From positions 1-55,166 of IMG/VR virus record IMGVR_UViG_3300021197_000131: 55,166 nt of DNA; one strand, 5' to 3'. Below the pieces are notes generated by a model. The model did no database searches. It saw nothing but the letters and a program-made list of their open reading frames with translations, and was not told the DNA's origin. Positions 1-55,166 of this stretch are shown here, piece by piece. The stretch is from a virus. Taxonomy: Duplodnaviria; Caudoviricetes. Both the position numbers and the translations under genes were made by a program. Position 1 is the stretch's first letter. Every line of letters begins with the position of its first letter.

Positions 1-2453
1 TCCTGTATCTCGTTAGAAAGTTGTGGGTTACTGTAGTCTGTTGTGGGTGGTGTAGGGTCGGGATCAAAAGGTAAGAACGGCTGTGTACCCCCTGCCTCAT
101 ACGTTTCTGCTGCGCTTTTATTTGCTGCTGCTATCTCTGCTGCTTCTGCAACGTTTGGCCCTGTTTCACGTGGTATAGGTGGGAAGTCCTGTGTTACACG
201 TGTGTCAGGGTCTACCCAACCTTCTGCTGAATACTCAGGCTCTTCCAAGGCTTCCTTAACTGCAGCATCTACAGCATCAGGGTCTACTACAGGTTTATCT
301 TCTTCCTTACTCCCAAATATACGCTCTATTAAACTAGGTTTGTCTTTTTCCATTATTTCTAGTAAGTCTGTATAAGCACCTCTTTCATCTGGCGTAAGAC
401 CGTCTAGAGTAGACCTGCGCTTTATTTCATTCTCAATCTGTTGCGCCTGATGCCACATAGCACCTTTAACTGCTACACCCAACAAAGGATTAACTATGCC
501 AAAGATACCTGCAGCAACATCACCTGTAACGCCCTGCTGTTCTTCTACCATATCTGTTAGCTCTTGTAAAGTCAAGCTCTTATAATCAATAGGGTCTGGC
601 GGTTCTACTGATGTAGATGAACCACCACCGCTAGACTTTGGTTTAGGTTCTTCTTTAGGCTCTTCTTTCTTAGCTTCATCTAATGGATAGTAACCATCAG
701 GTATAGCCATCATGGGTGTGTTACCTATAAACATAATATAGATAATATCACCTGCATCATTTGTATAAGCACGTGTCTCTATGCCTGTTGATGCTTCACC
801 GCCACTTAGTCCAATTCCTTCTGAGCCTAAGCCTAGAGCGCCACCATCATCTACAAAGCCACCCTCATCAAAGCCCATCACACCATCATCAACAACCTCT
901 AGCTCAGACATATCAAACTGCATATCTTCTGGTTCTACTATCTCCATGCCCATAGGCTCACCACCTATGCGACCATTGGCTTCCATGGTATCAAAACCCA
1001 TCTTAGCTTGACTGCGTAGGTCTTCAAAGAACTTAACACCGTAGTAACGAACTACATCTGCAGGTACAACATATTCACCCTCACTTAGTCGAGCAGGTAT
1101 ATCATCTCGTACTTCTTCTGGTAATGAACCTGTAGGCACTTCATTGCCTGACACAGGGTCTACCTCTTCTACTGCACCACCTAGAGCATAGCCCCTTGAG
1201 GACTTAAATACCATTTCCATTTGATCGTCCATTGCAAGTCCACCTTCATTGTATCCTGTATATTCCATATCAAGTTTAGCATTCTTAGCTAAAACAAGTG
1301 GACCTATTTGTATTACTTCACTTGCTTCACGTACAGGTATGTGTTTATTTTCACCTGATCTTACGTAGAAGCCACCCTGTCTGCGAGGGTCAAAACCTAC
1401 TTGTGTCCACTCAGGGTCTTCTAAAAGCTTAGCAGCTTTATCACGTATCGCTTCTACATCTAGGTCTTTTATTTCACCTGATACTGTAGCGTAACCTGTT
1501 TTACCTTCTTCTCCTGTACCAATTTTTTCAGACTTTTTAGTAGAAGCTAAGAATCTTACAGGCTTATCATCTACACCTTTGTAGTGAATAGCTTTAGCGT
1601 AATGCGTTACACCTTTTTCAGCAGTAGATGTACCTGCTACAATCCATGTATCAAAGCGATTATAGGCAGGGATGTCTAACCTACCGTTAAACTTATCACC
1701 TACTTTTAGTGCTGACTTTTCTACATTTAAATTTTTAACTGCTTTGTCAGGTAGTATGAACTTACCTTTTTCTCTTTGGTCTGGCTTTAAAGAAAACACA
1801 GTAGCTTTGCTTGATGGTTCTCTAGGTAATGCATCCCAAGCTTCAACAGGTTTATACTTATCTACGTTCTGTAAGTGCTGCTCTCTAGTAATCTTACCGT
1901 CAATTAAATCTTTAGTTGAATCTTCTAGTTCAGGTGTTCGTACAGTAGGATTAACATCTCTTGATTCCGTTACATATGCGCTAACAGTGTTTTGCCAATC
2001 ATCAGCAGTTTCTGATTTATCAAACTCAGCCATCTTCTTTTGGTATTCGATATTAGAAAGCTTTGGTGTAGCTTCTTCTACAGGTGGCTTTAACTTAATG
2101 TTACCACCTAATGATCCTACAGTATTAGGGTCAACCTCAATGCGCTTACCTATATCTACAACTTTTCTAGCACCTGCCCTTATCGCATTAGCTGCAGCGT
2201 CACCTAATCCCGGCACAAGACCTATAACTGCAGCACCACCTAACGCACCTGCTAAGTAGTAATTAGGGTCATCTTTCTGTAACTCATCATATACTTCTTT
2301 GGCTGCCATAGCATCACCTATTATAGGTGTAGCTTGTGCGACAAACGTAGCGGCATCCTTTAGGGTTACATCTTTTGGGGTATACTCTTGTGCATACTTA
2401 GCGCCTTCTGCAGCGTAACCTAGAGCCTCTTCCGTTTGATCATCAACCGCCAT
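1..2453 (-). CDS. Large modular putative virion/cargo protein (>817 aa, 3' end outside window) with pre-toxin-TG-like N-terminus
   Basis: Hand-translated from ATG 2453 (MAVDDQTEEALG...) with no stop before position 1. Contains TPIIGDAMAAKE...IGLVPGLGDAA and DDIPARLSEGEYVVPADVVRYYG. Absent from the ORF track because it runs off the edge. Confidence 0.85.
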   Translation of the reverse strand, partial: MAVDDQTEEALGYAAEGAKYAQEYTPKDVTLKDAATFVAQATPIIGDAMAAKEVYDELQKDDPNYYLAGALGGAAVIGLVPGLGDAAANAIRAGARKVVDIGKRIEVDPNTVGSLGGNIKLKPPVEEATPKLSNIEYQKKMAEFDKSETADDWQNTVSAYVTESRDVNPTVRTPELEDSTKDLIDGKITREQHLQNVDKYKPVEAWDALPREPSSKATVFSLKPDQREKGKFILPDKAVKNLNVEKSALKVGDKFNGRLDIPAYNRFDTWIVAGTSTAEKGVTHYAKAIHYKGVDDKPVRFLASTKKSEKIGTGEEGKTGYATVSGEIKDLDVEAIRDKAAKLLEDPEWTQVGFDPRRQGGFYVRSGENKHIPVREASEVIQIGPLVLAKNAKLDMEYTGYNEGGLAMDDQMEMVFKSSRGYALGGAVEEVDPVSGNEVPTGSLPEEVRDDIPARLSEGEYVVPADVVRYYGVKFFEDLRSQAKMGFDTMEANGRIGGEPMGMEIVEPEDMQFDMSELEVVDDGVMGFDEGGFVDDGGALGLGSEGIGLSGGEASTGIETRAYTNDAGDIIYIMFIGNTPMMAIPDGYYPLDEAKKEEPKEEPKPKSSGGGSSTSVEPPDPIDYKSLTLQELTDMVEEQQGVTGDVAAGIFGIVNPLLGVAVKGAMWHQAQQIENEIKRRSTLDGLTPDERGAYTDLLEIMEKDKPSLIERIFGSKEEDKPVVDPDAVDAAVKEALEEPEYSAEGWVDPDTRVTQDFPPIPRETGPNVAEAAEIAAANKSAAETYEAGGTQPFLPFDPDPTPPTTDYSNPQLSNEIQ

Positions 2454-2634
2454 TGACAGTCTCCTTTAATAGTCTCATCTTCCTCAGTTGAAAGATAGCA
2501 CCCTGCGCCCTATATACAGATGTATGGTCATTAGCCTGTTCCATCATCTTATGCTGAATATAGATTTGATCGTCTATGTGTTGAATAAAGTCTTCCATAG
2601 CGTTCTTATCATTAACCCATTGCTTGAGGCTCAT
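2443..2634 (-). CDS. Small hypothetical protein after portal
   Basis: 63-aa ORF overlapping the portal stop and the next start; YRAQG motif of small post-portal podovirus proteins. Confidence 0.75.
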   Translation of the reverse strand: MSLKQWVNDKNAMEDFIQHIDDQIYIQHKMMEQANDHTSVYRAQGAIFQLRKMRLLKETVNGG

Positions 2635-4729
2635 TACCTGTAAATCCTTGTTCGCCCGGTGTAGGTGCAGTACCTATACCTATTTGTGATCCACCACCAC
2701 CTGATGTATCTGCTACAGCCTGTGGTCCTTGTCCTTCTGGTGAAGGTACGCCTTGCTCTGGTGTAGGCGCAGGTGCTTGAAATCCTTTTAGTATCTCCGC
2801 TTGTATGGCTGCATCCTGCATGGAGTTAGTAACCTTATCAGGGTCGAGGTCCATGCTCTTTGCAATCTCACGTATAATATAATCCATTTTTGCGAAAGGT
2901 GCAAGTACTGGATTCTGTGCAACCTGTAAAAATTGCATTAAACGTTGACTGCGTACTTCGTTAGCCATCAAGCTCTCTGTACCAGAAGCGTTTACTTCCA
3001 AGTCTCCACGAATAGACTCATCAAAGTCAAACTGCATATTGAAAGAAAAGAATGCTTTACCTAAAGGGCGAATGAGATAATCATCTACGTTCTTTACAAC
3101 AGTTCTGATAGAACCATTAGCAGCAGACATGAGCATACTAATACCAGATGCCGTTCTGCCCACACCCGATACACCAGTTTGACCATGTGCAAAAGAAGGG
3201 AAGCCAGTACTTTCATCTGCTAATACCCTAGCCTTATCAAAGAGTTGCATGTTTTCACTTGCTACGTTAGGGAACTTAGTGCCGAAGATGGCTTGACCCA
3301 TTGCACCACCCTGTCTACGAAACACTTTTCCGGGATACACAGACATATCCTGTCCCGGCACAAGGTTAGTCTCATCAACCTCAATGATTAAGTTACCCGA
3401 AAGGGCAGCATTATCTATTGCCATACGCATAAACCCATTCATAAGGGTCTGTGTATCATCCATATTCTCTGCAATACCTACCCCAAAGAATGAGTAAGGG
3501 TTATGCTCATAAGGTACAGCGTAGTAAGGGATACGTGTAGGCTTGAATGGGTTAAGTACAAAGCGTAGTACCTCACCGTTACAAATCCATACGTTACAGT
3601 TTACCTCGTCTAATTCAGACAACTCAGATGGAATAGACACGCCATGCTCTTTTAGAACATCAATATCTACATATCCCCAAAACTCTAGGACTTCCCAACG
3701 CTCAGAGGTAGGCTGAGTGTCATCATCTTCCATAGACATTTCCCAATGCTTTTGGGTGTAGTCTGGTCCTTTGTCTACAGCTAGTTGAACTGCATCATCC
3801 ATAAAGTAGGGACGGTTCTTTAGCGCACGTAGTTGTGTACGTGACATCTTGTGACGCTCTACAACGTACTCAGCGTCATCCATAGACTTAGCCTCTGGGT
3901 CAGGGTAGAAATCCCATACGCTTACGTGGCTACACTCAGGAACAGTCTTAACTACAGGGTCGTACTCCCCTTCATCATTCCAGTTAGGGTATTCCTTATC
4001 TACAGCGAATGGCCCTTTCATAACACCTGTGCCTAGCAGAGCCATCTCAAATGCCATGGAGCGTAGATGTACAGAAGCGCCTGACTCCTGTAGCTGATCA
4101 TGTATCTTCTTCTCCATCTTCTTAGCTGCAATCATAGCAGGATGGAATGTTACTGTAGTCTGTGTAGTACCGTCACCCTCAACAATCTTATCAGATACAG
4201 ATTCTAGTTTAGAACTAATACCACCTAAGCGTGACTGCAGATCAACTAATGTTTCTCCCGGTTGTAGCTTAGTGTCTCCATCAATAAGATAAGGTGTAGC
4301 AGGTTTCTGTTCTGTTGCAGCATTAAGTTGCTCTCCTGCTGCTGTAGCATTAGGGTCAATGTTAATGTGTACAGACTCAGCTACGCCATCTGGTAGTACA
4401 GAAGGATTGACTGACATAGGGAACTTGTTATTACCAAACAGTACATCTACAATCTGACCATACGCTGCTAAGGTTTTAGTCTTAGTAACCTTAACAAACA
4501 CACGTGACTTTTCTGTGTCAGTGAACTGTACATCTGATCCGTACAAACCCCTATAGTTTCTGTAGGCTCGTAGCCATCTAGTTTCATCTGCGTCACGTGC
4601 ATCCTCTGCTCGACGGTAGCGTTCTTCAACAAATGCTACTACGCCAGACTTTTCCTCAAAGATACTGTCAGTACTGTCTTCTGCAGCAATGACTTCATCT
4701 GTCTCAAACATCTCTTCTTGTTCTGCCAT
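2612..4729 (-). CDS. Portal protein
   Basis: 705 aa directly after TerL; YSFFGVGIAE, TGFPSFAHG and RTASGISML motifs typical of podovirus portals. Confidence 0.9.
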   Translation of the reverse strand: MAEQEEMFETDEVIAAEDSTDSIFEEKSGVVAFVEERYRRAEDARDADETRWLRAYRNYRGLYGSDVQFTDTEKSRVFVKVTKTKTLAAYGQIVDVLFGNNKFPMSVNPSVLPDGVAESVHINIDPNATAAGEQLNAATEQKPATPYLIDGDTKLQPGETLVDLQSRLGGISSKLESVSDKIVEGDGTTQTTVTFHPAMIAAKKMEKKIHDQLQESGASVHLRSMAFEMALLGTGVMKGPFAVDKEYPNWNDEGEYDPVVKTVPECSHVSVWDFYPDPEAKSMDDAEYVVERHKMSRTQLRALKNRPYFMDDAVQLAVDKGPDYTQKHWEMSMEDDDTQPTSERWEVLEFWGYVDIDVLKEHGVSIPSELSELDEVNCNVWICNGEVLRFVLNPFKPTRIPYYAVPYEHNPYSFFGVGIAENMDDTQTLMNGFMRMAIDNAALSGNLIIEVDETNLVPGQDMSVYPGKVFRRQGGAMGQAIFGTKFPNVASENMQLFDKARVLADESTGFPSFAHGQTGVSGVGRTASGISMLMSAANGSIRTVVKNVDDYLIRPLGKAFFSFNMQFDFDESIRGDLEVNASGTESLMANEVRSQRLMQFLQVAQNPVLAPFAKMDYIIREIAKSMDLDPDKVTNSMQDAAIQAEILKGFQAPAPTPEQGVPSPEGQGPQAVADTSGGGGSQIGIGTAPTPGEQGFTGNEPQAMG

Positions 4730-4731
4730 TC

Positions 4732-6330
4732 TTAATACCCGAATGTTGTGTCACTGGCTTGGAAGCCTGTGCGCTGTGTTGCAGGATTAAAATCCCAAAT
4801 GCTGCTACGTGGTCTTGTCATTATACCATAACGAAGCGCATCATACAAGTGGTCTTCTGCTTTGGTATCTACATCTTCTGGGTTTTTCTTATCCAGAGGA
4901 ATACTAGGAAGTTGTGCTATAGTGTTAGTACAGTTATCCATAAATACAAGGCGAGGCTTTTCAGTGAACTCATCTATTTGTAAACGCCTATGTATCTCGT
5001 TTTTACCTGCGACACGTGACCCTCTGGAACGGTCTGAAGGTCGCCAACGACATCCCTTCATGTTCATTTGTTCCGCTAGTGACGGGCCAGTGTCGCCACG
5101 GTTGTGCCATAAAGAGGAGTCAAGCACACCGTATCTCATACCACCGTCATGTGCCTCTACTTCTAGTATCATGTCTGCTAAGTCAGATGCAGTAACTTTT
5201 GATACATACATTTCACGGTAGACTATTAGTTGTTCATCAGGAGCAATAGTAAACCAGAGGACACCAGTGTAACTGCCGTAGCCATAATCGCAAGCCCTGA
5301 ACCTAACCCAACTGTCAGGGATTTCAAACTGTTCGACAACGTGGGTAGTTCTGTCAAACTCAGGAAATGCTGCTCCTTCGTTGATGTCCCAATTTCCCTC
5401 AAGGAGTTGCTTCCGTTGATGCTCTGGGAGAGATAAGAGCATTGCCTCATAGTCTCCCTCTTCTGACAGGTAGGGGTTGTCGAACAAAGACGCAGGAATA
5501 AACCTACGCTTAAATAAAGGCTGACCTTCTTTGCTGTGTCCTTTAGGGTACGTAATGGTTTCGCTAGTTTCAACATTGGTAGCCCAAAAAGATTTACCTG
5601 CAGGGGAAGGATCAATAAACATCTTCTTAACCCAAGCATGTCCTGCACCGCCGGGGTTTGTTGTTGCTCTCATGTACAGCCCTAGTTCTCTAGATGCTGC
5701 ACTACGTAAACGTGACCTCATATAATCCCAAGCGTAAGGTGTAGGCCATTGAGTAAGCTCGTCAAATCCAATCCAGTTAAAAGCCTGACCTTGGTATCTT
5801 GTGACATCCATGTCCTTGTCGAGGTACGACATCCATAGCCTACCCCCTCTGGGAGAAATCCATTGAGATTTACGCTCTGACCACTTAATACCCGGAATAG
5901 CACGAGGATATAACTCCTGAGATTTTTGTATGAGTTCCCTTAGTTCTTCTGTAGTGTGTCGTACTAACAACCCTGAAAAGTTAGGATCGTTTAAACCGTG
6001 TAGTGGATCAGCAAGCATAGCGTATGATTTACCGCCACCTGCTGCACCACCATATAAAACCTCACGCTCTGACGCACTCAGGAATAACGTCTGAGGGCCG
6101 GGGTTTGGTTTGAAGACAATATCCTGTGCTTCTTCCACATCAAACTCAGGCGCAGCTACTTGAGCAGGTACAGTCTCTTGGGGGGTAACGACTGTTTCAA
6201 CTGTCTCTACTTCCTTCTGAGTATGCCCCGACCCCTTGCGTTTCGAGCTTTTCGATTTCCTCAAGGGTTTCTTCGAGCCACTTGGCAAACTTACGCTTAA
6301 TTGTAGCTGCTTTTTTACGTCTTTGCTCAA
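4732..6330 (-). CDS. terL: Terminase large subunit (true start uncertain)
   Basis: Walker A GGAAGGGKS, Walker B IGFDE, TTNPGG, nuclease DYG and DHLYDALRY. Confidence 0.95.
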   Translation of the reverse strand: MSKDVKKQLQLSVSLPSGSKKPLRKSKSSKRKGSGHTQKEVETVETVVTPQETVPAQVAAPEFDVEEAQDIVFKPNPGPQTLFLSASEREVLYGGAAGGGKSYAMLADPLHGLNDPNFSGLLVRHTTEELRELIQKSQELYPRAIPGIKWSERKSQWISPRGGRLWMSYLDKDMDVTRYQGQAFNWIGFDELTQWPTPYAWDYMRSRLRSAASRELGLYMRATTNPGGAGHAWVKKMFIDPSPAGKSFWATNVETSETITYPKGHSKEGQPLFKRRFIPASLFDNPYLSEEGDYEAMLLSLPEHQRKQLLEGNWDINEGAAFPEFDRTTHVVEQFEIPDSWVRFRACDYGYGSYTGVLWFTIAPDEQLIVYREMYVSKVTASDLADMILEVEAHDGGMRYGVLDSSLWHNRGDTGPSLAEQMNMKGCRWRPSDRSRGSRVAGKNEIHRRLQIDEFTEKPRLVFMDNCTNTIAQLPSIPLDKKNPEDVDTKAEDHLYDALRYGIMTRPRSSIWDFNPATQRTGFQASDTTFGY

Positions 6331-6613
6331 CTTCTATTCTCTTCTTTAGACCCATATGTGATATGTAGCGGTCTGTTTCTTTGCTTAACCAGTTAGCTAC
6401 TGCTCTGTAACTATACTGTAAAAGATGTCGTTTAGCAAGCTCTAACGCTTCAAGTTCTGAAATAATTGGTACAAGCAGCTTGTCGTTCTCTGGATGCACC
6501 TCATAACCGAAGGGTATCTTCTTGGTTACTCTTACTATTTCATGCCATTCTTTGTCGTGGTTCTTGGGTGGCTTTGGTAGTTGCCAGAAGCCTAGCTCTC
6601 TTTGTGGTACTAT
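6197..6613 (-). CDS. Putative DNA-binding (recombinase-domain/HTH-like) protein between TerS and TerL; probable non-AUG start
   Basis: Frame is open 38 codons upstream of the tracked GTG (IVPQRELGFWQLPKP...IPFGYEV); ATA at 6613-6611 follows SD AGGTGAT; SYRAVANWLS helix pattern. Confidence 0.65.
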   Translation of the reverse strand: MVPQRELGFWQLPKPPKNHDKEWHEIVRVTKKIPFGYEVHPENDKLLVPIISELEALELAKRHLLQYSYRAVANWLSKETDRYISHMGLKKRIEVEQRRKKAATIKRKFAKWLEETLEEIEKLETQGVGAYSEGSRDS

Positions 6614-6978
6614 TCGTTATCACCTTCTTTGGGCGGCAAGTAAAAGATACCGCCGCCTGATGTTACATCTACTTTGTCTACTTTACCAAGCCCTGCCCTG
6701 TCAAGCAAGTCCTTAGCCGCAACCATCTTCTCTTTAATACCTAGCTCTGTAGGGTCATACAAAGCACCTACCATAGCCATAGCTGCTTTAGGTGCAGTAC
6801 GAGCAAAGTAAGTGCGTGTCTTTTCAGCAATCTCATCTTTTAGAGAATCGACAATAGCGGAAGTGCTAGAGTTATCACCATACCCTGCTAGTTTCTTAGC
6901 AGCTACAACGTCACCCCCTGCACTATCAAATAGTACCTCAAGAAACAGTTGTTGCTTTTCCGTCAGTGTTCTCGCCAT
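6610..6978 (-). CDS. terS: Putative terminase small subunit
   Basis: LTEKQQLF...AAKKLAGY and AAKDLLDRAG motifs; lies upstream of TerL. Confidence 0.7.
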   Translation of the reverse strand: MARTLTEKQQLFLEVLFDSAGGDVVAAKKLAGYGDNSSTSAIVDSLKDEIAEKTRTYFARTAPKAAMAMVGALYDPTELGIKEKMVAAKDLLDRAGLGKVDKVDVTSGGGIFYLPPKEGDNE

Positions 6979-7120
6979 AAACGATTCCTTGTATTTGTGA
7001 GCGGCTTATACCTATGTCACGTAGCTCACGTTCACTCAATGTATTTAGCAGAATATAGTCTGCACGTTTCTGTTGTCTTTTGCAGTGGTTGTCCCAACGG
7101 CGTTTAAAGAATGCTTTCAT
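6938..7120 (-). CDS. DUF1127 (YjiS-like) small protein
   Basis: LNTLSERELRDIGISRSQI signature, basic N-terminus, SD AAGGAG. Confidence 0.85.
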   Translation of the reverse strand: MKAFFKRRWDNHCKRQQKRADYILLNTLSERELRDIGISRSQIQGIVYGENTDGKATTVS

Positions 7121-7152
7121 TGCACCATCTCCTTTTTGTTAGTGTGCGGAGA

Positions 7153-7198
7153 TAGTTATACACATTTGTTAGCGCTAGAGTAGATACATTCTTTGCAT
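7153..7198 (-). promoter_or_regulatory. Promoter region of the DUF1127 gene: -10 TGTATAACT plus LysR-type T-N11-A box
   Basis: GTGTATAACT on the - strand at about 7154-7163; ATAC-N7-GCAT near-dyad at 7184-7198. Confidence 0.5.
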
Positions 7199-7203
7199 AG
7201 CCG

Positions 7204-7521
7204 CTACCCTTTATCCTCTACCCACGCTTCATTCTCTGGGGTATTAGGGTCATCTGCAACGTAGTGGCCTTTGTCATTCCTTGCACGTTTCATTTTCTTC
7301 TTAGGCTTCACAGCTTTCTTGATCTTATTAAGGATACCAGACTCTTCTGCAATACGACAGATGTCTGTTACGTTAGGGTCTTTACTTTGTACGTTACCGT
7401 ATGTATCTTCACCTGCAGCCTGATTACCAGAGGCATCCCATACATAACCCTCTGCGTCTACTGTGTACCCTGCCTTGTTAAGTTGCTTCTCATACTTGTG
7501 ATAGTACTTGTTTCTGCTCAT
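7204..7521 (-). CDS. Hypothetical protein with C-terminal RARNDKGHYVADDPNTPENEAW motif
   Basis: 105-aa ORF coupled to the upstream gene. Confidence 0.75.
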   Translation of the reverse strand: MSRNKYYHKYEKQLNKAGYTVDAEGYVWDASGNQAAGEDTYGNVQSKDPNVTDICRIAEESGILNKIKKAVKPKKKMKRARNDKGHYVADDPNTPENEAWVEDKG

Positions 7522-7676
7522 TTTGCTTTCCGCTTTGTTGGATTAGATGCGCCACACTTTGCGTACCCACCTTTGTTGTAACCCTTCTTCTTAGCCATAC
7601 CACCATAGGCGTAGCCCATCTTCTTAGCTACTTCTGGTGCTTCTTTCTTTAGTGCTTTCATGCCTTTGTTCATCAT
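7518..7676 (-). CDS. Small Lys-rich protein with two YxxGG motifs
   Basis: MMNKGMKALKKEAPEVAKKMGYAYGGMAKKKGYNKGG...; ATG 7676 overlaps the upstream TAA. Confidence 0.7.
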   Translation of the reverse strand: MMNKGMKALKKEAPEVAKKMGYAYGGMAKKKGYNKGGYAKCGASNPTKRKAK

Positions 7677-7900
7677 TATGCTTTCCTCTTTTTTCCTGAT
7701 GCTGTTGTAGACCACTTAACTCTCTTAGGTCCAGTTTTCTTTTGTGCCTCTTTCTTGCTTATCTTAGAGGCTACCTTTGCAGGTCTACAGGCAGGGTAGG
7801 ACTTACGCTTCTCGCCAGACTTTCTGCCACATGGCTTGCCTGTCTTAACGTCTACCCACTTCTCATCAAACCACTGTCCAAGACCACCACGCTTAGCCAT
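7676..7900 (-). CDS. Small basic protein (DUF5872-like, from recollection)
   Basis: GLGQWFDEKWVDV...PCGR...YPACRP pattern; TAATG coupling. Confidence 0.7.
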   Translation of the reverse strand: MAKRGGLGQWFDEKWVDVKTGKPCGRKSGEKRKSYPACRPAKVASKISKKEAQKKTGPKRVKWSTTASGKKRKA

Positions 7901-8070
7901 TACTTCTTGGCTTTCTTCTTGGCTGTAGCACTTAGTTCATTAAAGTGATACAAACGCTTACTGGTTTTACCGTGCGTTTTACCTGAGTGTAGCTGTCCAT
8001 TGGGCATCTTGTGCATACCACCCTTATGCTCTGTGCCATCCTTAAAGTAATGCTTAACACCTTTAGCCAT
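7900..8070 (-). CDS. Small His/Lys-rich protein
   Basis: MAKGVKHYFKDG...HKMPNGQLHSGKTH; ATG 8070 follows the stop of the upstream gene. Confidence 0.7.
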   Translation of the reverse strand: MAKGVKHYFKDGTEHKGGMHKMPNGQLHSGKTHGKTSKRLYHFNELSATAKKKAKK

Positions 8071-8072
8071 TA

Positions 8073-8237
8073 TTATGCCACCTTGTTGTTGCCACCCTTC
8101 CACTTACCGCCTTTTTCCTTGTACCACTTGGAAGCCCAAGCATTAGCGTAAGCAGATGGGTATACTTTAAACTTCTTCTTAGCTGCTGCCTTAGCACGTG
8201 ACCAAAGAGCAGGGTCTTTAGGTGTAGACTTAGCCAT
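8073..8237 (-). CDS. Small basic protein (54 aa, not in ORF track)
   Basis: Hand translation MAKSTPKDPALWSRAKAAAKKKFKVYPSAYANAWASKWYKEKGGKW...; fills the gap between neighbours. Confidence 0.75.
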   Translation of the reverse strand: MAKSTPKDPALWSRAKAAAKKKFKVYPSAYANAWASKWYKEKGGKWKGGNNKVA

Positions 8238-8680
8238 TATAACCTACCTGTGTAGTGCATCAATCCTAGTATACCAAATCCTGAGATAAATGCAAGTATT
8301 AATATTACGCTACCATAAATTAATATCTGTTCCATTAGCGCTTCTTGTTTCTTCTTCTTAGCTGCTAGGTCATTCTTCTTCTGTACACGTATGTCTTTAC
8401 GTAAGGCAAGAAGCTCATTCCATGCTGAGAAGCCCCTAGTAGATATTACAATAGCCCTTAGCTGCTCTTCTATGTCATCTGCTTGCTTACGCTTTACAAA
8501 CGTATCAAGAGCCTCTTCATTAGCTGACGAGAAGGGGCTACTCTTCTTCTTGTCGTGATCAGACTTAGCTGAGTCAATAGCATCAAAGAGTGAACCTAAG
8601 TCCTTAGCTAGAGATGCTATCTCTTTACCTGCAGCTATCCCTGCCTTCACACCTGCAAATATAGTTAATGGGTCTACCAT
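8237..8680 (-). CDS. Coiled-coil protein with C-terminal transmembrane helix
   Basis: 147 aa; ILIYGSVILILAFISGFGILGL hydrophobic tail. Confidence 0.75.
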   Translation of the reverse strand: MVDPLTIFAGVKAGIAAGKEIASLAKDLGSLFDAIDSAKSDHDKKKSSPFSSANEEALDTFVKRKQADDIEEQLRAIVISTRGFSAWNELLALRKDIRVQKKNDLAAKKKKQEALMEQILIYGSVILILAFISGFGILGLMHYTGRL

Positions 8681-8911
8681 TCATGCTACCACAAAGTCTA
8701 CTAGCAACCCCTCTGGCTGCTTATTTTTATGATGTGGGTGGTAAGCATAAGGAACTTCGTGTCTATACAAGTATGCTTTCTTGTCTACAGCCTTATGTGT
8801 TTCCTCTACCCTTGTCTCTTTCTCACTCTTCCCACTTTCAAACACGATATTCTTGTGTGTATCAAATGGCATATAAGGCAACGGAAAGTGTGCTAACAGT
8901 GTTGCCTTCAT
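8681..8911 (-). CDS. Hypothetical protein
   Basis: Likely start ATG 8911 (MKATLLAHFPLP) just after the upstream stop. Confidence 0.55.
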   Translation of the reverse strand: MKATLLAHFPLPYMPFDTHKNIVFESGKSEKETRVEETHKAVDKKAYLYRHEVPYAYHPHHKNKQPEGLLVDFVVA

Positions 8912-8915
8912 AATA

Positions 8916-9200
8916 TCACCAAGCCTTACAAGACCAGTACCTTGCTGTGAACTTATCTGTCGCTGTATCACAGTTGTGCCTTGCTCTGAAGGATTTGCGC
9001 CTACTAGGTTGATCTTTCTTGATAGACATATTAGGATCACCGAAGCGTACAACCTTTACTTGGTCGCCCTTCTTAGCTAACACAGCAGACTTCTTAGCAC
9101 CACCCGGTGTCTTCTTAGGTTTGTTGTATCCGGGGTAAGTCTCTCCACGATACTTCAGCTTACCGCTAGGAAGACGTTCTACATCTTTAGTTGTTGCCAT
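8916..9200 (-). CDS. Small basic protein (VRFGDP...SFRARHNC...YWSCKAW family)
   Basis: 94-aa ORF with a motif pattern I recognise from phages and large DNA viruses. Confidence 0.75.
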   Translation of the reverse strand: MATTKDVERLPSGKLKYRGETYPGYNKPKKTPGGAKKSAVLAKKGDQVKVVRFGDPNMSIKKDQPSRRKSFRARHNCDTATDKFTARYWSCKAW

Positions 9201-9467
9201 CTATCCAATACCTTCACGCTCTCTGTCAGGGTCTAACACGTCTTTACGCTCTATCCAACCCTCTAAGTACATAGCTCTCTCTACGTGGTCTAGAGTGTAA
9301 CGCACTCCTGTGTCACTCTCTATTGCTGCACGTACATAGAATACGTCAGACTTAGGAATGTGTATACGTCTTAGAGCTTTACTGTCTTCTGATACTAAGG
9401 CAGAGTAAAACTCTTCTATTACGTTATCTGATGCATATAGTTTTACTTGTCTTTTCTTCAAAGTCAA
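9201..9467 (-). CDS. Hypothetical protein, first gene of the packaging operon (TTG start)
   Basis: 88-aa ORF abutting the next gene; no in-frame ATG near the 5' end. Confidence 0.65.
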   Translation of the reverse strand: MTLKKRQVKLYASDNVIEEFYSALVSEDSKALRRIHIPKSDVFYVRAAIESDTGVRYTLDHVERAMYLEGWIERKDVLDPDREREGIG

Positions 9468-9478
9468 TACCTTATATT

Positions 9479-9601
9479 AAAAAATAAAGGTACGTGTCGC
9501 AAACTTACGTGTGAGAGGAGGAGACATGAGGAAGAGTGACACATATATTCGTGACACGTACCAGTGTAACACTTATTTGTTACGTTTATTATTGTGTTAC
9601 T
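9479..9601 (-). ncRNA. Putative small regulatory RNA with anti-SD loop
   Basis: Downstream of TTGACA-N17-TATACT; stem 1 GTAACAC/GTGTTAC with A-rich loop; about 26-bp stem 2 (9489-9562) with loop CUCUUCCUCAUGUCUCCUCCUC; U-rich tail. Confidence 0.65.
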
Positions 9602-9607
9602 GTAATT

Positions 9608-9636
9608 AGTATACAGATATAAGAAGAGTTTGTCAA
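9608..9636 (-). promoter_or_regulatory. Sigma70-type promoter
   Basis: TTGACA (9636-9631), 17 nt, TATACT (9613-9608). Confidence 0.8.
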
Positions 9637-9766
9637 GGGAATAGTTAAACTTTCTAGTTAAACTCTACCTATGTCCACTATCTTATTTGCAACACTCTTT
9701 ATTTAGTTAAACTATCTTTTATTTATTACTTGATTAAGTTAAAACACTTAAAGTTTAACTATACCC
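9637..9766. repeat. 17-bp inverted repeat enclosing TAGTTAAACT iterons
   Basis: GGGAATAGTTAAACTTT (9637-9653) vs AAAGTTTAACTATACCC (9750-9766), 16/17 match; TAGTTAAACT at 9642, 9655, 9704. Confidence 0.75.
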
Positions 9767-9781
9767 TGCTACTGCTACGCA

Positions 9782-9809
9782 GTTATACACATATATCAGC
9801 CTGTGTCAA
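9782..9809 (-). promoter_or_regulatory. Sigma70-type promoter
   Basis: TTGACA (9809-9804), 16 nt, TATAAC with TG extension. Confidence 0.6.
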
Positions 9810-10064
9810 GCGCTTATTTAGCTAAGTGCGACAATCTGTCACTGTATATACATAAAATAAGCCGTTTCAAAAATCACTTCTGTGTGCTTGTACATATACA
9901 CGTAGCGTATATACCCCCCATGGCGCTCGCCGCCCCACTCTTTTTTGTTGTCGCTGTTGTTTTTCTGCGGTGTTTTACTCTAAGTCATTGTATTTATTGC
10001 ATTTTATAACTGATATATCCTCAATTCAGGCTAAAAAGGTGTTGTAAATATGTCACATTTCAGG

Positions 10065-10163
10065 TTTGTGATCACAAAACCAAAATGGATGCACAAAAAC
10101 ACAGACCGCCTATCCAAATGTGATCACAAAAAAGCATACCCCTATAAAATGTGATCACAAAAC
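10065..10163. repeat. Three copies of palindrome TGTGATCACA
   Basis: At 10067, 10119 and 10150, each followed by an A-tract; degenerate copy TGGATGCACA at 10086. Confidence 0.85.
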
Positions 10164-10230
10164 GCTGCAGCATTCCGTCATTCATTATAAATATAAAAAT
10201 ATAAATGTTACATTATAACAAACCAACCAA

Positions 10231-10313
10231 GAGCAAACCCAAAACAGAACAAACCATAAACGAATTACCAACACCAAACAAAACCACGGAACAAAGTAGA
10301 ACAAAAGGCGAAC
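10231..10313. promoter_or_regulatory. Alphaproteobacterial LexA-like boxes
   Basis: GAAC-N6-GAAC-N7-GAAC at 10289-10313; degenerate GAAC-N7-AAAC at 10247-10261 and GAGC-N7-AAAC at 10231-10245. Confidence 0.55.
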
Positions 10314-10451
10314 CCGGTTTTGATTCACTAAATAAAACGCTTTGTTTTCAATGACTTATAAAATAGTTCATTTTAGGGCTTGAACGGTTTTTAAATATCT
10401 GGTCTAAATTGTCTCAAGCAAAACGAAACACAAACCAAAGAGGATCACAAA

Positions 10452-10589
10452 ATGACAAAGGTAGATAGAATAGAACTAGATGAACGGATCAAGGCGCTAG
10501 ATTATTGGGGCAGACTGACATGCGAAAAAATGCTAGAACTAAGAGTAAAAACTAAAAAAGAATTATTGGCAGAACTAAGAGCAAAATAA
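10452..10589 (+). CDS. First early gene, 45-aa hypothetical (not in ORF track)
   Basis: SD GAGGA then MTKVDRIELDERIKALDYWGRLTCEKMLELRVKTKKELLAELRAK. Confidence 0.6.
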   Translation: MTKVDRIELDERIKALDYWGRLTCEKMLELRVKTKKELLAELRAK

Positions 10590-10592
10590 TCC

Positions 10593-10631
10593 TTGACAGT
10601 CTTTTTTGTATCCCTCATGCTAGGGGTACAA
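10593..10631 (+). promoter_or_regulatory. Early promoter with -10 inside a palindrome
   Basis: TTGACA-N17-CATGCT; TTGTATCCCT/AGGGGTACAA arms flank the -10. Confidence 0.55.
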
Positions 10632-10772
10632 GATGGAAAGTCAAATCAGCAAGCCGAGCCTAGAGCCATGACGTTTGCCTTGACCTATACAAGCTCTGCA
10701 GGTGTAAGCTAGTCCTGCATTGGTAAAAAGAAAAGACTTGACTACAAGACGAAAATAAACAAGACTGAATAC

Positions 10773-11000
10773 ACATTGTGGATTTTCCCCATGGCTGGGA
10801 ATGCAACGAAAGAGCGTCTAAAGAAAAGCGCCACGTACAGCCTACGGAATATTAGTTGATCCTCTTAGCGCCGTTGTGGGCTTTGTACATTGTAGAGCCG
10901 TATTGATAGTCGTGCCGTAGCGGGAAAGTCTAGGCTGTGCAAATCAGGTAGCAGAGAGAGACACAGAGAAAGCTTTCCCTAGACGTTGTATTTCTTGGAC
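10773..11000 (+). ncRNA. Putative structured RNA in the early region
   Basis: No tracked ORF, relatively GC-rich, follows TTGACT-N17-AAGACT (10738-10766); several complementary segments. Confidence 0.4.
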
Positions 11001-11098
11001 GCATCTAGTCTAACAGTTCAAAGCTGCATATACTTGACATATGGGATAAATTATAATTAGATGCGTCTTACTAAATACAGTTTCAAAAGAGGTGAGAC

Positions 11099-11314
11099 AT
11101 GGATAACAATACACAAAGCGAAACCTTTTGGATTGTCAGAAAATGGTTTGAAGATGATAGTGACATCCAAGATGTAAATGACTATGAAAAGCATTGGTCT
11201 TTTGCATCTGCTGAATGTGCCTTGTCAGAAGAGAGTCACAATGGCTATGATAAAGGCTTGACAGGTAAAATATTTGAAGTTAAAGCAACCTATGCTTTGA
11301 AAGGTATAGAATAA
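11099..11314 (+). CDS. Early hypothetical protein
   Basis: 71 aa, SD GAGGTGA. Confidence 0.7.
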   Translation: MDNNTQSETFWIVRKWFEDDSDIQDVNDYEKHWSFASAECALSEESHNGYDKGLTGKIFEVKATYALKGIE

Positions 11315-11478
11315 TGACACTGTACACGCTACCACACAAGTTTACTGTGCATAAAGAACGACACGGAAACGGTGGAAATTTTATCTTAAAATGCAATGGT
11401 AATTTTGTCTATTGGGCAGAAACATTGGATGAGATATTTATTGCTTATGGTAATCATCTGAAACATGCAAGAGGATAA
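11314..11478 (+). CDS. Early hypothetical protein (54 aa, not in track)
   Basis: TAATG coupling; MTLYTLPHKFTVHKERHGNGG... Confidence 0.6.
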   Translation: MTLYTLPHKFTVHKERHGNGGNFILKCNGNFVYWAETLDEIFIAYGNHLKHARG

Positions 11479-11481
11479 GAC

Positions 11482-12069
11482 ATGACACAGTACACTAGAA
11501 ACATCTTGAAAGTTTTCAATCAGGCTACGCAGTCAGAGATTGATCACGGTTTGACATGGTACGCTGACGCTAAGAGCAAGGCACAAGAAATGGCTGACTA
11601 TCTAGAATTGCCTTTGCATATTGTAGTCGGCGTTATCGCTGCGCTTAGTCCTACTAATAAATGGGAACGCAATTTAAAAGATGCATATGATATGCTGCAT
11701 ACTTTTACTGCAGGTGGATACGTCGAAGACTGCAGGCCGTGTACATACAAAACCATGCGTGACAAGGCTTGGTCTATCTTGACTAGTATGCCACACAATA
11801 ATGATGATACTGCATTCATCTTGAACGGTGCTAAGATCACGGACTTTTTCTACTGCATCATGGGCGAGGATGTGTGTGTCATTGATGGACATGCTTGGTG
11901 CATTGCTAACAATGATCGCCGCACAATGCAGGAAGTGCCGAACATTGGCAAAAAACTAAGACAAGATTTACAGACCTGTTATAGTCGAGCAGGTAAAAAA
12001 CACGGCATGACCGCATACGAAATGCAAGCCGCTACATGGGTGACATGGAAGCGCATTCATAACGTATAA
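11482..12069 (+). CDS. Conserved phage early protein, possibly HhH DNA-glycosylase-like fold
   Basis: TWY...IAALSP.NKWERN...K...F...VIDGHA...QAATW pattern; fold guess from recollection. Confidence 0.55.
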   Translation: MTQYTRNILKVFNQATQSEIDHGLTWYADAKSKAQEMADYLELPLHIVVGVIAALSPTNKWERNLKDAYDMLHTFTAGGYVEDCRPCTYKTMRDKAWSILTSMPHNNDDTAFILNGAKITDFFYCIMGEDVCVIDGHAWCIANNDRRTMQEVPNIGKKLRQDLQTCYSRAGKKHGMTAYEMQAATWVTWKRIHNV

Positions 12070-12077
12070 ATTAATTC

Positions 12078-12113
12078 TTGACAACAAAACCAGTCTATGC
12101 AAGAACTATAGAC
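12078..12113 (+). promoter_or_regulatory. Early promoter with -10 flanked by GTCTAT/ATAGAC
   Basis: Intergenic TTGACA at 12078; short inverted repeat around the -10 position. Confidence 0.5.
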
Positions 12114-12138
12114 ACAACAAACATAAAGGAGACAAAAA

Positions 12139-12363
12139 ATGTTTGTACTATTCGCAACTAAACCGCTCAATGATGGCACACAAGGCTATCGCTTTAACTT
12201 TGCAGGTGTCAAAGGCTTAACACGTAAGCGCAAGTTTCTAAACCGTGTTGGCATTACTCGCAAGGACTGCATGACAGGACTGCACTTAGGTAAGCGCAGC
12301 GTTTACATTGAGCGCAAGCCTAATCGCTCTACTGAACGCAAGTTTCACCACTTTGCAGGTTGA
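12139..12363 (+). CDS. Early basic hypothetical protein
   Basis: 74 aa, SD AAGGAG. Confidence 0.75.
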   Translation: MFVLFATKPLNDGTQGYRFNFAGVKGLTRKRKFLNRVGITRKDCMTGLHLGKRSVYIERKPNRSTERKFHHFAG

Positions 12364-12620
12364 TTATGGCACATGATATAAACAACATTAGAGTGGCCTA
12401 CAAAGGCCACACTATCTCAATAGCGCAAAATCAGTATGATCAAGGCAATAGCATTGAAGAAATACTTAACTTGGGCAATGGAATATGTGATGATTTTTCT
12501 GGTGATCCGTTGCCCTACAATGGTTCACTTACTATACTACTGCGTGAGCTAAATAAAATAAAAGAGGCTATAGATGCTAACACATATGAACAGAGAAATC
12601 TTAGCAGGGGCATGGCATGA
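12360..12620 (+). CDS. Early hypothetical protein
   Basis: 86-aa ORF coupled to the upstream stop. Confidence 0.6.
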   Translation: MIMAHDINNIRVAYKGHTISIAQNQYDQGNSIEEILNLGNGICDDFSGDPLPYNGSLTILLRELNKIKEAIDANTYEQRNLSRGMA

Positions 12621-12750
12621 TTGTGTCTCTGCAAAAGAAAAGCTAAAAGAGCTTGACGATTTCTACTTTTCTACTGTACATGAAGACACAGTGAAAAAGC
12701 TAGACGATAGCTTGCACTTGATAGGCGAGTTATTAAAAGGTAAGATTTGA
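12574..12750 (+). CDS. Early hypothetical protein (58 aa, not in track)
   Basis: SD GAGG; MLTHMNREILAGAWHDC...GELLKGKI fills the gap. Confidence 0.55.
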   Translation: MLTHMNREILAGAWHDCVSAKEKLKELDDFYFSTVHEDTVKKLDDSLHLIGELLKGKI

Positions 12751-12763
12751 CAGGAGAGAGACA

Positions 12764-12952
12764 ATGCAAATCACTATGGAATCTATGCTGACAGGTAACG
12801 TATCCACTATGGATATTGATGTGACCTTAGAGCAACTCGAAGCATGGCATAACGGAATGCTAATCCAAGAGGCGATGCCACACTTGACAACACATGAGAG
12901 AGAGTTTATCAAGACAGGCATAACACAGGAAGAATGGGACACAGCGTTATGA
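12764..12952 (+). CDS. Conserved small phage protein
   Basis: LIQEAMPHLT..EREFIKTGIT.EEWD pattern common in phage early regions. Confidence 0.75.
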   Translation: MQITMESMLTGNVSTMDIDVTLEQLEAWHNGMLIQEAMPHLTTHEREFIKTGITQEEWDTAL

Positions 12953-13677
12953 GCAAGGGTATAGTGATTAGTTTGTATGACTACACAGGTGAAGCATTGA
13001 AGCCATGGGCAGAAGCAGGATACCATTGCTCTGCCTTTGACATACAACATTCACCTGTTGGTAAGCTACAAGGTTTCGACAGTGGCGGTTTCATTAGGTA
13101 TGAGGGTAAAGACTTACACGACAAGCGTAGCATATGGAATCTACAACAGCGTTTCCAAAACAAGAATGTAGTATTCGCTATGGCATTCCCTGTCTGTACT
13201 GACATGGCTGTATCAGGTGCAGCACACTTCAAGCGCAAGGCAGAGCGTGACCCTAAGTTCCAAGAACGTGCAGTTAATTATGCGGTTTGGTGCAGCGAGT
13301 TGTTTCAAAACTTAGGTGTGCCATACTTCATAGAAAATCCTGTGTCAGTATTGGCTACCAAGTGGCGCAAGCCTGACTATTCGTTCCACCCTTATGAGTA
13401 TGGTGGATACATACCAGATGATCAAGCGACACATCCAGTGTGGCCTGACTATATCGCACCGAAAGATGCGTACCCAAAGAAGACTTGCCTTTGGACAGGC
13501 AATGGGTTTACTATGCCTTGGACTGATCCAGTAGAACCAGAGCTAGGACACAGTAGACAGCACCTAAAGCTAGGTGGTAAGAGCATGAAGACCAAGAACA
13601 TACGCAGTGCTACGCCGAGAGGCTTTGCACAGGCGGTGTATGAGTTTAACTCAGTAGAAGAAATGGAGACAGTATGA
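12949..13677 (+). CDS. Phage C5 cytosine DNA methyltransferase-like protein
   Basis: Variant motif I (SLYDYTG), FPVCTD (catalytic Cys), IENPV, KKTCLW, RSATPRGFAQAV; ATGA-coupled start at 12949. Confidence 0.75.
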   Translation: MSKGIVISLYDYTGEALKPWAEAGYHCSAFDIQHSPVGKLQGFDSGGFIRYEGKDLHDKRSIWNLQQRFQNKNVVFAMAFPVCTDMAVSGAAHFKRKAERDPKFQERAVNYAVWCSELFQNLGVPYFIENPVSVLATKWRKPDYSFHPYEYGGYIPDDQATHPVWPDYIAPKDAYPKKTCLWTGNGFTMPWTDPVEPELGHSRQHLKLGGKSMKTKNIRSATPRGFAQAVYEFNSVEEMETV

Positions 13678-13829
13678 AGTACATAGTATATGTAACTGTC
13701 CGTAACTCTTACGAGGTAGAAGCTTCTAGTAAGTATGATGCTGAAATGCAAGTGAGAGACATGGACGCAGAAGAAATACTTAATGATAGCGACTTTACAA
13801 TACAGGAAATAGAGGAGACAAACCAATGA
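13674..13829 (+). CDS. Early acidic hypothetical protein (51 aa, not in track)
   Basis: ATGA overlaps at both ends; MKYIVYVTVRNSYEVEA... Confidence 0.65.
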   Translation: MKYIVYVTVRNSYEVEASSKYDAEMQVRDMDAEEILNDSDFTIQEIEETNQ

Positions 13830-14200
13830 CAACGTTTAGCAGAGAAGAACTAAAAGCAATTCGTGTAGCAATGCAGGATGCACTAGATGCGCTTGACATT
13901 GATGCCACAATCAATGTAGGTAACTGTACCTATGACGGTGGCGAGGCTAAGTATACAGTCAAGCTAGTGAAGCAAGGCGCAGTGACACAAGAAGAAAGTG
14001 CTATGAGTTTTTGGGCAGATAATATGCAGCTTGACACAAACAAGATCGCTAAGATCAATGGACAAAGTGTCACATTGCATAGCTACAAAAGCAAAGCTAA
14101 GAAGTATCCATGGATTGTTGCAAGCCTGACAACGGACAGCAAGTGGAAGCTATCAGACAGTCAGGCCAAGAGTATGTTTAGCAAGGAGAAAGTAGCATGA
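13826..14200 (+). CDS. Early hypothetical protein
   Basis: 124 aa, SD GAGGAG. Confidence 0.75.
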   Translation: MTTFSREELKAIRVAMQDALDALDIDATINVGNCTYDGGEAKYTVKLVKQGAVTQEESAMSFWADNMQLDTNKIAKINGQSVTLHSYKSKAKKYPWIVASLTTDSKWKLSDSQAKSMFSKEKVA

Positions 14201-14538
14201 TTGAGTTAAACACAGAAGCACATCCCCAATACACTAGGCCACAACTAGGTGAGTGGATGGGATTGATAGGTGTATGGTTTAGCGAATGGCAGTATTCATG
14301 GCTAGACTATAAAGAGGATATGGTGCAGTACATGCAAGACAACTACGGCTTTGGTCAACTGTACAAGATGGGCGGTAGTGTATCTGACAGTGGTACATAT
14401 GTCAGCAGCTATGAAGATGATGAAGACCTTGATTGGATTGGCAGGATTATGACATCAAAGGGCTATGCTTACTGCTTCCCTTATGGTATCGTAGCAATCC
14501 CGACTGATGATGGTCACTTCATAACAAGGATGGACTAA
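14197..14538 (+). CDS. Early hypothetical protein
   Basis: 113 aa, ATGA-coupled. Confidence 0.75.
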   Translation: MIELNTEAHPQYTRPQLGEWMGLIGVWFSEWQYSWLDYKEDMVQYMQDNYGFGQLYKMGGSVSDSGTYVSSYEDDEDLDWIGRIMTSKGYAYCFPYGIVAIPTDDGHFITRMD

Positions 14539-14539
14539 G

Positions 14540-14716
14540 ATGCAAGAAGAATTAAATATAAACCATGAGCCTAGCCTTAATCATTGGGCTAGGTGCATAG
14601 CTGATGATGATATAGACACAGGTTATCATACCAGTTGGGATGCAGCGTATGAAAGTGCTTGGATGTATCTAGACGCTGAGTATAACTACAACTATGAGTA
14701 TAGGATGAACCAATGA
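14540..14716 (+). CDS. Early hypothetical protein (58 aa, not in track)
   Basis: MQEELNINHEPSLNHWARCIADDD...; stop overlaps the next ATG. Confidence 0.6.
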   Translation: MQEELNINHEPSLNHWARCIADDDIDTGYHTSWDAAYESAWMYLDAEYNYNYEYRMNQ

Positions 14717-14940
14717 CAGACACAGAACATAACGAACTATTTGCTGCAATATCTGGACATTACTTAACTGAACAGTTGCCCTCTCAGTGGGCTTACTATG
14801 ACGATGATCGCCTTGAGGAATGGTTTAAAGAGTATGCCCTAGAACTATATGAGTATTGGGATTGGAAGGCTGTTTATGCACAAATAGAAGAAGTAACATA
14901 TACGGTGAAAGAATTTATGGCGAAGGAGACAAACCAATGA
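14713..14940 (+). CDS. Early hypothetical protein
   Basis: 75 aa, ATGA-coupled. Confidence 0.7.
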   Translation: MTDTEHNELFAAISGHYLTEQLPSQWAYYDDDRLEEWFKEYALELYEYWDWKAVYAQIEEVTYTVKEFMAKETNQ

Positions 14941-15194
14941 CACCAGAAGAAATCGCAGATAGCCATACTACATGGCAAGAGCAACGTGATGCAGCCAATG
15001 CAGAAAAGAATGCAGCTACTGATCACCTAACCCAAGAGCAGCGTGATGCTATTGAGTTTGCGTATAAGGCTGTGCGTGATGCAGAGAATAGCTTACGTGA
15101 GATGCTAGACTTGACACTGGATGATGCACGTGCATTAGATTGTTCAGAGTGGAAGCTACGCTCTGCATTCCCTGCTATAGCAGAAGGGTCTTGA
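14937..15194 (+). CDS. Early hypothetical protein
   Basis: Likely start ATG 14937 after SD AAGGAG. Confidence 0.7.
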   Translation: MTPEEIADSHTTWQEQRDAANAEKNAATDHLTQEQRDAIEFAYKAVRDAENSLREMLDLTLDDARALDCSEWKLRSAFPAIAEGS

Positions 15195-15199
15195 CACAG

Positions 15200-15346
15200 A
15201 TGTATCTTAACTATAAGCTCATGCTGTATGATAGTAGTGGTGAAGTATTCTGCTATCACAGTTTTAAAAGTAAGTATGAAGCGGAAAGATGGATAGCAAA
15301 GTATAAGAAGTTCTTTCCTAAGATGAAGGTAGAAGTAAATGAGTGA
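15200..15346 (+). CDS. Early hypothetical protein
   Basis: Likely start ATG 15200; overlaps a TTGACA-N17-TAAGCT promoter candidate (15191-15219). Confidence 0.5.
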   Translation: MYLNYKLMLYDSSGEVFCYHSFKSKYEAERWIAKYKKFFPKMKVEVNE

Positions 15347-15512
15347 CTACAATACAGACTATATCGTACCTGCAGCAGAGTATCAGAACTCTTTACTGCG
15401 TCAGATTGACAACAACCTATGGGAAGGTGAAGATGTGTATGCTCTTGAGCTAGAGCTAGAAGATGTCAACACTTATGTAGAGCGAGGTGAGAAATGGTAT
15501 CCACTATTCTGA
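15339..15512 (+). CDS. Acidic hypothetical protein (57 aa, not in track)
   Basis: MSDYNTDYIVPAAEYQ...EKWYPLF. Confidence 0.6.
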   Translation: MSDYNTDYIVPAAEYQNSLLRQIDNNLWEGEDVYALELELEDVNTYVERGEKWYPLF

Positions 15513-15595
15513 TGCATGCATTGCCACTGGCGGTAGCCTTTGCTTATGTCTGTGGCTTCCTGTATCTGTGGTATAAAAATGTCAAAGGAGAATGA
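15512..15595 (+). CDS. Single-TM micropeptide (27 aa)
   Basis: MHALPLAVAFAYVCGFLYLWYKNVKGE; coupled at both ends. Confidence 0.45.
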   Translation: MHALPLAVAFAYVCGFLYLWYKNVKGE

Positions 15596-15831
15596 CCCCT
15601 ATGATGATGTTACGCATTGGGTTGGTAAGCTACCTAAAGAAGATACTGATAGCGACAAGCGTACTGATGAACGTGATACTAGGCGGCAAGCTAAACCAGA
15701 CATTCTCAGCGAGGAATTGGGAGTGGAAAAGAAACGGTAAGCCTAATATCAGTTGGCTTATAGATAAGATACTAGGTAAGGATCACTGCAGTAGGTGTTG
15801 GTCTTACTGGAAAACAAGGAGACAATGGTAA
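15592..15831 (+). CDS. Conserved small phage membrane-associated protein
   Basis: NVILGG..NQTFSAR...LIDKI...DHC pattern. Confidence 0.65.
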   Translation: MTPMMMLRIGLVSYLKKILIATSVLMNVILGGKLNQTFSARNWEWKRNGKPNISWLIDKILGKDHCSRCWSYWKTRRQW

Positions 15832-15832
15832 C

Positions 15833-16750
15833 ATGAACATCCCCAAGAAAAATGCTAGGCTACAAGTTGTTGTAGACTTTTATCTGAACTCAAGAAAGTT
15901 TGCTAAGCTGAGTGGTACAACTCAGAAAGACTATGAGTATCAGCTAGGTGTCGTATGCAATACAGTAGTGGAAGGTAAACGTCTTGGGGATTACACATTA
16001 AAAAGTATAAAGGTGCGTCACCTGACACAGGCATATGAGACATGGACTGAGACAGGTATACGTTCAGCTAATTATCGCCGGGATGTTCTTTCTGCTGCGT
16101 GGAAAAATGCAATGCGCTATGACGTTATGTCACACAATCCTGTTAGTTTAATAAAAGCAGAGGCATCAAAGGATCGCAGAGTATTCTGGACACGTGATCA
16201 GATTTCTACTTTTCTTTCAACGGCTTACAGTAATTACAGTTGGCGCAGCATAGGTCTGATCTTACACATGGCATACGATTGGGGTCAGCGCTTAGGTGAT
16301 ATGCGTCTGCTTACATGGGATGCACTAGACTTAGATGGGTGTCGCCTTGACATCACACAAAGTAAACGTAATGCAGAAGTACACTTGCCAATCGCATCTG
16401 ATTTGTGTAAGATGCTGCAACAACAGAAGGAAGACTTTGGGTTTCAAGATTATGTAGCGCCAAGAGTTAAGCCAAGGGCAGGTGCATACACACCATACAA
16501 CAAAGAAGAAATATCGCCACTTATCAATGAGGTACTAGAAGAAGCTAATCTACCACATGAACTTACTGGCATGGACTTGAGGCGTACTGCTGTGACTGAG
16601 ATGATGGAAGGTGGTGCAAACATGACAGAGATTATGCAGGTGACAGGCCATAAGAATATGGCATCACTGCGTCCTTACATGGTGAACACATTGAGTGGTG
16701 CATCAAAGGCTCTAGCAACCAGAGGTAATAATGAGGATGAACATTCGTGA
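15833..16750 (+). CDS. int: Tyrosine integrase/recombinase
   Basis: Catalytic set GQRLGD (R), QSKR (K), DLRRT, TGH, C-terminal Y. Confidence 0.9.
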   Translation: MNIPKKNARLQVVVDFYLNSRKFAKLSGTTQKDYEYQLGVVCNTVVEGKRLGDYTLKSIKVRHLTQAYETWTETGIRSANYRRDVLSAAWKNAMRYDVMSHNPVSLIKAEASKDRRVFWTRDQISTFLSTAYSNYSWRSIGLILHMAYDWGQRLGDMRLLTWDALDLDGCRLDITQSKRNAEVHLPIASDLCKMLQQQKEDFGFQDYVAPRVKPRAGAYTPYNKEEISPLINEVLEEANLPHELTGMDLRRTAVTEMMEGGANMTEIMQVTGHKNMASLRPYMVNTLSGASKALATRGNNEDEHS

Positions 16751-17516
16751 ATACGTAGATGGCTTAGGCTTGCGTGATGGCGAAAGCTATAGAGGCAACT
16801 GCCCTGAGTGCCGTGGTAAGAATACCTTCACTGCATACAACGACTATGGTACACTCAAGTACAACTGCTTCAAGCTGATGTGCAAGGTGGGTGGGCTATA
16901 CAACACAGACATGACAGCAGCAGAGATAATGATGCGGCTATCACCTAGACAGGAAGAGCCTGAGAAAGAAGTAGAGACTATGGAAATACCTGCCTACATG
17001 GTACAACCTAACACAGAACACCCAGAGTTTCACAGATTTGTTAAGCGTTGGGGTTTACCTACGGATGATCTTATGTATGACCTAGTGCAGCAGCGTGTAG
17101 TGTTTCCTATACGACACAAGGGGCGTATCATTGATGCTGTAGGTAGAGCAGTGGGTGTAAAGAAACAACCTAAGTGGTATCGCTACACAGGTAAGGCAGG
17201 ATACTACACCAGTGGTACAGGTAGCACTGCTCTTATAGTAGAGGATGTAGTGTCAGCTATTGTAGCAGCGCAGGAAGTACCTGACATCACAGGTATAGCT
17301 ATTCTAGGTACATCACTTACACCTAAGCACATGGAGAAAATATCTGAGTATGATAATATAATTATTGCACTTGATCCAGACGCAGTATATAAGACCATAG
17401 AGTATCGCAGAGAGATAGAGTTATGGACAGGAACAAAGACCATAGCTATGAATGTGTCTGATGATATTAAGTATCGCAGACCAGAGGATATAACTAAATT
17501 GAAAGGCTTGGTATGA
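16731..17516 (+). CDS. DNA primase
   Basis: Zn ribbon CPEC...C...C; TOPRIM VEDVVSA, LGT, LDPDA. Confidence 0.88.
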   Translation: MRMNIREYVDGLGLRDGESYRGNCPECRGKNTFTAYNDYGTLKYNCFKLMCKVGGLYNTDMTAAEIMMRLSPRQEEPEKEVETMEIPAYMVQPNTEHPEFHRFVKRWGLPTDDLMYDLVQQRVVFPIRHKGRIIDAVGRAVGVKKQPKWYRYTGKAGYYTSGTGSTALIVEDVVSAIVAAQEVPDITGIAILGTSLTPKHMEKISEYDNIIIALDPDAVYKTIEYRREIELWTGTKTIAMNVSDDIKYRRPEDITKLKGLV

Positions 17517-18256
17517 TTACAGTAACACATATAGACCACATGGGCAGTGATCTGTCTGTCGTTAATGCAGCTAGGGTATCCTTTGGTAAGAAGGCTGATT
17601 GGAAACACCCCTCTATTGGTCAGGAGTCTGGCCTGTCTGATCGTGACACCAAGCTAGTGTACTACCTAGCAAAGCACAAACATATGTCACCCTTTGGTCA
17701 TGCCTTTGCTACCTTCCATGTCAAAGCACCTGTGTTTGTGGCACGTCAGCTAGTCAAGCATAAGTTCTTACGTTGGAATGAGATTAGCCGTAGGTATGTG
17801 GACAGTGAACCTGAGTTCTATCTACCTGACGTATGGCGTGGACGCAGTGAAGACAAGAAGCAGGGCAGTGAAGGTGAGGTGAAGATTGAAGACTATAAGA
17901 TTGAACTAGCCTTTTCAAAACCAAACACAGGTAAAGCTGTAGCAGCCTCTAAAGAGCCACCTCATCAATGGAATACATACGATCAGATAGAGGACGATTA
18001 CGCAGGGTTAATGGTTTTATATACAGGTCTTCTTGACATGGGCGTCTGCCCAGAGCAAGCACGTATGGTGTTGCCCCAAAGCACCATGACTGAGTGGTAC
18101 TGGTCAGGGTCACTAGATGCCTTCTCTGATATGTGCCTACTGCGTTGTGCCAGTGACACTCAAGCTGAGACACAAGAGGTAGCTAATCAAATCAGCCTCA
18201 AGATGCATGAGTTATTTCCTGTGTCGTGGATGGCACTTGGTACAGGGAGACATTAA
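17513..18256 (+). CDS. thyX: FAD-dependent thymidylate synthase
   Basis: VVNAARVSF, HMSPF, RQLVKH...NEISRRY, EQARMVLP. Confidence 0.95.
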   Translation: MITVTHIDHMGSDLSVVNAARVSFGKKADWKHPSIGQESGLSDRDTKLVYYLAKHKHMSPFGHAFATFHVKAPVFVARQLVKHKFLRWNEISRRYVDSEPEFYLPDVWRGRSEDKKQGSEGEVKIEDYKIELAFSKPNTGKAVAASKEPPHQWNTYDQIEDDYAGLMVLYTGLLDMGVCPEQARMVLPQSTMTEWYWSGSLDAFSDMCLLRCASDTQAETQEVANQISLKMHELFPVSWMALGTGRH

Positions 18257-18462
18257 TGCCGTATGTAGTAGAGATTGAGATTGAACTAGGCGAGTTTACC
18301 TATGTCCGTAAGGAGAACCCTTGGACAGAGGATCACAAAGTGTGGGTGTTCAACAACAAAAACGAAGCAGAAGAGGAAGCTAAGAGATGGAACACAGGAA
18401 GAGTTGTTCCTTATATAAGGCCAATGTCTAAGAGCGTAACCCAAAGATCAAAGGATAAGTAG
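18256..18462 (+). CDS. Hypothetical protein
   Basis: TAATG-coupled start at 18256. Confidence 0.65.
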   Translation: MPYVVEIEIELGEFTYVRKENPWTEDHKVWVFNNKNEAEEEAKRWNTGRVVPYIRPMSKSVTQRSKDK

Positions 18463-18463
18463 T

Positions 18464-18736
18464 ATGTTTACTGTTGAGTTTGAACCAGACGCATCTATAA
18501 TATGTAGCCTTGATGAAACCGGGAAGCATGAGGACGTTGAAGTTATCATAGGTGATGATGCTGTGGTATATATACGTCAGTGGGATACAGATTTTGAGGC
18601 ATATCAAATGTTGATCTTGACATACCAACAGCTACTGGATATAACTGCATCCCTTAGTACACCAGAGGGTATGCACAGACTAATGAGAGGAAGACAATAT
18701 GATGGAACTGGCCTTGGTCAAAACTCTACTAAGTAG
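18464..18736 (+). CDS. Hypothetical protein
   Basis: 90-aa ORF in the operon. Confidence 0.7.
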   Translation: MFTVEFEPDASIICSLDETGKHEDVEVIIGDDAVVYIRQWDTDFEAYQMLILTYQQLLDITASLSTPEGMHRLMRGRQYDGTGLGQNSTK

Positions 18737-19925
18737 AGACTTCTATGATCAACACAAAGGTATACGGTGTCCCGACAAGATATTCACTAAGGATGTCCGT
18801 AAGATAAAGCAAGCACTAGACGCAGCTATGGAAGCATATGATGGAGACTTGTCTGCAGATGATTTACAGGCAGTGTTCAACCGTATGAACCAGAGCATGA
18901 CAACAGCCACACGTACAGCATACGACGATTTATTCAGACGTATCAGTAACGCACAACCAATCAAGGACGAGATAGCAGAGGACACATTGTCTCAGTTGTT
19001 TCAGCAACACGTAGGTGATCGTGTAGCTAACCTTGGCTTTGACTTTGTGAACGGTACAGAGAATAGTCTTGAGCCGCTACGTAGATTACTAGAGGATTAC
19101 AAAGATGACTTTACTCCTAATCTCCGTGTTGAGTGGGATGACATTAGCATTGACACACTACTTACTGCCAACGATCTTGAAACCCAATGGAAGTTTAACA
19201 TTCCAAGTCTCCGTAGGAAGGTGGAAGGCGTTAGCGGTGGTCATCTGTTGTTGGTCGGCGCTCGTCCCAATACTGGTAAGACTTCTTTTCACGCATCCCT
19301 TATAGCAGGGGCAGGTGGTTGGGCATCTCAAGGTGCTAAGTGTATTGTGTTGTGTAATGAAGAGAGTTATGAACGTGTAGGCTCACGCTACCTAAGTGCT
19401 GCATGTAACATGAACATGGATGAGGTGCGTCAGAATGTCGCATTAGCACGTAGTAGATATGAACCTGTGCGTAAGAACATACGTATCAAGGATAGCACTA
19501 ACAAAGATATGCAATGGGTTGAGGCTATTGTTAAGAATGAGAAGCCTGACATTGTAGTGCTAGACATGGGCGATAAGTTTGCTACAAAGAACACAGACAA
19601 GTCAGACATATATCTCAAGGATGCTGCAATACACGCACGTAACATTGCAAAACAGTATGATTGTTGTGTGATCTGGATGTCACAGTTATCTGCTGTAGCA
19701 GAAGGTAAGGTGTTTGTTGATCAGTCTATGATGGAAGGAAGTAAGACAGGCAAGGCAGCAGAGGCAGACCTAATGGTGTTAATATCTAAGAACCCTATGG
19801 TAGAAGGTGCAGAGGAAGGAGACACACAACGGCACTTGAACATAGCAAAGAATAAACTAAAGGGTGGATACCATGGGGTCATTCACTGTGAGTTGGACGG
19901 TGGTAGATCACTATACACTGCATAG
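18699..19925 (+). CDS. DnaB-like (SF4) replicative helicase
   Basis: Walker A GARPNTGKT, VVLD, MSQL, EADL, IAKNK. Confidence 0.92.
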   Translation: MMELALVKTLLSRDFYDQHKGIRCPDKIFTKDVRKIKQALDAAMEAYDGDLSADDLQAVFNRMNQSMTTATRTAYDDLFRRISNAQPIKDEIAEDTLSQLFQQHVGDRVANLGFDFVNGTENSLEPLRRLLEDYKDDFTPNLRVEWDDISIDTLLTANDLETQWKFNIPSLRRKVEGVSGGHLLLVGARPNTGKTSFHASLIAGAGGWASQGAKCIVLCNEESYERVGSRYLSAACNMNMDEVRQNVALARSRYEPVRKNIRIKDSTNKDMQWVEAIVKNEKPDIVVLDMGDKFATKNTDKSDIYLKDAAIHARNIAKQYDCCVIWMSQLSAVAEGKVFVDQSMMEGSKTGKAAEADLMVLISKNPMVEGAEEGDTQRHLNIAKNKLKGGYHGVIHCELDGGRSLYTA

Positions 19926-19934
19926 GACGTAGAC

Positions 19935-21983
19935 ATGAGACTTGTATTAGATGTTGAGAACAGCGTCACATGGCGTGATGGTAAGATACACAACGATCCC
20001 TTTGAACCTAACAATACTCTTACACAGGTGGGGATTGTCAATGCAGATAACAAAGAAGAGTTACATATTGTAACACTTGATCATGTAGAACATAAGGATG
20101 TGTCTGGCTCTGGTAGAAAACTTATTCAAGACATCCTTGACATGACTACCCTTTTGATTATGCACAATGCTAAGCATGATCTGATGTGGCTGTGGGAGTG
20201 CGGCTTTAAATATGAAGGAGCTATATATGACACTATGTTAGCAGAGTACATACTGGCAAGAGGACAGAAGATACCTGTCAGCTTATCGGCTTGTGCTATC
20301 CGTAGAAACTTAGCAGAGCAGAAAGAGGACTACTTATCTGCCTGTCTAAAGAAAGGGATAAACACAAATGAAACCAATCTATCTCAGCTTAGCCTTTATC
20401 TTAGGCATGATCTGCTCACAACTTGTGAGTTGTTCCACAGTATCGAATCAGACTATTCCAAACCAGAATCAGAGTCCCTTGCTGCCGTCAAACGTGTCAC
20501 CTTCGACACATGCAGAACCCTCACAGAGTTGTACATGCAAGGAGTCAAGGTTGATCTTTCGGAGCTTGGGCGAGTAAAGGAAGAGTTTGAAAGAGAGAAA
20601 GCAGACATAGAAGACAGACTACAAAAGAAGATACGTGGGCTTATGGGTGACACACCTATCAATGCTAACTCACCAGAGCAGATGTCTCAGGTAGTTTTCA
20701 GTAGACGTATACACAACAAGAAGGAGTGGGCAGACCTATTTAATTTTACTGAAACACCTGCAGAGTTCAAGGCTGCTGTGAAAGCAAACAGTTCTACTAT
20801 CTACAAGACAAAGGCGTTTACCTGCCCTGTCTGTAATGGGCAAGGAAAAACGTATAAAGTAAGGAAGGATGGAACAAAGTATGCAAGACCCAATAAATGT
20901 AAGGCGTGTGACGCAAGAGGCTACCAACTAAAGGAGACTAATCAAGTAGCAGGTCTGCGTTTTTCTGCCCCTAGCAAGAAGTGGACAAGCAACCATGGGT
21001 TCAGCACAGGAAAGAGTAACTTAGATGTACTCATGGCTACTGCAAAGAACAACAACATGCAGGATGCCGCAGACTTTCTGGCTGACCTAAAGCGTTTGTC
21101 TGCTGTCAGCAGTTACCTGTCTTCGTTTGTTGAGGGTATTGCTACTAACACCAAGGAAGATGGTAGGCTTCACGTACAGCTTACGCAACACATCACTGCA
21201 ACAGGAAGGTTTAGTGGTAAGCAACCCAACATGCAGAACATGCCAAGAGGTAACACATTCCCTGTTAAGAAAGTATTTGTGTCTCGTTGGGATGGCGGCT
21301 ACATATGCGAGGCTGACTTTGCTCAGCTTGAGTTTCGTACCGCAGCATTCTTAGCACAGGACAAGGTTGCTATGGAAGAGATTGATACAGGGTTTGATGT
21401 ACACAGCTACACTGCCAAGGTTATCAGTGATGCAGGGCAACCTACGTCACGTCAAGATGCCAAAGCTCATACCTTCGCACCTCTCTTTGGTGCTACTGGA
21501 TACGGTAGGTCTAAGGCTGAGCAATCGTACTACACACACTTCATTGAAAAGTATAAAGGTGTAGCAGCGTGGCACAAGGACTTAGGCAACCAAGCACTAC
21601 GTCTAAACAAGATCACCAGTAAGTCAGGTAGGCAGTATGCTTTCCCTGATGTAACACGAAGAGCAAACGGATCACCGTCACACTTCACTATGATCAAGAA
21701 CTATCCAGTGCAGGGCTTTGCTACTGGTGATGTTGTCCCGGTTGTTCTAAATGAAATGCACAAACGCCTAGAGAATATGCACTCATGTTTGGTAAACACA
21801 GTACATGATTCAACCGTGATTGATGTGCATCCAGAAGAGAAAGATCAGGTACTACAAATCGTACAAGACTTAAACGATAATCTAGTTGAGTTGATAGAGG
21901 AAGCCTATAACATTACTATGAATGTACCTCTATTATTAGAGGCTAAGATAGGCCCGAATTGGCTTGACACGGTGGACGTTTAG
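19935..21983 (+). CDS. polA: Family A DNA polymerase with 3'-5' exonuclease and DnaJ-type Zn-finger insert
   Basis: Exo LDVE and HNAKHD; TGRFS; motif A DFAQLE; motif B RQDAKAHTFAPLFG; motif C VHDS; CPVCNGQG...CKACDARG. Confidence 0.95.
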   Translation: MRLVLDVENSVTWRDGKIHNDPFEPNNTLTQVGIVNADNKEELHIVTLDHVEHKDVSGSGRKLIQDILDMTTLLIMHNAKHDLMWLWECGFKYEGAIYDTMLAEYILARGQKIPVSLSACAIRRNLAEQKEDYLSACLKKGINTNETNLSQLSLYLRHDLLTTCELFHSIESDYSKPESESLAAVKRVTFDTCRTLTELYMQGVKVDLSELGRVKEEFEREKADIEDRLQKKIRGLMGDTPINANSPEQMSQVVFSRRIHNKKEWADLFNFTETPAEFKAAVKANSSTIYKTKAFTCPVCNGQGKTYKVRKDGTKYARPNKCKACDARGYQLKETNQVAGLRFSAPSKKWTSNHGFSTGKSNLDVLMATAKNNNMQDAADFLADLKRLSAVSSYLSSFVEGIATNTKEDGRLHVQLTQHITATGRFSGKQPNMQNMPRGNTFPVKKVFVSRWDGGYICEADFAQLEFRTAAFLAQDKVAMEEIDTGFDVHSYTAKVISDAGQPTSRQDAKAHTFAPLFGATGYGRSKAEQSYYTHFIEKYKGVAAWHKDLGNQALRLNKITSKSGRQYAFPDVTRRANGSPSHFTMIKNYPVQGFATGDVVPVVLNEMHKRLENMHSCLVNTVHDSTVIDVHPEEKDQVLQIVQDLNDNLVELIEEAYNITMNVPLLLEAKIGPNWLDTVDV

Positions 21984-21993
21984 GTGTATAACT
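21964..21993 (+). promoter_or_regulatory. Sigma70-type promoter upstream of SSB
   Basis: TTGACA-N17-TATAAC with TG extension. Confidence 0.7.
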
Positions 21994-22025
21994 AAGGCTC
22001 TTTAACTCTATAGAAAGGTATAGAA

Positions 22026-22907
22026 ATGAGTACAGAACTAGCAGTAGCAGCAGAACGAGGACAGTCCATGGCTGAGCTAATGGGCGTGTCTGCAGGTGGT
22101 GGCAGTAGTGAAAGCACACCATCAATCTCACGTGTAGGCATGATCCATCAGCCTGTCATGGGTGAGGTAGACTTCAATGGTAAGACTATCAAGACAGAGG
22201 TGCTACCTATTGGAACATTCACCCTAAAGAAGGGTGATGATATTATCTACAGTAACGGTATTACTCTGCGTATATTTGCTCAGCGTAATCAGTGGCAGCG
22301 TTGGAACAGTGCATCAGAAGAGATGGAAAAGTCTGTGCTGTCTAACTCTCTTAATGGAGACTTGAAGGACAGCGTTGGTGGTTTCAATCTTGGTAGACCA
22401 TCAGGTTATATCGAAGACTTTCAAGCGTTGCCTGATGCTATGAAGCAAGTCATTCGTTCAGTCAAGCGTGTCGTAGTTTACTTTGGTACAGTCACACTAG
22501 ACAATCCTGTAGATGAAAATGGTCAGCCTGTATCAGGTGACTTTACTGATGTGCCTATTGTTATGGATGTAAAGAACCGTGATAGCTTGAAGAGTATCAA
22601 TGGTGTATTAGGCAGTCTCAAGTCTAAGAACCTATTACCTATCATGTCAACTATCAAACTAAGCGGTGTAGAAGATAGCATTCCAACAGGTGCTACCTTT
22701 GGTAAGATTAGTGCTGCCCTTGGTGACAAGGTAGACATCTCTGACCATGACAACGATACACTGCGTGACTTTGTAGAGCTTATTGAGTACATGAACGGTA
22801 AGGTTCTTGACTTACACAATGAGCGAAATGATGATGCTCTAAGTACAGAAGATGCCAGTATGGTAAAGGACATCATTAACAATGACTTCGTGGATGTAGA
22901 CGAATGA
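22026..22907 (+). CDS. Putative single-stranded DNA-binding protein
   Basis: Position after PolA, own promoter, acidic C-terminus (DFVDVDE). Confidence 0.6.
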   Translation: MSTELAVAAERGQSMAELMGVSAGGGSSESTPSISRVGMIHQPVMGEVDFNGKTIKTEVLPIGTFTLKKGDDIIYSNGITLRIFAQRNQWQRWNSASEEMEKSVLSNSLNGDLKDSVGGFNLGRPSGYIEDFQALPDAMKQVIRSVKRVVVYFGTVTLDNPVDENGQPVSGDFTDVPIVMDVKNRDSLKSINGVLGSLKSKNLLPIMSTIKLSGVEDSIPTGATFGKISAALGDKVDISDHDNDTLRDFVELIEYMNGKVLDLHNERNDDALSTEDASMVKDIINNDFVDVDE

Positions 22908-23770
22908 ACCATCCTGCAGAACTAAAGGTCTTCAACTTCTTACAGAAGGCCATGGCAGGTGAAGCAACAATGACAGAAGAGGTGGCCCAACAGGTCGCCT
23001 CTGATGTTAAGACTGCTATGGATAAGCAGTTCAACTCAGGTCCACGTGGAGACTTTCGTTTACGTATGTCTAATATAGGTAAGCCTAAGTGTCAGCTATG
23101 GTTTGAGAAGAACGATCCAGAAGATAAGAAGCCTTTCCCACCACACTTCCTAATCAACATGATCTTAGGTGATATAGTTGAGGCTGTGTTCAAAGGACTA
23201 CTACGCTCAGCAGATGTAGAGTTTAAGGATAACGATACCGTCACACTAAAGCTACCTCATGGTCAGGAGATCAAAGGTGAGTATGACATGGAAATGGATG
23301 GCAAGATTGATGATGTGAAGTCTGCGTCACCTTGGTCATACAAGAATAAGTTTGCATCCTTTGATGCGCTGCAACAAGGCGACAGCTTTGGCTATGTGTC
23401 ACAGCTTGTAGGCTACGCTACTGCAGCACAGAAGGGTGTAGGTGGTTGGTGGGTAGTCAACAAAGCAAACGGAGAGTTCAAGTATGTGGACGCATCTGAG
23501 GTAGATCAGCAAGAGGTTATAAACAACATACAAGAGACAGTAGATTACATAGATAGTGGTGCTAGTTTCACACGTTGCTTTAATCCTGTACCAGAGACAT
23601 TCTATCGTAAGCCTACTGGAAACATAGTGCTTCCTTCTGCTTGTAAGTGGTGTGACTTCAAACACAAGTGCCACCCTACCTTACAAACACTACCAAGTAG
23701 GATGTCTAAAGCAGCTAACCCACCAGAAGTAGATTATGTATTCATAGGAGATGAAGGTGCGGCGGCATAA
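22904..23770 (+). CDS. PD-(D/E)XK (Cas4-like) exonuclease
   Basis: RMSNIGKPKCQLW, GEYD...DDVKS, QLVGY, C-terminal CKWC...C. Confidence 0.85.
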   Translation: MNHPAELKVFNFLQKAMAGEATMTEEVAQQVASDVKTAMDKQFNSGPRGDFRLRMSNIGKPKCQLWFEKNDPEDKKPFPPHFLINMILGDIVEAVFKGLLRSADVEFKDNDTVTLKLPHGQEIKGEYDMEMDGKIDDVKSASPWSYKNKFASFDALQQGDSFGYVSQLVGYATAAQKGVGGWWVVNKANGEFKYVDASEVDQQEVINNIQETVDYIDSGASFTRCFNPVPETFYRKPTGNIVLPSACKWCDFKHKCHPTLQTLPSRMSKAANPPEVDYVFIGDEGAAA

Positions 23771-24182
23771 TAAAAGAATGTATCGCAGTGGCCTTGAAGA
23801 AGAGGCTGCTGCTTTCTTAAAGGCTAGACAGAAGGTAGTATCATATGAAAAGTTAAAGATAGAATGGGAAGACCTAAAGTACAGAACTTACACACCAGAC
23901 TTTGAGTTAGACAACGGTATCATCATAGAGACTAAGGGTATCTTTAGTGCGGCAGATCGTCGCAAGCATATTGAAATACAGAGACAGCACCCTAGCTTAG
24001 ATATTAGATTTGTATTTAGTAATGCTAAGGCTAAACTATACAAGGGTGCTAAGTCTAGATACTGTGATTGGTGTGATACTAAAGGTTTTCAGTGGGCGCA
24101 CCGTATCATACCCGAAGAGTGGTTAAAAGAAAAGGGTAAGAGAATGAAAGAGCAGCGTGTAAAGGTAAACAGGAGAGACTAA
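23751..24182 (+). CDS. T7 endonuclease I-like resolvase
   Basis: YRSGLE, YTPDF, IETKG, DIRFVF, YCDWC. Confidence 0.92.
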   Translation: MKVRRHNKRMYRSGLEEEAAAFLKARQKVVSYEKLKIEWEDLKYRTYTPDFELDNGIIIETKGIFSAADRRKHIEIQRQHPSLDIRFVFSNAKAKLYKGAKSRYCDWCDTKGFQWAHRIIPEEWLKEKGKRMKEQRVKVNRRD

Positions 24183-24532
24183 TGGATATTAATGCAGGTG
24201 AAGTAGCTATTATCTTACGCCCCATGGAAGATGATAAAGGTAAATGGACAGGAGAGTTAAAGACAGGCATTATGTTTGGCGATGAACGAATGCCTGATGG
24301 TATGAGAGCAGCACTAGATGTGGCACTTACTATGGCATCAGCACAGTTCTTCTTAGAAGATAACCCGGAGTACTTGGAAGAGTTTGATTACCACAGGTCT
24401 GAGATACTAAGGGATATATTTCCTGACTTCTTTGCAGAAGTAGAAGCAGAGATAGAAGAAGAGAATAAGATTGCACGTGATGGCAACATAATCAAGTTAA
24501 ACAAGTGGACAAAGACAGAAGGTAGTGCATGA
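24182..24532 (+). CDS. Hypothetical protein
   Basis: 116 aa, coupled at both ends. Confidence 0.75.
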   Translation: MDINAGEVAIILRPMEDDKGKWTGELKTGIMFGDERMPDGMRAALDVALTMASAQFFLEDNPEYLEEFDYHRSEILRDIFPDFFAEVEAEIEEENKIARDGNIIKLNKWTKTEGSA

Positions 24533-24756
24533 CTGATCCAGTAAACAATCCAGTACATTACAATCAAGCAGGTATAGAATGCATTGATGCTATAGAAGCT
24601 ATGACAGAGAATATGTCAGGTGCTATTGCACCACAGGCAGCAAACGTACTCAAGTACATGTGGCGCTGTGAATACAAGAATGGCTTAGAGGATATAGACA
24701 AAGCTATCTGGTATCTCAATAGGCTACGTAAGCGTTGGGTGGAGACACACAAATGA
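24529..24756 (+). CDS. DUF3310 (T7 gp1.7-like) protein
   Basis: DPVNNPVHY...IECIDAI...NVLKYMWR...KNGLEDIDKAIWYL. Confidence 0.88.
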   Translation: MTDPVNNPVHYNQAGIECIDAIEAMTENMSGAIAPQAANVLKYMWRCEYKNGLEDIDKAIWYLNRLRKRWVETHK

Positions 24757-24923
24757 AGCGTAAGTTCAGCGTAACATACATAATGGAAGTAGATGAGTAC
24801 AACAATATCCTATCATCATTTGAGGACAACCATGAGGAAGATGTACATGATCTTATCGTAGATATAATGTATGACGTTGATGATATTAAAGTATACAATC
24901 TAGTAGTGAAGGAAAGAGGATGA
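24753..24923 (+). CDS. Small acidic hypothetical protein
   Basis: ATGA-coupled start at 24753. Confidence 0.65.
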   Translation: MKRKFSVTYIMEVDEYNNILSSFEDNHEEDVHDLIVDIMYDVDDIKVYNLVVKERG

Positions 24924-25282
24924 TTACACAGGAAGACATTGACGCATTTCAGCGTTTCAATGAGGTAGCAATGGACATGAGTGAGTACCAAGACGTTGCA
25001 TCAGATACAGCTATCTACCCACCAGAGCATGAGATTATTTATCCTGCACTTGGTCTAGCTGCAGAGGCAGGTGAGGTAGCTAATAAAGTAAAGAAGATTT
25101 TACGTGATGATGCGTTTGATAAGGACGCTATTGCAGACGAGGTAGGTGATTGCCTCTGGTATATTGCGGCACTGTGTCGTGACTTGAGGGTTGACCTGTC
25201 AGAGGTGGCCTTTAATAATCTAAAGAAGTTACAAGATCGTAAGCAACGTGGTAAGCTACAAGGAAACGGAGACAAAAGATGA
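24920..25282 (+). CDS. mazG: MazG-like nucleotide pyrophosphohydrolase
   Basis: LGLAAEAGEVANKVKK...DEVGDCLWY...NLKKL. Confidence 0.9.
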   Translation: MITQEDIDAFQRFNEVAMDMSEYQDVASDTAIYPPEHEIIYPALGLAAEAGEVANKVKKILRDDAFDKDAIADEVGDCLWYIAALCRDLRVDLSEVAFNNLKKLQDRKQRGKLQGNGDKR

Positions 25283-27213
25283 GCAACTTATTACCAACAG
25301 ACTATCAAGCATTTATACACAAATCACGTTACGCTAAATACTTTGATGGTAAGGGTCGTGAGAGTTGGAGTGAGACAGTAGGGCGCTACGTGGACCACGT
25401 AGTCAATGATGTTGTTATGAAACCTGAGCGACTAGACGAGGTAGATGATGTTACATTAAGTAGTGTTGTCCATGATATTGACGAGGCTATCTTGAACCTA
25501 GAGATTATGCCTAGCATGAGGGCAATGATGACAGCAGGGGCTGCATTTGCACGTGACAACACGGCAGGATATAACTGTAGTTACCTACCCGTAGATGATC
25601 CTAAGTCCTTCGACGAGGCTATGTTCATTCTCTTGTGTGGCACTGGAGTTGGGTTCAGTGTTGAGCGGCAGTTCATCTCTAAACTTCCCGAAGTCCCTGA
25701 GCTTTTCGACAGTGATACCACAATCGTCGTGAAGGATAGTAAAGAAGGTTGGGCTAAGGCTTTCCGTCAACTGTTAGCACTCCTATGGGCAGGGGAAATT
25801 CCTAAGTGGAACACGTCTTTGATTAGACCTGCAGGTGCGAGACTTAAAACGTTTGGTGGTCGGGCATCTGGTCCTGCTCCTCTGATTGAGTTGTTTAACT
25901 TTGCTGTAGCCACATTCAAGGGCGCACAGGGACGTAAGTTATCTTCTATGGAATGCCATGACCTAATGTGTTTCATTGGTCAGATCGTTGTTGTAGGCGG
26001 TGTACGCCGTAGTGCTATGATCTCCCTGTCCAACCTGAGTGATGATCGTATGCGTCATGCTAAGTCAGGTCAGTGGTGGGAGACTGCAGCACACAGGGCA
26101 TTGGCTAATAACAGTGTGTCTTACACAGAGAAGCCAGACATTGAAACGTTTATGCGTGAATGGACTGCGTTGATAGAAAGTAAATCAGGTGAGAGAGGTA
26201 TCTTTAATCGTGAAGCAAGTAAGAAGCAAGCTGCTAAGAATGGTCGGCGTAATTCAGACCAAGAGTTTGGGACTAATCCATGCAGTGAAATCATACTACG
26301 TCCGTACCAGTTCTGCAATCTTACAGAGGTGGTGGTACGAGCCACGGACACGGTTGATGACTTGGCTAGAAAGGTCAGACTCGCCACAATACTTGGGACG
26401 ATCCAAAGCACGTACACAAAGTTCCCCTACCTCAGAAAAATCTGGCAGAAAAACACAGAAGAAGAACGGCTCTTAGGTGTATCTCTGACAGGCATTATGG
26501 ACAACCCTCTAATGACAGCTAAGAATGCTGCGTTAGACAAAACATTGGAGCATCTAAGAAATGTCGCTATCACTACTAATGCTGAATGGGCTGAGCGCCT
26601 TGGTATCCCTGCTTCTGCTGCTATCACTTGCGTCAAACCTAGTGGCACTGTCTCCCAACTTGTTGATTCTGCTAGTGGTATACATGCTCGTCACAGCGAT
26701 TATTACATCCGTACAGTTAGGGGTGACAATAAAGACCCACTGACACAGTTTATGATTGACAGTGGCATACCTAACGAGCCTTGTGTGTTCAAGGGTGACA
26801 CTACAACTGTGTTTAGTTTCCCTGTTAAGTCACCTGATAATGCGGTAACACGTAATGATATGACTGCCATTGAACAATTAGATACGTGGCTTATGTATCA
26901 ACGTCACTGGTGTGAACACAAACCTAGTGTGACAATCTCTGTGCGTGACCATGAGTGGCTAGATGTAGGTGCATTCGTGTACCGACACTTTGATGAGATG
27001 TCAGGTGTGTCATTTTTACCACACTCAGATCATACATATCAGCAAGCACCATATCAAGACTGTACTAAAGAGCAGTATAAAGAGATGGCTGATCAGATGC
27101 CAGTGGCTATTGATTGGGCTGCACTAGGTACGTATGAGCATGAAGACAACACAGTAGCTATGCAGACAATGGCTTGCTCTGGGGATAGCTGTGAGATTGT
27201 GGACTTGGTATGA
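25279..27213 (+). CDS. nrdJ: Class II (B12-dependent) ribonucleotide reductase
   Basis: YNCS, TNPCSEI, FCNL, TCVKPSGT, C-terminal CSGDSC; no beta subunit gene. Confidence 0.92.
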   Translation: MSNLLPTDYQAFIHKSRYAKYFDGKGRESWSETVGRYVDHVVNDVVMKPERLDEVDDVTLSSVVHDIDEAILNLEIMPSMRAMMTAGAAFARDNTAGYNCSYLPVDDPKSFDEAMFILLCGTGVGFSVERQFISKLPEVPELFDSDTTIVVKDSKEGWAKAFRQLLALLWAGEIPKWNTSLIRPAGARLKTFGGRASGPAPLIELFNFAVATFKGAQGRKLSSMECHDLMCFIGQIVVVGGVRRSAMISLSNLSDDRMRHAKSGQWWETAAHRALANNSVSYTEKPDIETFMREWTALIESKSGERGIFNREASKKQAAKNGRRNSDQEFGTNPCSEIILRPYQFCNLTEVVVRATDTVDDLARKVRLATILGTIQSTYTKFPYLRKIWQKNTEEERLLGVSLTGIMDNPLMTAKNAALDKTLEHLRNVAITTNAEWAERLGIPASAAITCVKPSGTVSQLVDSASGIHARHSDYYIRTVRGDNKDPLTQFMIDSGIPNEPCVFKGDTTTVFSFPVKSPDNAVTRNDMTAIEQLDTWLMYQRHWCEHKPSVTISVRDHEWLDVGAFVYRHFDEMSGVSFLPHSDHTYQQAPYQDCTKEQYKEMADQMPVAIDWAALGTYEHEDNTVAMQTMACSGDSCEIVDLV

Positions 27214-27434
27214 CATACGTAGTTGTATCACGTAGCGAGTGTCCCTTCTGCACTATGGCTACAGAGTTACTAAAAGAAAAGGGGGTAGCATATACATGCT
27301 ACTCTCTAGAGTCCTCTCGTTGGGTGCTTGACCTGTTTAAGAAATCCAATATAACTACTGTGCCTCAGATATGGGATACAGAAGGGAATCATATTGGCGG
27401 TTACAAAGAACTAGAAAAACACATGAGGCTATAA
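27210..27434 (+). CDS. Glutaredoxin
   Basis: CPFC, TVPQI, HIGGY. Confidence 0.92.
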   Translation: MTYVVVSRSECPFCTMATELLKEKGVAYTCYSLESSRWVLDLFKKSNITTVPQIWDTEGNHIGGYKELEKHMRL

Positions 27435-27832
27435 TGCAATTAGACCTATTCCTTTTGGAAGAAAACTACAAGCCTTTGTCTGGTACAACGCAAGTATGTA
27501 AGCTATGCTCTAAAGAAAAGGATATTGTGCATTTTAATAAGCACATAGGGTTCAAGACAGGTATAGATAACAGGTGCAGGGCTTGCATAAAGAAAGAGAC
27601 TAAGGTACGCAATGAGTTAAAAGAAAGATTTAAACACCTAAAGAAAAATACGTGCGCCTGTTGCGGTAAGACACACCCTAAAAGTATGGTGTGCGACCAC
27701 GATCACAACACACTAAAATTCAGAGGATGGATATGTGATCCCTGCAATATGGGAATAGGCAAACTAGGAGATGATCTTGAGGGTATTGAGAAGGCTCTTG
27801 CATATTTAAAGGGACACTATGAACGAACTTGA
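27434..27832 (+). CDS. Endonuclease VII-like (HNH) nuclease
   Basis: CxxC pairs; CDHDH...RGWICDPCNMGIG; TAATG-coupled start MQLDLF. Confidence 0.85.
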   Translation: MQLDLFLLEENYKPLSGTTQVCKLCSKEKDIVHFNKHIGFKTGIDNRCRACIKKETKVRNELKERFKHLKKNTCACCGKTHPKSMVCDHDHNTLKFRGWICDPCNMGIGKLGDDLEGIEKALAYLKGHYERT

Positions 27833-28529
27833 ACCACCAAAGAAGCAAACACGGTCACGCCGAAAGACAAACTACAAGAACGCAGCTAACAAAAGAGTAT
27901 CAGGTTTTGTACCACGAACAGAGCGACAGAAGCAGCTATGGGATGCAATGCGTGACAGTACACAGGTCATGGTGCTTGGCCCTGCAGGTACAGGTAAGAC
28001 TTATGTAACAGCCACCCACGCTGCTGATCTGTATACACTGAAAGAGATTGACAGGATAGTTATAACTAGACCTCATATATCTGTAGGTAAAGACATAGGG
28101 TTTCTTCCGGGTTCACTTGAAGAGAAGACCTACCCATGGGCATTGCCTGTGCTTGACGTACTGCAGAAACACTTAGGTAAGGGCGCAGTAGACACAGCCA
28201 TAAAGAATGGTAACATTGAGATGTCGCCCTTGGCACTGATGCGAGGGCGTAGCTTTGATAGCTCCTTCATCATAGTAGATGAAACACAGAACATTACAAC
28301 GCATGAGCTAAAGATGTTGTTGACACGTGTGGGAGAAGGGAGTACAATAGTACTCAATGGCGATGCACAGCAGTCAGACTTAAAAGAAGCAGATGGTCTA
28401 TCTAAGATCATTCACTTAGCTAAGAAACATATGCTACCTGTACCCATCATTGAGTTTGGTGTAGAGGATATTGTACGTAGTGACATCTGTGCAGAGTGGG
28501 TAAAAGTATTTATGGATGAAGGCTTATGA
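27819..28529 (+). CDS. phoH: PhoH-like ATPase
   Basis: GPAGTGKT, GFLPG, MRGRSF, DETQN, GDAQQSDL. Confidence 0.95.
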   Translation: MNELEPPKKQTRSRRKTNYKNAANKRVSGFVPRTERQKQLWDAMRDSTQVMVLGPAGTGKTYVTATHAADLYTLKEIDRIVITRPHISVGKDIGFLPGSLEEKTYPWALPVLDVLQKHLGKGAVDTAIKNGNIEMSPLALMRGRSFDSSFIIVDETQNITTHELKMLLTRVGEGSTIVLNGDAQQSDLKEADGLSKIIHLAKKHMLPVPIIEFGVEDIVRSDICAEWVKVFMDEGL

Positions 28530-28729
28530 AACTAGAACAAGAAGCACAAGAATACCTAGAGGCTAAACGTAAGCAGCTTAACAATGACGTAGATAATACA
28601 TGGGCTGCTTTTGATATATTACTGGATGATGCATTGCTTGAGTCTGATGAAAAGATCAGTGCTTTACAAAGGCTGTACGAATGTTTGATGTGGGCTAGAC
28701 TAGCCATAAAGAACAACAAGATAAAATAA
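28526..28729 (+). CDS. Hypothetical protein
   Basis: 67 aa, last gene of the + arm. Confidence 0.65.
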   Translation: MKLEQEAQEYLEAKRKQLNNDVDNTWAAFDILLDDALLESDEKISALQRLYECLMWARLAIKNNKIK

Positions 28730-28756
28730 AAGGGGCTAAGCGCCCCTCTAAGTTTT
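28725..28756. terminator. Terminator hairpin between convergent arms
   Basis: AGGGGC-TAAGC-GCCCCT (28731-28747) with A-tract on the left. Confidence 0.7.
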
Positions 28757-31700
28757 ACATCTTGCCAACCTCTTCGTACATATCCTCAAGGTAGTCTATA
28801 AACTCTGCGTATATTTCTAACTCATTAAAGTTATAATCTCTTGGGCTACCAGTTATACCGTATGTAGCTTTTAGTAGCTTCTGTGCTTCACGCCTTATCT
28901 CTTTAGTACCCTTAGTATCTAATTTAGCAGCCATGCGTAGCCTTGCATTAGTACCACCTGTGTAACCTTCCTGCATCTCTTTACGTACATGCCTTTTCAT
29001 ATCAGACATTAAGGTTTTCAACATCTCACGTTTACCTGTGAGACTAGCCTTCTCAAATGCAGGTGTGTCAATAAGTCTCTGCGTCTGAGCCTCTAGGATA
29101 GGAGCTAGAAGACCATTGAACGCCTTATCATAGGCAGGTACATTAGTTCTTTCACTAGCAGTCCAAGGAAACATCTCTGCCATAGAGTATGCTTTCTCTG
29201 TAGCAGTTCGTCCCGGTTTTATAGTCAGACCAAAGATACGAGCAAATGGGTTGGCATCATATATCTCACCCTCACGTGTAGCTACCCTTAACTCTTCCCC
29301 TGTTATAGCATCTGTCTTGTCAATGAAAGCCTCTAGTATATTATCTATATACTTAGTAGAGGACTGAGTGAAGACATCAAAACCTCTAGCCTGTCTCACG
29401 TCCTTGGCTGTATCTGTACCCATAGCAAAGCCGATTGTTTTATTAACTGCGTCTAGCGGCCTTGTTACACCAGATAAAAAGTTACCTGCTACTTTGGCGA
29501 CACCTTCAAGCCCTGTGCTTCTAGCGCCCTCTTCTCTGTTCACCAAGATGTCTAGCAGATTGTTGATGTCATTACCAAACTGTGCATCACGTGCAAGCTG
29601 ACCTACACCTAGCTGAGTGCCTAGCTCTTGGTATACCTCTTTAGGTACTTCTTCTCCATTCAAAATCATATTACCCACACGACCTGCTGCTAGGAATATA
29701 GAGAAAGGGAATGTGTTCTTAGCGTCTACTATAGTACCACCACCTGCATCTACCTCATAGATACCTAGACCTTTAGCACGTCTTTCTGTGTCGTAATCTA
29801 TAGCCATAAGCAGACCTGTAGTGCCTACCATCATACGAGCAAATGCGTCACGCTCACTTATTGTAGTACCTTCTTGCTTAGCTGTTCTTTTTGCAAACTT
29901 AAAGAGAAGCTCTGGTGAAGCAAGTGGCGACCACTGATATGTAGTAGCAACTACGTTATTAAAGAAGCGCCCAAACGGTAGGATTGTACCAAGTCCCGGT
30001 GTGTTAGATATAGTCTCAACAAACCTAGCCGTAGTACGGATCAACTCACCCTGATCTGCTGTGGTGTAGTCTTTTGCGAACACAGACTTGAGTGTGGTGT
30101 CCAGTGCGCCCTGCAGAACTGTGTCATCAATTATGTTTTCTTCTGCTGACAGTGCTTCTTTTAGTGTAGTGCCTTTGTTGATACGTAGATATTTATCCAT
30201 CTCAGTCATAAACATCTGAGACTTAGTAAAGCTGTCCTGTATACGAACACCTGTTATCTGATTGGCTGCTTTAGCAAAAGCCTCAACGTTGTTAAAGACT
30301 TTACTGTTAGGGTCAAGTCCATACCTAGTAGCTGTAGCCTCAATGCCACCTGCCATAGTCTCAAACAAAATCTTTTGTAGGTCTTGGTTCTCTTCTAGGA
30401 ACTCCATATATACATCATGGGTAGTGTAAGGGTCTAGCAGATTACGCATCTTCTGACCCTGTATTGCAACATAAGCATGTGCCTGTTGGAAACTTTCTTT
30501 AGCTGCCTCTCTGTTATACGCAGATTGACCTAACCCTTTAGTCATTAAAGCCGTGGCATTAAACAGATCAGCTAAAGTAGAACCTACATAGTACTGACTA
30601 AAACCTGCTACGTTGACAGCCGTTGTTGCAGGAGATGAAACAAGCAAACGCTTCCACACAGATTGACCATAGCGAAGTTTGTCTGCTTTCTTTAGCTCTT
30701 TAGCTATTTCATCCTTAGCCTCTATCTCATCAAGCGTTGCAGCCATCTTGTCGTTAGCGGCAACAATACCTGCATCCAGTGTTTTACGAACTTGAGACAT
30801 AACGTTGAGTGTCTTAGCTGATCTATTTATTTCACTAGCAAGCATGTCACTCATTGTTATCTGTGAACCAGACATATCACCTAGACTTAGACCTGTATAT
30901 TTATTTAACTCTTTGTTAATTCTAGTTAGCTCTTCCTGTGGCATAGACCTAGCAACATTAGTCATAACATCTGATAGGTGTTTTTCTCTACCAATCTTAA
31001 AACCACTGTCTTTAAATACTTTAGCCAGACCACCCTTACCATCTGATCCTATCATTATATTCTGAATTAGCTCTGCAGGAAAAGCTCTATTCTCATATGC
31101 ACTGCCACGTGCTACCTTAGTATTCCAATCTTCAATCTCTTTCATCACAGTCTTAGCTGCACCCTTTGCTGCTTCCTTGTCAAGCATAGGTGTGTATTCT
31201 TCTATGATGTTGTTAGTTACTTTGTCTAGAGCAGAGCTTGTTTCCTTTAAGCCTGATGATCCACGAAACGCACCTGCGGCTAACTGTGCAGCACCTGCTA
31301 CACCACCTAGAACAGAAGAGAAGCCTGTCTGTAGTAAGCTATATTCTTCTTGTGCGCCTACATCAATCATAACATTCTGAGCCATGATGTCTTGCATCAC
31401 AGCAGCAGACGCATCTAGTGCTACTGTCTGTTTCAATGAGCGTGTTGCAGCAGTCTCAAACAACTCTGCTTGCTTCTTAGCCATAGCATCTTTAGCTAAC
31501 GCACGTCTACCTTCATTGGCAACTCTCTTAGCTACTTGTTCATTTACTTTGCTTGCTGCTTTTTCAGTCATGCCTTTAGCAACTGCACGTCTAGCTGCTT
31601 CTATACCTGCCCTCTGTGCAGCTTCCTTGGCTGCTGCTCTACCTGCACCACTCTGTGCAGCTTGCATACCTGCTTGTCTCACCGCAAGTTTGACCGCTTG

Positions 31701-32195
31701 TTTACCTGTAAGACTTACACCTGCTGCACCTGCACGTGCCACACCACCAGTAAGCAAACCAAGATAGTTGGTAGGGTCTTTAGCTGCAGCAAACACGTAG
31801 TCTTTAATGCCATCCACTGCACCCATAAGACCGTCATTCACAAAGACGTTACCTAGTTGGTCATAAATCTGATAGGCTTTCTCAGCCTTTGCTTTACGGT
31901 TATCATCTGCCTTACTAATAAAGCGTACCTCTCCTGCAGTAGACACAGTATTAGCATTGAAGTAACGCATGTGATCTACAAAGTCTTCCACTACTTCATC
32001 AGCTTCTTTGTCTTTGTAGTCTACGCCCTTACGCTCTATCATGTAGTCACGAATAGGGTTAAGGTACTGGTATCTTTTAAGATCATCCTTCTTTAGGGTT
32101 GCACCTGTGTCAAACAGTTCTTCGTCTACAGGCTGTTGATCTGTAGAGCTTGATCCGTTTGACTTAGCCCACTCTTGTAGTTCATAATAATCCAT
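28755..32195 (-). CDS. Large internal virion (ejection) protein
   Basis: 1146 aa, Ala/Gly-rich helical, last gene of the structural arm as in other podoviruses. Confidence 0.7.
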   Translation of the reverse strand: MDYYELQEWAKSNGSSSTDQQPVDEELFDTGATLKKDDLKRYQYLNPIRDYMIERKGVDYKDKEADEVVEDFVDHMRYFNANTVSTAGEVRFISKADDNRKAKAEKAYQIYDQLGNVFVNDGLMGAVDGIKDYVFAAAKDPTNYLGLLTGGVARAGAAGVSLTGKQAVKLAVRQAGMQAAQSGAGRAAAKEAAQRAGIEAARRAVAKGMTEKAASKVNEQVAKRVANEGRRALAKDAMAKKQAELFETAATRSLKQTVALDASAAVMQDIMAQNVMIDVGAQEEYSLLQTGFSSVLGGVAGAAQLAAGAFRGSSGLKETSSALDKVTNNIIEEYTPMLDKEAAKGAAKTVMKEIEDWNTKVARGSAYENRAFPAELIQNIMIGSDGKGGLAKVFKDSGFKIGREKHLSDVMTNVARSMPQEELTRINKELNKYTGLSLGDMSGSQITMSDMLASEINRSAKTLNVMSQVRKTLDAGIVAANDKMAATLDEIEAKDEIAKELKKADKLRYGQSVWKRLLVSSPATTAVNVAGFSQYYVGSTLADLFNATALMTKGLGQSAYNREAAKESFQQAHAYVAIQGQKMRNLLDPYTTHDVYMEFLEENQDLQKILFETMAGGIEATATRYGLDPNSKVFNNVEAFAKAANQITGVRIQDSFTKSQMFMTEMDKYLRINKGTTLKEALSAEENIIDDTVLQGALDTTLKSVFAKDYTTADQGELIRTTARFVETISNTPGLGTILPFGRFFNNVVATTYQWSPLASPELLFKFAKRTAKQEGTTISERDAFARMMVGTTGLLMAIDYDTERRAKGLGIYEVDAGGGTIVDAKNTFPFSIFLAAGRVGNMILNGEEVPKEVYQELGTQLGVGQLARDAQFGNDINNLLDILVNREEGARSTGLEGVAKVAGNFLSGVTRPLDAVNKTIGFAMGTDTAKDVRQARGFDVFTQSSTKYIDNILEAFIDKTDAITGEELRVATREGEIYDANPFARIFGLTIKPGRTATEKAYSMAEMFPWTASERTNVPAYDKAFNGLLAPILEAQTQRLIDTPAFEKASLTGKREMLKTLMSDMKRHVRKEMQEGYTGGTNARLRMAAKLDTKGTKEIRREAQKLLKATYGITGSPRDYNFNELEIYAEFIDYLEDMYEEVGKM

Positions 32196-32205
32196 ACTAT
32201 ATTAC

Positions 32206-33711
32206 CTAGTCTCTTTTAGCAAACTTACTAACTAATGTGGTAGTTATCTTTTTCTTAGTAGGTTTTTCACCTTCACGATATGTTTCTATAGTAATGTCTG
32301 GTCTAAAGCCCTCAAAGAAACTGTCATCCATAGAAGCAAGCTGCTCAGCAGTTACATGATAAGAACCTATACGCCCTCTAACTTTAATCTTGTATGTGTC
32401 CTGTGTTCCCTCTGTCTTGAGGTTCATGTTTATGTTGCGCTCTTCTAATAGTTCGTCTACCTCATCTCTAAAGTGCTTTGACATTCCACCTGCTTTACTT
32501 TCAGGCAAGCCTAGACGTTTACGTGTGCCTCTGCTCATCTTGTTCCACTGCTCTCTAGTATAGAACTCTATTACTTCTTCGTCTACATTTTCACCAATAG
32601 TGAATTTGTCTTTAAGTACTTCTTTTTGAGCAGGTGTTAGCGGTGTTGCTTTAGGGTATTTAACATCATCCTCAGAAACAGGTGTTACTGGTTCAACAGG
32701 TTGATCTGCGTCCATCTTTTCTGTAATAACAGTATCTACTTCTTGTTGCACCACCTCTTCTTCATCAGGTGCTTCCGTTGCATACAATTCCATAAGATCA
32801 TTTAAATAGGTTTCCCCCATAACAGTTTTTATTTGTTGTGTAGCTAACTTGTTATTAAAGAAACCACCTGCATAGTATGTCTCAGCAAAGTAGTCTATTA
32901 AAGGCTTAGCAGCAGTTGTTTGTAAGTACTGTTGCGCAGTTTGGGCTGCAACATTAGGGTCTTCCCCATTGTCTATGGCGTTATTCCTTGCACGTTTTAT
33001 ATAATCTTTACCTGCTGAAGAACCAACTGCATCTGACATAGCTTTGGTTATTTTAGTGTTGAAATCTAAAGCAGCCTCTGCTGTAAAGTAATCTACATCT
33101 GCAAACGTCATGTAAGCGCCACCAATAAGCTGCTGATACTCTGCTTGTTTAGACATAGCATTGATGTCTGCAACAGTCATACCACCCATGTAGTCTGTCT
33201 CAGCTAGTTTTTGTTTGGTTCTGTCCATAGCACCAAAGCCGAAGAGCCTACCTACAATGTTAGTATCGTCTTCTACTGCAGCCCTATCTATAGGCATTGC
33301 ACCATAAGTACGCTTAGCAAAGTCGTCCAGTGAACCGTCCATCATCTCAGTATTAACAGCAGGAATACTAGGCATATTTACAATGGCTTCAATGTCAGCA
33401 TCCCCTAATGTCTTAACACCCTTCTGCTCCACTGCTTGCTGTAGCTTCTGATTTAGTTCAGTTATACCTGTCATACCAGAAGACATAGCAGTTCTAACCT
33501 GCGCCTCACTTGCACCTAGAGCCATAGCACGTCTACCTATCTGTGCCGCTTGTTGCGCTCTCATGGTACGCTGCTGAACAAGAGCAGCATTACGATCTGC
33601 TGCGTCTGTCTGTTGCTTTCCAAAATCTTTAGCTTCTTCCCTACGTTCTTCAATGCCTTTAGTAAGCCTACCTAAAAATTGTGCAAGAAATGCGTCTTTA
33701 TCAAATTTCAT
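32206..33711 (-). CDS. Putative internal virion protein
   Basis: 501 aa; position and composition. Confidence 0.6.
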   Translation of the reverse strand: MKFDKDAFLAQFLGRLTKGIEERREEAKDFGKQQTDAADRNAALVQQRTMRAQQAAQIGRRAMALGASEAQVRTAMSSGMTGITELNQKLQQAVEQKGVKTLGDADIEAIVNMPSIPAVNTEMMDGSLDDFAKRTYGAMPIDRAAVEDDTNIVGRLFGFGAMDRTKQKLAETDYMGGMTVADINAMSKQAEYQQLIGGAYMTFADVDYFTAEAALDFNTKITKAMSDAVGSSAGKDYIKRARNNAIDNGEDPNVAAQTAQQYLQTTAAKPLIDYFAETYYAGGFFNNKLATQQIKTVMGETYLNDLMELYATEAPDEEEVVQQEVDTVITEKMDADQPVEPVTPVSEDDVKYPKATPLTPAQKEVLKDKFTIGENVDEEVIEFYTREQWNKMSRGTRKRLGLPESKAGGMSKHFRDEVDELLEERNINMNLKTEGTQDTYKIKVRGRIGSYHVTAEQLASMDDSFFEGFRPDITIETYREGEKPTKKKITTTLVSKFAKRD

Positions 33712-33715
33712 TATA

Positions 33716-34249
33716 TTAACCCTTTGCCATCAAACCCATAGGTTTGTCTTCTTGTGTTGTTTCTTCTTCTACAACAGGCTCTTCTGCCTCTACCATTTCA
33801 CTAAGCATTTGCTTGCCGGGATCAGACATATCAGAACCTTCATCCTTTAGATACTTAGTAGCCAGAAGCATGAAGCGGTTCATCTCAGCTTTCTCTGCTT
33901 GTTTCTGTGGGTCTTTACCACTGTCTTTTACTGTGACACCCATAGCTTCAATAGACTGTTTCAAGAAAGCGTGTATTACAGGTGCTACTACAATACCTGC
34001 ATCTAGTGTGTGTAAGCCACGCATAACACCCTGCAGGTAGGTACTCTCTACAATGGGTGCTAGAGATACACCTGCTTCACACATAGCAGCAAAGTCATCA
34101 AGAACATCCTGATTGGCTAGGCGTTCAATGTAGTACTTAGCTACATCCTCTACATTAGCCATCTCTGGTGGTTGCTCCCATGGGTTGTTACGTGGTTCGT
34201 CTGTTAAAGACTGTCCGGGAATGGGTCTATCAAATGCTGTTGTAGCCAT
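33716..34249 (-). CDS. Putative virion protein
   Basis: 177 aa; PIPGQSLT...PWEQPP, ends GLMAKG. Confidence 0.6.
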   Translation of the reverse strand: MATTAFDRPIPGQSLTDEPRNNPWEQPPEMANVEDVAKYYIERLANQDVLDDFAAMCEAGVSLAPIVESTYLQGVMRGLHTLDAGIVVAPVIHAFLKQSIEAMGVTVKDSGKDPQKQAEKAEMNRFMLLATKYLKDEGSDMSDPGKQMLSEMVEAEEPVVEEETTQEDKPMGLMAKG

Positions 34250-34257
34250 AATGTATC

Positions 34258-34701
34258 CTATTTAGTAAATCCTGCACCAAAGTAAAGTCCTACAATGGCT
34301 GAAACTATGTGTGTGTCTAGTGGGGTGATAACGAAACCTTCTGCGTACTTCCATTGTATTGCCTCTGCAGGTCCGAACAGCCAGTTAAGTATGCCACCTG
34401 TTGCTTCTGTGTACCCTACGAATACACCAACATCAGGATACCACACTGCGACTAGCTTTGGCAAGACAATAATGCTGAATACTGCAGATAATGCTATAAG
34501 TCTACGTGTCCAAGCGAAGTGTTTATCTGTTCTACCTGCGTCACGTGCATCTGCTACAGCACTACGGTTGAACTCTGCACGTTGCATTAGCATCTCCTGC
34601 TGCTGCTGACGTGACTTCATGCTCTGCCCCCATATAGACATTACTCCACCAAGGACGGTAGAGAAGAGCATGGTTATGAGTTCTAAGGGTAAGCCTAACA
34701 T
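34258..34701 (-). CDS. Membrane protein, holin candidate
   Basis: Three hydrophobic segments, WTRR and GLYFG; next to the muramidase. Confidence 0.55.
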   Translation of the reverse strand: MLGLPLELITMLFSTVLGGVMSIWGQSMKSRQQQQEMLMQRAEFNRSAVADARDAGRTDKHFAWTRRLIALSAVFSIIVLPKLVAVWYPDVGVFVGYTEATGGILNWLFGPAEAIQWKYAEGFVITPLDTHIVSAIVGLYFGAGFTK

Positions 34702-34704
34702 TAT

Positions 34705-35946
34705 CTAAAATACCGCCAGTTCGCCTAATGAATTGTCGCTATGTAAAGACCTAGTAGTAGGCTCAAACCTATTCAACTCATTACCCTGAGCATCTTTCCA
34801 TATAAATATAGGAGTTTGCCTTGTACCTGCTGTTTCCACGGTTGCAATAGGAACGTAACCCCTTATGGCCCTGCCTATTATGTTAGCTTCTATAGCCCTT
34901 CGTTTGCTTAAACCAGACATAACACGTTCTTCATTTCCTGCAGCAGGGTCAGCAGCAGAAATGGTGTCTTTCATTTCATCTATAAAACCTTCAAGATTAT
35001 TAGAACGTAACTCTCTTAGTTGGTTTGTATAAAATTTACCAGTGTTCCATAAGAAACTTTGCAACCCTAGCTCCACATTCTTATCTAAGTCTGTGGTAAA
35101 TACATCAGGGTACAGACCTTCCATATCCTTTCTGTACTCTGTAGCAAAAGCCCTAGCAAAGTCTTCCATGTTATCATAGTCTTCTGGTATCATATTATAC
35201 TTATTGGCTCTTGCTACCGTTATACCGTAGTCATAGGTAGGTTCTAAATCTCCTAAAACAGTATCACCACCCAGACCTTCTACCTCTAGTATCTCAGGAA
35301 TAAAGGTATCTAAGTAAGCATCCATCTCAAGTTCATCATACGACTCTCGTAGATCACCGTCCTTACCGTCTAAGCGAGGTGACATCAAGCCGCCGCCCTC
35401 AGAAGCCATACGCTTAATTGCAGCAGCCTCTTGATCTGCTAGTTCCTGTTGTTCTGCTTCTGTAGTACCCTCTATTGCAGGTGCAAGCTCTCCTGTTTGG
35501 ATAGCAGGTTGTGTAGGTACAGCACGATAGGGTGTAGTTGCATCTGAGACAGTCATTTCAGGTAAGCCATACTCAACTATGTCACCGTCTGGACCTATAC
35601 CCATAGTACCTGTTGTTGACTTAGGCTCATCATCATCTTGGAATGCACCCTTACCAGAAGGAAAGGTTGTACCATAAGGATTGTCAGGGTCTGTAAAACC
35701 TCTAGCGCCACCCTCATACTCTTTTCCAAGGGTAAACTCAGGTTTGCTATATAGCTTAATAGGGTCAGGCTTAGGCGCAGGTCTACCAAACCTAGCTTGA
35801 GCTTTATCAAATGCTGATCCTGCTTTGTCTAACCACGTAGGCTCAGGCTTGTCTGCCCTCTTTTTATTGCTAGTACCCAAGCCGCCTGACTTAGTGTCTA
35901 TAGTAGGCTTACTCTCTACGGAGGGTTCAAATGGTCTATATAACAT
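34705..35946 (-). CDS. Protein with C-terminal lysozyme-like domain (virion-associated muramidase or endolysin)
   Basis: EVEG...TYDYGIT, SFLWNTG, GLSKRRAIE (GH24-like); likely start ATG 35946. Confidence 0.65.
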   Translation of the reverse strand: MLYRPFEPSVESKPTIDTKSGGLGTSNKKRADKPEPTWLDKAGSAFDKAQARFGRPAPKPDPIKLYSKPEFTLGKEYEGGARGFTDPDNPYGTTFPSGKGAFQDDDEPKSTTGTMGIGPDGDIVEYGLPEMTVSDATTPYRAVPTQPAIQTGELAPAIEGTTEAEQQELADQEAAAIKRMASEGGGLMSPRLDGKDGDLRESYDELEMDAYLDTFIPEILEVEGLGGDTVLGDLEPTYDYGITVARANKYNMIPEDYDNMEDFARAFATEYRKDMEGLYPDVFTTDLDKNVELGLQSFLWNTGKFYTNQLRELRSNNLEGFIDEMKDTISAADPAAGNEERVMSGLSKRRAIEANIIGRAIRGYVPIATVETAGTRQTPIFIWKDAQGNELNRFEPTTRSLHSDNSLGELAVF

Positions 35947-35956
35947 ACTTATACCT

Positions 35957-37828
35957 TTATGTGAATATATAACTTGCAGCTTCGTCTGCGATTGCGCCCA
36001 AGAAAGCCCCGGCTGCAGCACTAAGTAAGCTACCACTATCATCATCTTCTGCTCCGATTTTAGCGATAGCAATAGCTGAATCCCTCTGTGATGCGTTTTC
36101 TGCTGACTGCCAAGCCCATGACAGAATATCTCTTTCACGTTGTACTATATTATTATATGCAGTCATTGTCAAGTTATTTGCTTGAAGTGCTGCATCACGA
36201 TTGGCTTGGTTCTGTGCGGCGTTCTCTGCTGTTGTAATACTCTGCGCCCATGCAGTGTTTGCTTGCGCTACAATCAAGTGGTTCTGTGCATTAAACTGAT
36301 CACGTGCATTGTCCTGTGCTGTGTTAAATTGAGCTAAAGCATTTATCTCACCTGCATTAAAGCGTTCCTGTGCATCCTTACGGTTTGCATTGTCTAGTTG
36401 AACCTGTGTTTGGATACTAGCCATGAATTGCTTCGTCTGGTTCTCTGATGTAGCATTAAACTGTTTGGTTGCGTTCTCTGCAGCAGTATCACTCAGGATA
36501 GCGTTAGCACGTTCCTGTGCTTTAAACAATGATGTCTGCTGTTCATTGTCTAGGTTAGCCATGTCCATAGCTAAGAAGTTCTTTGCGTTCTCTACATTAG
36601 CTATCTGTTGATTACTCAGGTTAGTCAGGTCCATCTGAGACATAGCTGCAGCATCTGATAGTACCTTGGCGTTCTTAGCATTTAGGTTGGCTACGTTCAT
36701 GGTGTTAGCCATACGAGCATTCTCTAGTGCTACCTGCTGCTCAGCCGTAAAGTTAATGTTAGCTATGTCACTGATCTTAGCAGCGTTAGCTACACGTGCT
36801 TGAAACTCTTGGTCAAACTCCATGCCTAAAAACTTAGCACGTTCCTGTGCGCCTAGCATTGCAGCCTGTTGTCTGTTAGACAGGTTCTGCTCTTCAAACC
36901 TTGCAAAGGTCTGTGCATCTGCCATAGCTACAGGTAGAGCAGATTCCATAGCAGACTGTATAATAGCCTGACCTGCCATAGAGCTAGAACCTAAACCACG
37001 TGAGGCCATAGCAGAGGCTGCTGCTCTCATAGCACCTGCTGCCCATGGTGGCGGCTCACTACCCTCAAAGTCTTCCATCAAGCCTGTAAGCTGACCCTGT
37101 ACAGTTGCCTCTGTAGAGGGTGATCCTGTAGCCGCCTCAAAGTTTACCTCTTTCTTGACACGCTCCATGTCAACAGTAGAGCCTTCAATCATCTCACCTT
37201 CTTCAACCTTACGAGGTGCGACCTTCTCTACCTTAGCAGCTTCGCCTTGAGCAGCCTCTAGTTTAAGGGCTGATAGTTTTGCAGGATCGCCTTGTGCAGC
37301 CTCAACCTGTGCTTCTTCTGAGACTTCACCCTTAGCTGCCTCTACATCTTTCAGAACTTTATCTACTTCATCTGATGCTTTAGTGGTGTCAACTGTAGTT
37401 GTCACTATATCAGCAGGGGCATCTACTTTAGCTGCATCTCCTGCTTTCGTGACCTCTGCCTGTGCAGCATCACCTGCCTGACCTGTAGTTGTAGCAATAG
37501 TACCCTCTTGCTTTTGCTCATCTGTAGTCTTAGCTATATCTGCTTCTGTGACTAACTTAGTAGGATCAGCAGTAATGGCCTTAGTGAACTTATTACCTGA
37601 AGTCTCTTCTGGTTTTTTAGTATCACCACCTTCAGCCATCTTAACAGGCGCACCCTCAATAACACGCCTAGCAGCGAGAGTATACTTACCCATCTTAGCT
37701 GCTGCTGCAGGGTTAGCCGCTAGGAAAGCGTTAATACCTGCCTGTGTCATAGGGCCATCATACCCTAAAGCAGGTAGTATTTTCTTTTGCATTGTTTCAG
37801 GTTTAAATCCTGCGAATTTCTTAGCCAT
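35957..37828 (-). CDS. Putative internal virion protein (Ala/Gln/Asn coiled coil)
   Basis: 623 aa; MASRGLGSSSMAG and repeated QFNA motifs. Confidence 0.65.
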   Translation of the reverse strand: MAKKFAGFKPETMQKKILPALGYDGPMTQAGINAFLAANPAAAAKMGKYTLAARRVIEGAPVKMAEGGDTKKPEETSGNKFTKAITADPTKLVTEADIAKTTDEQKQEGTIATTTGQAGDAAQAEVTKAGDAAKVDAPADIVTTTVDTTKASDEVDKVLKDVEAAKGEVSEEAQVEAAQGDPAKLSALKLEAAQGEAAKVEKVAPRKVEEGEMIEGSTVDMERVKKEVNFEAATGSPSTEATVQGQLTGLMEDFEGSEPPPWAAGAMRAAASAMASRGLGSSSMAGQAIIQSAMESALPVAMADAQTFARFEEQNLSNRQQAAMLGAQERAKFLGMEFDQEFQARVANAAKISDIANINFTAEQQVALENARMANTMNVANLNAKNAKVLSDAAAMSQMDLTNLSNQQIANVENAKNFLAMDMANLDNEQQTSLFKAQERANAILSDTAAENATKQFNATSENQTKQFMASIQTQVQLDNANRKDAQERFNAGEINALAQFNTAQDNARDQFNAQNHLIVAQANTAWAQSITTAENAAQNQANRDAALQANNLTMTAYNNIVQRERDILSWAWQSAENASQRDSAIAIAKIGAEDDDSGSLLSAAAGAFLGAIADEAASYIFT

Positions 37829-37829
37829 A

Positions 37830-38087
37830 TTATTTGTTCCCTAGTTGCATCCACATTGATGCTGCAATAAATGTTATAATAGCAATGGTTGACATCTTTA
37901 CTATGGTAGACCAAATACCCTTACGTGTATCTCGCCATGTATCTAACAGGTTACGCATCTCACTGATGTCTCTACCTGCTGTTTCATCATGCAATCCTAT
38001 AGATGATAGGGCTTGCTTAGCACCCCTACTAGCGGCACGATCAAGCATAGCTTCAAGTTCGTCAGGTGTAAGGGTGACAGTATTCAT
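37830..38087 (-). CDS. DUF6127-like membrane protein
   Basis: RAASRGAKQALSSIGL.DE.A..DI.EMR.LL..WR plus C-terminal TM. Confidence 0.65.
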   Translation of the reverse strand: MNTVTLTPDELEAMLDRAASRGAKQALSSIGLHDETAGRDISEMRNLLDTWRDTRKGIWSTIVKMSTIAIITFIAASMWMQLGNK

Positions 38088-38100
38088 TAGGTATTCCTTA

Positions 38101-38952
38101 TTAACTTAAATAATATCTTACGGCAGTAATACCACCACCTGCACCACCACAATTACTTGAGTATGTAACAGAACCAGTATCACTAGAACCTCTTGTATCA
38201 TACCCCATTCTTGAATAGTTTCCAGTTACTTCTGAACCACTGTCAACATTAGCTATGGCTGCAGGTGTAGTTGCATTTCCTACAGTACTAACAAAAACAA
38301 CGTCACGTTTATTTGCATTTATAGAAACCTGTGCTGTACTAGATGCAGGAGAAGAGTTACTCCACTCACCGGCAATTTCTGTGTAGTTTGCAGGGGATTT
38401 TGTGGTTCCACCTAATTGAAGATTACCAGTGCATTCCCAAATACGCCACCCACCTGCTGCAGGAGTGCCACCAAAGCCGCCTCTTGTACCTGTTAGGGTA
38501 ACAGATGTAGCTGTTCCAATATAAACTCTGTACCACCTTAGATATTTCTTTTCATCAAACGCATCATCATTAAAAACAAGATCAGAGTTAACAGTGTGAC
38601 CACCACTAGAGGATAAAGATGGGGAACTTGGAGACAAACCTGAGTGGTTTTTATCCATCCAATGAGCGCCTATAACAAGGGTTGTTGGACTAGATGAAAG
38701 CCCTGATAAGGACATTGTTGTAGTAGCACTCATACTACTTGAACCTGTGTAATCATACTTAGATATATGTGTAACAGCAATAGGGGGTGTTGCTTCATGC
38801 CACTCACTGAAAGACATTTCTGAAGCAGAGGATTTAAATATCATACCCCTTATGTCTGCATCATTTATAGACACCGAACTACCAGAAGTACTAAATACTT
38901 CTGTGTGCATTTGATCTAAAGATATAGAGTTTCCACTTGCAGGTAATGCCAT
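38101..38952 (-). CDS. Putative tail-fibre tip adhesin
   Basis: N-terminus MALPASG.SISL...SMSFSEW typical of genes after fibres; Ser/Gly/aromatic-rich body. Confidence 0.55.
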   Translation of the reverse strand: MALPASGNSISLDQMHTEVFSTSGSSVSINDADIRGMIFKSSASEMSFSEWHEATPPIAVTHISKYDYTGSSSMSATTTMSLSGLSSSPTTLVIGAHWMDKNHSGLSPSSPSLSSSGGHTVNSDLVFNDDAFDEKKYLRWYRVYIGTATSVTLTGTRGGFGGTPAAGGWRIWECTGNLQLGGTTKSPANYTEIAGEWSNSSPASSTAQVSINANKRDVVFVSTVGNATTPAAIANVDSGSEVTGNYSRMGYDTRGSSDTGSVTYSSNCGGAGGGITAVRYYLS

Positions 38953-40805
38953 TAAATTGATCCGTATGCTGTTACATTACCTACAACGGTAAGGTTTCCA
39001 GAGGTATCTAATTTCATTTTACTTGTACTGCCGTACTTTATAATAAGATTATTTGATACTACTTCAAAAGACCAATCAGATGCACCTTTGGTCATCTTAA
39101 TGTCATTACCAGCAGTTAAATCATTAGCTGCAGTAATATCAGCAGTTGCATAAATATCATTATCTGTAGGTGCTGTAGTATCACCAACACGCAACCCTTC
39201 TATAACATTTACACCTGTTGTAACAAGACGCAGTTGTTCCTCTGTACCCGCTTTAATTTTTACGGTGTTTGCCGTACCAACGTTAATACTTCCCCTAGTA
39301 GTACCACCATCTTTAAATACAATATCACCACCATCAACATCTACATTAAGATCGCCACCAACATCTAATGTCATAGAGTCAGAGTCAGAAATGGTACTAT
39401 TATTAATAGTGATATCATCAACAGTTAGTGAAGTAAGTGTACCAAGAGATGTAATATTAGGCTGTGCTGCAGTTTGCAATGTGCCTGTAACATTACCTGT
39501 AACAGCACCAGTTAGATTGCCTTCAAATGTACCTGCTACAAGTGTTTCACTACCTACTGTCCACTTGTCTGTACTCTCATCCCACACAAAAGTTTTATTA
39601 GCAGATGTACCACGTTCAATCTCAATACCACCGTTTTGTGAAGGTGTACCTGTCTCGTTGGAATTGAGGACAATCTGATTATCTGCTAAATTAATAGTCT
39701 CTGTGTTTACTGTAGTAGTTGTACCCGATACAGTCATGTTACCACTTACAGTAAGATTACCACCTACTGTAACATTGTCAGGCAAACCAATTTGTATCTG
39801 ATTATTAGATACTGTAGTTTCTATTTCATTAGTTGTACCTGCAAAAGTAAGAGTATCATCTGCAAGAGATACAGTGTCATTTGAGCCACCGCCAAGGTTT
39901 GCTGTATCTGCAGTAATAGTAAGATTAGTAGTAATAGCTGCTGTGCTTGCTGCAGTAACAAGACCTTTACCGTTTACTGTAAGTACAGGTATAGCTGTAG
40001 CACTACCAAAAGAACCTGTATTAGAGTTTACTGTGTCTAGTGTAGTGGTAAGAGTGATGTTACCTGTGCCATCAAAGTTAGTAGCAGATGCATCTACGTC
40101 ACCATCAATAGTAATACTACGTGCTGTTGCTAGTGCCGTTGCTGTAGATGCATTACCTGTTAACGGCCCGACAAGTGATGTTCCTGTAATTGTAGTACCT
40201 GTAATAGCTGCTGCACTATTAGCACCAATAACAGTACCATCAATAGCACCACCATTAACGTCTACTGTTGCAAGAGTAGATAGTCCTGTAACACCTAGTG
40301 TACCTGCAATGGTAGTATTACCTGTAGTATCGGCTACAACAAACTTGTCTGTGTCCATAACAAGTCCACCATTTAATGTGGTTTGACCTGTAACTGCTAA
40401 TGTTCCACCTACAGTTGTGTTGCCTGTAATAGCTGCAGTACTAGATAATGTTGCTGCTCCTGTGACACCTAGAGTACCACCAACTGTACCATTACCAGAA
40501 ACAGTAAGTGCATCTGTATCTACTGTACCATCAAAGAATGCGTTTTTAAACTGTGCTGCACCTGAGCCTAAGTCGAGGGTGTTATTGGTCTTAGGTAGTA
40601 CACTGGTTGCTGAAACAATAAGGTCTTGGCTAGGGCCAACCTTGGTAATAGGTGCGCCGTTACCAGTAGTACCATCATGGACGTGACCACTTGATGCATT
40701 GAAAGCAGATTCAACTTGATTGAACTCACCATCTAAATCATCTGCATCAATAACATTACCATTAGCTATGTTGTTAGCTGTATCTTGACGTGTGTAACCT
40801 GCCAT
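38952..40805 (-). CDS. Tail fibre protein
   Basis: MAGYTRQ...DGEFNQ...HVHDG anchor; Gly/Thr beta repeats; ends GNVTAYGSI. Confidence 0.85.
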   Translation of the reverse strand: MAGYTRQDTANNIANGNVIDADDLDGEFNQVESAFNASSGHVHDGTTGNGAPITKVGPSQDLIVSATSVLPKTNNTLDLGSGAAQFKNAFFDGTVDTDALTVSGNGTVGGTLGVTGAATLSSTAAITGNTTVGGTLAVTGQTTLNGGLVMDTDKFVVADTTGNTTIAGTLGVTGLSTLATVDVNGGAIDGTVIGANSAAAITGTTITGTSLVGPLTGNASTATALATARSITIDGDVDASATNFDGTGNITLTTTLDTVNSNTGSFGSATAIPVLTVNGKGLVTAASTAAITTNLTITADTANLGGGSNDTVSLADDTLTFAGTTNEIETTVSNNQIQIGLPDNVTVGGNLTVSGNMTVSGTTTTVNTETINLADNQIVLNSNETGTPSQNGGIEIERGTSANKTFVWDESTDKWTVGSETLVAGTFEGNLTGAVTGNVTGTLQTAAQPNITSLGTLTSLTVDDITINNSTISDSDSMTLDVGGDLNVDVDGGDIVFKDGGTTRGSINVGTANTVKIKAGTEEQLRLVTTGVNVIEGLRVGDTTAPTDNDIYATADITAANDLTAGNDIKMTKGASDWSFEVVSNNLIIKYGSTSKMKLDTSGNLTVVGNVTAYGSI

Positions 40806-40806
40806 A

Positions 40807-42696
40807 TTATTGCCTATCGTTTTGTCTATACTCTAACAACGCAGTGTCGAGTGTGAATGTTGGGTTAGTTGAGTTTTCTTCTATACGTATAGCTATTGTT
40901 TTAGCTGATCCAATTAGGTTAGTGTTATATATTTTGTCTAGCTCGCCACCATACGTTACTTCTGTTTCTGTTACTATGTTAGCAGTACCACCCATTCCAC
41001 TATGGTTAGTACAATAGTAATACAGTGTTGGTGTGCTGTCTGTGATTGTTATTTCAGTGTATGCACCAGAGCTTCCTGCTGTACCGCCTGTAGTAACACC
41101 TGTAGTATATTCAGAACCCCCACCATGTGTACCGTTTGCCGTAGTAGAAAACCGCAAAGGGTGGCTTGAGTTACTTCCATCTGCTTGTGTAAATCTATAA
41201 GTACGACCTTTAGTTAGGCTTAGGGTGGGTGCAGGACCAGTGTGGTCTGATATATAATATTTATTACCTGAACCCGGATTAGATACGGTAACAGCATAAG
41301 TAACATTCTTAGCATAATATACAGCACTTGATGCACCATAAAGAAATACAGATGTACCTGAACTGGCTATGCTTTGTGTTGATGGTTGTATAGTAGTGGG
41401 GCTATCAAAGTCATACTTGATGTTAAGGTCTATAGACGTGCTACCTGTAGGTGTAGCATACAAAGTCATCTTATAAAATGTCTTACGCATCTGAGGATCA
41501 TTGATGGGCATGAAGGGTGACTCATAGATAGCTTCAATGTTAGACCCATCAAAGTTACTGCCTGTTTCCATCTTATATACGTAGCCATCATCATTAGCAA
41601 ACATGGCAGTCTCTTGATCACCTGCATATCTACTGTCTGCTACATATGCTCTTATGCCTTTTGTATTAGCCCAACTGATACCACTAGAACCTTGAGCAAT
41701 AAACTTAGTTGCTATCAAACCTTTAGCAACAGCATTTCTCTCAGATGATACGTAAGCAAAGATGCGATACTGAGATTTATCCCTTAGTATCATAGAAGAG
41801 AATATGTCTGATGTGTTTAAGAAAGAGGTAGCATCTCTGTGTATGCTGTCTGACGCAATGTCTAAACCAAAATCACCAATACGGTCTGTAGCACTTAGTA
41901 GTCGGATACCATCAGGAGCTAAGTATATAACGTCACCACCAACCTCTTGTATTGTATCTCCATTAATACAACCTATTCGGTTTGTGATAGGTGACATTTT
42001 AAAATCAGCAGATGTACTACCTGTAACTTTTTGTATAGTATCAGTTGTAAAGATAATTAGTTGATCACGAAAGGTTGTAAGACCTGTTATGTCATGTCCT
42101 ACGTTTATACTACCTGCGCCATTGCTTGATGCAAAATCATCTACTGTTTCAGGTGCAGTAAAAAATACGTTGTTTCCTTTTGCGTAAAACGCTGTGTTCT
42201 TAAATATGGCTACATGCTCAGCACCACTAACATCTGTGCTATTACTAGATGTCATAAAGGACATACTATTACCAGATGTATTATATACAGCAGGGTAGTT
42301 AGTACCGTCTACAAACACAACCTTATCATCACCATTTAAGTTAAACTCAGCGTGACGTGCTTTACCACCATTAGTACCAACACTGGTAGCCATGCTAGTC
42401 CATGCCGTACCTGTGCCATAATAATACTGTGTTTGACTGCTTCCGTTCTTACGTGCTGCTACTACACGACCAGATGAAATAACTTTAAGAGCCAGTATAG
42501 GACCAGAGCCTGTGACTACTGTACTACTGTACTTAGTATAGCCTAGTAACTTACTGTAGCCACCGTCTTTGTTAGGCTCAAAGTTCTGTAATATAGTAGC
42601 AGAGCCTACAGCATTACTGCCTTGCTGTAGAGGGCTAAGGTTGGAGATTAACCCACCCTTAAACTCTATAGGGTATGTCTGCCATTGTGTTGCCAT
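40807..42696 (-). CDS. Tail nozzle/tubular protein B-like with cupredoxin-like insert
   Basis: Beta-propeller-like repeats; follows the adaptor; insert HPLRF...YYYCTNHSGMGG. Confidence 0.75.
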   Translation of the reverse strand: MATQWQTYPIEFKGGLISNLSPLQQGSNAVGSATILQNFEPNKDGGYSKLLGYTKYSSTVVTGSGPILALKVISSGRVVAARKNGSSQTQYYYGTGTAWTSMATSVGTNGGKARHAEFNLNGDDKVVFVDGTNYPAVYNTSGNSMSFMTSSNSTDVSGAEHVAIFKNTAFYAKGNNVFFTAPETVDDFASSNGAGSINVGHDITGLTTFRDQLIIFTTDTIQKVTGSTSADFKMSPITNRIGCINGDTIQEVGGDVIYLAPDGIRLLSATDRIGDFGLDIASDSIHRDATSFLNTSDIFSSMILRDKSQYRIFAYVSSERNAVAKGLIATKFIAQGSSGISWANTKGIRAYVADSRYAGDQETAMFANDDGYVYKMETGSNFDGSNIEAIYESPFMPINDPQMRKTFYKMTLYATPTGSTSIDLNIKYDFDSPTTIQPSTQSIASSGTSVFLYGASSAVYYAKNVTYAVTVSNPGSGNKYYISDHTGPAPTLSLTKGRTYRFTQADGSNSSHPLRFSTTANGTHGGGSEYTTGVTTGGTAGSSGAYTEITITDSTPTLYYYCTNHSGMGGTANIVTETEVTYGGELDKIYNTNLIGSAKTIAIRIEENSTNPTFTLDTALLEYRQNDRQ

Positions 42697-43385
42697 TAGA
42701 AATGAACTCTTGTATCACGTAAATATTCAGTACGGTTAATGTGTAGGCTTCTTAATTGCTTAATACCTTGAGTAAACTTTTGTAGTGCAGCCTGTGCAGC
42801 TTGCATATCGCCCCGGAACTGGTATGCGTAATACATAGCACCATCTACTATAACATACTTGTATTGCTCTGGAAGGGTAGGCACATCTCCATGCAACTCT
42901 AAGTCATATGCCAAAGTGTAGTACTCATATATTACTTCGTAGGCTTTATCGGGTGCAGGGTAGAATATAAGCTCTCTGCTAGGTGTTCTAACCACGTGGG
43001 TAGGAACGGTACGTGTATCTGTACTAGAGTTATACTCTGAATCGGCGTGTTTGTCAAGCCATTCTTCATAGCTAAGTACTTTTAATTTAACAGTTTCTAC
43101 ATTTAATGCGCTGTCCCTCTTAATACGGAAGCTATTTAGGTTGACTGTCTTAGCGTCATAGGGCATACTGTAGCGAACTTCACCTGCTAGTAAAATCTCT
43201 GTTTCCTCTACATGATTCCAAGGCCATTCAAACTCTTCTTGATTGATGTGACGAATTGACGCATTTACTGCATCCTTAGCAAAACTATAGAAGCCTGTAG
43301 CAGAAGCAAAGTTAGTTGTACTTAGCTCTACTTCGTTTAACCTACGGTTAATATCATTTACTAAAGTTAAAAAGTTGTAGGCCAT
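42696..43385 (-). CDS. Tail adaptor/tubular protein A-like
   Basis: 229 aa; WPW, FYPAPDKAY, IVDGAMYY. Confidence 0.75.
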   Translation of the reverse strand: MAYNFLTLVNDINRRLNEVELSTTNFASATGFYSFAKDAVNASIRHINQEEFEWPWNHVEETEILLAGEVRYSMPYDAKTVNLNSFRIKRDSALNVETVKLKVLSYEEWLDKHADSEYNSSTDTRTVPTHVVRTPSRELIFYPAPDKAYEVIYEYYTLAYDLELHGDVPTLPEQYKYVIVDGAMYYAYQFRGDMQAAQAALQKFTQGIKQLRSLHINRTEYLRDTRVHF

Positions 43386-43387
43386 TA

Positions 43388-43705
43388 TTACTTCTCCTTA
43401 ATGCGTAAGAATACAGAGCGTTCATACTGTAGTCCACCGTTTGTTGTAATCTTACACGTTATTCTATACCTGACATTGTTAGTACCTAAGCCTACTCTGA
43501 TTGTGGTTACAGTATTAGTGTAAGTACCTTGTGCAAACTGTAGGCCATTTACTACGTCTGTAGCTGCTACCTCTGTCTTTGTATCATTAGCATCATCTAT
43601 ATACCAAGTTACACCAGAAACAGTATCTGTATCAAGGAAACGTGACCAATCAATACTATAGTCTATTAGTTCATCTTTATCTTTATCGGGCCACTTGTAT
43701 GACAT
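43388..43705 (-). CDS. Small beta-rich virion protein
   Basis: PDKDKDELIDYSIDW pattern of fibre-associated phage proteins. Confidence 0.65.
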   Translation of the reverse strand: MSYKWPDKDKDELIDYSIDWSRFLDTDTVSGVTWYIDDANDTKTEVAATDVVNGLQFAQGTYTNTVTTIRVGLGTNNVRYRITCKITTNGGLQYERSVFLRIKEK

Positions 43706-43716
43706 TATATAATCCT

Positions 43717-45720
43717 TTAGGCTGCAATCTTGATAGTTTGTGTATTGTTATTTTGTTTAGCTATATACAGGGTTCTACTTTGTGGGGGTATAACAACTGT
43801 ATTATTATTATCTTGTGATGCTGCGTATAGAGTTCTTTGTCTGTTGTAAGCATCTGGGTCAAAATTAAATACAACACCTGTTGCAGTAAGTTGTCCTAGT
43901 GCCACCTGTAATCCAACAGATGTTAGGCTCTGTGTTGCAGGGAAAGAAAGAAGTCCAATAGAACCTGTTGCAAAGACACTATTTAAAACTTCACTAACTT
44001 TAGCTTCTAAGCCCTCAACTTCACCTGCGACAACTACGCCTGTTAAAGTGGTAGAGTTGCCAACACCTAAAGAACCTACACCACCAGAAGCACTAGCACC
44101 TGTTATTACTTGTGTTATGTTTACGACAGGATTTAGAGTGTTTACTGTTCCAGAGCTTTGTACTCCTGTCAGTGTTATACTTACACTAGTTTCTAGAGAA
44201 CCTACACTACCTGTAGCACTTACAGAGTTTAAGGCTTCTGATGTATCAGCAACTACAGAACCTAAAGCTGTTGTACCTACTACACCAGATAGACTTTCTG
44301 AAATATTTACAGATACAGAATTTACAGAACCAGCAGAGCTTACAGAGAGTAGTCTTTCTGATACATCAATTTCAAAACCGTTTATAGATACAGAAGTTAC
44401 TATGCCTGTAGAAGATACACCTGTAAGACCACTAGCTGTATGGGTTTGAAGTGTTCCAACAGAACCAGAACCCTGAACACCAACAATGCTTTTACTTACT
44501 TTAGGTTCTATTGTTCCTAAAGAAGAAGTTAGTCCACTGCTTGAAATGGCTATGTTAGAAGTTGCAGTAAGTGTAAGTGTACCTACACCTGATGTAGAAG
44601 ATACACTAGCTAACTTTTCTGTAACGTTTATTTGTACTGTGTTTAGGTTGGTTGTAGAACTAACACTGTTTAATTTTTCAGAAAGTTTTACTTCTACTGT
44701 ACCTATAGAACCAGTTGTGTTTACACCTACAAGACCTGAACCTGTTAGTGTTTCAACAGCATTTACTGAGCCAGTACTGTTTACACTTCCTAACGACTCT
44801 ATTATATTTACAGTTACAGAGTTAATATGTCCTGTACTGCTAACACTTGACAGAGCTTCAGTTGGTTTTTCTTCTAGTGTATTTACAAAACCTGTAGCTT
44901 CTACTGAAGAGGTTACGAAATTAAGGTTGACTGTTACTGTATTAGTATTTGCAGAAGCAGAAATTGACCCTATACTTTCTGCTATATGAACTTGTGTTGT
45001 ACCTAAAGATGTTGTACCTTGTACGCCTAATATAGAACCAATAGCTGTTACTTCTATAGAACCTAAATGTGCAGTAGCTCCAAGACCAGAAACACCTATA
45101 TTAATATTTTCTGTTACAGTATTTACTGAACCTGTAGCTGAAAGACCAGTTAGTGTAACTGTGTTACTATGCTCTAAAGTTCCTACTGAACCTGTAGAAG
45201 AAACACCAGTAAGAGTAAAAGTATTACTATTTTCTAAAGTTCCTACTGATACAGTGCCTTGTACTGAACTAAGGGTGATATCTATATTAGTTGTTACAGA
45301 GTTTACTTGCCCTGTACCACTTACACCAGATAGACTTTCAGTTGGTTTTTCTTCTAGTGTATTTACTGCACCTGTACCCAATACACCAGTAAGTGTAACT
45401 GTATTGCTGTGTTCTAGTGTGCCTATTGATCCAGTACTTTGTACTGCTGTAGGTGTTACAGTTAGATTTACAGATACTGAACTAATACCTGTTGTACCAG
45501 AAACACTGCCTAGCTTTTCTTCTGTATTGAAACTTATAGTTCCTACAGCACCTGTAGCACTTACAGAGCTAAGTCTTTCTGAGATGTCAACTTCAAAGCC
45601 ACCAACAGATAGACCTGCTACTGCAGTACTAGCAGAGACACTACCTAAAGAAACATCTGCAGATACAGATGAAGATGATACACCAAAGGGCGTTTCAGAT
45701 AGTGCTGCGAAACCGAACAT
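43717..45720 (-). CDS. Ser/Thr/Gly/Val repeat fibre protein
   Basis: About 19-aa repeat (L.[SG]V.[AS]TG.VG.[LV]) through most of 667 aa; N-terminus MFGFAALSETPFG. Confidence 0.8.
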   Translation of the reverse strand: MFGFAALSETPFGVSSSSVSADVSLGSVSASTAVAGLSVGGFEVDISERLSSVSATGAVGTISFNTEEKLGSVSGTTGISSVSVNLTVTPTAVQSTGSIGTLEHSNTVTLTGVLGTGAVNTLEEKPTESLSGVSGTGQVNSVTTNIDITLSSVQGTVSVGTLENSNTFTLTGVSSTGSVGTLEHSNTVTLTGLSATGSVNTVTENINIGVSGLGATAHLGSIEVTAIGSILGVQGTTSLGTTQVHIAESIGSISASANTNTVTVNLNFVTSSVEATGFVNTLEEKPTEALSSVSSTGHINSVTVNIIESLGSVNSTGSVNAVETLTGSGLVGVNTTGSIGTVEVKLSEKLNSVSSTTNLNTVQINVTEKLASVSSTSGVGTLTLTATSNIAISSSGLTSSLGTIEPKVSKSIVGVQGSGSVGTLQTHTASGLTGVSSTGIVTSVSINGFEIDVSERLLSVSSAGSVNSVSVNISESLSGVVGTTALGSVVADTSEALNSVSATGSVGSLETSVSITLTGVQSSGTVNTLNPVVNITQVITGASASGGVGSLGVGNSTTLTGVVVAGEVEGLEAKVSEVLNSVFATGSIGLLSFPATQSLTSVGLQVALGQLTATGVVFNFDPDAYNRQRTLYAASQDNNNTVVIPPQSRTLYIAKQNNNTQTIKIAA

Positions 45721-45731
45721 TTAGTTTATCC

Positions 45732-46430
45732 TTAGTCTACTTGTTCTCTTAGTTGTTTAAGAACCCTTTCACGCTTTCTAGCTTGAATAAATTTATCGTA
45801 TAAATAAGATAAGGGTTTATTCCTATGAGCATTTTTCATATTTAAACAAGCCATTGAATCACGTTTTAATGAGTCTGTTATTGTAACTCGTTGTAAATCT
45901 ACAGGTTTATCGAATCTAACGTAGGCCATAGGTTCACCTGCCTTTATTTCAATAGGTTCGCCACTGTATCTAGACGCAAAGCTAACACCTCTAAACCACT
46001 TACCACAATCAAAAGAACCTGAAATACCGTAGATTTTATTGGTATGATAGTAAGGTGGGAGTATTGTCATTATAGTGCTTTCTTCAGCAAAGAAATGGTA
46101 AAGACCATCACCTAACCATTGCACAACATTTTTACCTTCCTTGGTTTGATGCTTGCCTAACTCTACATCTTGTCCTTTTTTTATTACTGCATATGCATAA
46201 CCTGTTCCACTTGGTTTTAATACAATCTTAATATCTACAGGTGCGTTGACAGCATACATATTTTTTGCTGCAGCAATCATTGAGGGACAAAGTAATAAGC
46301 CATCTAGATCATTTTCTTTAAAATGTCTCTTTATACTTTTAAATAAAGGTTCAGGCTTTTCCATTGATAACTCTAATAGATGCCCTTGTATACTTCCAAA
46401 GTATACTGTTGTTTTATTCTTTACCGCCAT
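45732..46430 (-). CDS. Hypothetical enzyme-cassette protein (possibly dUTPase-like fold)
   Basis: CPS..., ISGSFDCGKWFR, IKAGEPMAYV. Confidence 0.55.
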   Translation of the reverse strand: MAVKNKTTVYFGSIQGHLLELSMEKPEPLFKSIKRHFKENDLDGLLLCPSMIAAAKNMYAVNAPVDIKIVLKPSGTGYAYAVIKKGQDVELGKHQTKEGKNVVQWLGDGLYHFFAEESTIMTILPPYYHTNKIYGISGSFDCGKWFRGVSFASRYSGEPIEIKAGEPMAYVRFDKPVDLQRVTITDSLKRDSMACLNMKNAHRNKPLSYLYDKFIQARKRERVLKQLREQVD

Positions 46431-46972
46431 TTTGGGCCTTCAAACCAAGCTACAAGACTTCTCCTTAAACCTGATGTAACAGGGGTGACTTGGTGGCTTG
46501 TATAGCTTGGGAAGATTAAAATACTACCTTTCTGTTTAGCTTGCTCTGGATCAGGGCTTTCACCTTCAATAATAAAATCTCCACCTTCGTACTCATCAGG
46601 ATCACTTAATTGTACTGTTACAGATAATTTTCTATCATAGGGCTGAGTATTCATCCAATCAACATCAACATGCCAACCGTAGTGTCCTTTTACTTTTCCA
46701 TCATACTCTGTGTATTGCAAGTCTGCGACATTATCTACATGAAAGCCATAAGCAAGACGATTGGCTTTTTTAACATATTCAAAAAGGTAGTCTCTCATAT
46801 CTGATCTATGGGAAAGCCAACCTATTTTACTATTTCTGTTGTGTAAACCTTCATCATTGTTTTGATTAAATGTTGTTGCTTGTATTAACTCCTGATCCGA
46901 TCCCGTATCTATCACTGTAGATACAAAACCTTCATCTGCTGCACCAGAAAATAATTGCCACATTGGTTTCAT
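46421..46972 (-). CDS. 2OG-Fe(II) oxygenase, prolyl-hydroxylase-like
   Basis: YGWHVD, RKLSVTVQLS, YEGG, FPS...HQVTPV..G.RRSLVAW. Confidence 0.92.
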   Translation of the reverse strand: MKPMWQLFSGAADEGFVSTVIDTGSDQELIQATTFNQNNDEGLHNRNSKIGWLSHRSDMRDYLFEYVKKANRLAYGFHVDNVADLQYTEYDGKVKGHYGWHVDVDWMNTQPYDRKLSVTVQLSDPDEYEGGDFIIEGESPDPEQAKQKGSILIFPSYTSHQVTPVTSGLRRSLVAWFEGPKWR

Positions 46973-47949
46973 TTATATTCTCCAAGGTTAAAATCTGTTC
47001 CTAGCATATTTCCTATATGCCTATCCTTGGTACTATACACTAAAACTTCTGGGTCTTCAACTAAAAAATCACACGACTTGCAGTAGTCAGGGAAATCTTT
47101 ATTTCTGTGTTGCTCTCTTAGTTTGTTGTAAGCCTCACCATTCCAAACTTCTTTTAAAGTATTTGTACTTAAATGACCTAATACTGCAGCTTCATCATTA
47201 CCTAAAACCTGACAACAAGGATGTACTGCTGCTGTATTACCATCATTTCCCCCTGCTCTAACGACCACATCAGGGGAAAAGGGTCTTCCACATCCTACCT
47301 TTTTACCTTCTCTTTTATACGTACTGTCATATGTACCAGACCAGTTATGCATACGCCAGATGTCAATATCCATATCATCAAAAAGAGATTTATATGCTTC
47401 TACTTCTACTGGCTCATTATCGTTGTTTAGTATTAAATGATATGCTGCTACTGTACAATCTTTATCTTTAGCATACTCTCGCATCTCTTTAGCATTTTGT
47501 ATAACTAAGTTAAAGAAAGGACTGTTCATCCACTTTTTATATGTCTCTTCGTTGTAACCTATAATAGAAAATCTAAAAAAGTTAAGCCCGGCATCAACCG
47601 TTTCTTTCATAAAAGACCCACGCATATTCTTACCATTAGAATATATGTAAGCCTTTGCTCCGTATTTTCTTACAATCTCAATATATCTTGGAAGGTTTCT
47701 ATTTAAAGTAGGCTCTCCTGATCCTTCAAGATTTATAATTTTTACTTTGTGTTCTGCACACTGAGCAACAATGTCTTCAAACTGATCCAGTGGCATCTTC
47801 TTTAAGAAACCTTTTGGTCTTTTAGGGTCTGTTTGAGGACACATTTGACAGGTGTAATTACACCCACCATTTATCTCAATTACGGCTCTTTCTAAGGAAG
47901 GTATTGTAAGTAAGTCTGTATTTGTGTTCAGGGTTGCATTTGTATCCAT
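46969..47949 (-). CDS. Radical SAM protein with SPASM/Twitch domain
   Basis: CNYTCQMC, GSGEP, SNG; C-terminal CGRPF...PCC...CKSC. Confidence 0.92.
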   Translation of the reverse strand: MDTNATLNTNTDLLTIPSLERAVIEINGGCNYTCQMCPQTDPKRPKGFLKKMPLDQFEDIVAQCAEHKVKIINLEGSGEPTLNRNLPRYIEIVRKYGAKAYIYSNGKNMRGSFMKETVDAGLNFFRFSIIGYNEETYKKWMNSPFFNLVIQNAKEMREYAKDKDCTVAAYHLILNNDNEPVEVEAYKSLFDDMDIDIWRMHNWSGTYDSTYKREGKKVGCGRPFSPDVVVRAGGNDGNTAAVHPCCQVLGNDEAAVLGHLSTNTLKEVWNGEAYNKLREQHRNKDFPDYCKSCDFLVEDPEVLVYSTKDRHIGNMLGTDFNLGEYK

Positions 47950-48430
47950 GCCAAGTTATTCCTTTTATACCCGAAAAAATTAAAGCTCTATTTGGTTTCC
48001 ATTTAATTTCTGTAAAAAAATCTTTGTTTGCTTTATGTATTAATGTCCCTGTCCCTTCGTCAGGAGCAATGTACACAACTACACTCATTATTTTTGAGGG
48101 GTGTTCAAAATGAAGAGGGTACTCAAAACCTTTACCGTCTTTTGGTACAATAAAATTAAACCATCTTTCTAAGGTAAATCCGTATTTTTCATCAAAGTCT
48201 TTTATATCATCCCTGTTTTTATTCAGTTCTTTAAAGAAAGATTCATAGTCGTGATTATCTAACTTAGCTATTTCTAGTGGGACTTCACATTTATTTCTAT
48301 CTAAGGGTTTTAAGTCATATTGACTATAAGCTTCTTTTGCTCCTTGTTTTATTTTTTCTAAAACATCACTAGAGTAAAAGTCATCAATTACAATATAAGG
48401 CCACGGCTCTTGAAAGTATTCCACTTGCAT
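47876..48430 (-). CDS. 2OG-Fe(II) oxygenase
   Basis: PLHFE (HxE), SVVVY, GT, WKPNRALIF, TWHGY, RLTYN. Confidence 0.82.
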   Translation of the reverse strand: MQVEYFQEPWPYIVIDDFYSSDVLEKIKQGAKEAYSQYDLKPLDRNKCEVPLEIAKLDNHDYESFFKELNKNRDDIKDFDEKYGFTLERWFNFIVPKDGKGFEYPLHFEHPSKIMSVVVYIAPDEGTGTLIHKANKDFFTEIKWKPNRALIFSGIKGITWHGYKCNPEHKYRLTYNTFLRKSRN

Positions 48431-49296
48431 ACGTCTTTGTCTTTCTTACCTTCTTCATATAAATCTATTCTATAGTTTATACGTTCTTCAAAGTCTTTAC
48501 GATTCATGTCATTACAGATTACAGCATAAAACCAATTTAACCATTTTGTTCTATGTTTTTGTTGCACAGGTTTAACATCTAATATACTACTATCTAACTT
48601 AGGTATTAGAGGTATTAAATCAATCATTGGCCCTGCTCTCATCATAAACGTAGGTTTATTTTTAACAAGAGCTTTAAATGACAATGCACTATCTGAACTA
48701 AATACAAGATTTGCACCTTCAACTAATTCTTCACTACGATAACCATGACAGTATTTTGTGTATTCTGTAACATATCCTTTTTTATTAGCATGTGTCCAGA
48801 ATTTGGGATAGTTTTGGTGTACATCTGCCGCAGGGTGTGTTTTAAATAAAGTATATTGTTTGTTTTCTGTTGCCCACCTCATAGCAGCTAAAGTATTAAA
48901 GTAGTCTTTTGGGTATATCATTTGTAAACAAAACAAATTATAGGGTCTGTCTTTTACAAAAATACCTTCATGTTGTTTATACCTGTCATTAGACAGGTTG
49001 TAAAAAATATCGTATATGTCTTCGTTTTCATCTGCATTTAAGTAGTCCATAGTCTTATCGTATCTAGTAATGTAAAGACCTTTTGACAACCTCATATGTG
49101 GAAAGTTACCAAACCCCCCTGAAAATTCATAGTCTGGTGCAATTTGTTCCCATCCAACAGTTCGACCATCTAAACGTTTTCCTAAAACTTCACACATCCG
49201 TTTCATTAAAGGCACTAACTCTGCCTTACCGTGTGCATGTTGTCTTACTTTATACCAGTGAAGATAAAACTTACTGACGTAATTTGTAATGTCCAT
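48388..49296 (-). CDS. Capsule-polysaccharide-synthesis/GT-B glycosyltransferase-like protein
   Basis: FCLQ, LFKTHP, ELVEGANLVFSSDSALSFKALVKNKP resemble the KpsC/KpsS-type nucleotide-sugar domain. Confidence 0.6.
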   Translation of the reverse strand: MDITNYVSKFYLHWYKVRQHAHGKAELVPLMKRMCEVLGKRLDGRTVGWEQIAPDYEFSGGFGNFPHMRLSKGLYITRYDKTMDYLNADENEDIYDIFYNLSNDRYKQHEGIFVKDRPYNLFCLQMIYPKDYFNTLAAMRWATENKQYTLFKTHPAADVHQNYPKFWTHANKKGYVTEYTKYCHGYRSEELVEGANLVFSSDSALSFKALVKNKPTFMMRAGPMIDLIPLIPKLDSSILDVKPVQQKHRTKWLNWFYAVICNDMNRKDFEERINYRIDLYEEGKKDKDVCKWNTFKSRGLIL

Positions 49297-49788
49297 TCAA
49301 GATAGAAACCCAAACGAAAATCTACGTCCTTTAGCCCAGATCGTATGCCAAAACAAATCATCTTTGGATATTTTAAATTGATTAACGTTCCAACCTATAT
49401 CATCTTGGACAGAAACTATTTCTCCTGTTTCAACATCTTTATACCTAAAGATACCACCATCCATAGAAAAAGTATAATAAGTTCTTATTCCCTCTAAATC
49501 ACTGTTTGTATGCCACGGCAACATAGTTTTTGGGGGGTAATAAATACTATTAGTAACACGTTTTGCTTTAAGTATTTCTCTGCATTGATCTAATTGTGAA
49601 TCATAGCCTCGTAAAGGTATACCAGAAAAGGTAGTAGATACGTCTTTTTTAGGTATAGGTCTTTCTAAAAACTGTTCTTCTGTAAAACTTTTATTGATCT
49701 TTCCTTCAACCCAAACAGCCTTACTTGCCATTATTAATTCACCAAGTATTTTTGTAACTTCGTCTAAGGGCTTTTCTTTTGTTAGCAT
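49297..49788 (-). CDS. Cupin/2OG-oxygenase-like protein
   Basis: YYPP..MLPWHTNSD...FWHTIW...RFSFGF. Confidence 0.6.
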   Translation of the reverse strand: MLTKEKPLDEVTKILGELIMASKAVWVEGKINKSFTEEQFLERPIPKKDVSTTFSGIPLRGYDSQLDQCREILKAKRVTNSIYYPPKTMLPWHTNSDLEGIRTYYTFSMDGGIFRYKDVETGEIVSVQDDIGWNVNQFKISKDDLFWHTIWAKGRRFSFGFLS

Positions 49789-49790
49789 TA

Positions 49791-50219
49791 TTATAAACCT
49801 AGCATGTCTTTCATAGCTTGTTGCTCTGCTTGTGTTAAAATGTTATCTTCAAAATAAGCAGCCACAGCTTCATTTCCTAAAATTTGAACTGCAACAAGTT
49901 GTATAACATCAAAATCATCAGGTTGATCTTCTTTATTTAAGTGTGAATATATAGAAAGATATTCATGCAACTTCTTTTTATGTCTAATACTTCCAAAAGA
50001 ATACACGTTATCAGGTACAAATGCTTTACCAGTATCTTTGTTATAGTGTAACACAGTAAACTCATCTGATTCGTATGAGCCTATTTGTTCGCCTGAAAGT
50101 TCCACTTGAAAAGCAACTCTTCCCTCTCTGTCTATTATTTTTTCCACAAAAGAATCGTCAAATTTTTCATCACTGGACGTACAATAGCTAGTGTCTGCGT
50201 TAAATATAAACCAAGTCAT
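49791..50219 (-). CDS. Hypothetical acidic protein (possible fibre chaperone)
   Basis: 142 aa directly after the fibre gene. Confidence 0.6.
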   Translation of the reverse strand: MTWFIFNADTSYCTSSDEKFDDSFVEKIIDREGRVAFQVELSGEQIGSYESDEFTVLHYNKDTGKAFVPDNVYSFGSIRHKKKLHEYLSIYSHLNKEDQPDDFDVIQLVAVQILGNEAVAAYFEDNILTQAEQQAMKDMLGL

Positions 50220-50221
50220 TA

Positions 50222-52444
50222 TTAATATGTCCTATACACTTTTCTGAAAGCCCACCATGTAGTATAATAATCCCCACCCCAAGCATCTGTACCTGATCTG
50301 TCAAGTTTCATAAAAGGCCAATCATTGTCATCCTGAGCATTAAACCAGTTACTAAAATCATCTTGTTCATAGTTACCGCCGGGAACCCAATAAGTAGAAG
50401 CCCTCCAAGGGCCATACAAAAGACCACTAAAGGATGCACCTGACGGTCCTGTTGATCCTGTTGGTCCTGTCGGGCCAGTAGGTCCAGTTGGTCCAGTTGG
50501 GCCTGTACCACCATCACTACCTGCTGCTCCATTACTACCTGCAGGTCCAGTAGGTCCAGTTGGCCCTGTCGGCCCTTGCAGTGCTGCATTAGCAATAGTT
50601 TGCTTTTCCCATGCACTAGCACTAACATCATATACAGGGATAAGATCAGAAGACCCTGCATCTGTACCAGTAGAAAATGCAGTAAGGGCAGCACCTACAT
50701 TAGTTGCATCTGTTACATCTGAACTGGCTTCAACACCATCTAACTTTAGGCCATCTGCAGAAACATCTCTACCGTCTACAGTTCCTGAGACAACGACATT
50801 GCCAGTTACGTCAATACCTGTGGAAGTGGTGGCTAGTTTTTCATTGTTATTATGGTACAGCTTTACGTCAGAGTTATCGTTAAATTGAGCTAGAACCTGA
50901 GAGCTTTGATCCCGAAACTCAATAGTTCCTGCTGATGACGATCTTACGATTAGCTTACCCGTGGCGTTATCAATCTCCGTGTTTGTCCCATCATGATAAA
51001 TCTGTAGGTCACTACCTGTTCCAAAGATAGCCTTGCCATTATCTGCAAATTCGGCGTTACCAGTTACATCAATACCTGTTGCGTCTGTGCGGAGTTTTTC
51101 TTGATTGTCATAATAGAGCCGAACACCACCATCTTTAAATGCTCGGAGCATACTTTCAGAACCACCTTGCAAACGTATTTCAGAACCATCTGTGCGTAGA
51201 TATAGATTGCCAGTACCATCGTCTTGTATATAGCTATGAGAACCATCATGATAAATCTGTAGGTCACTATCTGCACCAAACTTGGCCTTGACGTTATCTC
51301 CGTGTGAGACATCACCAGTAAACGTACCCCCTGCTTTAGGCATGGCTGCATCAGCAGTAGTACCATCTGCAGCAACATCTCTACCGTCTACAGTGCCTGA
51401 TACAGTTATGTTGCCAGTTACGTTAATACCTGTGTTAGTTGTTGATAACTTTTCTGAGCCTTGATAATAAAGTTCTACGTCACCATCATTGGTTGCTCTA
51501 ACTGCGTTACGGATATTACCTGCACTATGCTGTTTTATAACAAGGTTTGAACTACCATCTTGGTTGCTGATTTGCATATCAGAACTGGCTGATGTACTTT
51601 CTTGTTGAATTACTAACCCACCATTACTATCATACATACGTCCAGTTGTGCCATAAGTGCTATCTTTAAATTCAAATTCCATAAAGTCATTAAACGTCAA
51701 AATATTTGCTGACTTATCAAAAACAAGATTTGAATTTGCGCCTGTAAACGTCACATCATCAGTAAACGTTCCACCTGCTTTTGGCATAGCTGCATCAGCA
51801 GTAGAACCTTGTGCAGCAGTTGCATAGTCAGAGCTATCAAAGGCTTTAACTTGAGAAAGGTTAGTTACCTCACTATCCATCAAAGCACCTGCAGAAGTTA
51901 CGTTGGCTGTATCTGTTACATCTGCTGATGCTTCAATATTATTTAACTTATTATGATCAGCATCAGTAAAGACGTTACTATCAGATGCAGCTTCAACGGC
52001 GGCTCTTATCTCTGCGTTTGTCTGATCTGCCGTAGCACTAGCTTCAATACCGTCTAGCTTATCACCGTCTGTAACAAGGTCACGTCCATCTATAGTGCCG
52101 GGAATAGATATATTACCTGATGCATCTTCATATACTGCTTTATCTGCAGGATATGTCATAAATATATTTTTAGTACCTGCAGAAAAATCTACAGCATTAT
52201 TAGAATTAGAACTGGCTAGGATAGTAGTTCTAGCTAAAGTATTACCACTACTAGTATAAGTACCAATACCTACTTCAAACTCATTATCATCACCTTGTTG
52301 CTCAATAGCATAGTAAGTGGTGTCGGCATTAGAAAGGGCAGAACTAAAGGTTTTAAACTTAGTTACTGCCCCTCCCAAAGAGATACTACCTGTACCTGTA
52401 GTTGTGGTTGTTTCTTTAACCCTATCTTTTACGACAAGTGCCAT
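50222..52444 (-). CDS. Fibre protein with modular repeats, collagen-like segment and aromatic tip
   Basis: [20 protein letters not shown]-domain; repeated [16 protein letters not shown] and EKL.T..TG; 15 Gly-X-Y triplets at 50438-50575. Confidence 0.88.
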
Positions 52445-52467
52445 AGTATACCCCTACTTCTTTTGTT

Positions 52468-52905
52468 TTAGGCGATACGAATGACTGCTGTAGATGCTCC
52501 TGCAGCAGGAAATTCAATAGTAAGATCACCTGCGGTAGCACTGACTGTACCACCAAAGTCAATTACTGCAATAGCTTTATTAGATGCAGATGCATTATAA
52601 ATAATACAACCTGCTGCAGAAGTGGTTACGTTAGAAAATACCTCGTCTGCAAAATCTACTAAGGCAGTAGTTCCTGATGTAGTAATAGCTGCACTGTCTA
52701 GGTTTTGACCCCCTGCAGTGTAGTTAGTACCTGTAGCCTCATCAGAGTTACCTGTAACATTTGAGTAGTTTGTTGTAGCTGCCCCATATGTTCCAGACAT
52801 CCCACTCTTAATTAAAGCCAATTTAATTGTGTGAGTGTTTAAGTCGTGTGCACCATCAAGTAGCTCAGACTTAAAACTTGTACACATTGCTGTTGTGATT
52901 GCCAT
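52468..52905 (-). CDS. Putative capsid decoration/fibre-base structural protein
   Basis: 145 aa directly after the MCP; MAITTAMCTSFK...DFGG pattern. Confidence 0.65.
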   Translation of the reverse strand: MAITTAMCTSFKSELLDGAHDLNTHTIKLALIKSGMSGTYGAATTNYSNVTGNSDEATGTNYTAGGQNLDSAAITTSGTTALVDFADEVFSNVTTSAAGCIIYNASASNKAIAVIDFGGTVSATAGDLTIEFPAAGASTAVIRIA

Positions 52906-52927
52906 TTTTTATCTCCATATAGCAATG

Positions 52928-52955
52928 AAGAGGCCACCCTAGAGCAGCCTCTTTG
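52928..52955 (-). terminator. Hairpin after major capsid gene
   Basis: AAGAGGC...GCCTCTT inverted repeat; weak U-tail. Confidence 0.5.
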
Positions 52956-52965
52956 TGTGTTAAGA

Positions 52966-54060
52966 TTAAGCTGCGTTGTAGTTCGCAGTTACGATTGCCT
53001 CTGGACGCAGGATTTTGCGACCATAAAGGTGCATCCCACGAACAATGTCAGCAAAGCTGTCAGGGTCACGATAGCTCTCAACGTTGTTGATTTGCTCAGC
53101 AGAAGCTACTGCTTCATCCTGACCACCAACGAGTACACCGAAGTTAGTCTCCTGTGCAAGTGCGCCACTTGTAGCTGCTCCTGTACCCAAGTAAGGCAGG
53201 TTGTTTGAAACATATACACGGAAGCCGTGCAAGTTATTCATTACCAAACCATTCTGTAGTCCAGAACCACCGAAGTCAGCATTCAACATGCGGCTGTCTT
53301 CGTCTTTCAGCATTTCTACAAATACCGGGTCAACTACGAGCCAACGACCACGTGAGTCAACATTGTTGGTATCCAACAGACGTGACATACGTGCTACCAC
53401 TGACAGAGGTGACACAGTGCTTGAAGACAACGCTGTTGCGCCGGGCAAGCGTGGTGCTAATGGGATAGAGTCACCTGCATTGTATGCAGTTGAAGCACTA
53501 TCAGCAGAACCCAACTGACCAAACTTAGTAGCGTCCAAGCGGTTAGCTGCCAAAAGTTCAGCACCTACTTTGTCGGCTGCAGAACCTGCAGAGCCTGAAG
53601 CACTAGCTTTGTCGCCAGAAGCAGTAGTGTTTACTGCCCATGAACCTGCTCCACCAGTGTAGCCTGAGAGATAACCCAAGCATTCTTCATCCATCTTGTC
53701 AGCCATTTTATAAGCTGCACGATCCGATGCCATGCGAACAAAGTCAACATGAGAGAACTGCTCTTCAATGTCATCCATTTTGAAAGCAAAGTAGTTAGCT
53801 TTGTCAATGGTCAAAGAGAAGTCTTGGTCATCAAGTTTCTCTACTGAGATACCTGTGTGACGCTGTAGAGCGTTGACGGTTACGTCAGGCTCTTTTTGGA
53901 TACGAACTGTATCCCCTTGATTTGCAATGTCTCCAAAGTAGGAGTTGTTAGTGATTGCGTTTACAACTGCAGATTTGCGAAGCGCAATCTGTGCAGTTTT
54001 TGAGTAGATAATTGGCGAGAAGTTGCCATTAAATCCACCTGATGCTGATGCAATAGCCAT
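52966..54060 (-). CDS. Major capsid protein
   Basis: 364 aa; FSPIIYS, GDTVRI, GFRVYVSNNLP, FADIVRGMHLYGRKILRPEA. Confidence 0.92.
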   Translation of the reverse strand: MAIASASGGFNGNFSPIIYSKTAQIALRKSAVVNAITNNSYFGDIANQGDTVRIQKEPDVTVNALQRHTGISVEKLDDQDFSLTIDKANYFAFKMDDIEEQFSHVDFVRMASDRAAYKMADKMDEECLGYLSGYTGGAGSWAVNTTASGDKASASGSAGSAADKVGAELLAANRLDATKFGQLGSADSASTAYNAGDSIPLAPRLPGATALSSSTVSPLSVVARMSRLLDTNNVDSRGRWLVVDPVFVEMLKDEDSRMLNADFGGSGLQNGLVMNNLHGFRVYVSNNLPYLGTGAATSGALAQETNFGVLVGGQDEAVASAEQINNVESYRDPDSFADIVRGMHLYGRKILRPEAIVTANYNAA

Positions 54061-54285
54061 AGTTATATTCCTTTCAAAGATATGGCGTTCAAATATAACA
54101 CTACATATTCACTGAAAAGAGGCTCTTTGTCTTAGGGTAGTCGGCTGTGTTATCAGGATGGCCGTCCTTCTAACGCCGGGCCTATACTTAGAGGTAGTTC
54201 TTTTAACGTGGTTAGTGCTTGTTAAAGCATACACACTTTAAATGTGCATATGCTATAGTTTTACATACGATAAGAGAAATGTCAA
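54061..54285 (-). promoter_or_regulatory. Capsid gene promoter and structured 5' leader
   Basis: TTGACA (54285-54280)-N16-TAAAAC; about 190-nt leader with hairpin and flanking direct repeats. Confidence 0.55.
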
Positions 54286-55166
54286 TCATTTCTTTGACAT
54301 ATCGTAAATAAAATTTCCTGTGCGCTGAGCTTCCATTATCTCATCCATGCGCTTCTCGTATTCCTTAATAGACATCTTAGCTACTTGAGATTCACGAATG
54401 TACTTAGACGAATCATCTGCCTCTGGTGTAGCTTTGCCCTTTGTCTTCACAGACGCTGCAGCAGCCTTGTCAGTGCCGCTTTTCTTTTTGGTAGTGATAC
54501 CCTTATCAGCTTTGTAAAGGTCAATCACACGTGCCACAGACTTAGCGTCTTCTGCATTCTCGTATAGAGCATCCTGTACCCACTTAGGCTGATCACCTGC
54601 CCATGTATGAAAAACATCATCTTCACGAATGTCAACAAAGTCAGGGTGAATACCTGCGAGTTCAGCTTCTGCTTTCTCTCGACGTGCAGTTACACGTAGC
54701 TCTTCTAGCTCTTGCATACGTGTCTCTAGATCAGTGGCACGTTCATTAGCTTTCTTATCAGCAATGGTTTCAATGATACCTGCAACGTCAGGGTACTTCT
54801 TAGCCCACGCATCTACTTCTTCTGTAGACTTAGGTAGTACAAGCTCATTCTTGGTTGCTGCGTCTAGCTGCGCCTCTAGCTTCTCAATCTTAGTTGAGAA
54901 CTCTTTTTGCTTATCATCCATGTGACGGCGAATATCACTGTATCGCTGCTTAAACGTTTTCTCTTCCGCACTTAAATCTTCTTCTTGTGCTTCTGATTTG
55001 GGTTCTTCTTTTTGTTTGGTATCACCCTCTGCCTGAACTGGTTGCTCGACAGGCTCTGCGCTACTGGATTCCTCTTCTGTAGCTTCTTCTGAAGTTTCTT
55101 GCCCATCTGGGATACCTGCTTCTTTTAGCAGCTTGCTTAGCTCTGCTTCATCACGCTGTACACGTG
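54286..55166 (-). CDS. Capsid scaffolding protein (5' end outside window)
   Basis: Frame open to the window edge; acidic N-region, TFKQRYSDIRRH, coiled coil; directly before the MCP. Confidence 0.8.
   Translation of the reverse strand, partial: RVQRDEAELSKLLKEAGIPDGQETSEEATEEESSSAEPVEQPVQAEGDTKQKEEPKSEAQEEDLSAEEKTFKQRYSDIRRHMDDKQKEFSTKIEKLEAQLDAATKNELVLPKSTEEVDAWAKKYPDVAGIIETIADKKANERATDLETRMQELEELRVTARREKAEAELAGIHPDFVDIREDDVFHTWAGDQPKWVQDALYENAEDAKSVARVIDLYKADKGITTKKKSGTDKAAAASVKTKGKATPEADDSSKYIRESQVAKMSIKEYEKRMDEIMEAQRTGNFIYDMSKK

Follow-up and report, generated by a model that had tools for sequence, protein, structure and literature searches.

The window analysed here, the whole stretch of 55,166 nucleotides, is a complete genome by the CheckV estimate and belongs to an HMO-2011-type roseophage whose closest named records are CRP-207, CRP-2 and CRP-603. 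Its plus strand carries an early/replication block (10452-28529) with genes for an integrase, a primase, ThyX, a DnaB-like helicase, PolA, endonuclease I, MazG, ribonucleotide reductase, endonuclease VII and PhoH. The minus-strand block opens with a gene for a protein of 86/88 amino acids (9201-9467), continues through small genes and then encodes the large terminase subunit, the portal and the tail fibres. The product of this first late gene has no PHROG family match and one Pfam match below threshold (E 0.0048, 17.5 bits against a cut-off of 23.2). In CRP-9, an endolysin is annotated two genes behind the homologous first gene. An RNA polymerase gene was looked for in HMO-2011-type phages and was not found. 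At the head of the late operon, within a 1-kb regulatory region, lies the element described below, a minus-strand arrangement of a promoter, two hairpins and a U-rich tail (9479-9636).

The promoter, P1 (9608-9636, minus strand), reads TTGACA-N17-TATACT, with the -35 hexamer at 9636-9631, a 17-nt spacer and the -10 hexamer at 9613-9608; the start site is predicted. P1 agrees with the consensus at 11 of 12 positions and ranks first among the seven promoter-like sites in 8800-10800, but because shuffled versions of that region yield 5.3 +/- 2.5 such sites, the consensus match taken alone is weak evidence. Conservation adds to it. Taking the best-scoring site upstream of stem 1 in each of 54 distinct upstream sequences from relatives, we find a -10 of the form TAnACT in 46, a spacer of 17 nt in 47, and a -35 that is TTGACA in 27 and TTGTAA, TTGTAT or TTGTGT in 21. 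A further promoter pointing in the same direction, P0 (9782-9809), is read from the sequence about 175 nt upstream of P1 as TTGACA (9809-9804), N16 and TATAAC (9787-9782); a P0-like site, TTGAC(A/T/C)-N16/17-TATAA(C/T), occupies the same relative place in 16 of the 16 sequences examined. Judged by consensus matches and conservation, the element thus appears to have the promoter of its own that is looked for in a trans-acting base-pairing sRNA.

The minus-strand fold of 9470-9605 has a predicted energy of -34.8 kcal/mol (z = -5.06), which was equalled by none of 200 shuffles. In stem-loop 1 (9566-9600), predicted from the fold and supported by covariation, 9600-9594 pairs with 9572-9566 to give a 7-bp stem closed by a 21-nt A-rich loop. 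Stem-loop 2 (9489-9562), which has the same two kinds of support, has an imperfect 22-bp stem split into three runs of 10, 5 and 7 bp. Its 26-nt loop (9538-9513) reads CACUCUUCCUCAUGUCUCCUCCUCUC in the window, is nearly all C and U, and has a mean unpaired probability of 0.98. The U tail UUUAUUUUUU (9479-9488) lies directly 3' of stem 2, and the two together resemble an intrinsic terminator. An earlier note on this DNA had described the promoter, a structured minus-strand unit with a U tail, and a first stem with an A-rich loop, all of which are present. The long second hairpin that it described is there as well, but with a stem of 22 bp instead of ~26 bp, and the 22-nt loop sequence that it gave sits inside a loop that measures 26 nt.

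The tail varies among relatives. At least five of its first eight nucleotides are U in 35 of 54 distinct sequences and fewer than five in the other 19, and a run of at least four U is found in 39 of 54. No run of U occurs in relatives of the L076 group, whose tail is only CUUCCUUCCCUU, and an RNA of this type would for that reason exist as leader only, unless it is processed. The tail is pyrimidine-rich even in relatives that have no U run.

Conservation and strand of the two hairpins

The 86-aa protein encoded by the first late gene has 527 relatives in IMG/VR, and the best 80 loci of the 527 were retrieved. A covariance model built from 18 sequences was then searched against 84 sources (the window and 83 loci) and gave exactly one match at E <= 1e-5 in each of 72. 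Four of the remaining 12 (CRP-2, CRP-603, L013 and L020) give weak matches, with E values of 0.0013-0.018, to elements of visibly the same design; in seven the hairpin is a shorter variant whose loop, CUUUCCUUUC, measures 10 nt, and one is a locus that has no upstream sequence. The element is single-copy in all four related full-length records. It was not found in HMO-2011 by the covariance-model search, nor was it seen in CRP-1, CRP-9 or MW202701 on inspection by eye. When 36 further helicase loci were searched with the model, the RNA was present in six. L155, L169, L173, L182, L190, L196 and L219 gave no match despite having 8.6-10 kb upstream of the helicase; the contig of L155 is known to carry the RNA at its opposite end.

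Both stems are maintained by covariation. Across 42 distinct rows, 95.9% of the pair cells are standard, compared with 13.6-61.3% when the partners are slid. Compensatory changes are found in 11 of 23 pairs, and the covariation score was reached by none of 500 shuffles, in an alignment that was fitted to the covariance model and so favours the structure. Divided by stem over the 42 distinct sequences, such changes affect three of the seven pairs in stem 1, where 99.7% of the cells are paired, and eight of the 16 pairs in stem 2. The earlier note had named a lack of stem covariation in relatives as something that would speak against the RNA, and such covariation is evident here.

The pair cells also bear on which strand is under selection, as they comprise 817 Watson-Crick, 100 G-U, 5 A-C and 34 other combinations. 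The excess of G-U over A-C indicates that the minus-strand RNA is what selection maintains, rather than the DNA duplex or the plus strand. By comparison of sequences, then, the element is a real, conserved and strand-specific structured RNA of the minus strand. Rfam returned no match over the whole window at the gathering score, and cmscan of 8800-10800 at E <= 10 gave four chance-level matches, none overlapping either hairpin; the nearest of them (9395-9455) falls in the downstream gene. The element would represent a candidate for a new RNA family, supported by covariation within the RNA as well as by the covariation between the RNA and its predicted targets that is described in the next section.

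Loop 2 and the start regions of the replication genes

Loop 2 is 22-30 nt long in each of 54 distinct sequences and, given its high unpaired probability in the window, would present the accessible seed that a base-pairing RNA needs. Its composition in 42 distinct sequences is 47% C, 38% U, 9% A and 5.5% G; in the relatives, loop 1 is 56% A and 28% U. The design of loop 2 is one of two C/U tracts separated by AUG, UUG, GUG, CGU or AAAA. Among the 54 distinct loops, CUCC is present in all, UCCUC in 52, GUCUCC in 43, CCUCC in 28 and CAUG in 23. The description of the loop as the complement of a Shine-Dalgarno sequence plus a start codon does not generalize, because CCUCC is found in only 28 loops and, with CAUG in only 23, the antisense start codon is a trait of one subgroup and not of the family.

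In the window, the first predicted target of the loop is the start region of the DnaB-like helicase gene (18684-18707, plus strand; start codon at 18699), which was assigned by a match to Pfam DnaB_C. This region, GAGGAAGA, is predicted to form a duplex of -20.6 kcal/mol with the loop. The second is the start region of polA (19923-19940, plus strand; start codon at 19935), with a predicted duplex of -19.1 kcal/mol, in which AGACAUGAG faces loop CUCAUGUCU across the start codon. The partial matches at phage gene starts that had been listed earlier, at polA (19931-19939), 11094-11101 and 11478-11485, are all real, and the polA match over the start codon recurs in the examined records with CAUG-type loops.

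To follow these pairings across phages, orthologous start regions in other records were placed by tblastn matches from residue 1 or by crude ORF calls. The longest exact match between the helicase start region and the phage's own loop is at least 8 nt in 24 of 27 records, the misses being L064 and L067 (6 nt) and L017 (7 nt), and the matched sequence is specific to the loop type. In the L049 type, the helicase start AGGAGACAAGG faces the loop CCUUGUCUCCU; in CRP-2/603, AGAGGAGACAC faces GUGUCUCCUCU; in CRP-207, AGGAGACAU faces AUGUCUCCU; and in the L062 type, UAGGAGAGA faces UCUCUCCUA. Where GUCUCC is replaced by GUUUCC, the helicase start is GAGGAAACGA and the loop UCGUUUCCUC, and where the loop has no GUCUCC the corresponding pair is AGGAGAGA and UCUCUCCU. 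The polA start region matches its own loop more loosely, with at least 8 nt in 16 of 26 records. Here the loop of the GUUUCC type faces AGAGAGG(G)AAAC, and that of the type without GUCUCC faces GAGGAGAGAG.

We compared these matches with those obtained when the assignment of loops to start regions was shuffled in 200,000 trials over 10 loop types, which are related lineages and not independent samples. For the helicase, the observed match sum of 87, compared with a mean of 67.4, was reached in 2 of 200,000 trials, or in 28 of 200,000 when scored by duplex energy. For polA, the sum of 81 compared with a mean of 64.3 was reached in 22 of 200,000 trials, and in 2717 of 200,000 by duplex energy. 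The ribonucleotide reductase start region served as a control (7 types) and gave a sum of 46 against a mean of 45.0, reached in 2030 of 5040 permutations and in 537 of 5040 by energy. Because the reductase gene has a good ribosome-binding site in most of the phages and yet shows no such link, the effect is specific to the gene, not a matter of how start regions look across a whole lineage.

The loop and the helicase and polA start regions thus covary over the 10 types, and the proposal in the earlier note that the loop is directed at the phage's own replication genes is strengthened to that extent. In both genes, complementarity to the loop appears from the sequences to have been kept through compensatory change. 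By mean duplex energy over all early start regions together, a phage's own loop has no advantage. Genome-wide enrichment of loop-complement 8-mers in the early strand is significant in three of six RNA-bearing genomes (the window, CRP-207 and G005) and not significant in CRP-2, G001 and G003.

On good comparative grounds and with moderate confidence, we favour the reading that the element gives rise to an antisense RNA, derived from a leader and acting in trans, by which the phage regulates its own replication genes. The late operon, with its lysis, packaging and structural genes, has the element as its 5' leader in a single subclade of the HMO-2011-type roseophages, and the RNA would be ~125 nt long from P1 or ~300 nt long from P0. 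A share of the transcripts probably stops at the terminator formed by hairpin 2 and the U tail, which would release a small RNA with a discrete 3' end, and the remaining transcripts would continue into the operon as the late mRNA. The antisense seed would be the C/U-rich loop of hairpin 2, with its 22-30 unpaired nucleotides, which would pair in trans with two mRNAs, those of the helicase and of the adjacent polA, at the Shine-Dalgarno sequence and start codon of each. Ribosome binding would most likely be blocked, as expected by analogy with other loop-presented anti-Shine-Dalgarno RNAs, and translation of the replication genes would then drop as transcription toward the late genes climbs. 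That the RNA represses its targets and does not activate them is inferred, as are the timing and any dependence on Hfq or another chaperone.

Several phages time their life cycle with small RNAs that base-pair with leaders or ribosome-binding regions of their own genes, as in P22 sar, P1 c4, P4 CI and lambda OOP, and these RNAs are cis-encoded or act within their own operon. The element described here differs in that its predicted targets are 9-10 kb away and on the opposite strand, and in that its seed is short, covaries with them and sits in a very large loop. The plasmid copy-control RNAs CopA and RNA I also present their antisense sequences in loops and control synthesis of a replication protein, but they are cis-encoded and fully complementary to their targets, whereas the match here is a trans-encoded seed of 8-11 nt. 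AbcR1/2 use C/U-rich unpaired motifs to occlude the ribosome-binding sites of host ABC-transporter mRNAs. The unpaired C/U-rich motif is shared by our element, which has no Rfam match and a different architecture.

Among bacterial RNAs, cuckoo/CcsR (RSs0680, from Rhodobacterales and Rhizobiales) is similar in its C/U-rich, anti-Shine-Dalgarno-like hairpin loops, its highly variable stems with many compensatory changes and its alphaproteobacterial hosts, as described in PMC4615179. The definition given in the same source is of two to four adjacent hairpins, each with CCUCCUCCC in its loop (PMC4615179). In the present element, the C/U loop is on hairpin 2 only, loop 1 is A-rich, loop 2 is 22-30 nt long, and the exact CCUCCUCCC motif is not in loop 2 of the window. 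The element is, moreover, encoded by a phage, within the leader of a late operon, and is predicted to target genes of that same phage. Membership in the cuckoo/CcsR or AbcR families, both of which had been brought up for comparison, is consequently not borne out, as there is no Rfam match and the motif expected in every cuckoo/CcsR loop is missing.

Lambda, too, encodes an sRNA, PreS/LPR1, that base-pairs in trans and has a bearing on DNA replication; according to a preprint (bioRxiv 10.1101/2024.10.31.621285), it acts on host genes and enhances dnaN translation. The targets predicted here are instead a helicase and a polymerase of the phage itself, with repression as the expected outcome. Co-evolution of a conserved RNA with the sites at which ribosomes bind these two phage mRNAs would make a clear case of RNA-based replication control by a trans-encoded seed, in phages that are described as among the most abundant known marine virus groups (PMC9038755, PMC6918029). 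In a literature search of main texts, we found no earlier description of a phage RNA, encoded in trans, with a seed that co-evolves with helicase and polymerase starts of the same phage. Full-text searches found no relevant work on sRNA in HMO-2011 phages or small RNA in roseophages, and no published account of gene timing in HMO-2011-type phages. The main text of PMC9038755 makes no mention of intergenic or noncoding sequence, and the supplements of the roseophage papers may annotate the region.

The late-operon leader and alternative readings

The first late gene begins 12-18 nt after the U tail and has a weak or absent Shine-Dalgarno sequence; in the relatives, the tail ends, or stem 2 lies, 23-42 nt ahead of the annotated start of the next gene. 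Because no promoter fits between the tail and the gene start, the mRNA of the next gene must cross the element, which means that the terminator is leaky and that the element is a 5' leader. A TTGACA just before the ATG of the first gene was considered as a second promoter and rejected, as there is no acceptable -10 at 16-18 nt. L016 and L017 carry inserted ORFs, one or two of ~230 aa, that follow the element and start 7-18 nt past its tail, so that the element is always in the leader. The idea of a discrete sRNA gene, with which the earlier note began, therefore needs qualification: the element does have a conserved promoter of its own, and its tail is U-rich in most relatives, but it is also the 5' leader of the late operon and has a second promoter upstream.

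Alignment of the leader between P0 and P1 (9637-9781, minus strand) reveals conserved blocks, among them TAGTTAAACT repeats and a GUGGACAUAGG block. For the RNA running from P0 to the terminator, RNAalifold gave no consensus helix beyond the two known hairpins and a 4-bp 5' hairpin. Pairing of the loop in cis with an upstream block, GUGGACAUAGGAAGAG, which is the best site in 8 of 13 leaders, was rejected because the block does not change to match where the loop differs, and because the CRP-207 type lacks it; the pairing is kept only as a lead.

Contigs from two RNA libraries of different studies, 95-99% alike, cover part of this region: X1 matches 9486-9635 and 9637-9787, and X3 matches 9490-9745. 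Both stop at the base of hairpin 2 (at 9486 and 9490), where no loose ends are reported. These stops are a weak hint of a real 3' end, coming as they do from strandless contigs with a depth of ~2-3 that extend upstream of the P1 start site and that may include DNA carry-over. No contig lies over 9431-9485 or 9812-10600, which is not readable as absence.

In lambda, the PR'-6S-tR' unit places a strong sigma-70 promoter and a short terminated leader directly ahead of the lysis and then the packaging genes, and the 6S RNA is not known to have an antisense seed. The layout of a constitutive-type promoter, a short terminated leader and then the late operon is the same here. It is thus conceivable that the element is a purely cis-acting attenuator of this kind with no function in trans, its pyrimidine loop binding Rho, ribosomal protein S1 or a phage antiterminator, or serving as an RNase III site. 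Such a role would account for the invariable position of the element between conserved sigma-70-like promoters and the first late gene, ahead of an operon with the large terminase subunit, portal and tail fibres, and for the insertion of ORFs behind it and never before it. The weak or absent Shine-Dalgarno sequence of the first gene, the pyrimidine-rich tail that persists without a U run and the 22-bp length of the stem fit equally well. We nevertheless regard it as unlikely to be the whole explanation, because it leaves unexplained why the variable middle of the loop tracks helicase and polA starts that are 9-10 kb away on the other strand, and this covariation with distant genes sets the element apart from lambda. 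A second difference from lambda is that Pfam detected no Q-like protein, and more generally no Q/N-like antiterminator or RNA-binding domain, among 27 early proteins, a weak negative because 15 of the 27 have no reportable family (14 with no match and one with a single sub-threshold match). Roles in cis and in trans can in any case coexist.

Our preferred reading, a trans-acting RNA directed at the helicase and polA mRNAs, must also be weighed against a less specific one, in which the C/U tracts pair with any strong GGAG-type site and the RNA acts as a general anti-Shine-Dalgarno sponge or a host shut-off RNA, shifting translation to late mRNAs with weak Shine-Dalgarno sequences. The early starts of the window do pair far better with the loop than the late ones. 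Predicted duplexes average -12.96 kcal/mol over 30 early start regions and -8.06 kcal/mol over 33 late ones (p = 2e-6), and 15 of the 30 early but none of the 33 late regions reach -13 kcal/mol or below. Against the early starts, 500 shuffled loops average -9.76 +/- 0.78 kcal/mol, and none matches the observed mean. Similar results were obtained with loop-complement 8-mers, which occur at 27 plus-strand and 5 minus-strand places in the whole window; nine matches fall at seven early start regions and none at late ones, and shuffles give 1.03 +/- 1.46 early-start matches, with none of 300 reaching nine.

Part of this contrast arises because early genes have strong GGAG-type sites and late genes weak ones, GGAG being present in 10 of 30 early and 3 of 33 late start regions. 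That difference, the CUCC and UCCUC motifs shared by all or nearly all loops and the three CCCUCCUU-like tracts in the leader of the variant group are what a sponge would predict. It would not predict that CCUCC is confined to about half of the loops, that the sequences flanking the matches are type-specific (…ACAAGG, …ACAC, GGAAAC) and so point to particular targets, or that the ribonucleotide reductase start, with its good Shine-Dalgarno sequence, does not covary with the loop. The early/late contrast is, in addition, not significant in CRP-207 or CRP-2. We therefore think a general sponge improbable as the main function, and note that, like the cis-acting leader, it can coexist with the preferred reading.

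A broader version of the preferred reading combines several of these elements, and we put it forward tentatively, as something that may well prove wrong. The late leader would work as a molecular timer, its released RNA pairing, with the rise of transcription toward the late genes, with the helicase and polymerase starts and more weakly with other GGAG-type early and host mRNAs, shutting down their translation and freeing ribosomes for late mRNAs with weak Shine-Dalgarno sequences. If true, it would amount to an early shut-off comparable to that by RegA/RegB in T4, but achieved by RNA alone and encoded in the late transcript itself.

The intergenic region is rich in repeats and palindromes, including three copies of TGTGATCACA in addition to the TAGTTAAACT repeats, and the arms of stem 1 resemble repeated GTAACAC/GTGTTAC motifs. 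The conserved sequences might on this basis be features of the DNA, either a double-stranded motif shared by loop and targets as the operator of one DNA-binding protein, or inverted repeats that serve as protein sites, an origin or packaging signals; palindromic operators, too, covary. This is very unlikely, since the 100 G-U and 5 A-C cells reflect selection on one strand only, the target motif is the Shine-Dalgarno/start region itself, and a DNA operator has no need of the long covarying stem that flanks the loop. The remaining alternative, named beforehand as an objection to the RNA, is that the plus-strand Shine-Dalgarno-ATG in the loop starts a small protein from a 27-codon ORF at 9526 (GAGGAGGAGACATG followed by 27 open codons in the window), and it was rejected as extremely improbable because the structure is specific to the minus strand and the frame is not conserved, with a stop after 6 codons in the closest relative (L004), lengths of 6 to at least 28 codons and differing peptides in the relatives with a loop ATG, and no purine-run-plus-ATG in 10 of 42 distinct sequences, some of the other 32 having caught a non-loop ATG. 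A genome end near the element was also considered and rejected, as the terminal repeats of G001 and G005 lie elsewhere and the contig ends are thus arbitrary.

The leader between the two late promoters

The late operon is preceded by two promoters in the same direction, P0 (9782..9809, minus strand) and P1 (9608..9636, minus strand), and P1 is followed by the two hairpins and U tail of the leader RNA (9479-9600, minus strand). The predicted first transcribed bases after P0 are GCGUAGCAGUAGCAG (window 9760-9783, minus strand). Among the relatives this repeat is altered in concert, to GUAGUAGUAGUAG, GGAGCAGGAGCA and GUAGAAGUAGAAG, and the complementary base just upstream changes along with it. 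A 4-bp hairpin results at the start of the P0 transcript, with G-C, A-U and U-A variants among relatives. The P0-P1 interval also contains TAGTTAAACT repeats, at 9642-9651, 9655-9664 and 9704-9713, with an inverted copy at 9752-9761; they are bracketed by an 18-nt inverted repeat that is 94% complementary (9636-9653 with 9750-9767).

The same interval holds a conserved block, GUGGACAUAGG(A/U)AGAG (window 9664-9679, minus strand), that is partially complementary to the C/U-rich loop of hairpin 2. Of 13 leaders, 8 have their best pairing site for the loop here, with energies from −14.5 to −24.1 kcal/mol; no compensating change in the block was found in these 13 leaders where the loop differs. 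The P0 transcript may form a long-range contact between the block and the hairpin 2 loop.

Start of the first late gene and ribosome-binding sites

TTGACA directly abuts the start codon of the late operon's first gene, which begins 12–18 nt after the U tail of the RNA (TTGACAATG, window 9458-9470, minus strand). The same arrangement is present in the relatives' loci L001, L002, L085 and L086 and in many further loci, and the phages HMO-2011 and CRP-1, both without the RNA, still keep TTGACA at this position. No acceptable −10 element was found for this TTGACA at a spacing of 16–18 nt. The nucleotide sequence of codons 6–10 of the gene is almost invariant (TACAACTATATGCA).

Judged window-wide from crude ORF calls, strong GGAG-type ribosome-binding sites, often GGAGAC, mark the early, plus-strand genes, whereas those of the late genes are weak: 10 of 30 early start regions contain GGAG, versus 3 of 33 late ones. 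With similarly crude calls, CRP-207 and CRP-2 show less of this contrast and HMO-2011 shows none.

Upstream blocks and the early region

Upstream of P0, most relatives examined retain a G-rich conserved block, GGGGCGGCGAGCGCCAUGGGGGG, followed by ACGUGUAUAUGUACAAGCACACAGAAGUG (window 9875-9945, minus strand). Shortly before the first gene on the plus strand, the palindrome TGTGATCACA occurs in three perfect copies inside TTTGTGATCACAAA (10065-10076, 10119-10130 and 10150-10161), and a weaker copy lies at 10437-10452; the perfect copies resemble operators that would serve the early promoter region. Because the early block encodes a tyrosine integrase (window 15833-16750, plus strand; Pfam Phage_integrase, E 2.7e-18), the phage may be temperate.

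Irregular and inserted sequences in relatives

At locus L005, the contig seems to open (1-55) with what resembles a sequencing adapter, running straight into phage sequence within stem-loop 1; the public record would then contain an assembly artefact. In genome G026, the ribonucleotide reductase gene lies in three pieces in different frames (15668-17586, L133-L135) and is either broken or mis-assembled. Inserted ORFs separate the RNA from the 86-aa first late gene in two loci: one of ∼230 aa in L016 (670-1380), and two paralogous ones of ∼230 aa each in L017 (112-813 and 815-1486), where a third copy follows the 86-aa gene.
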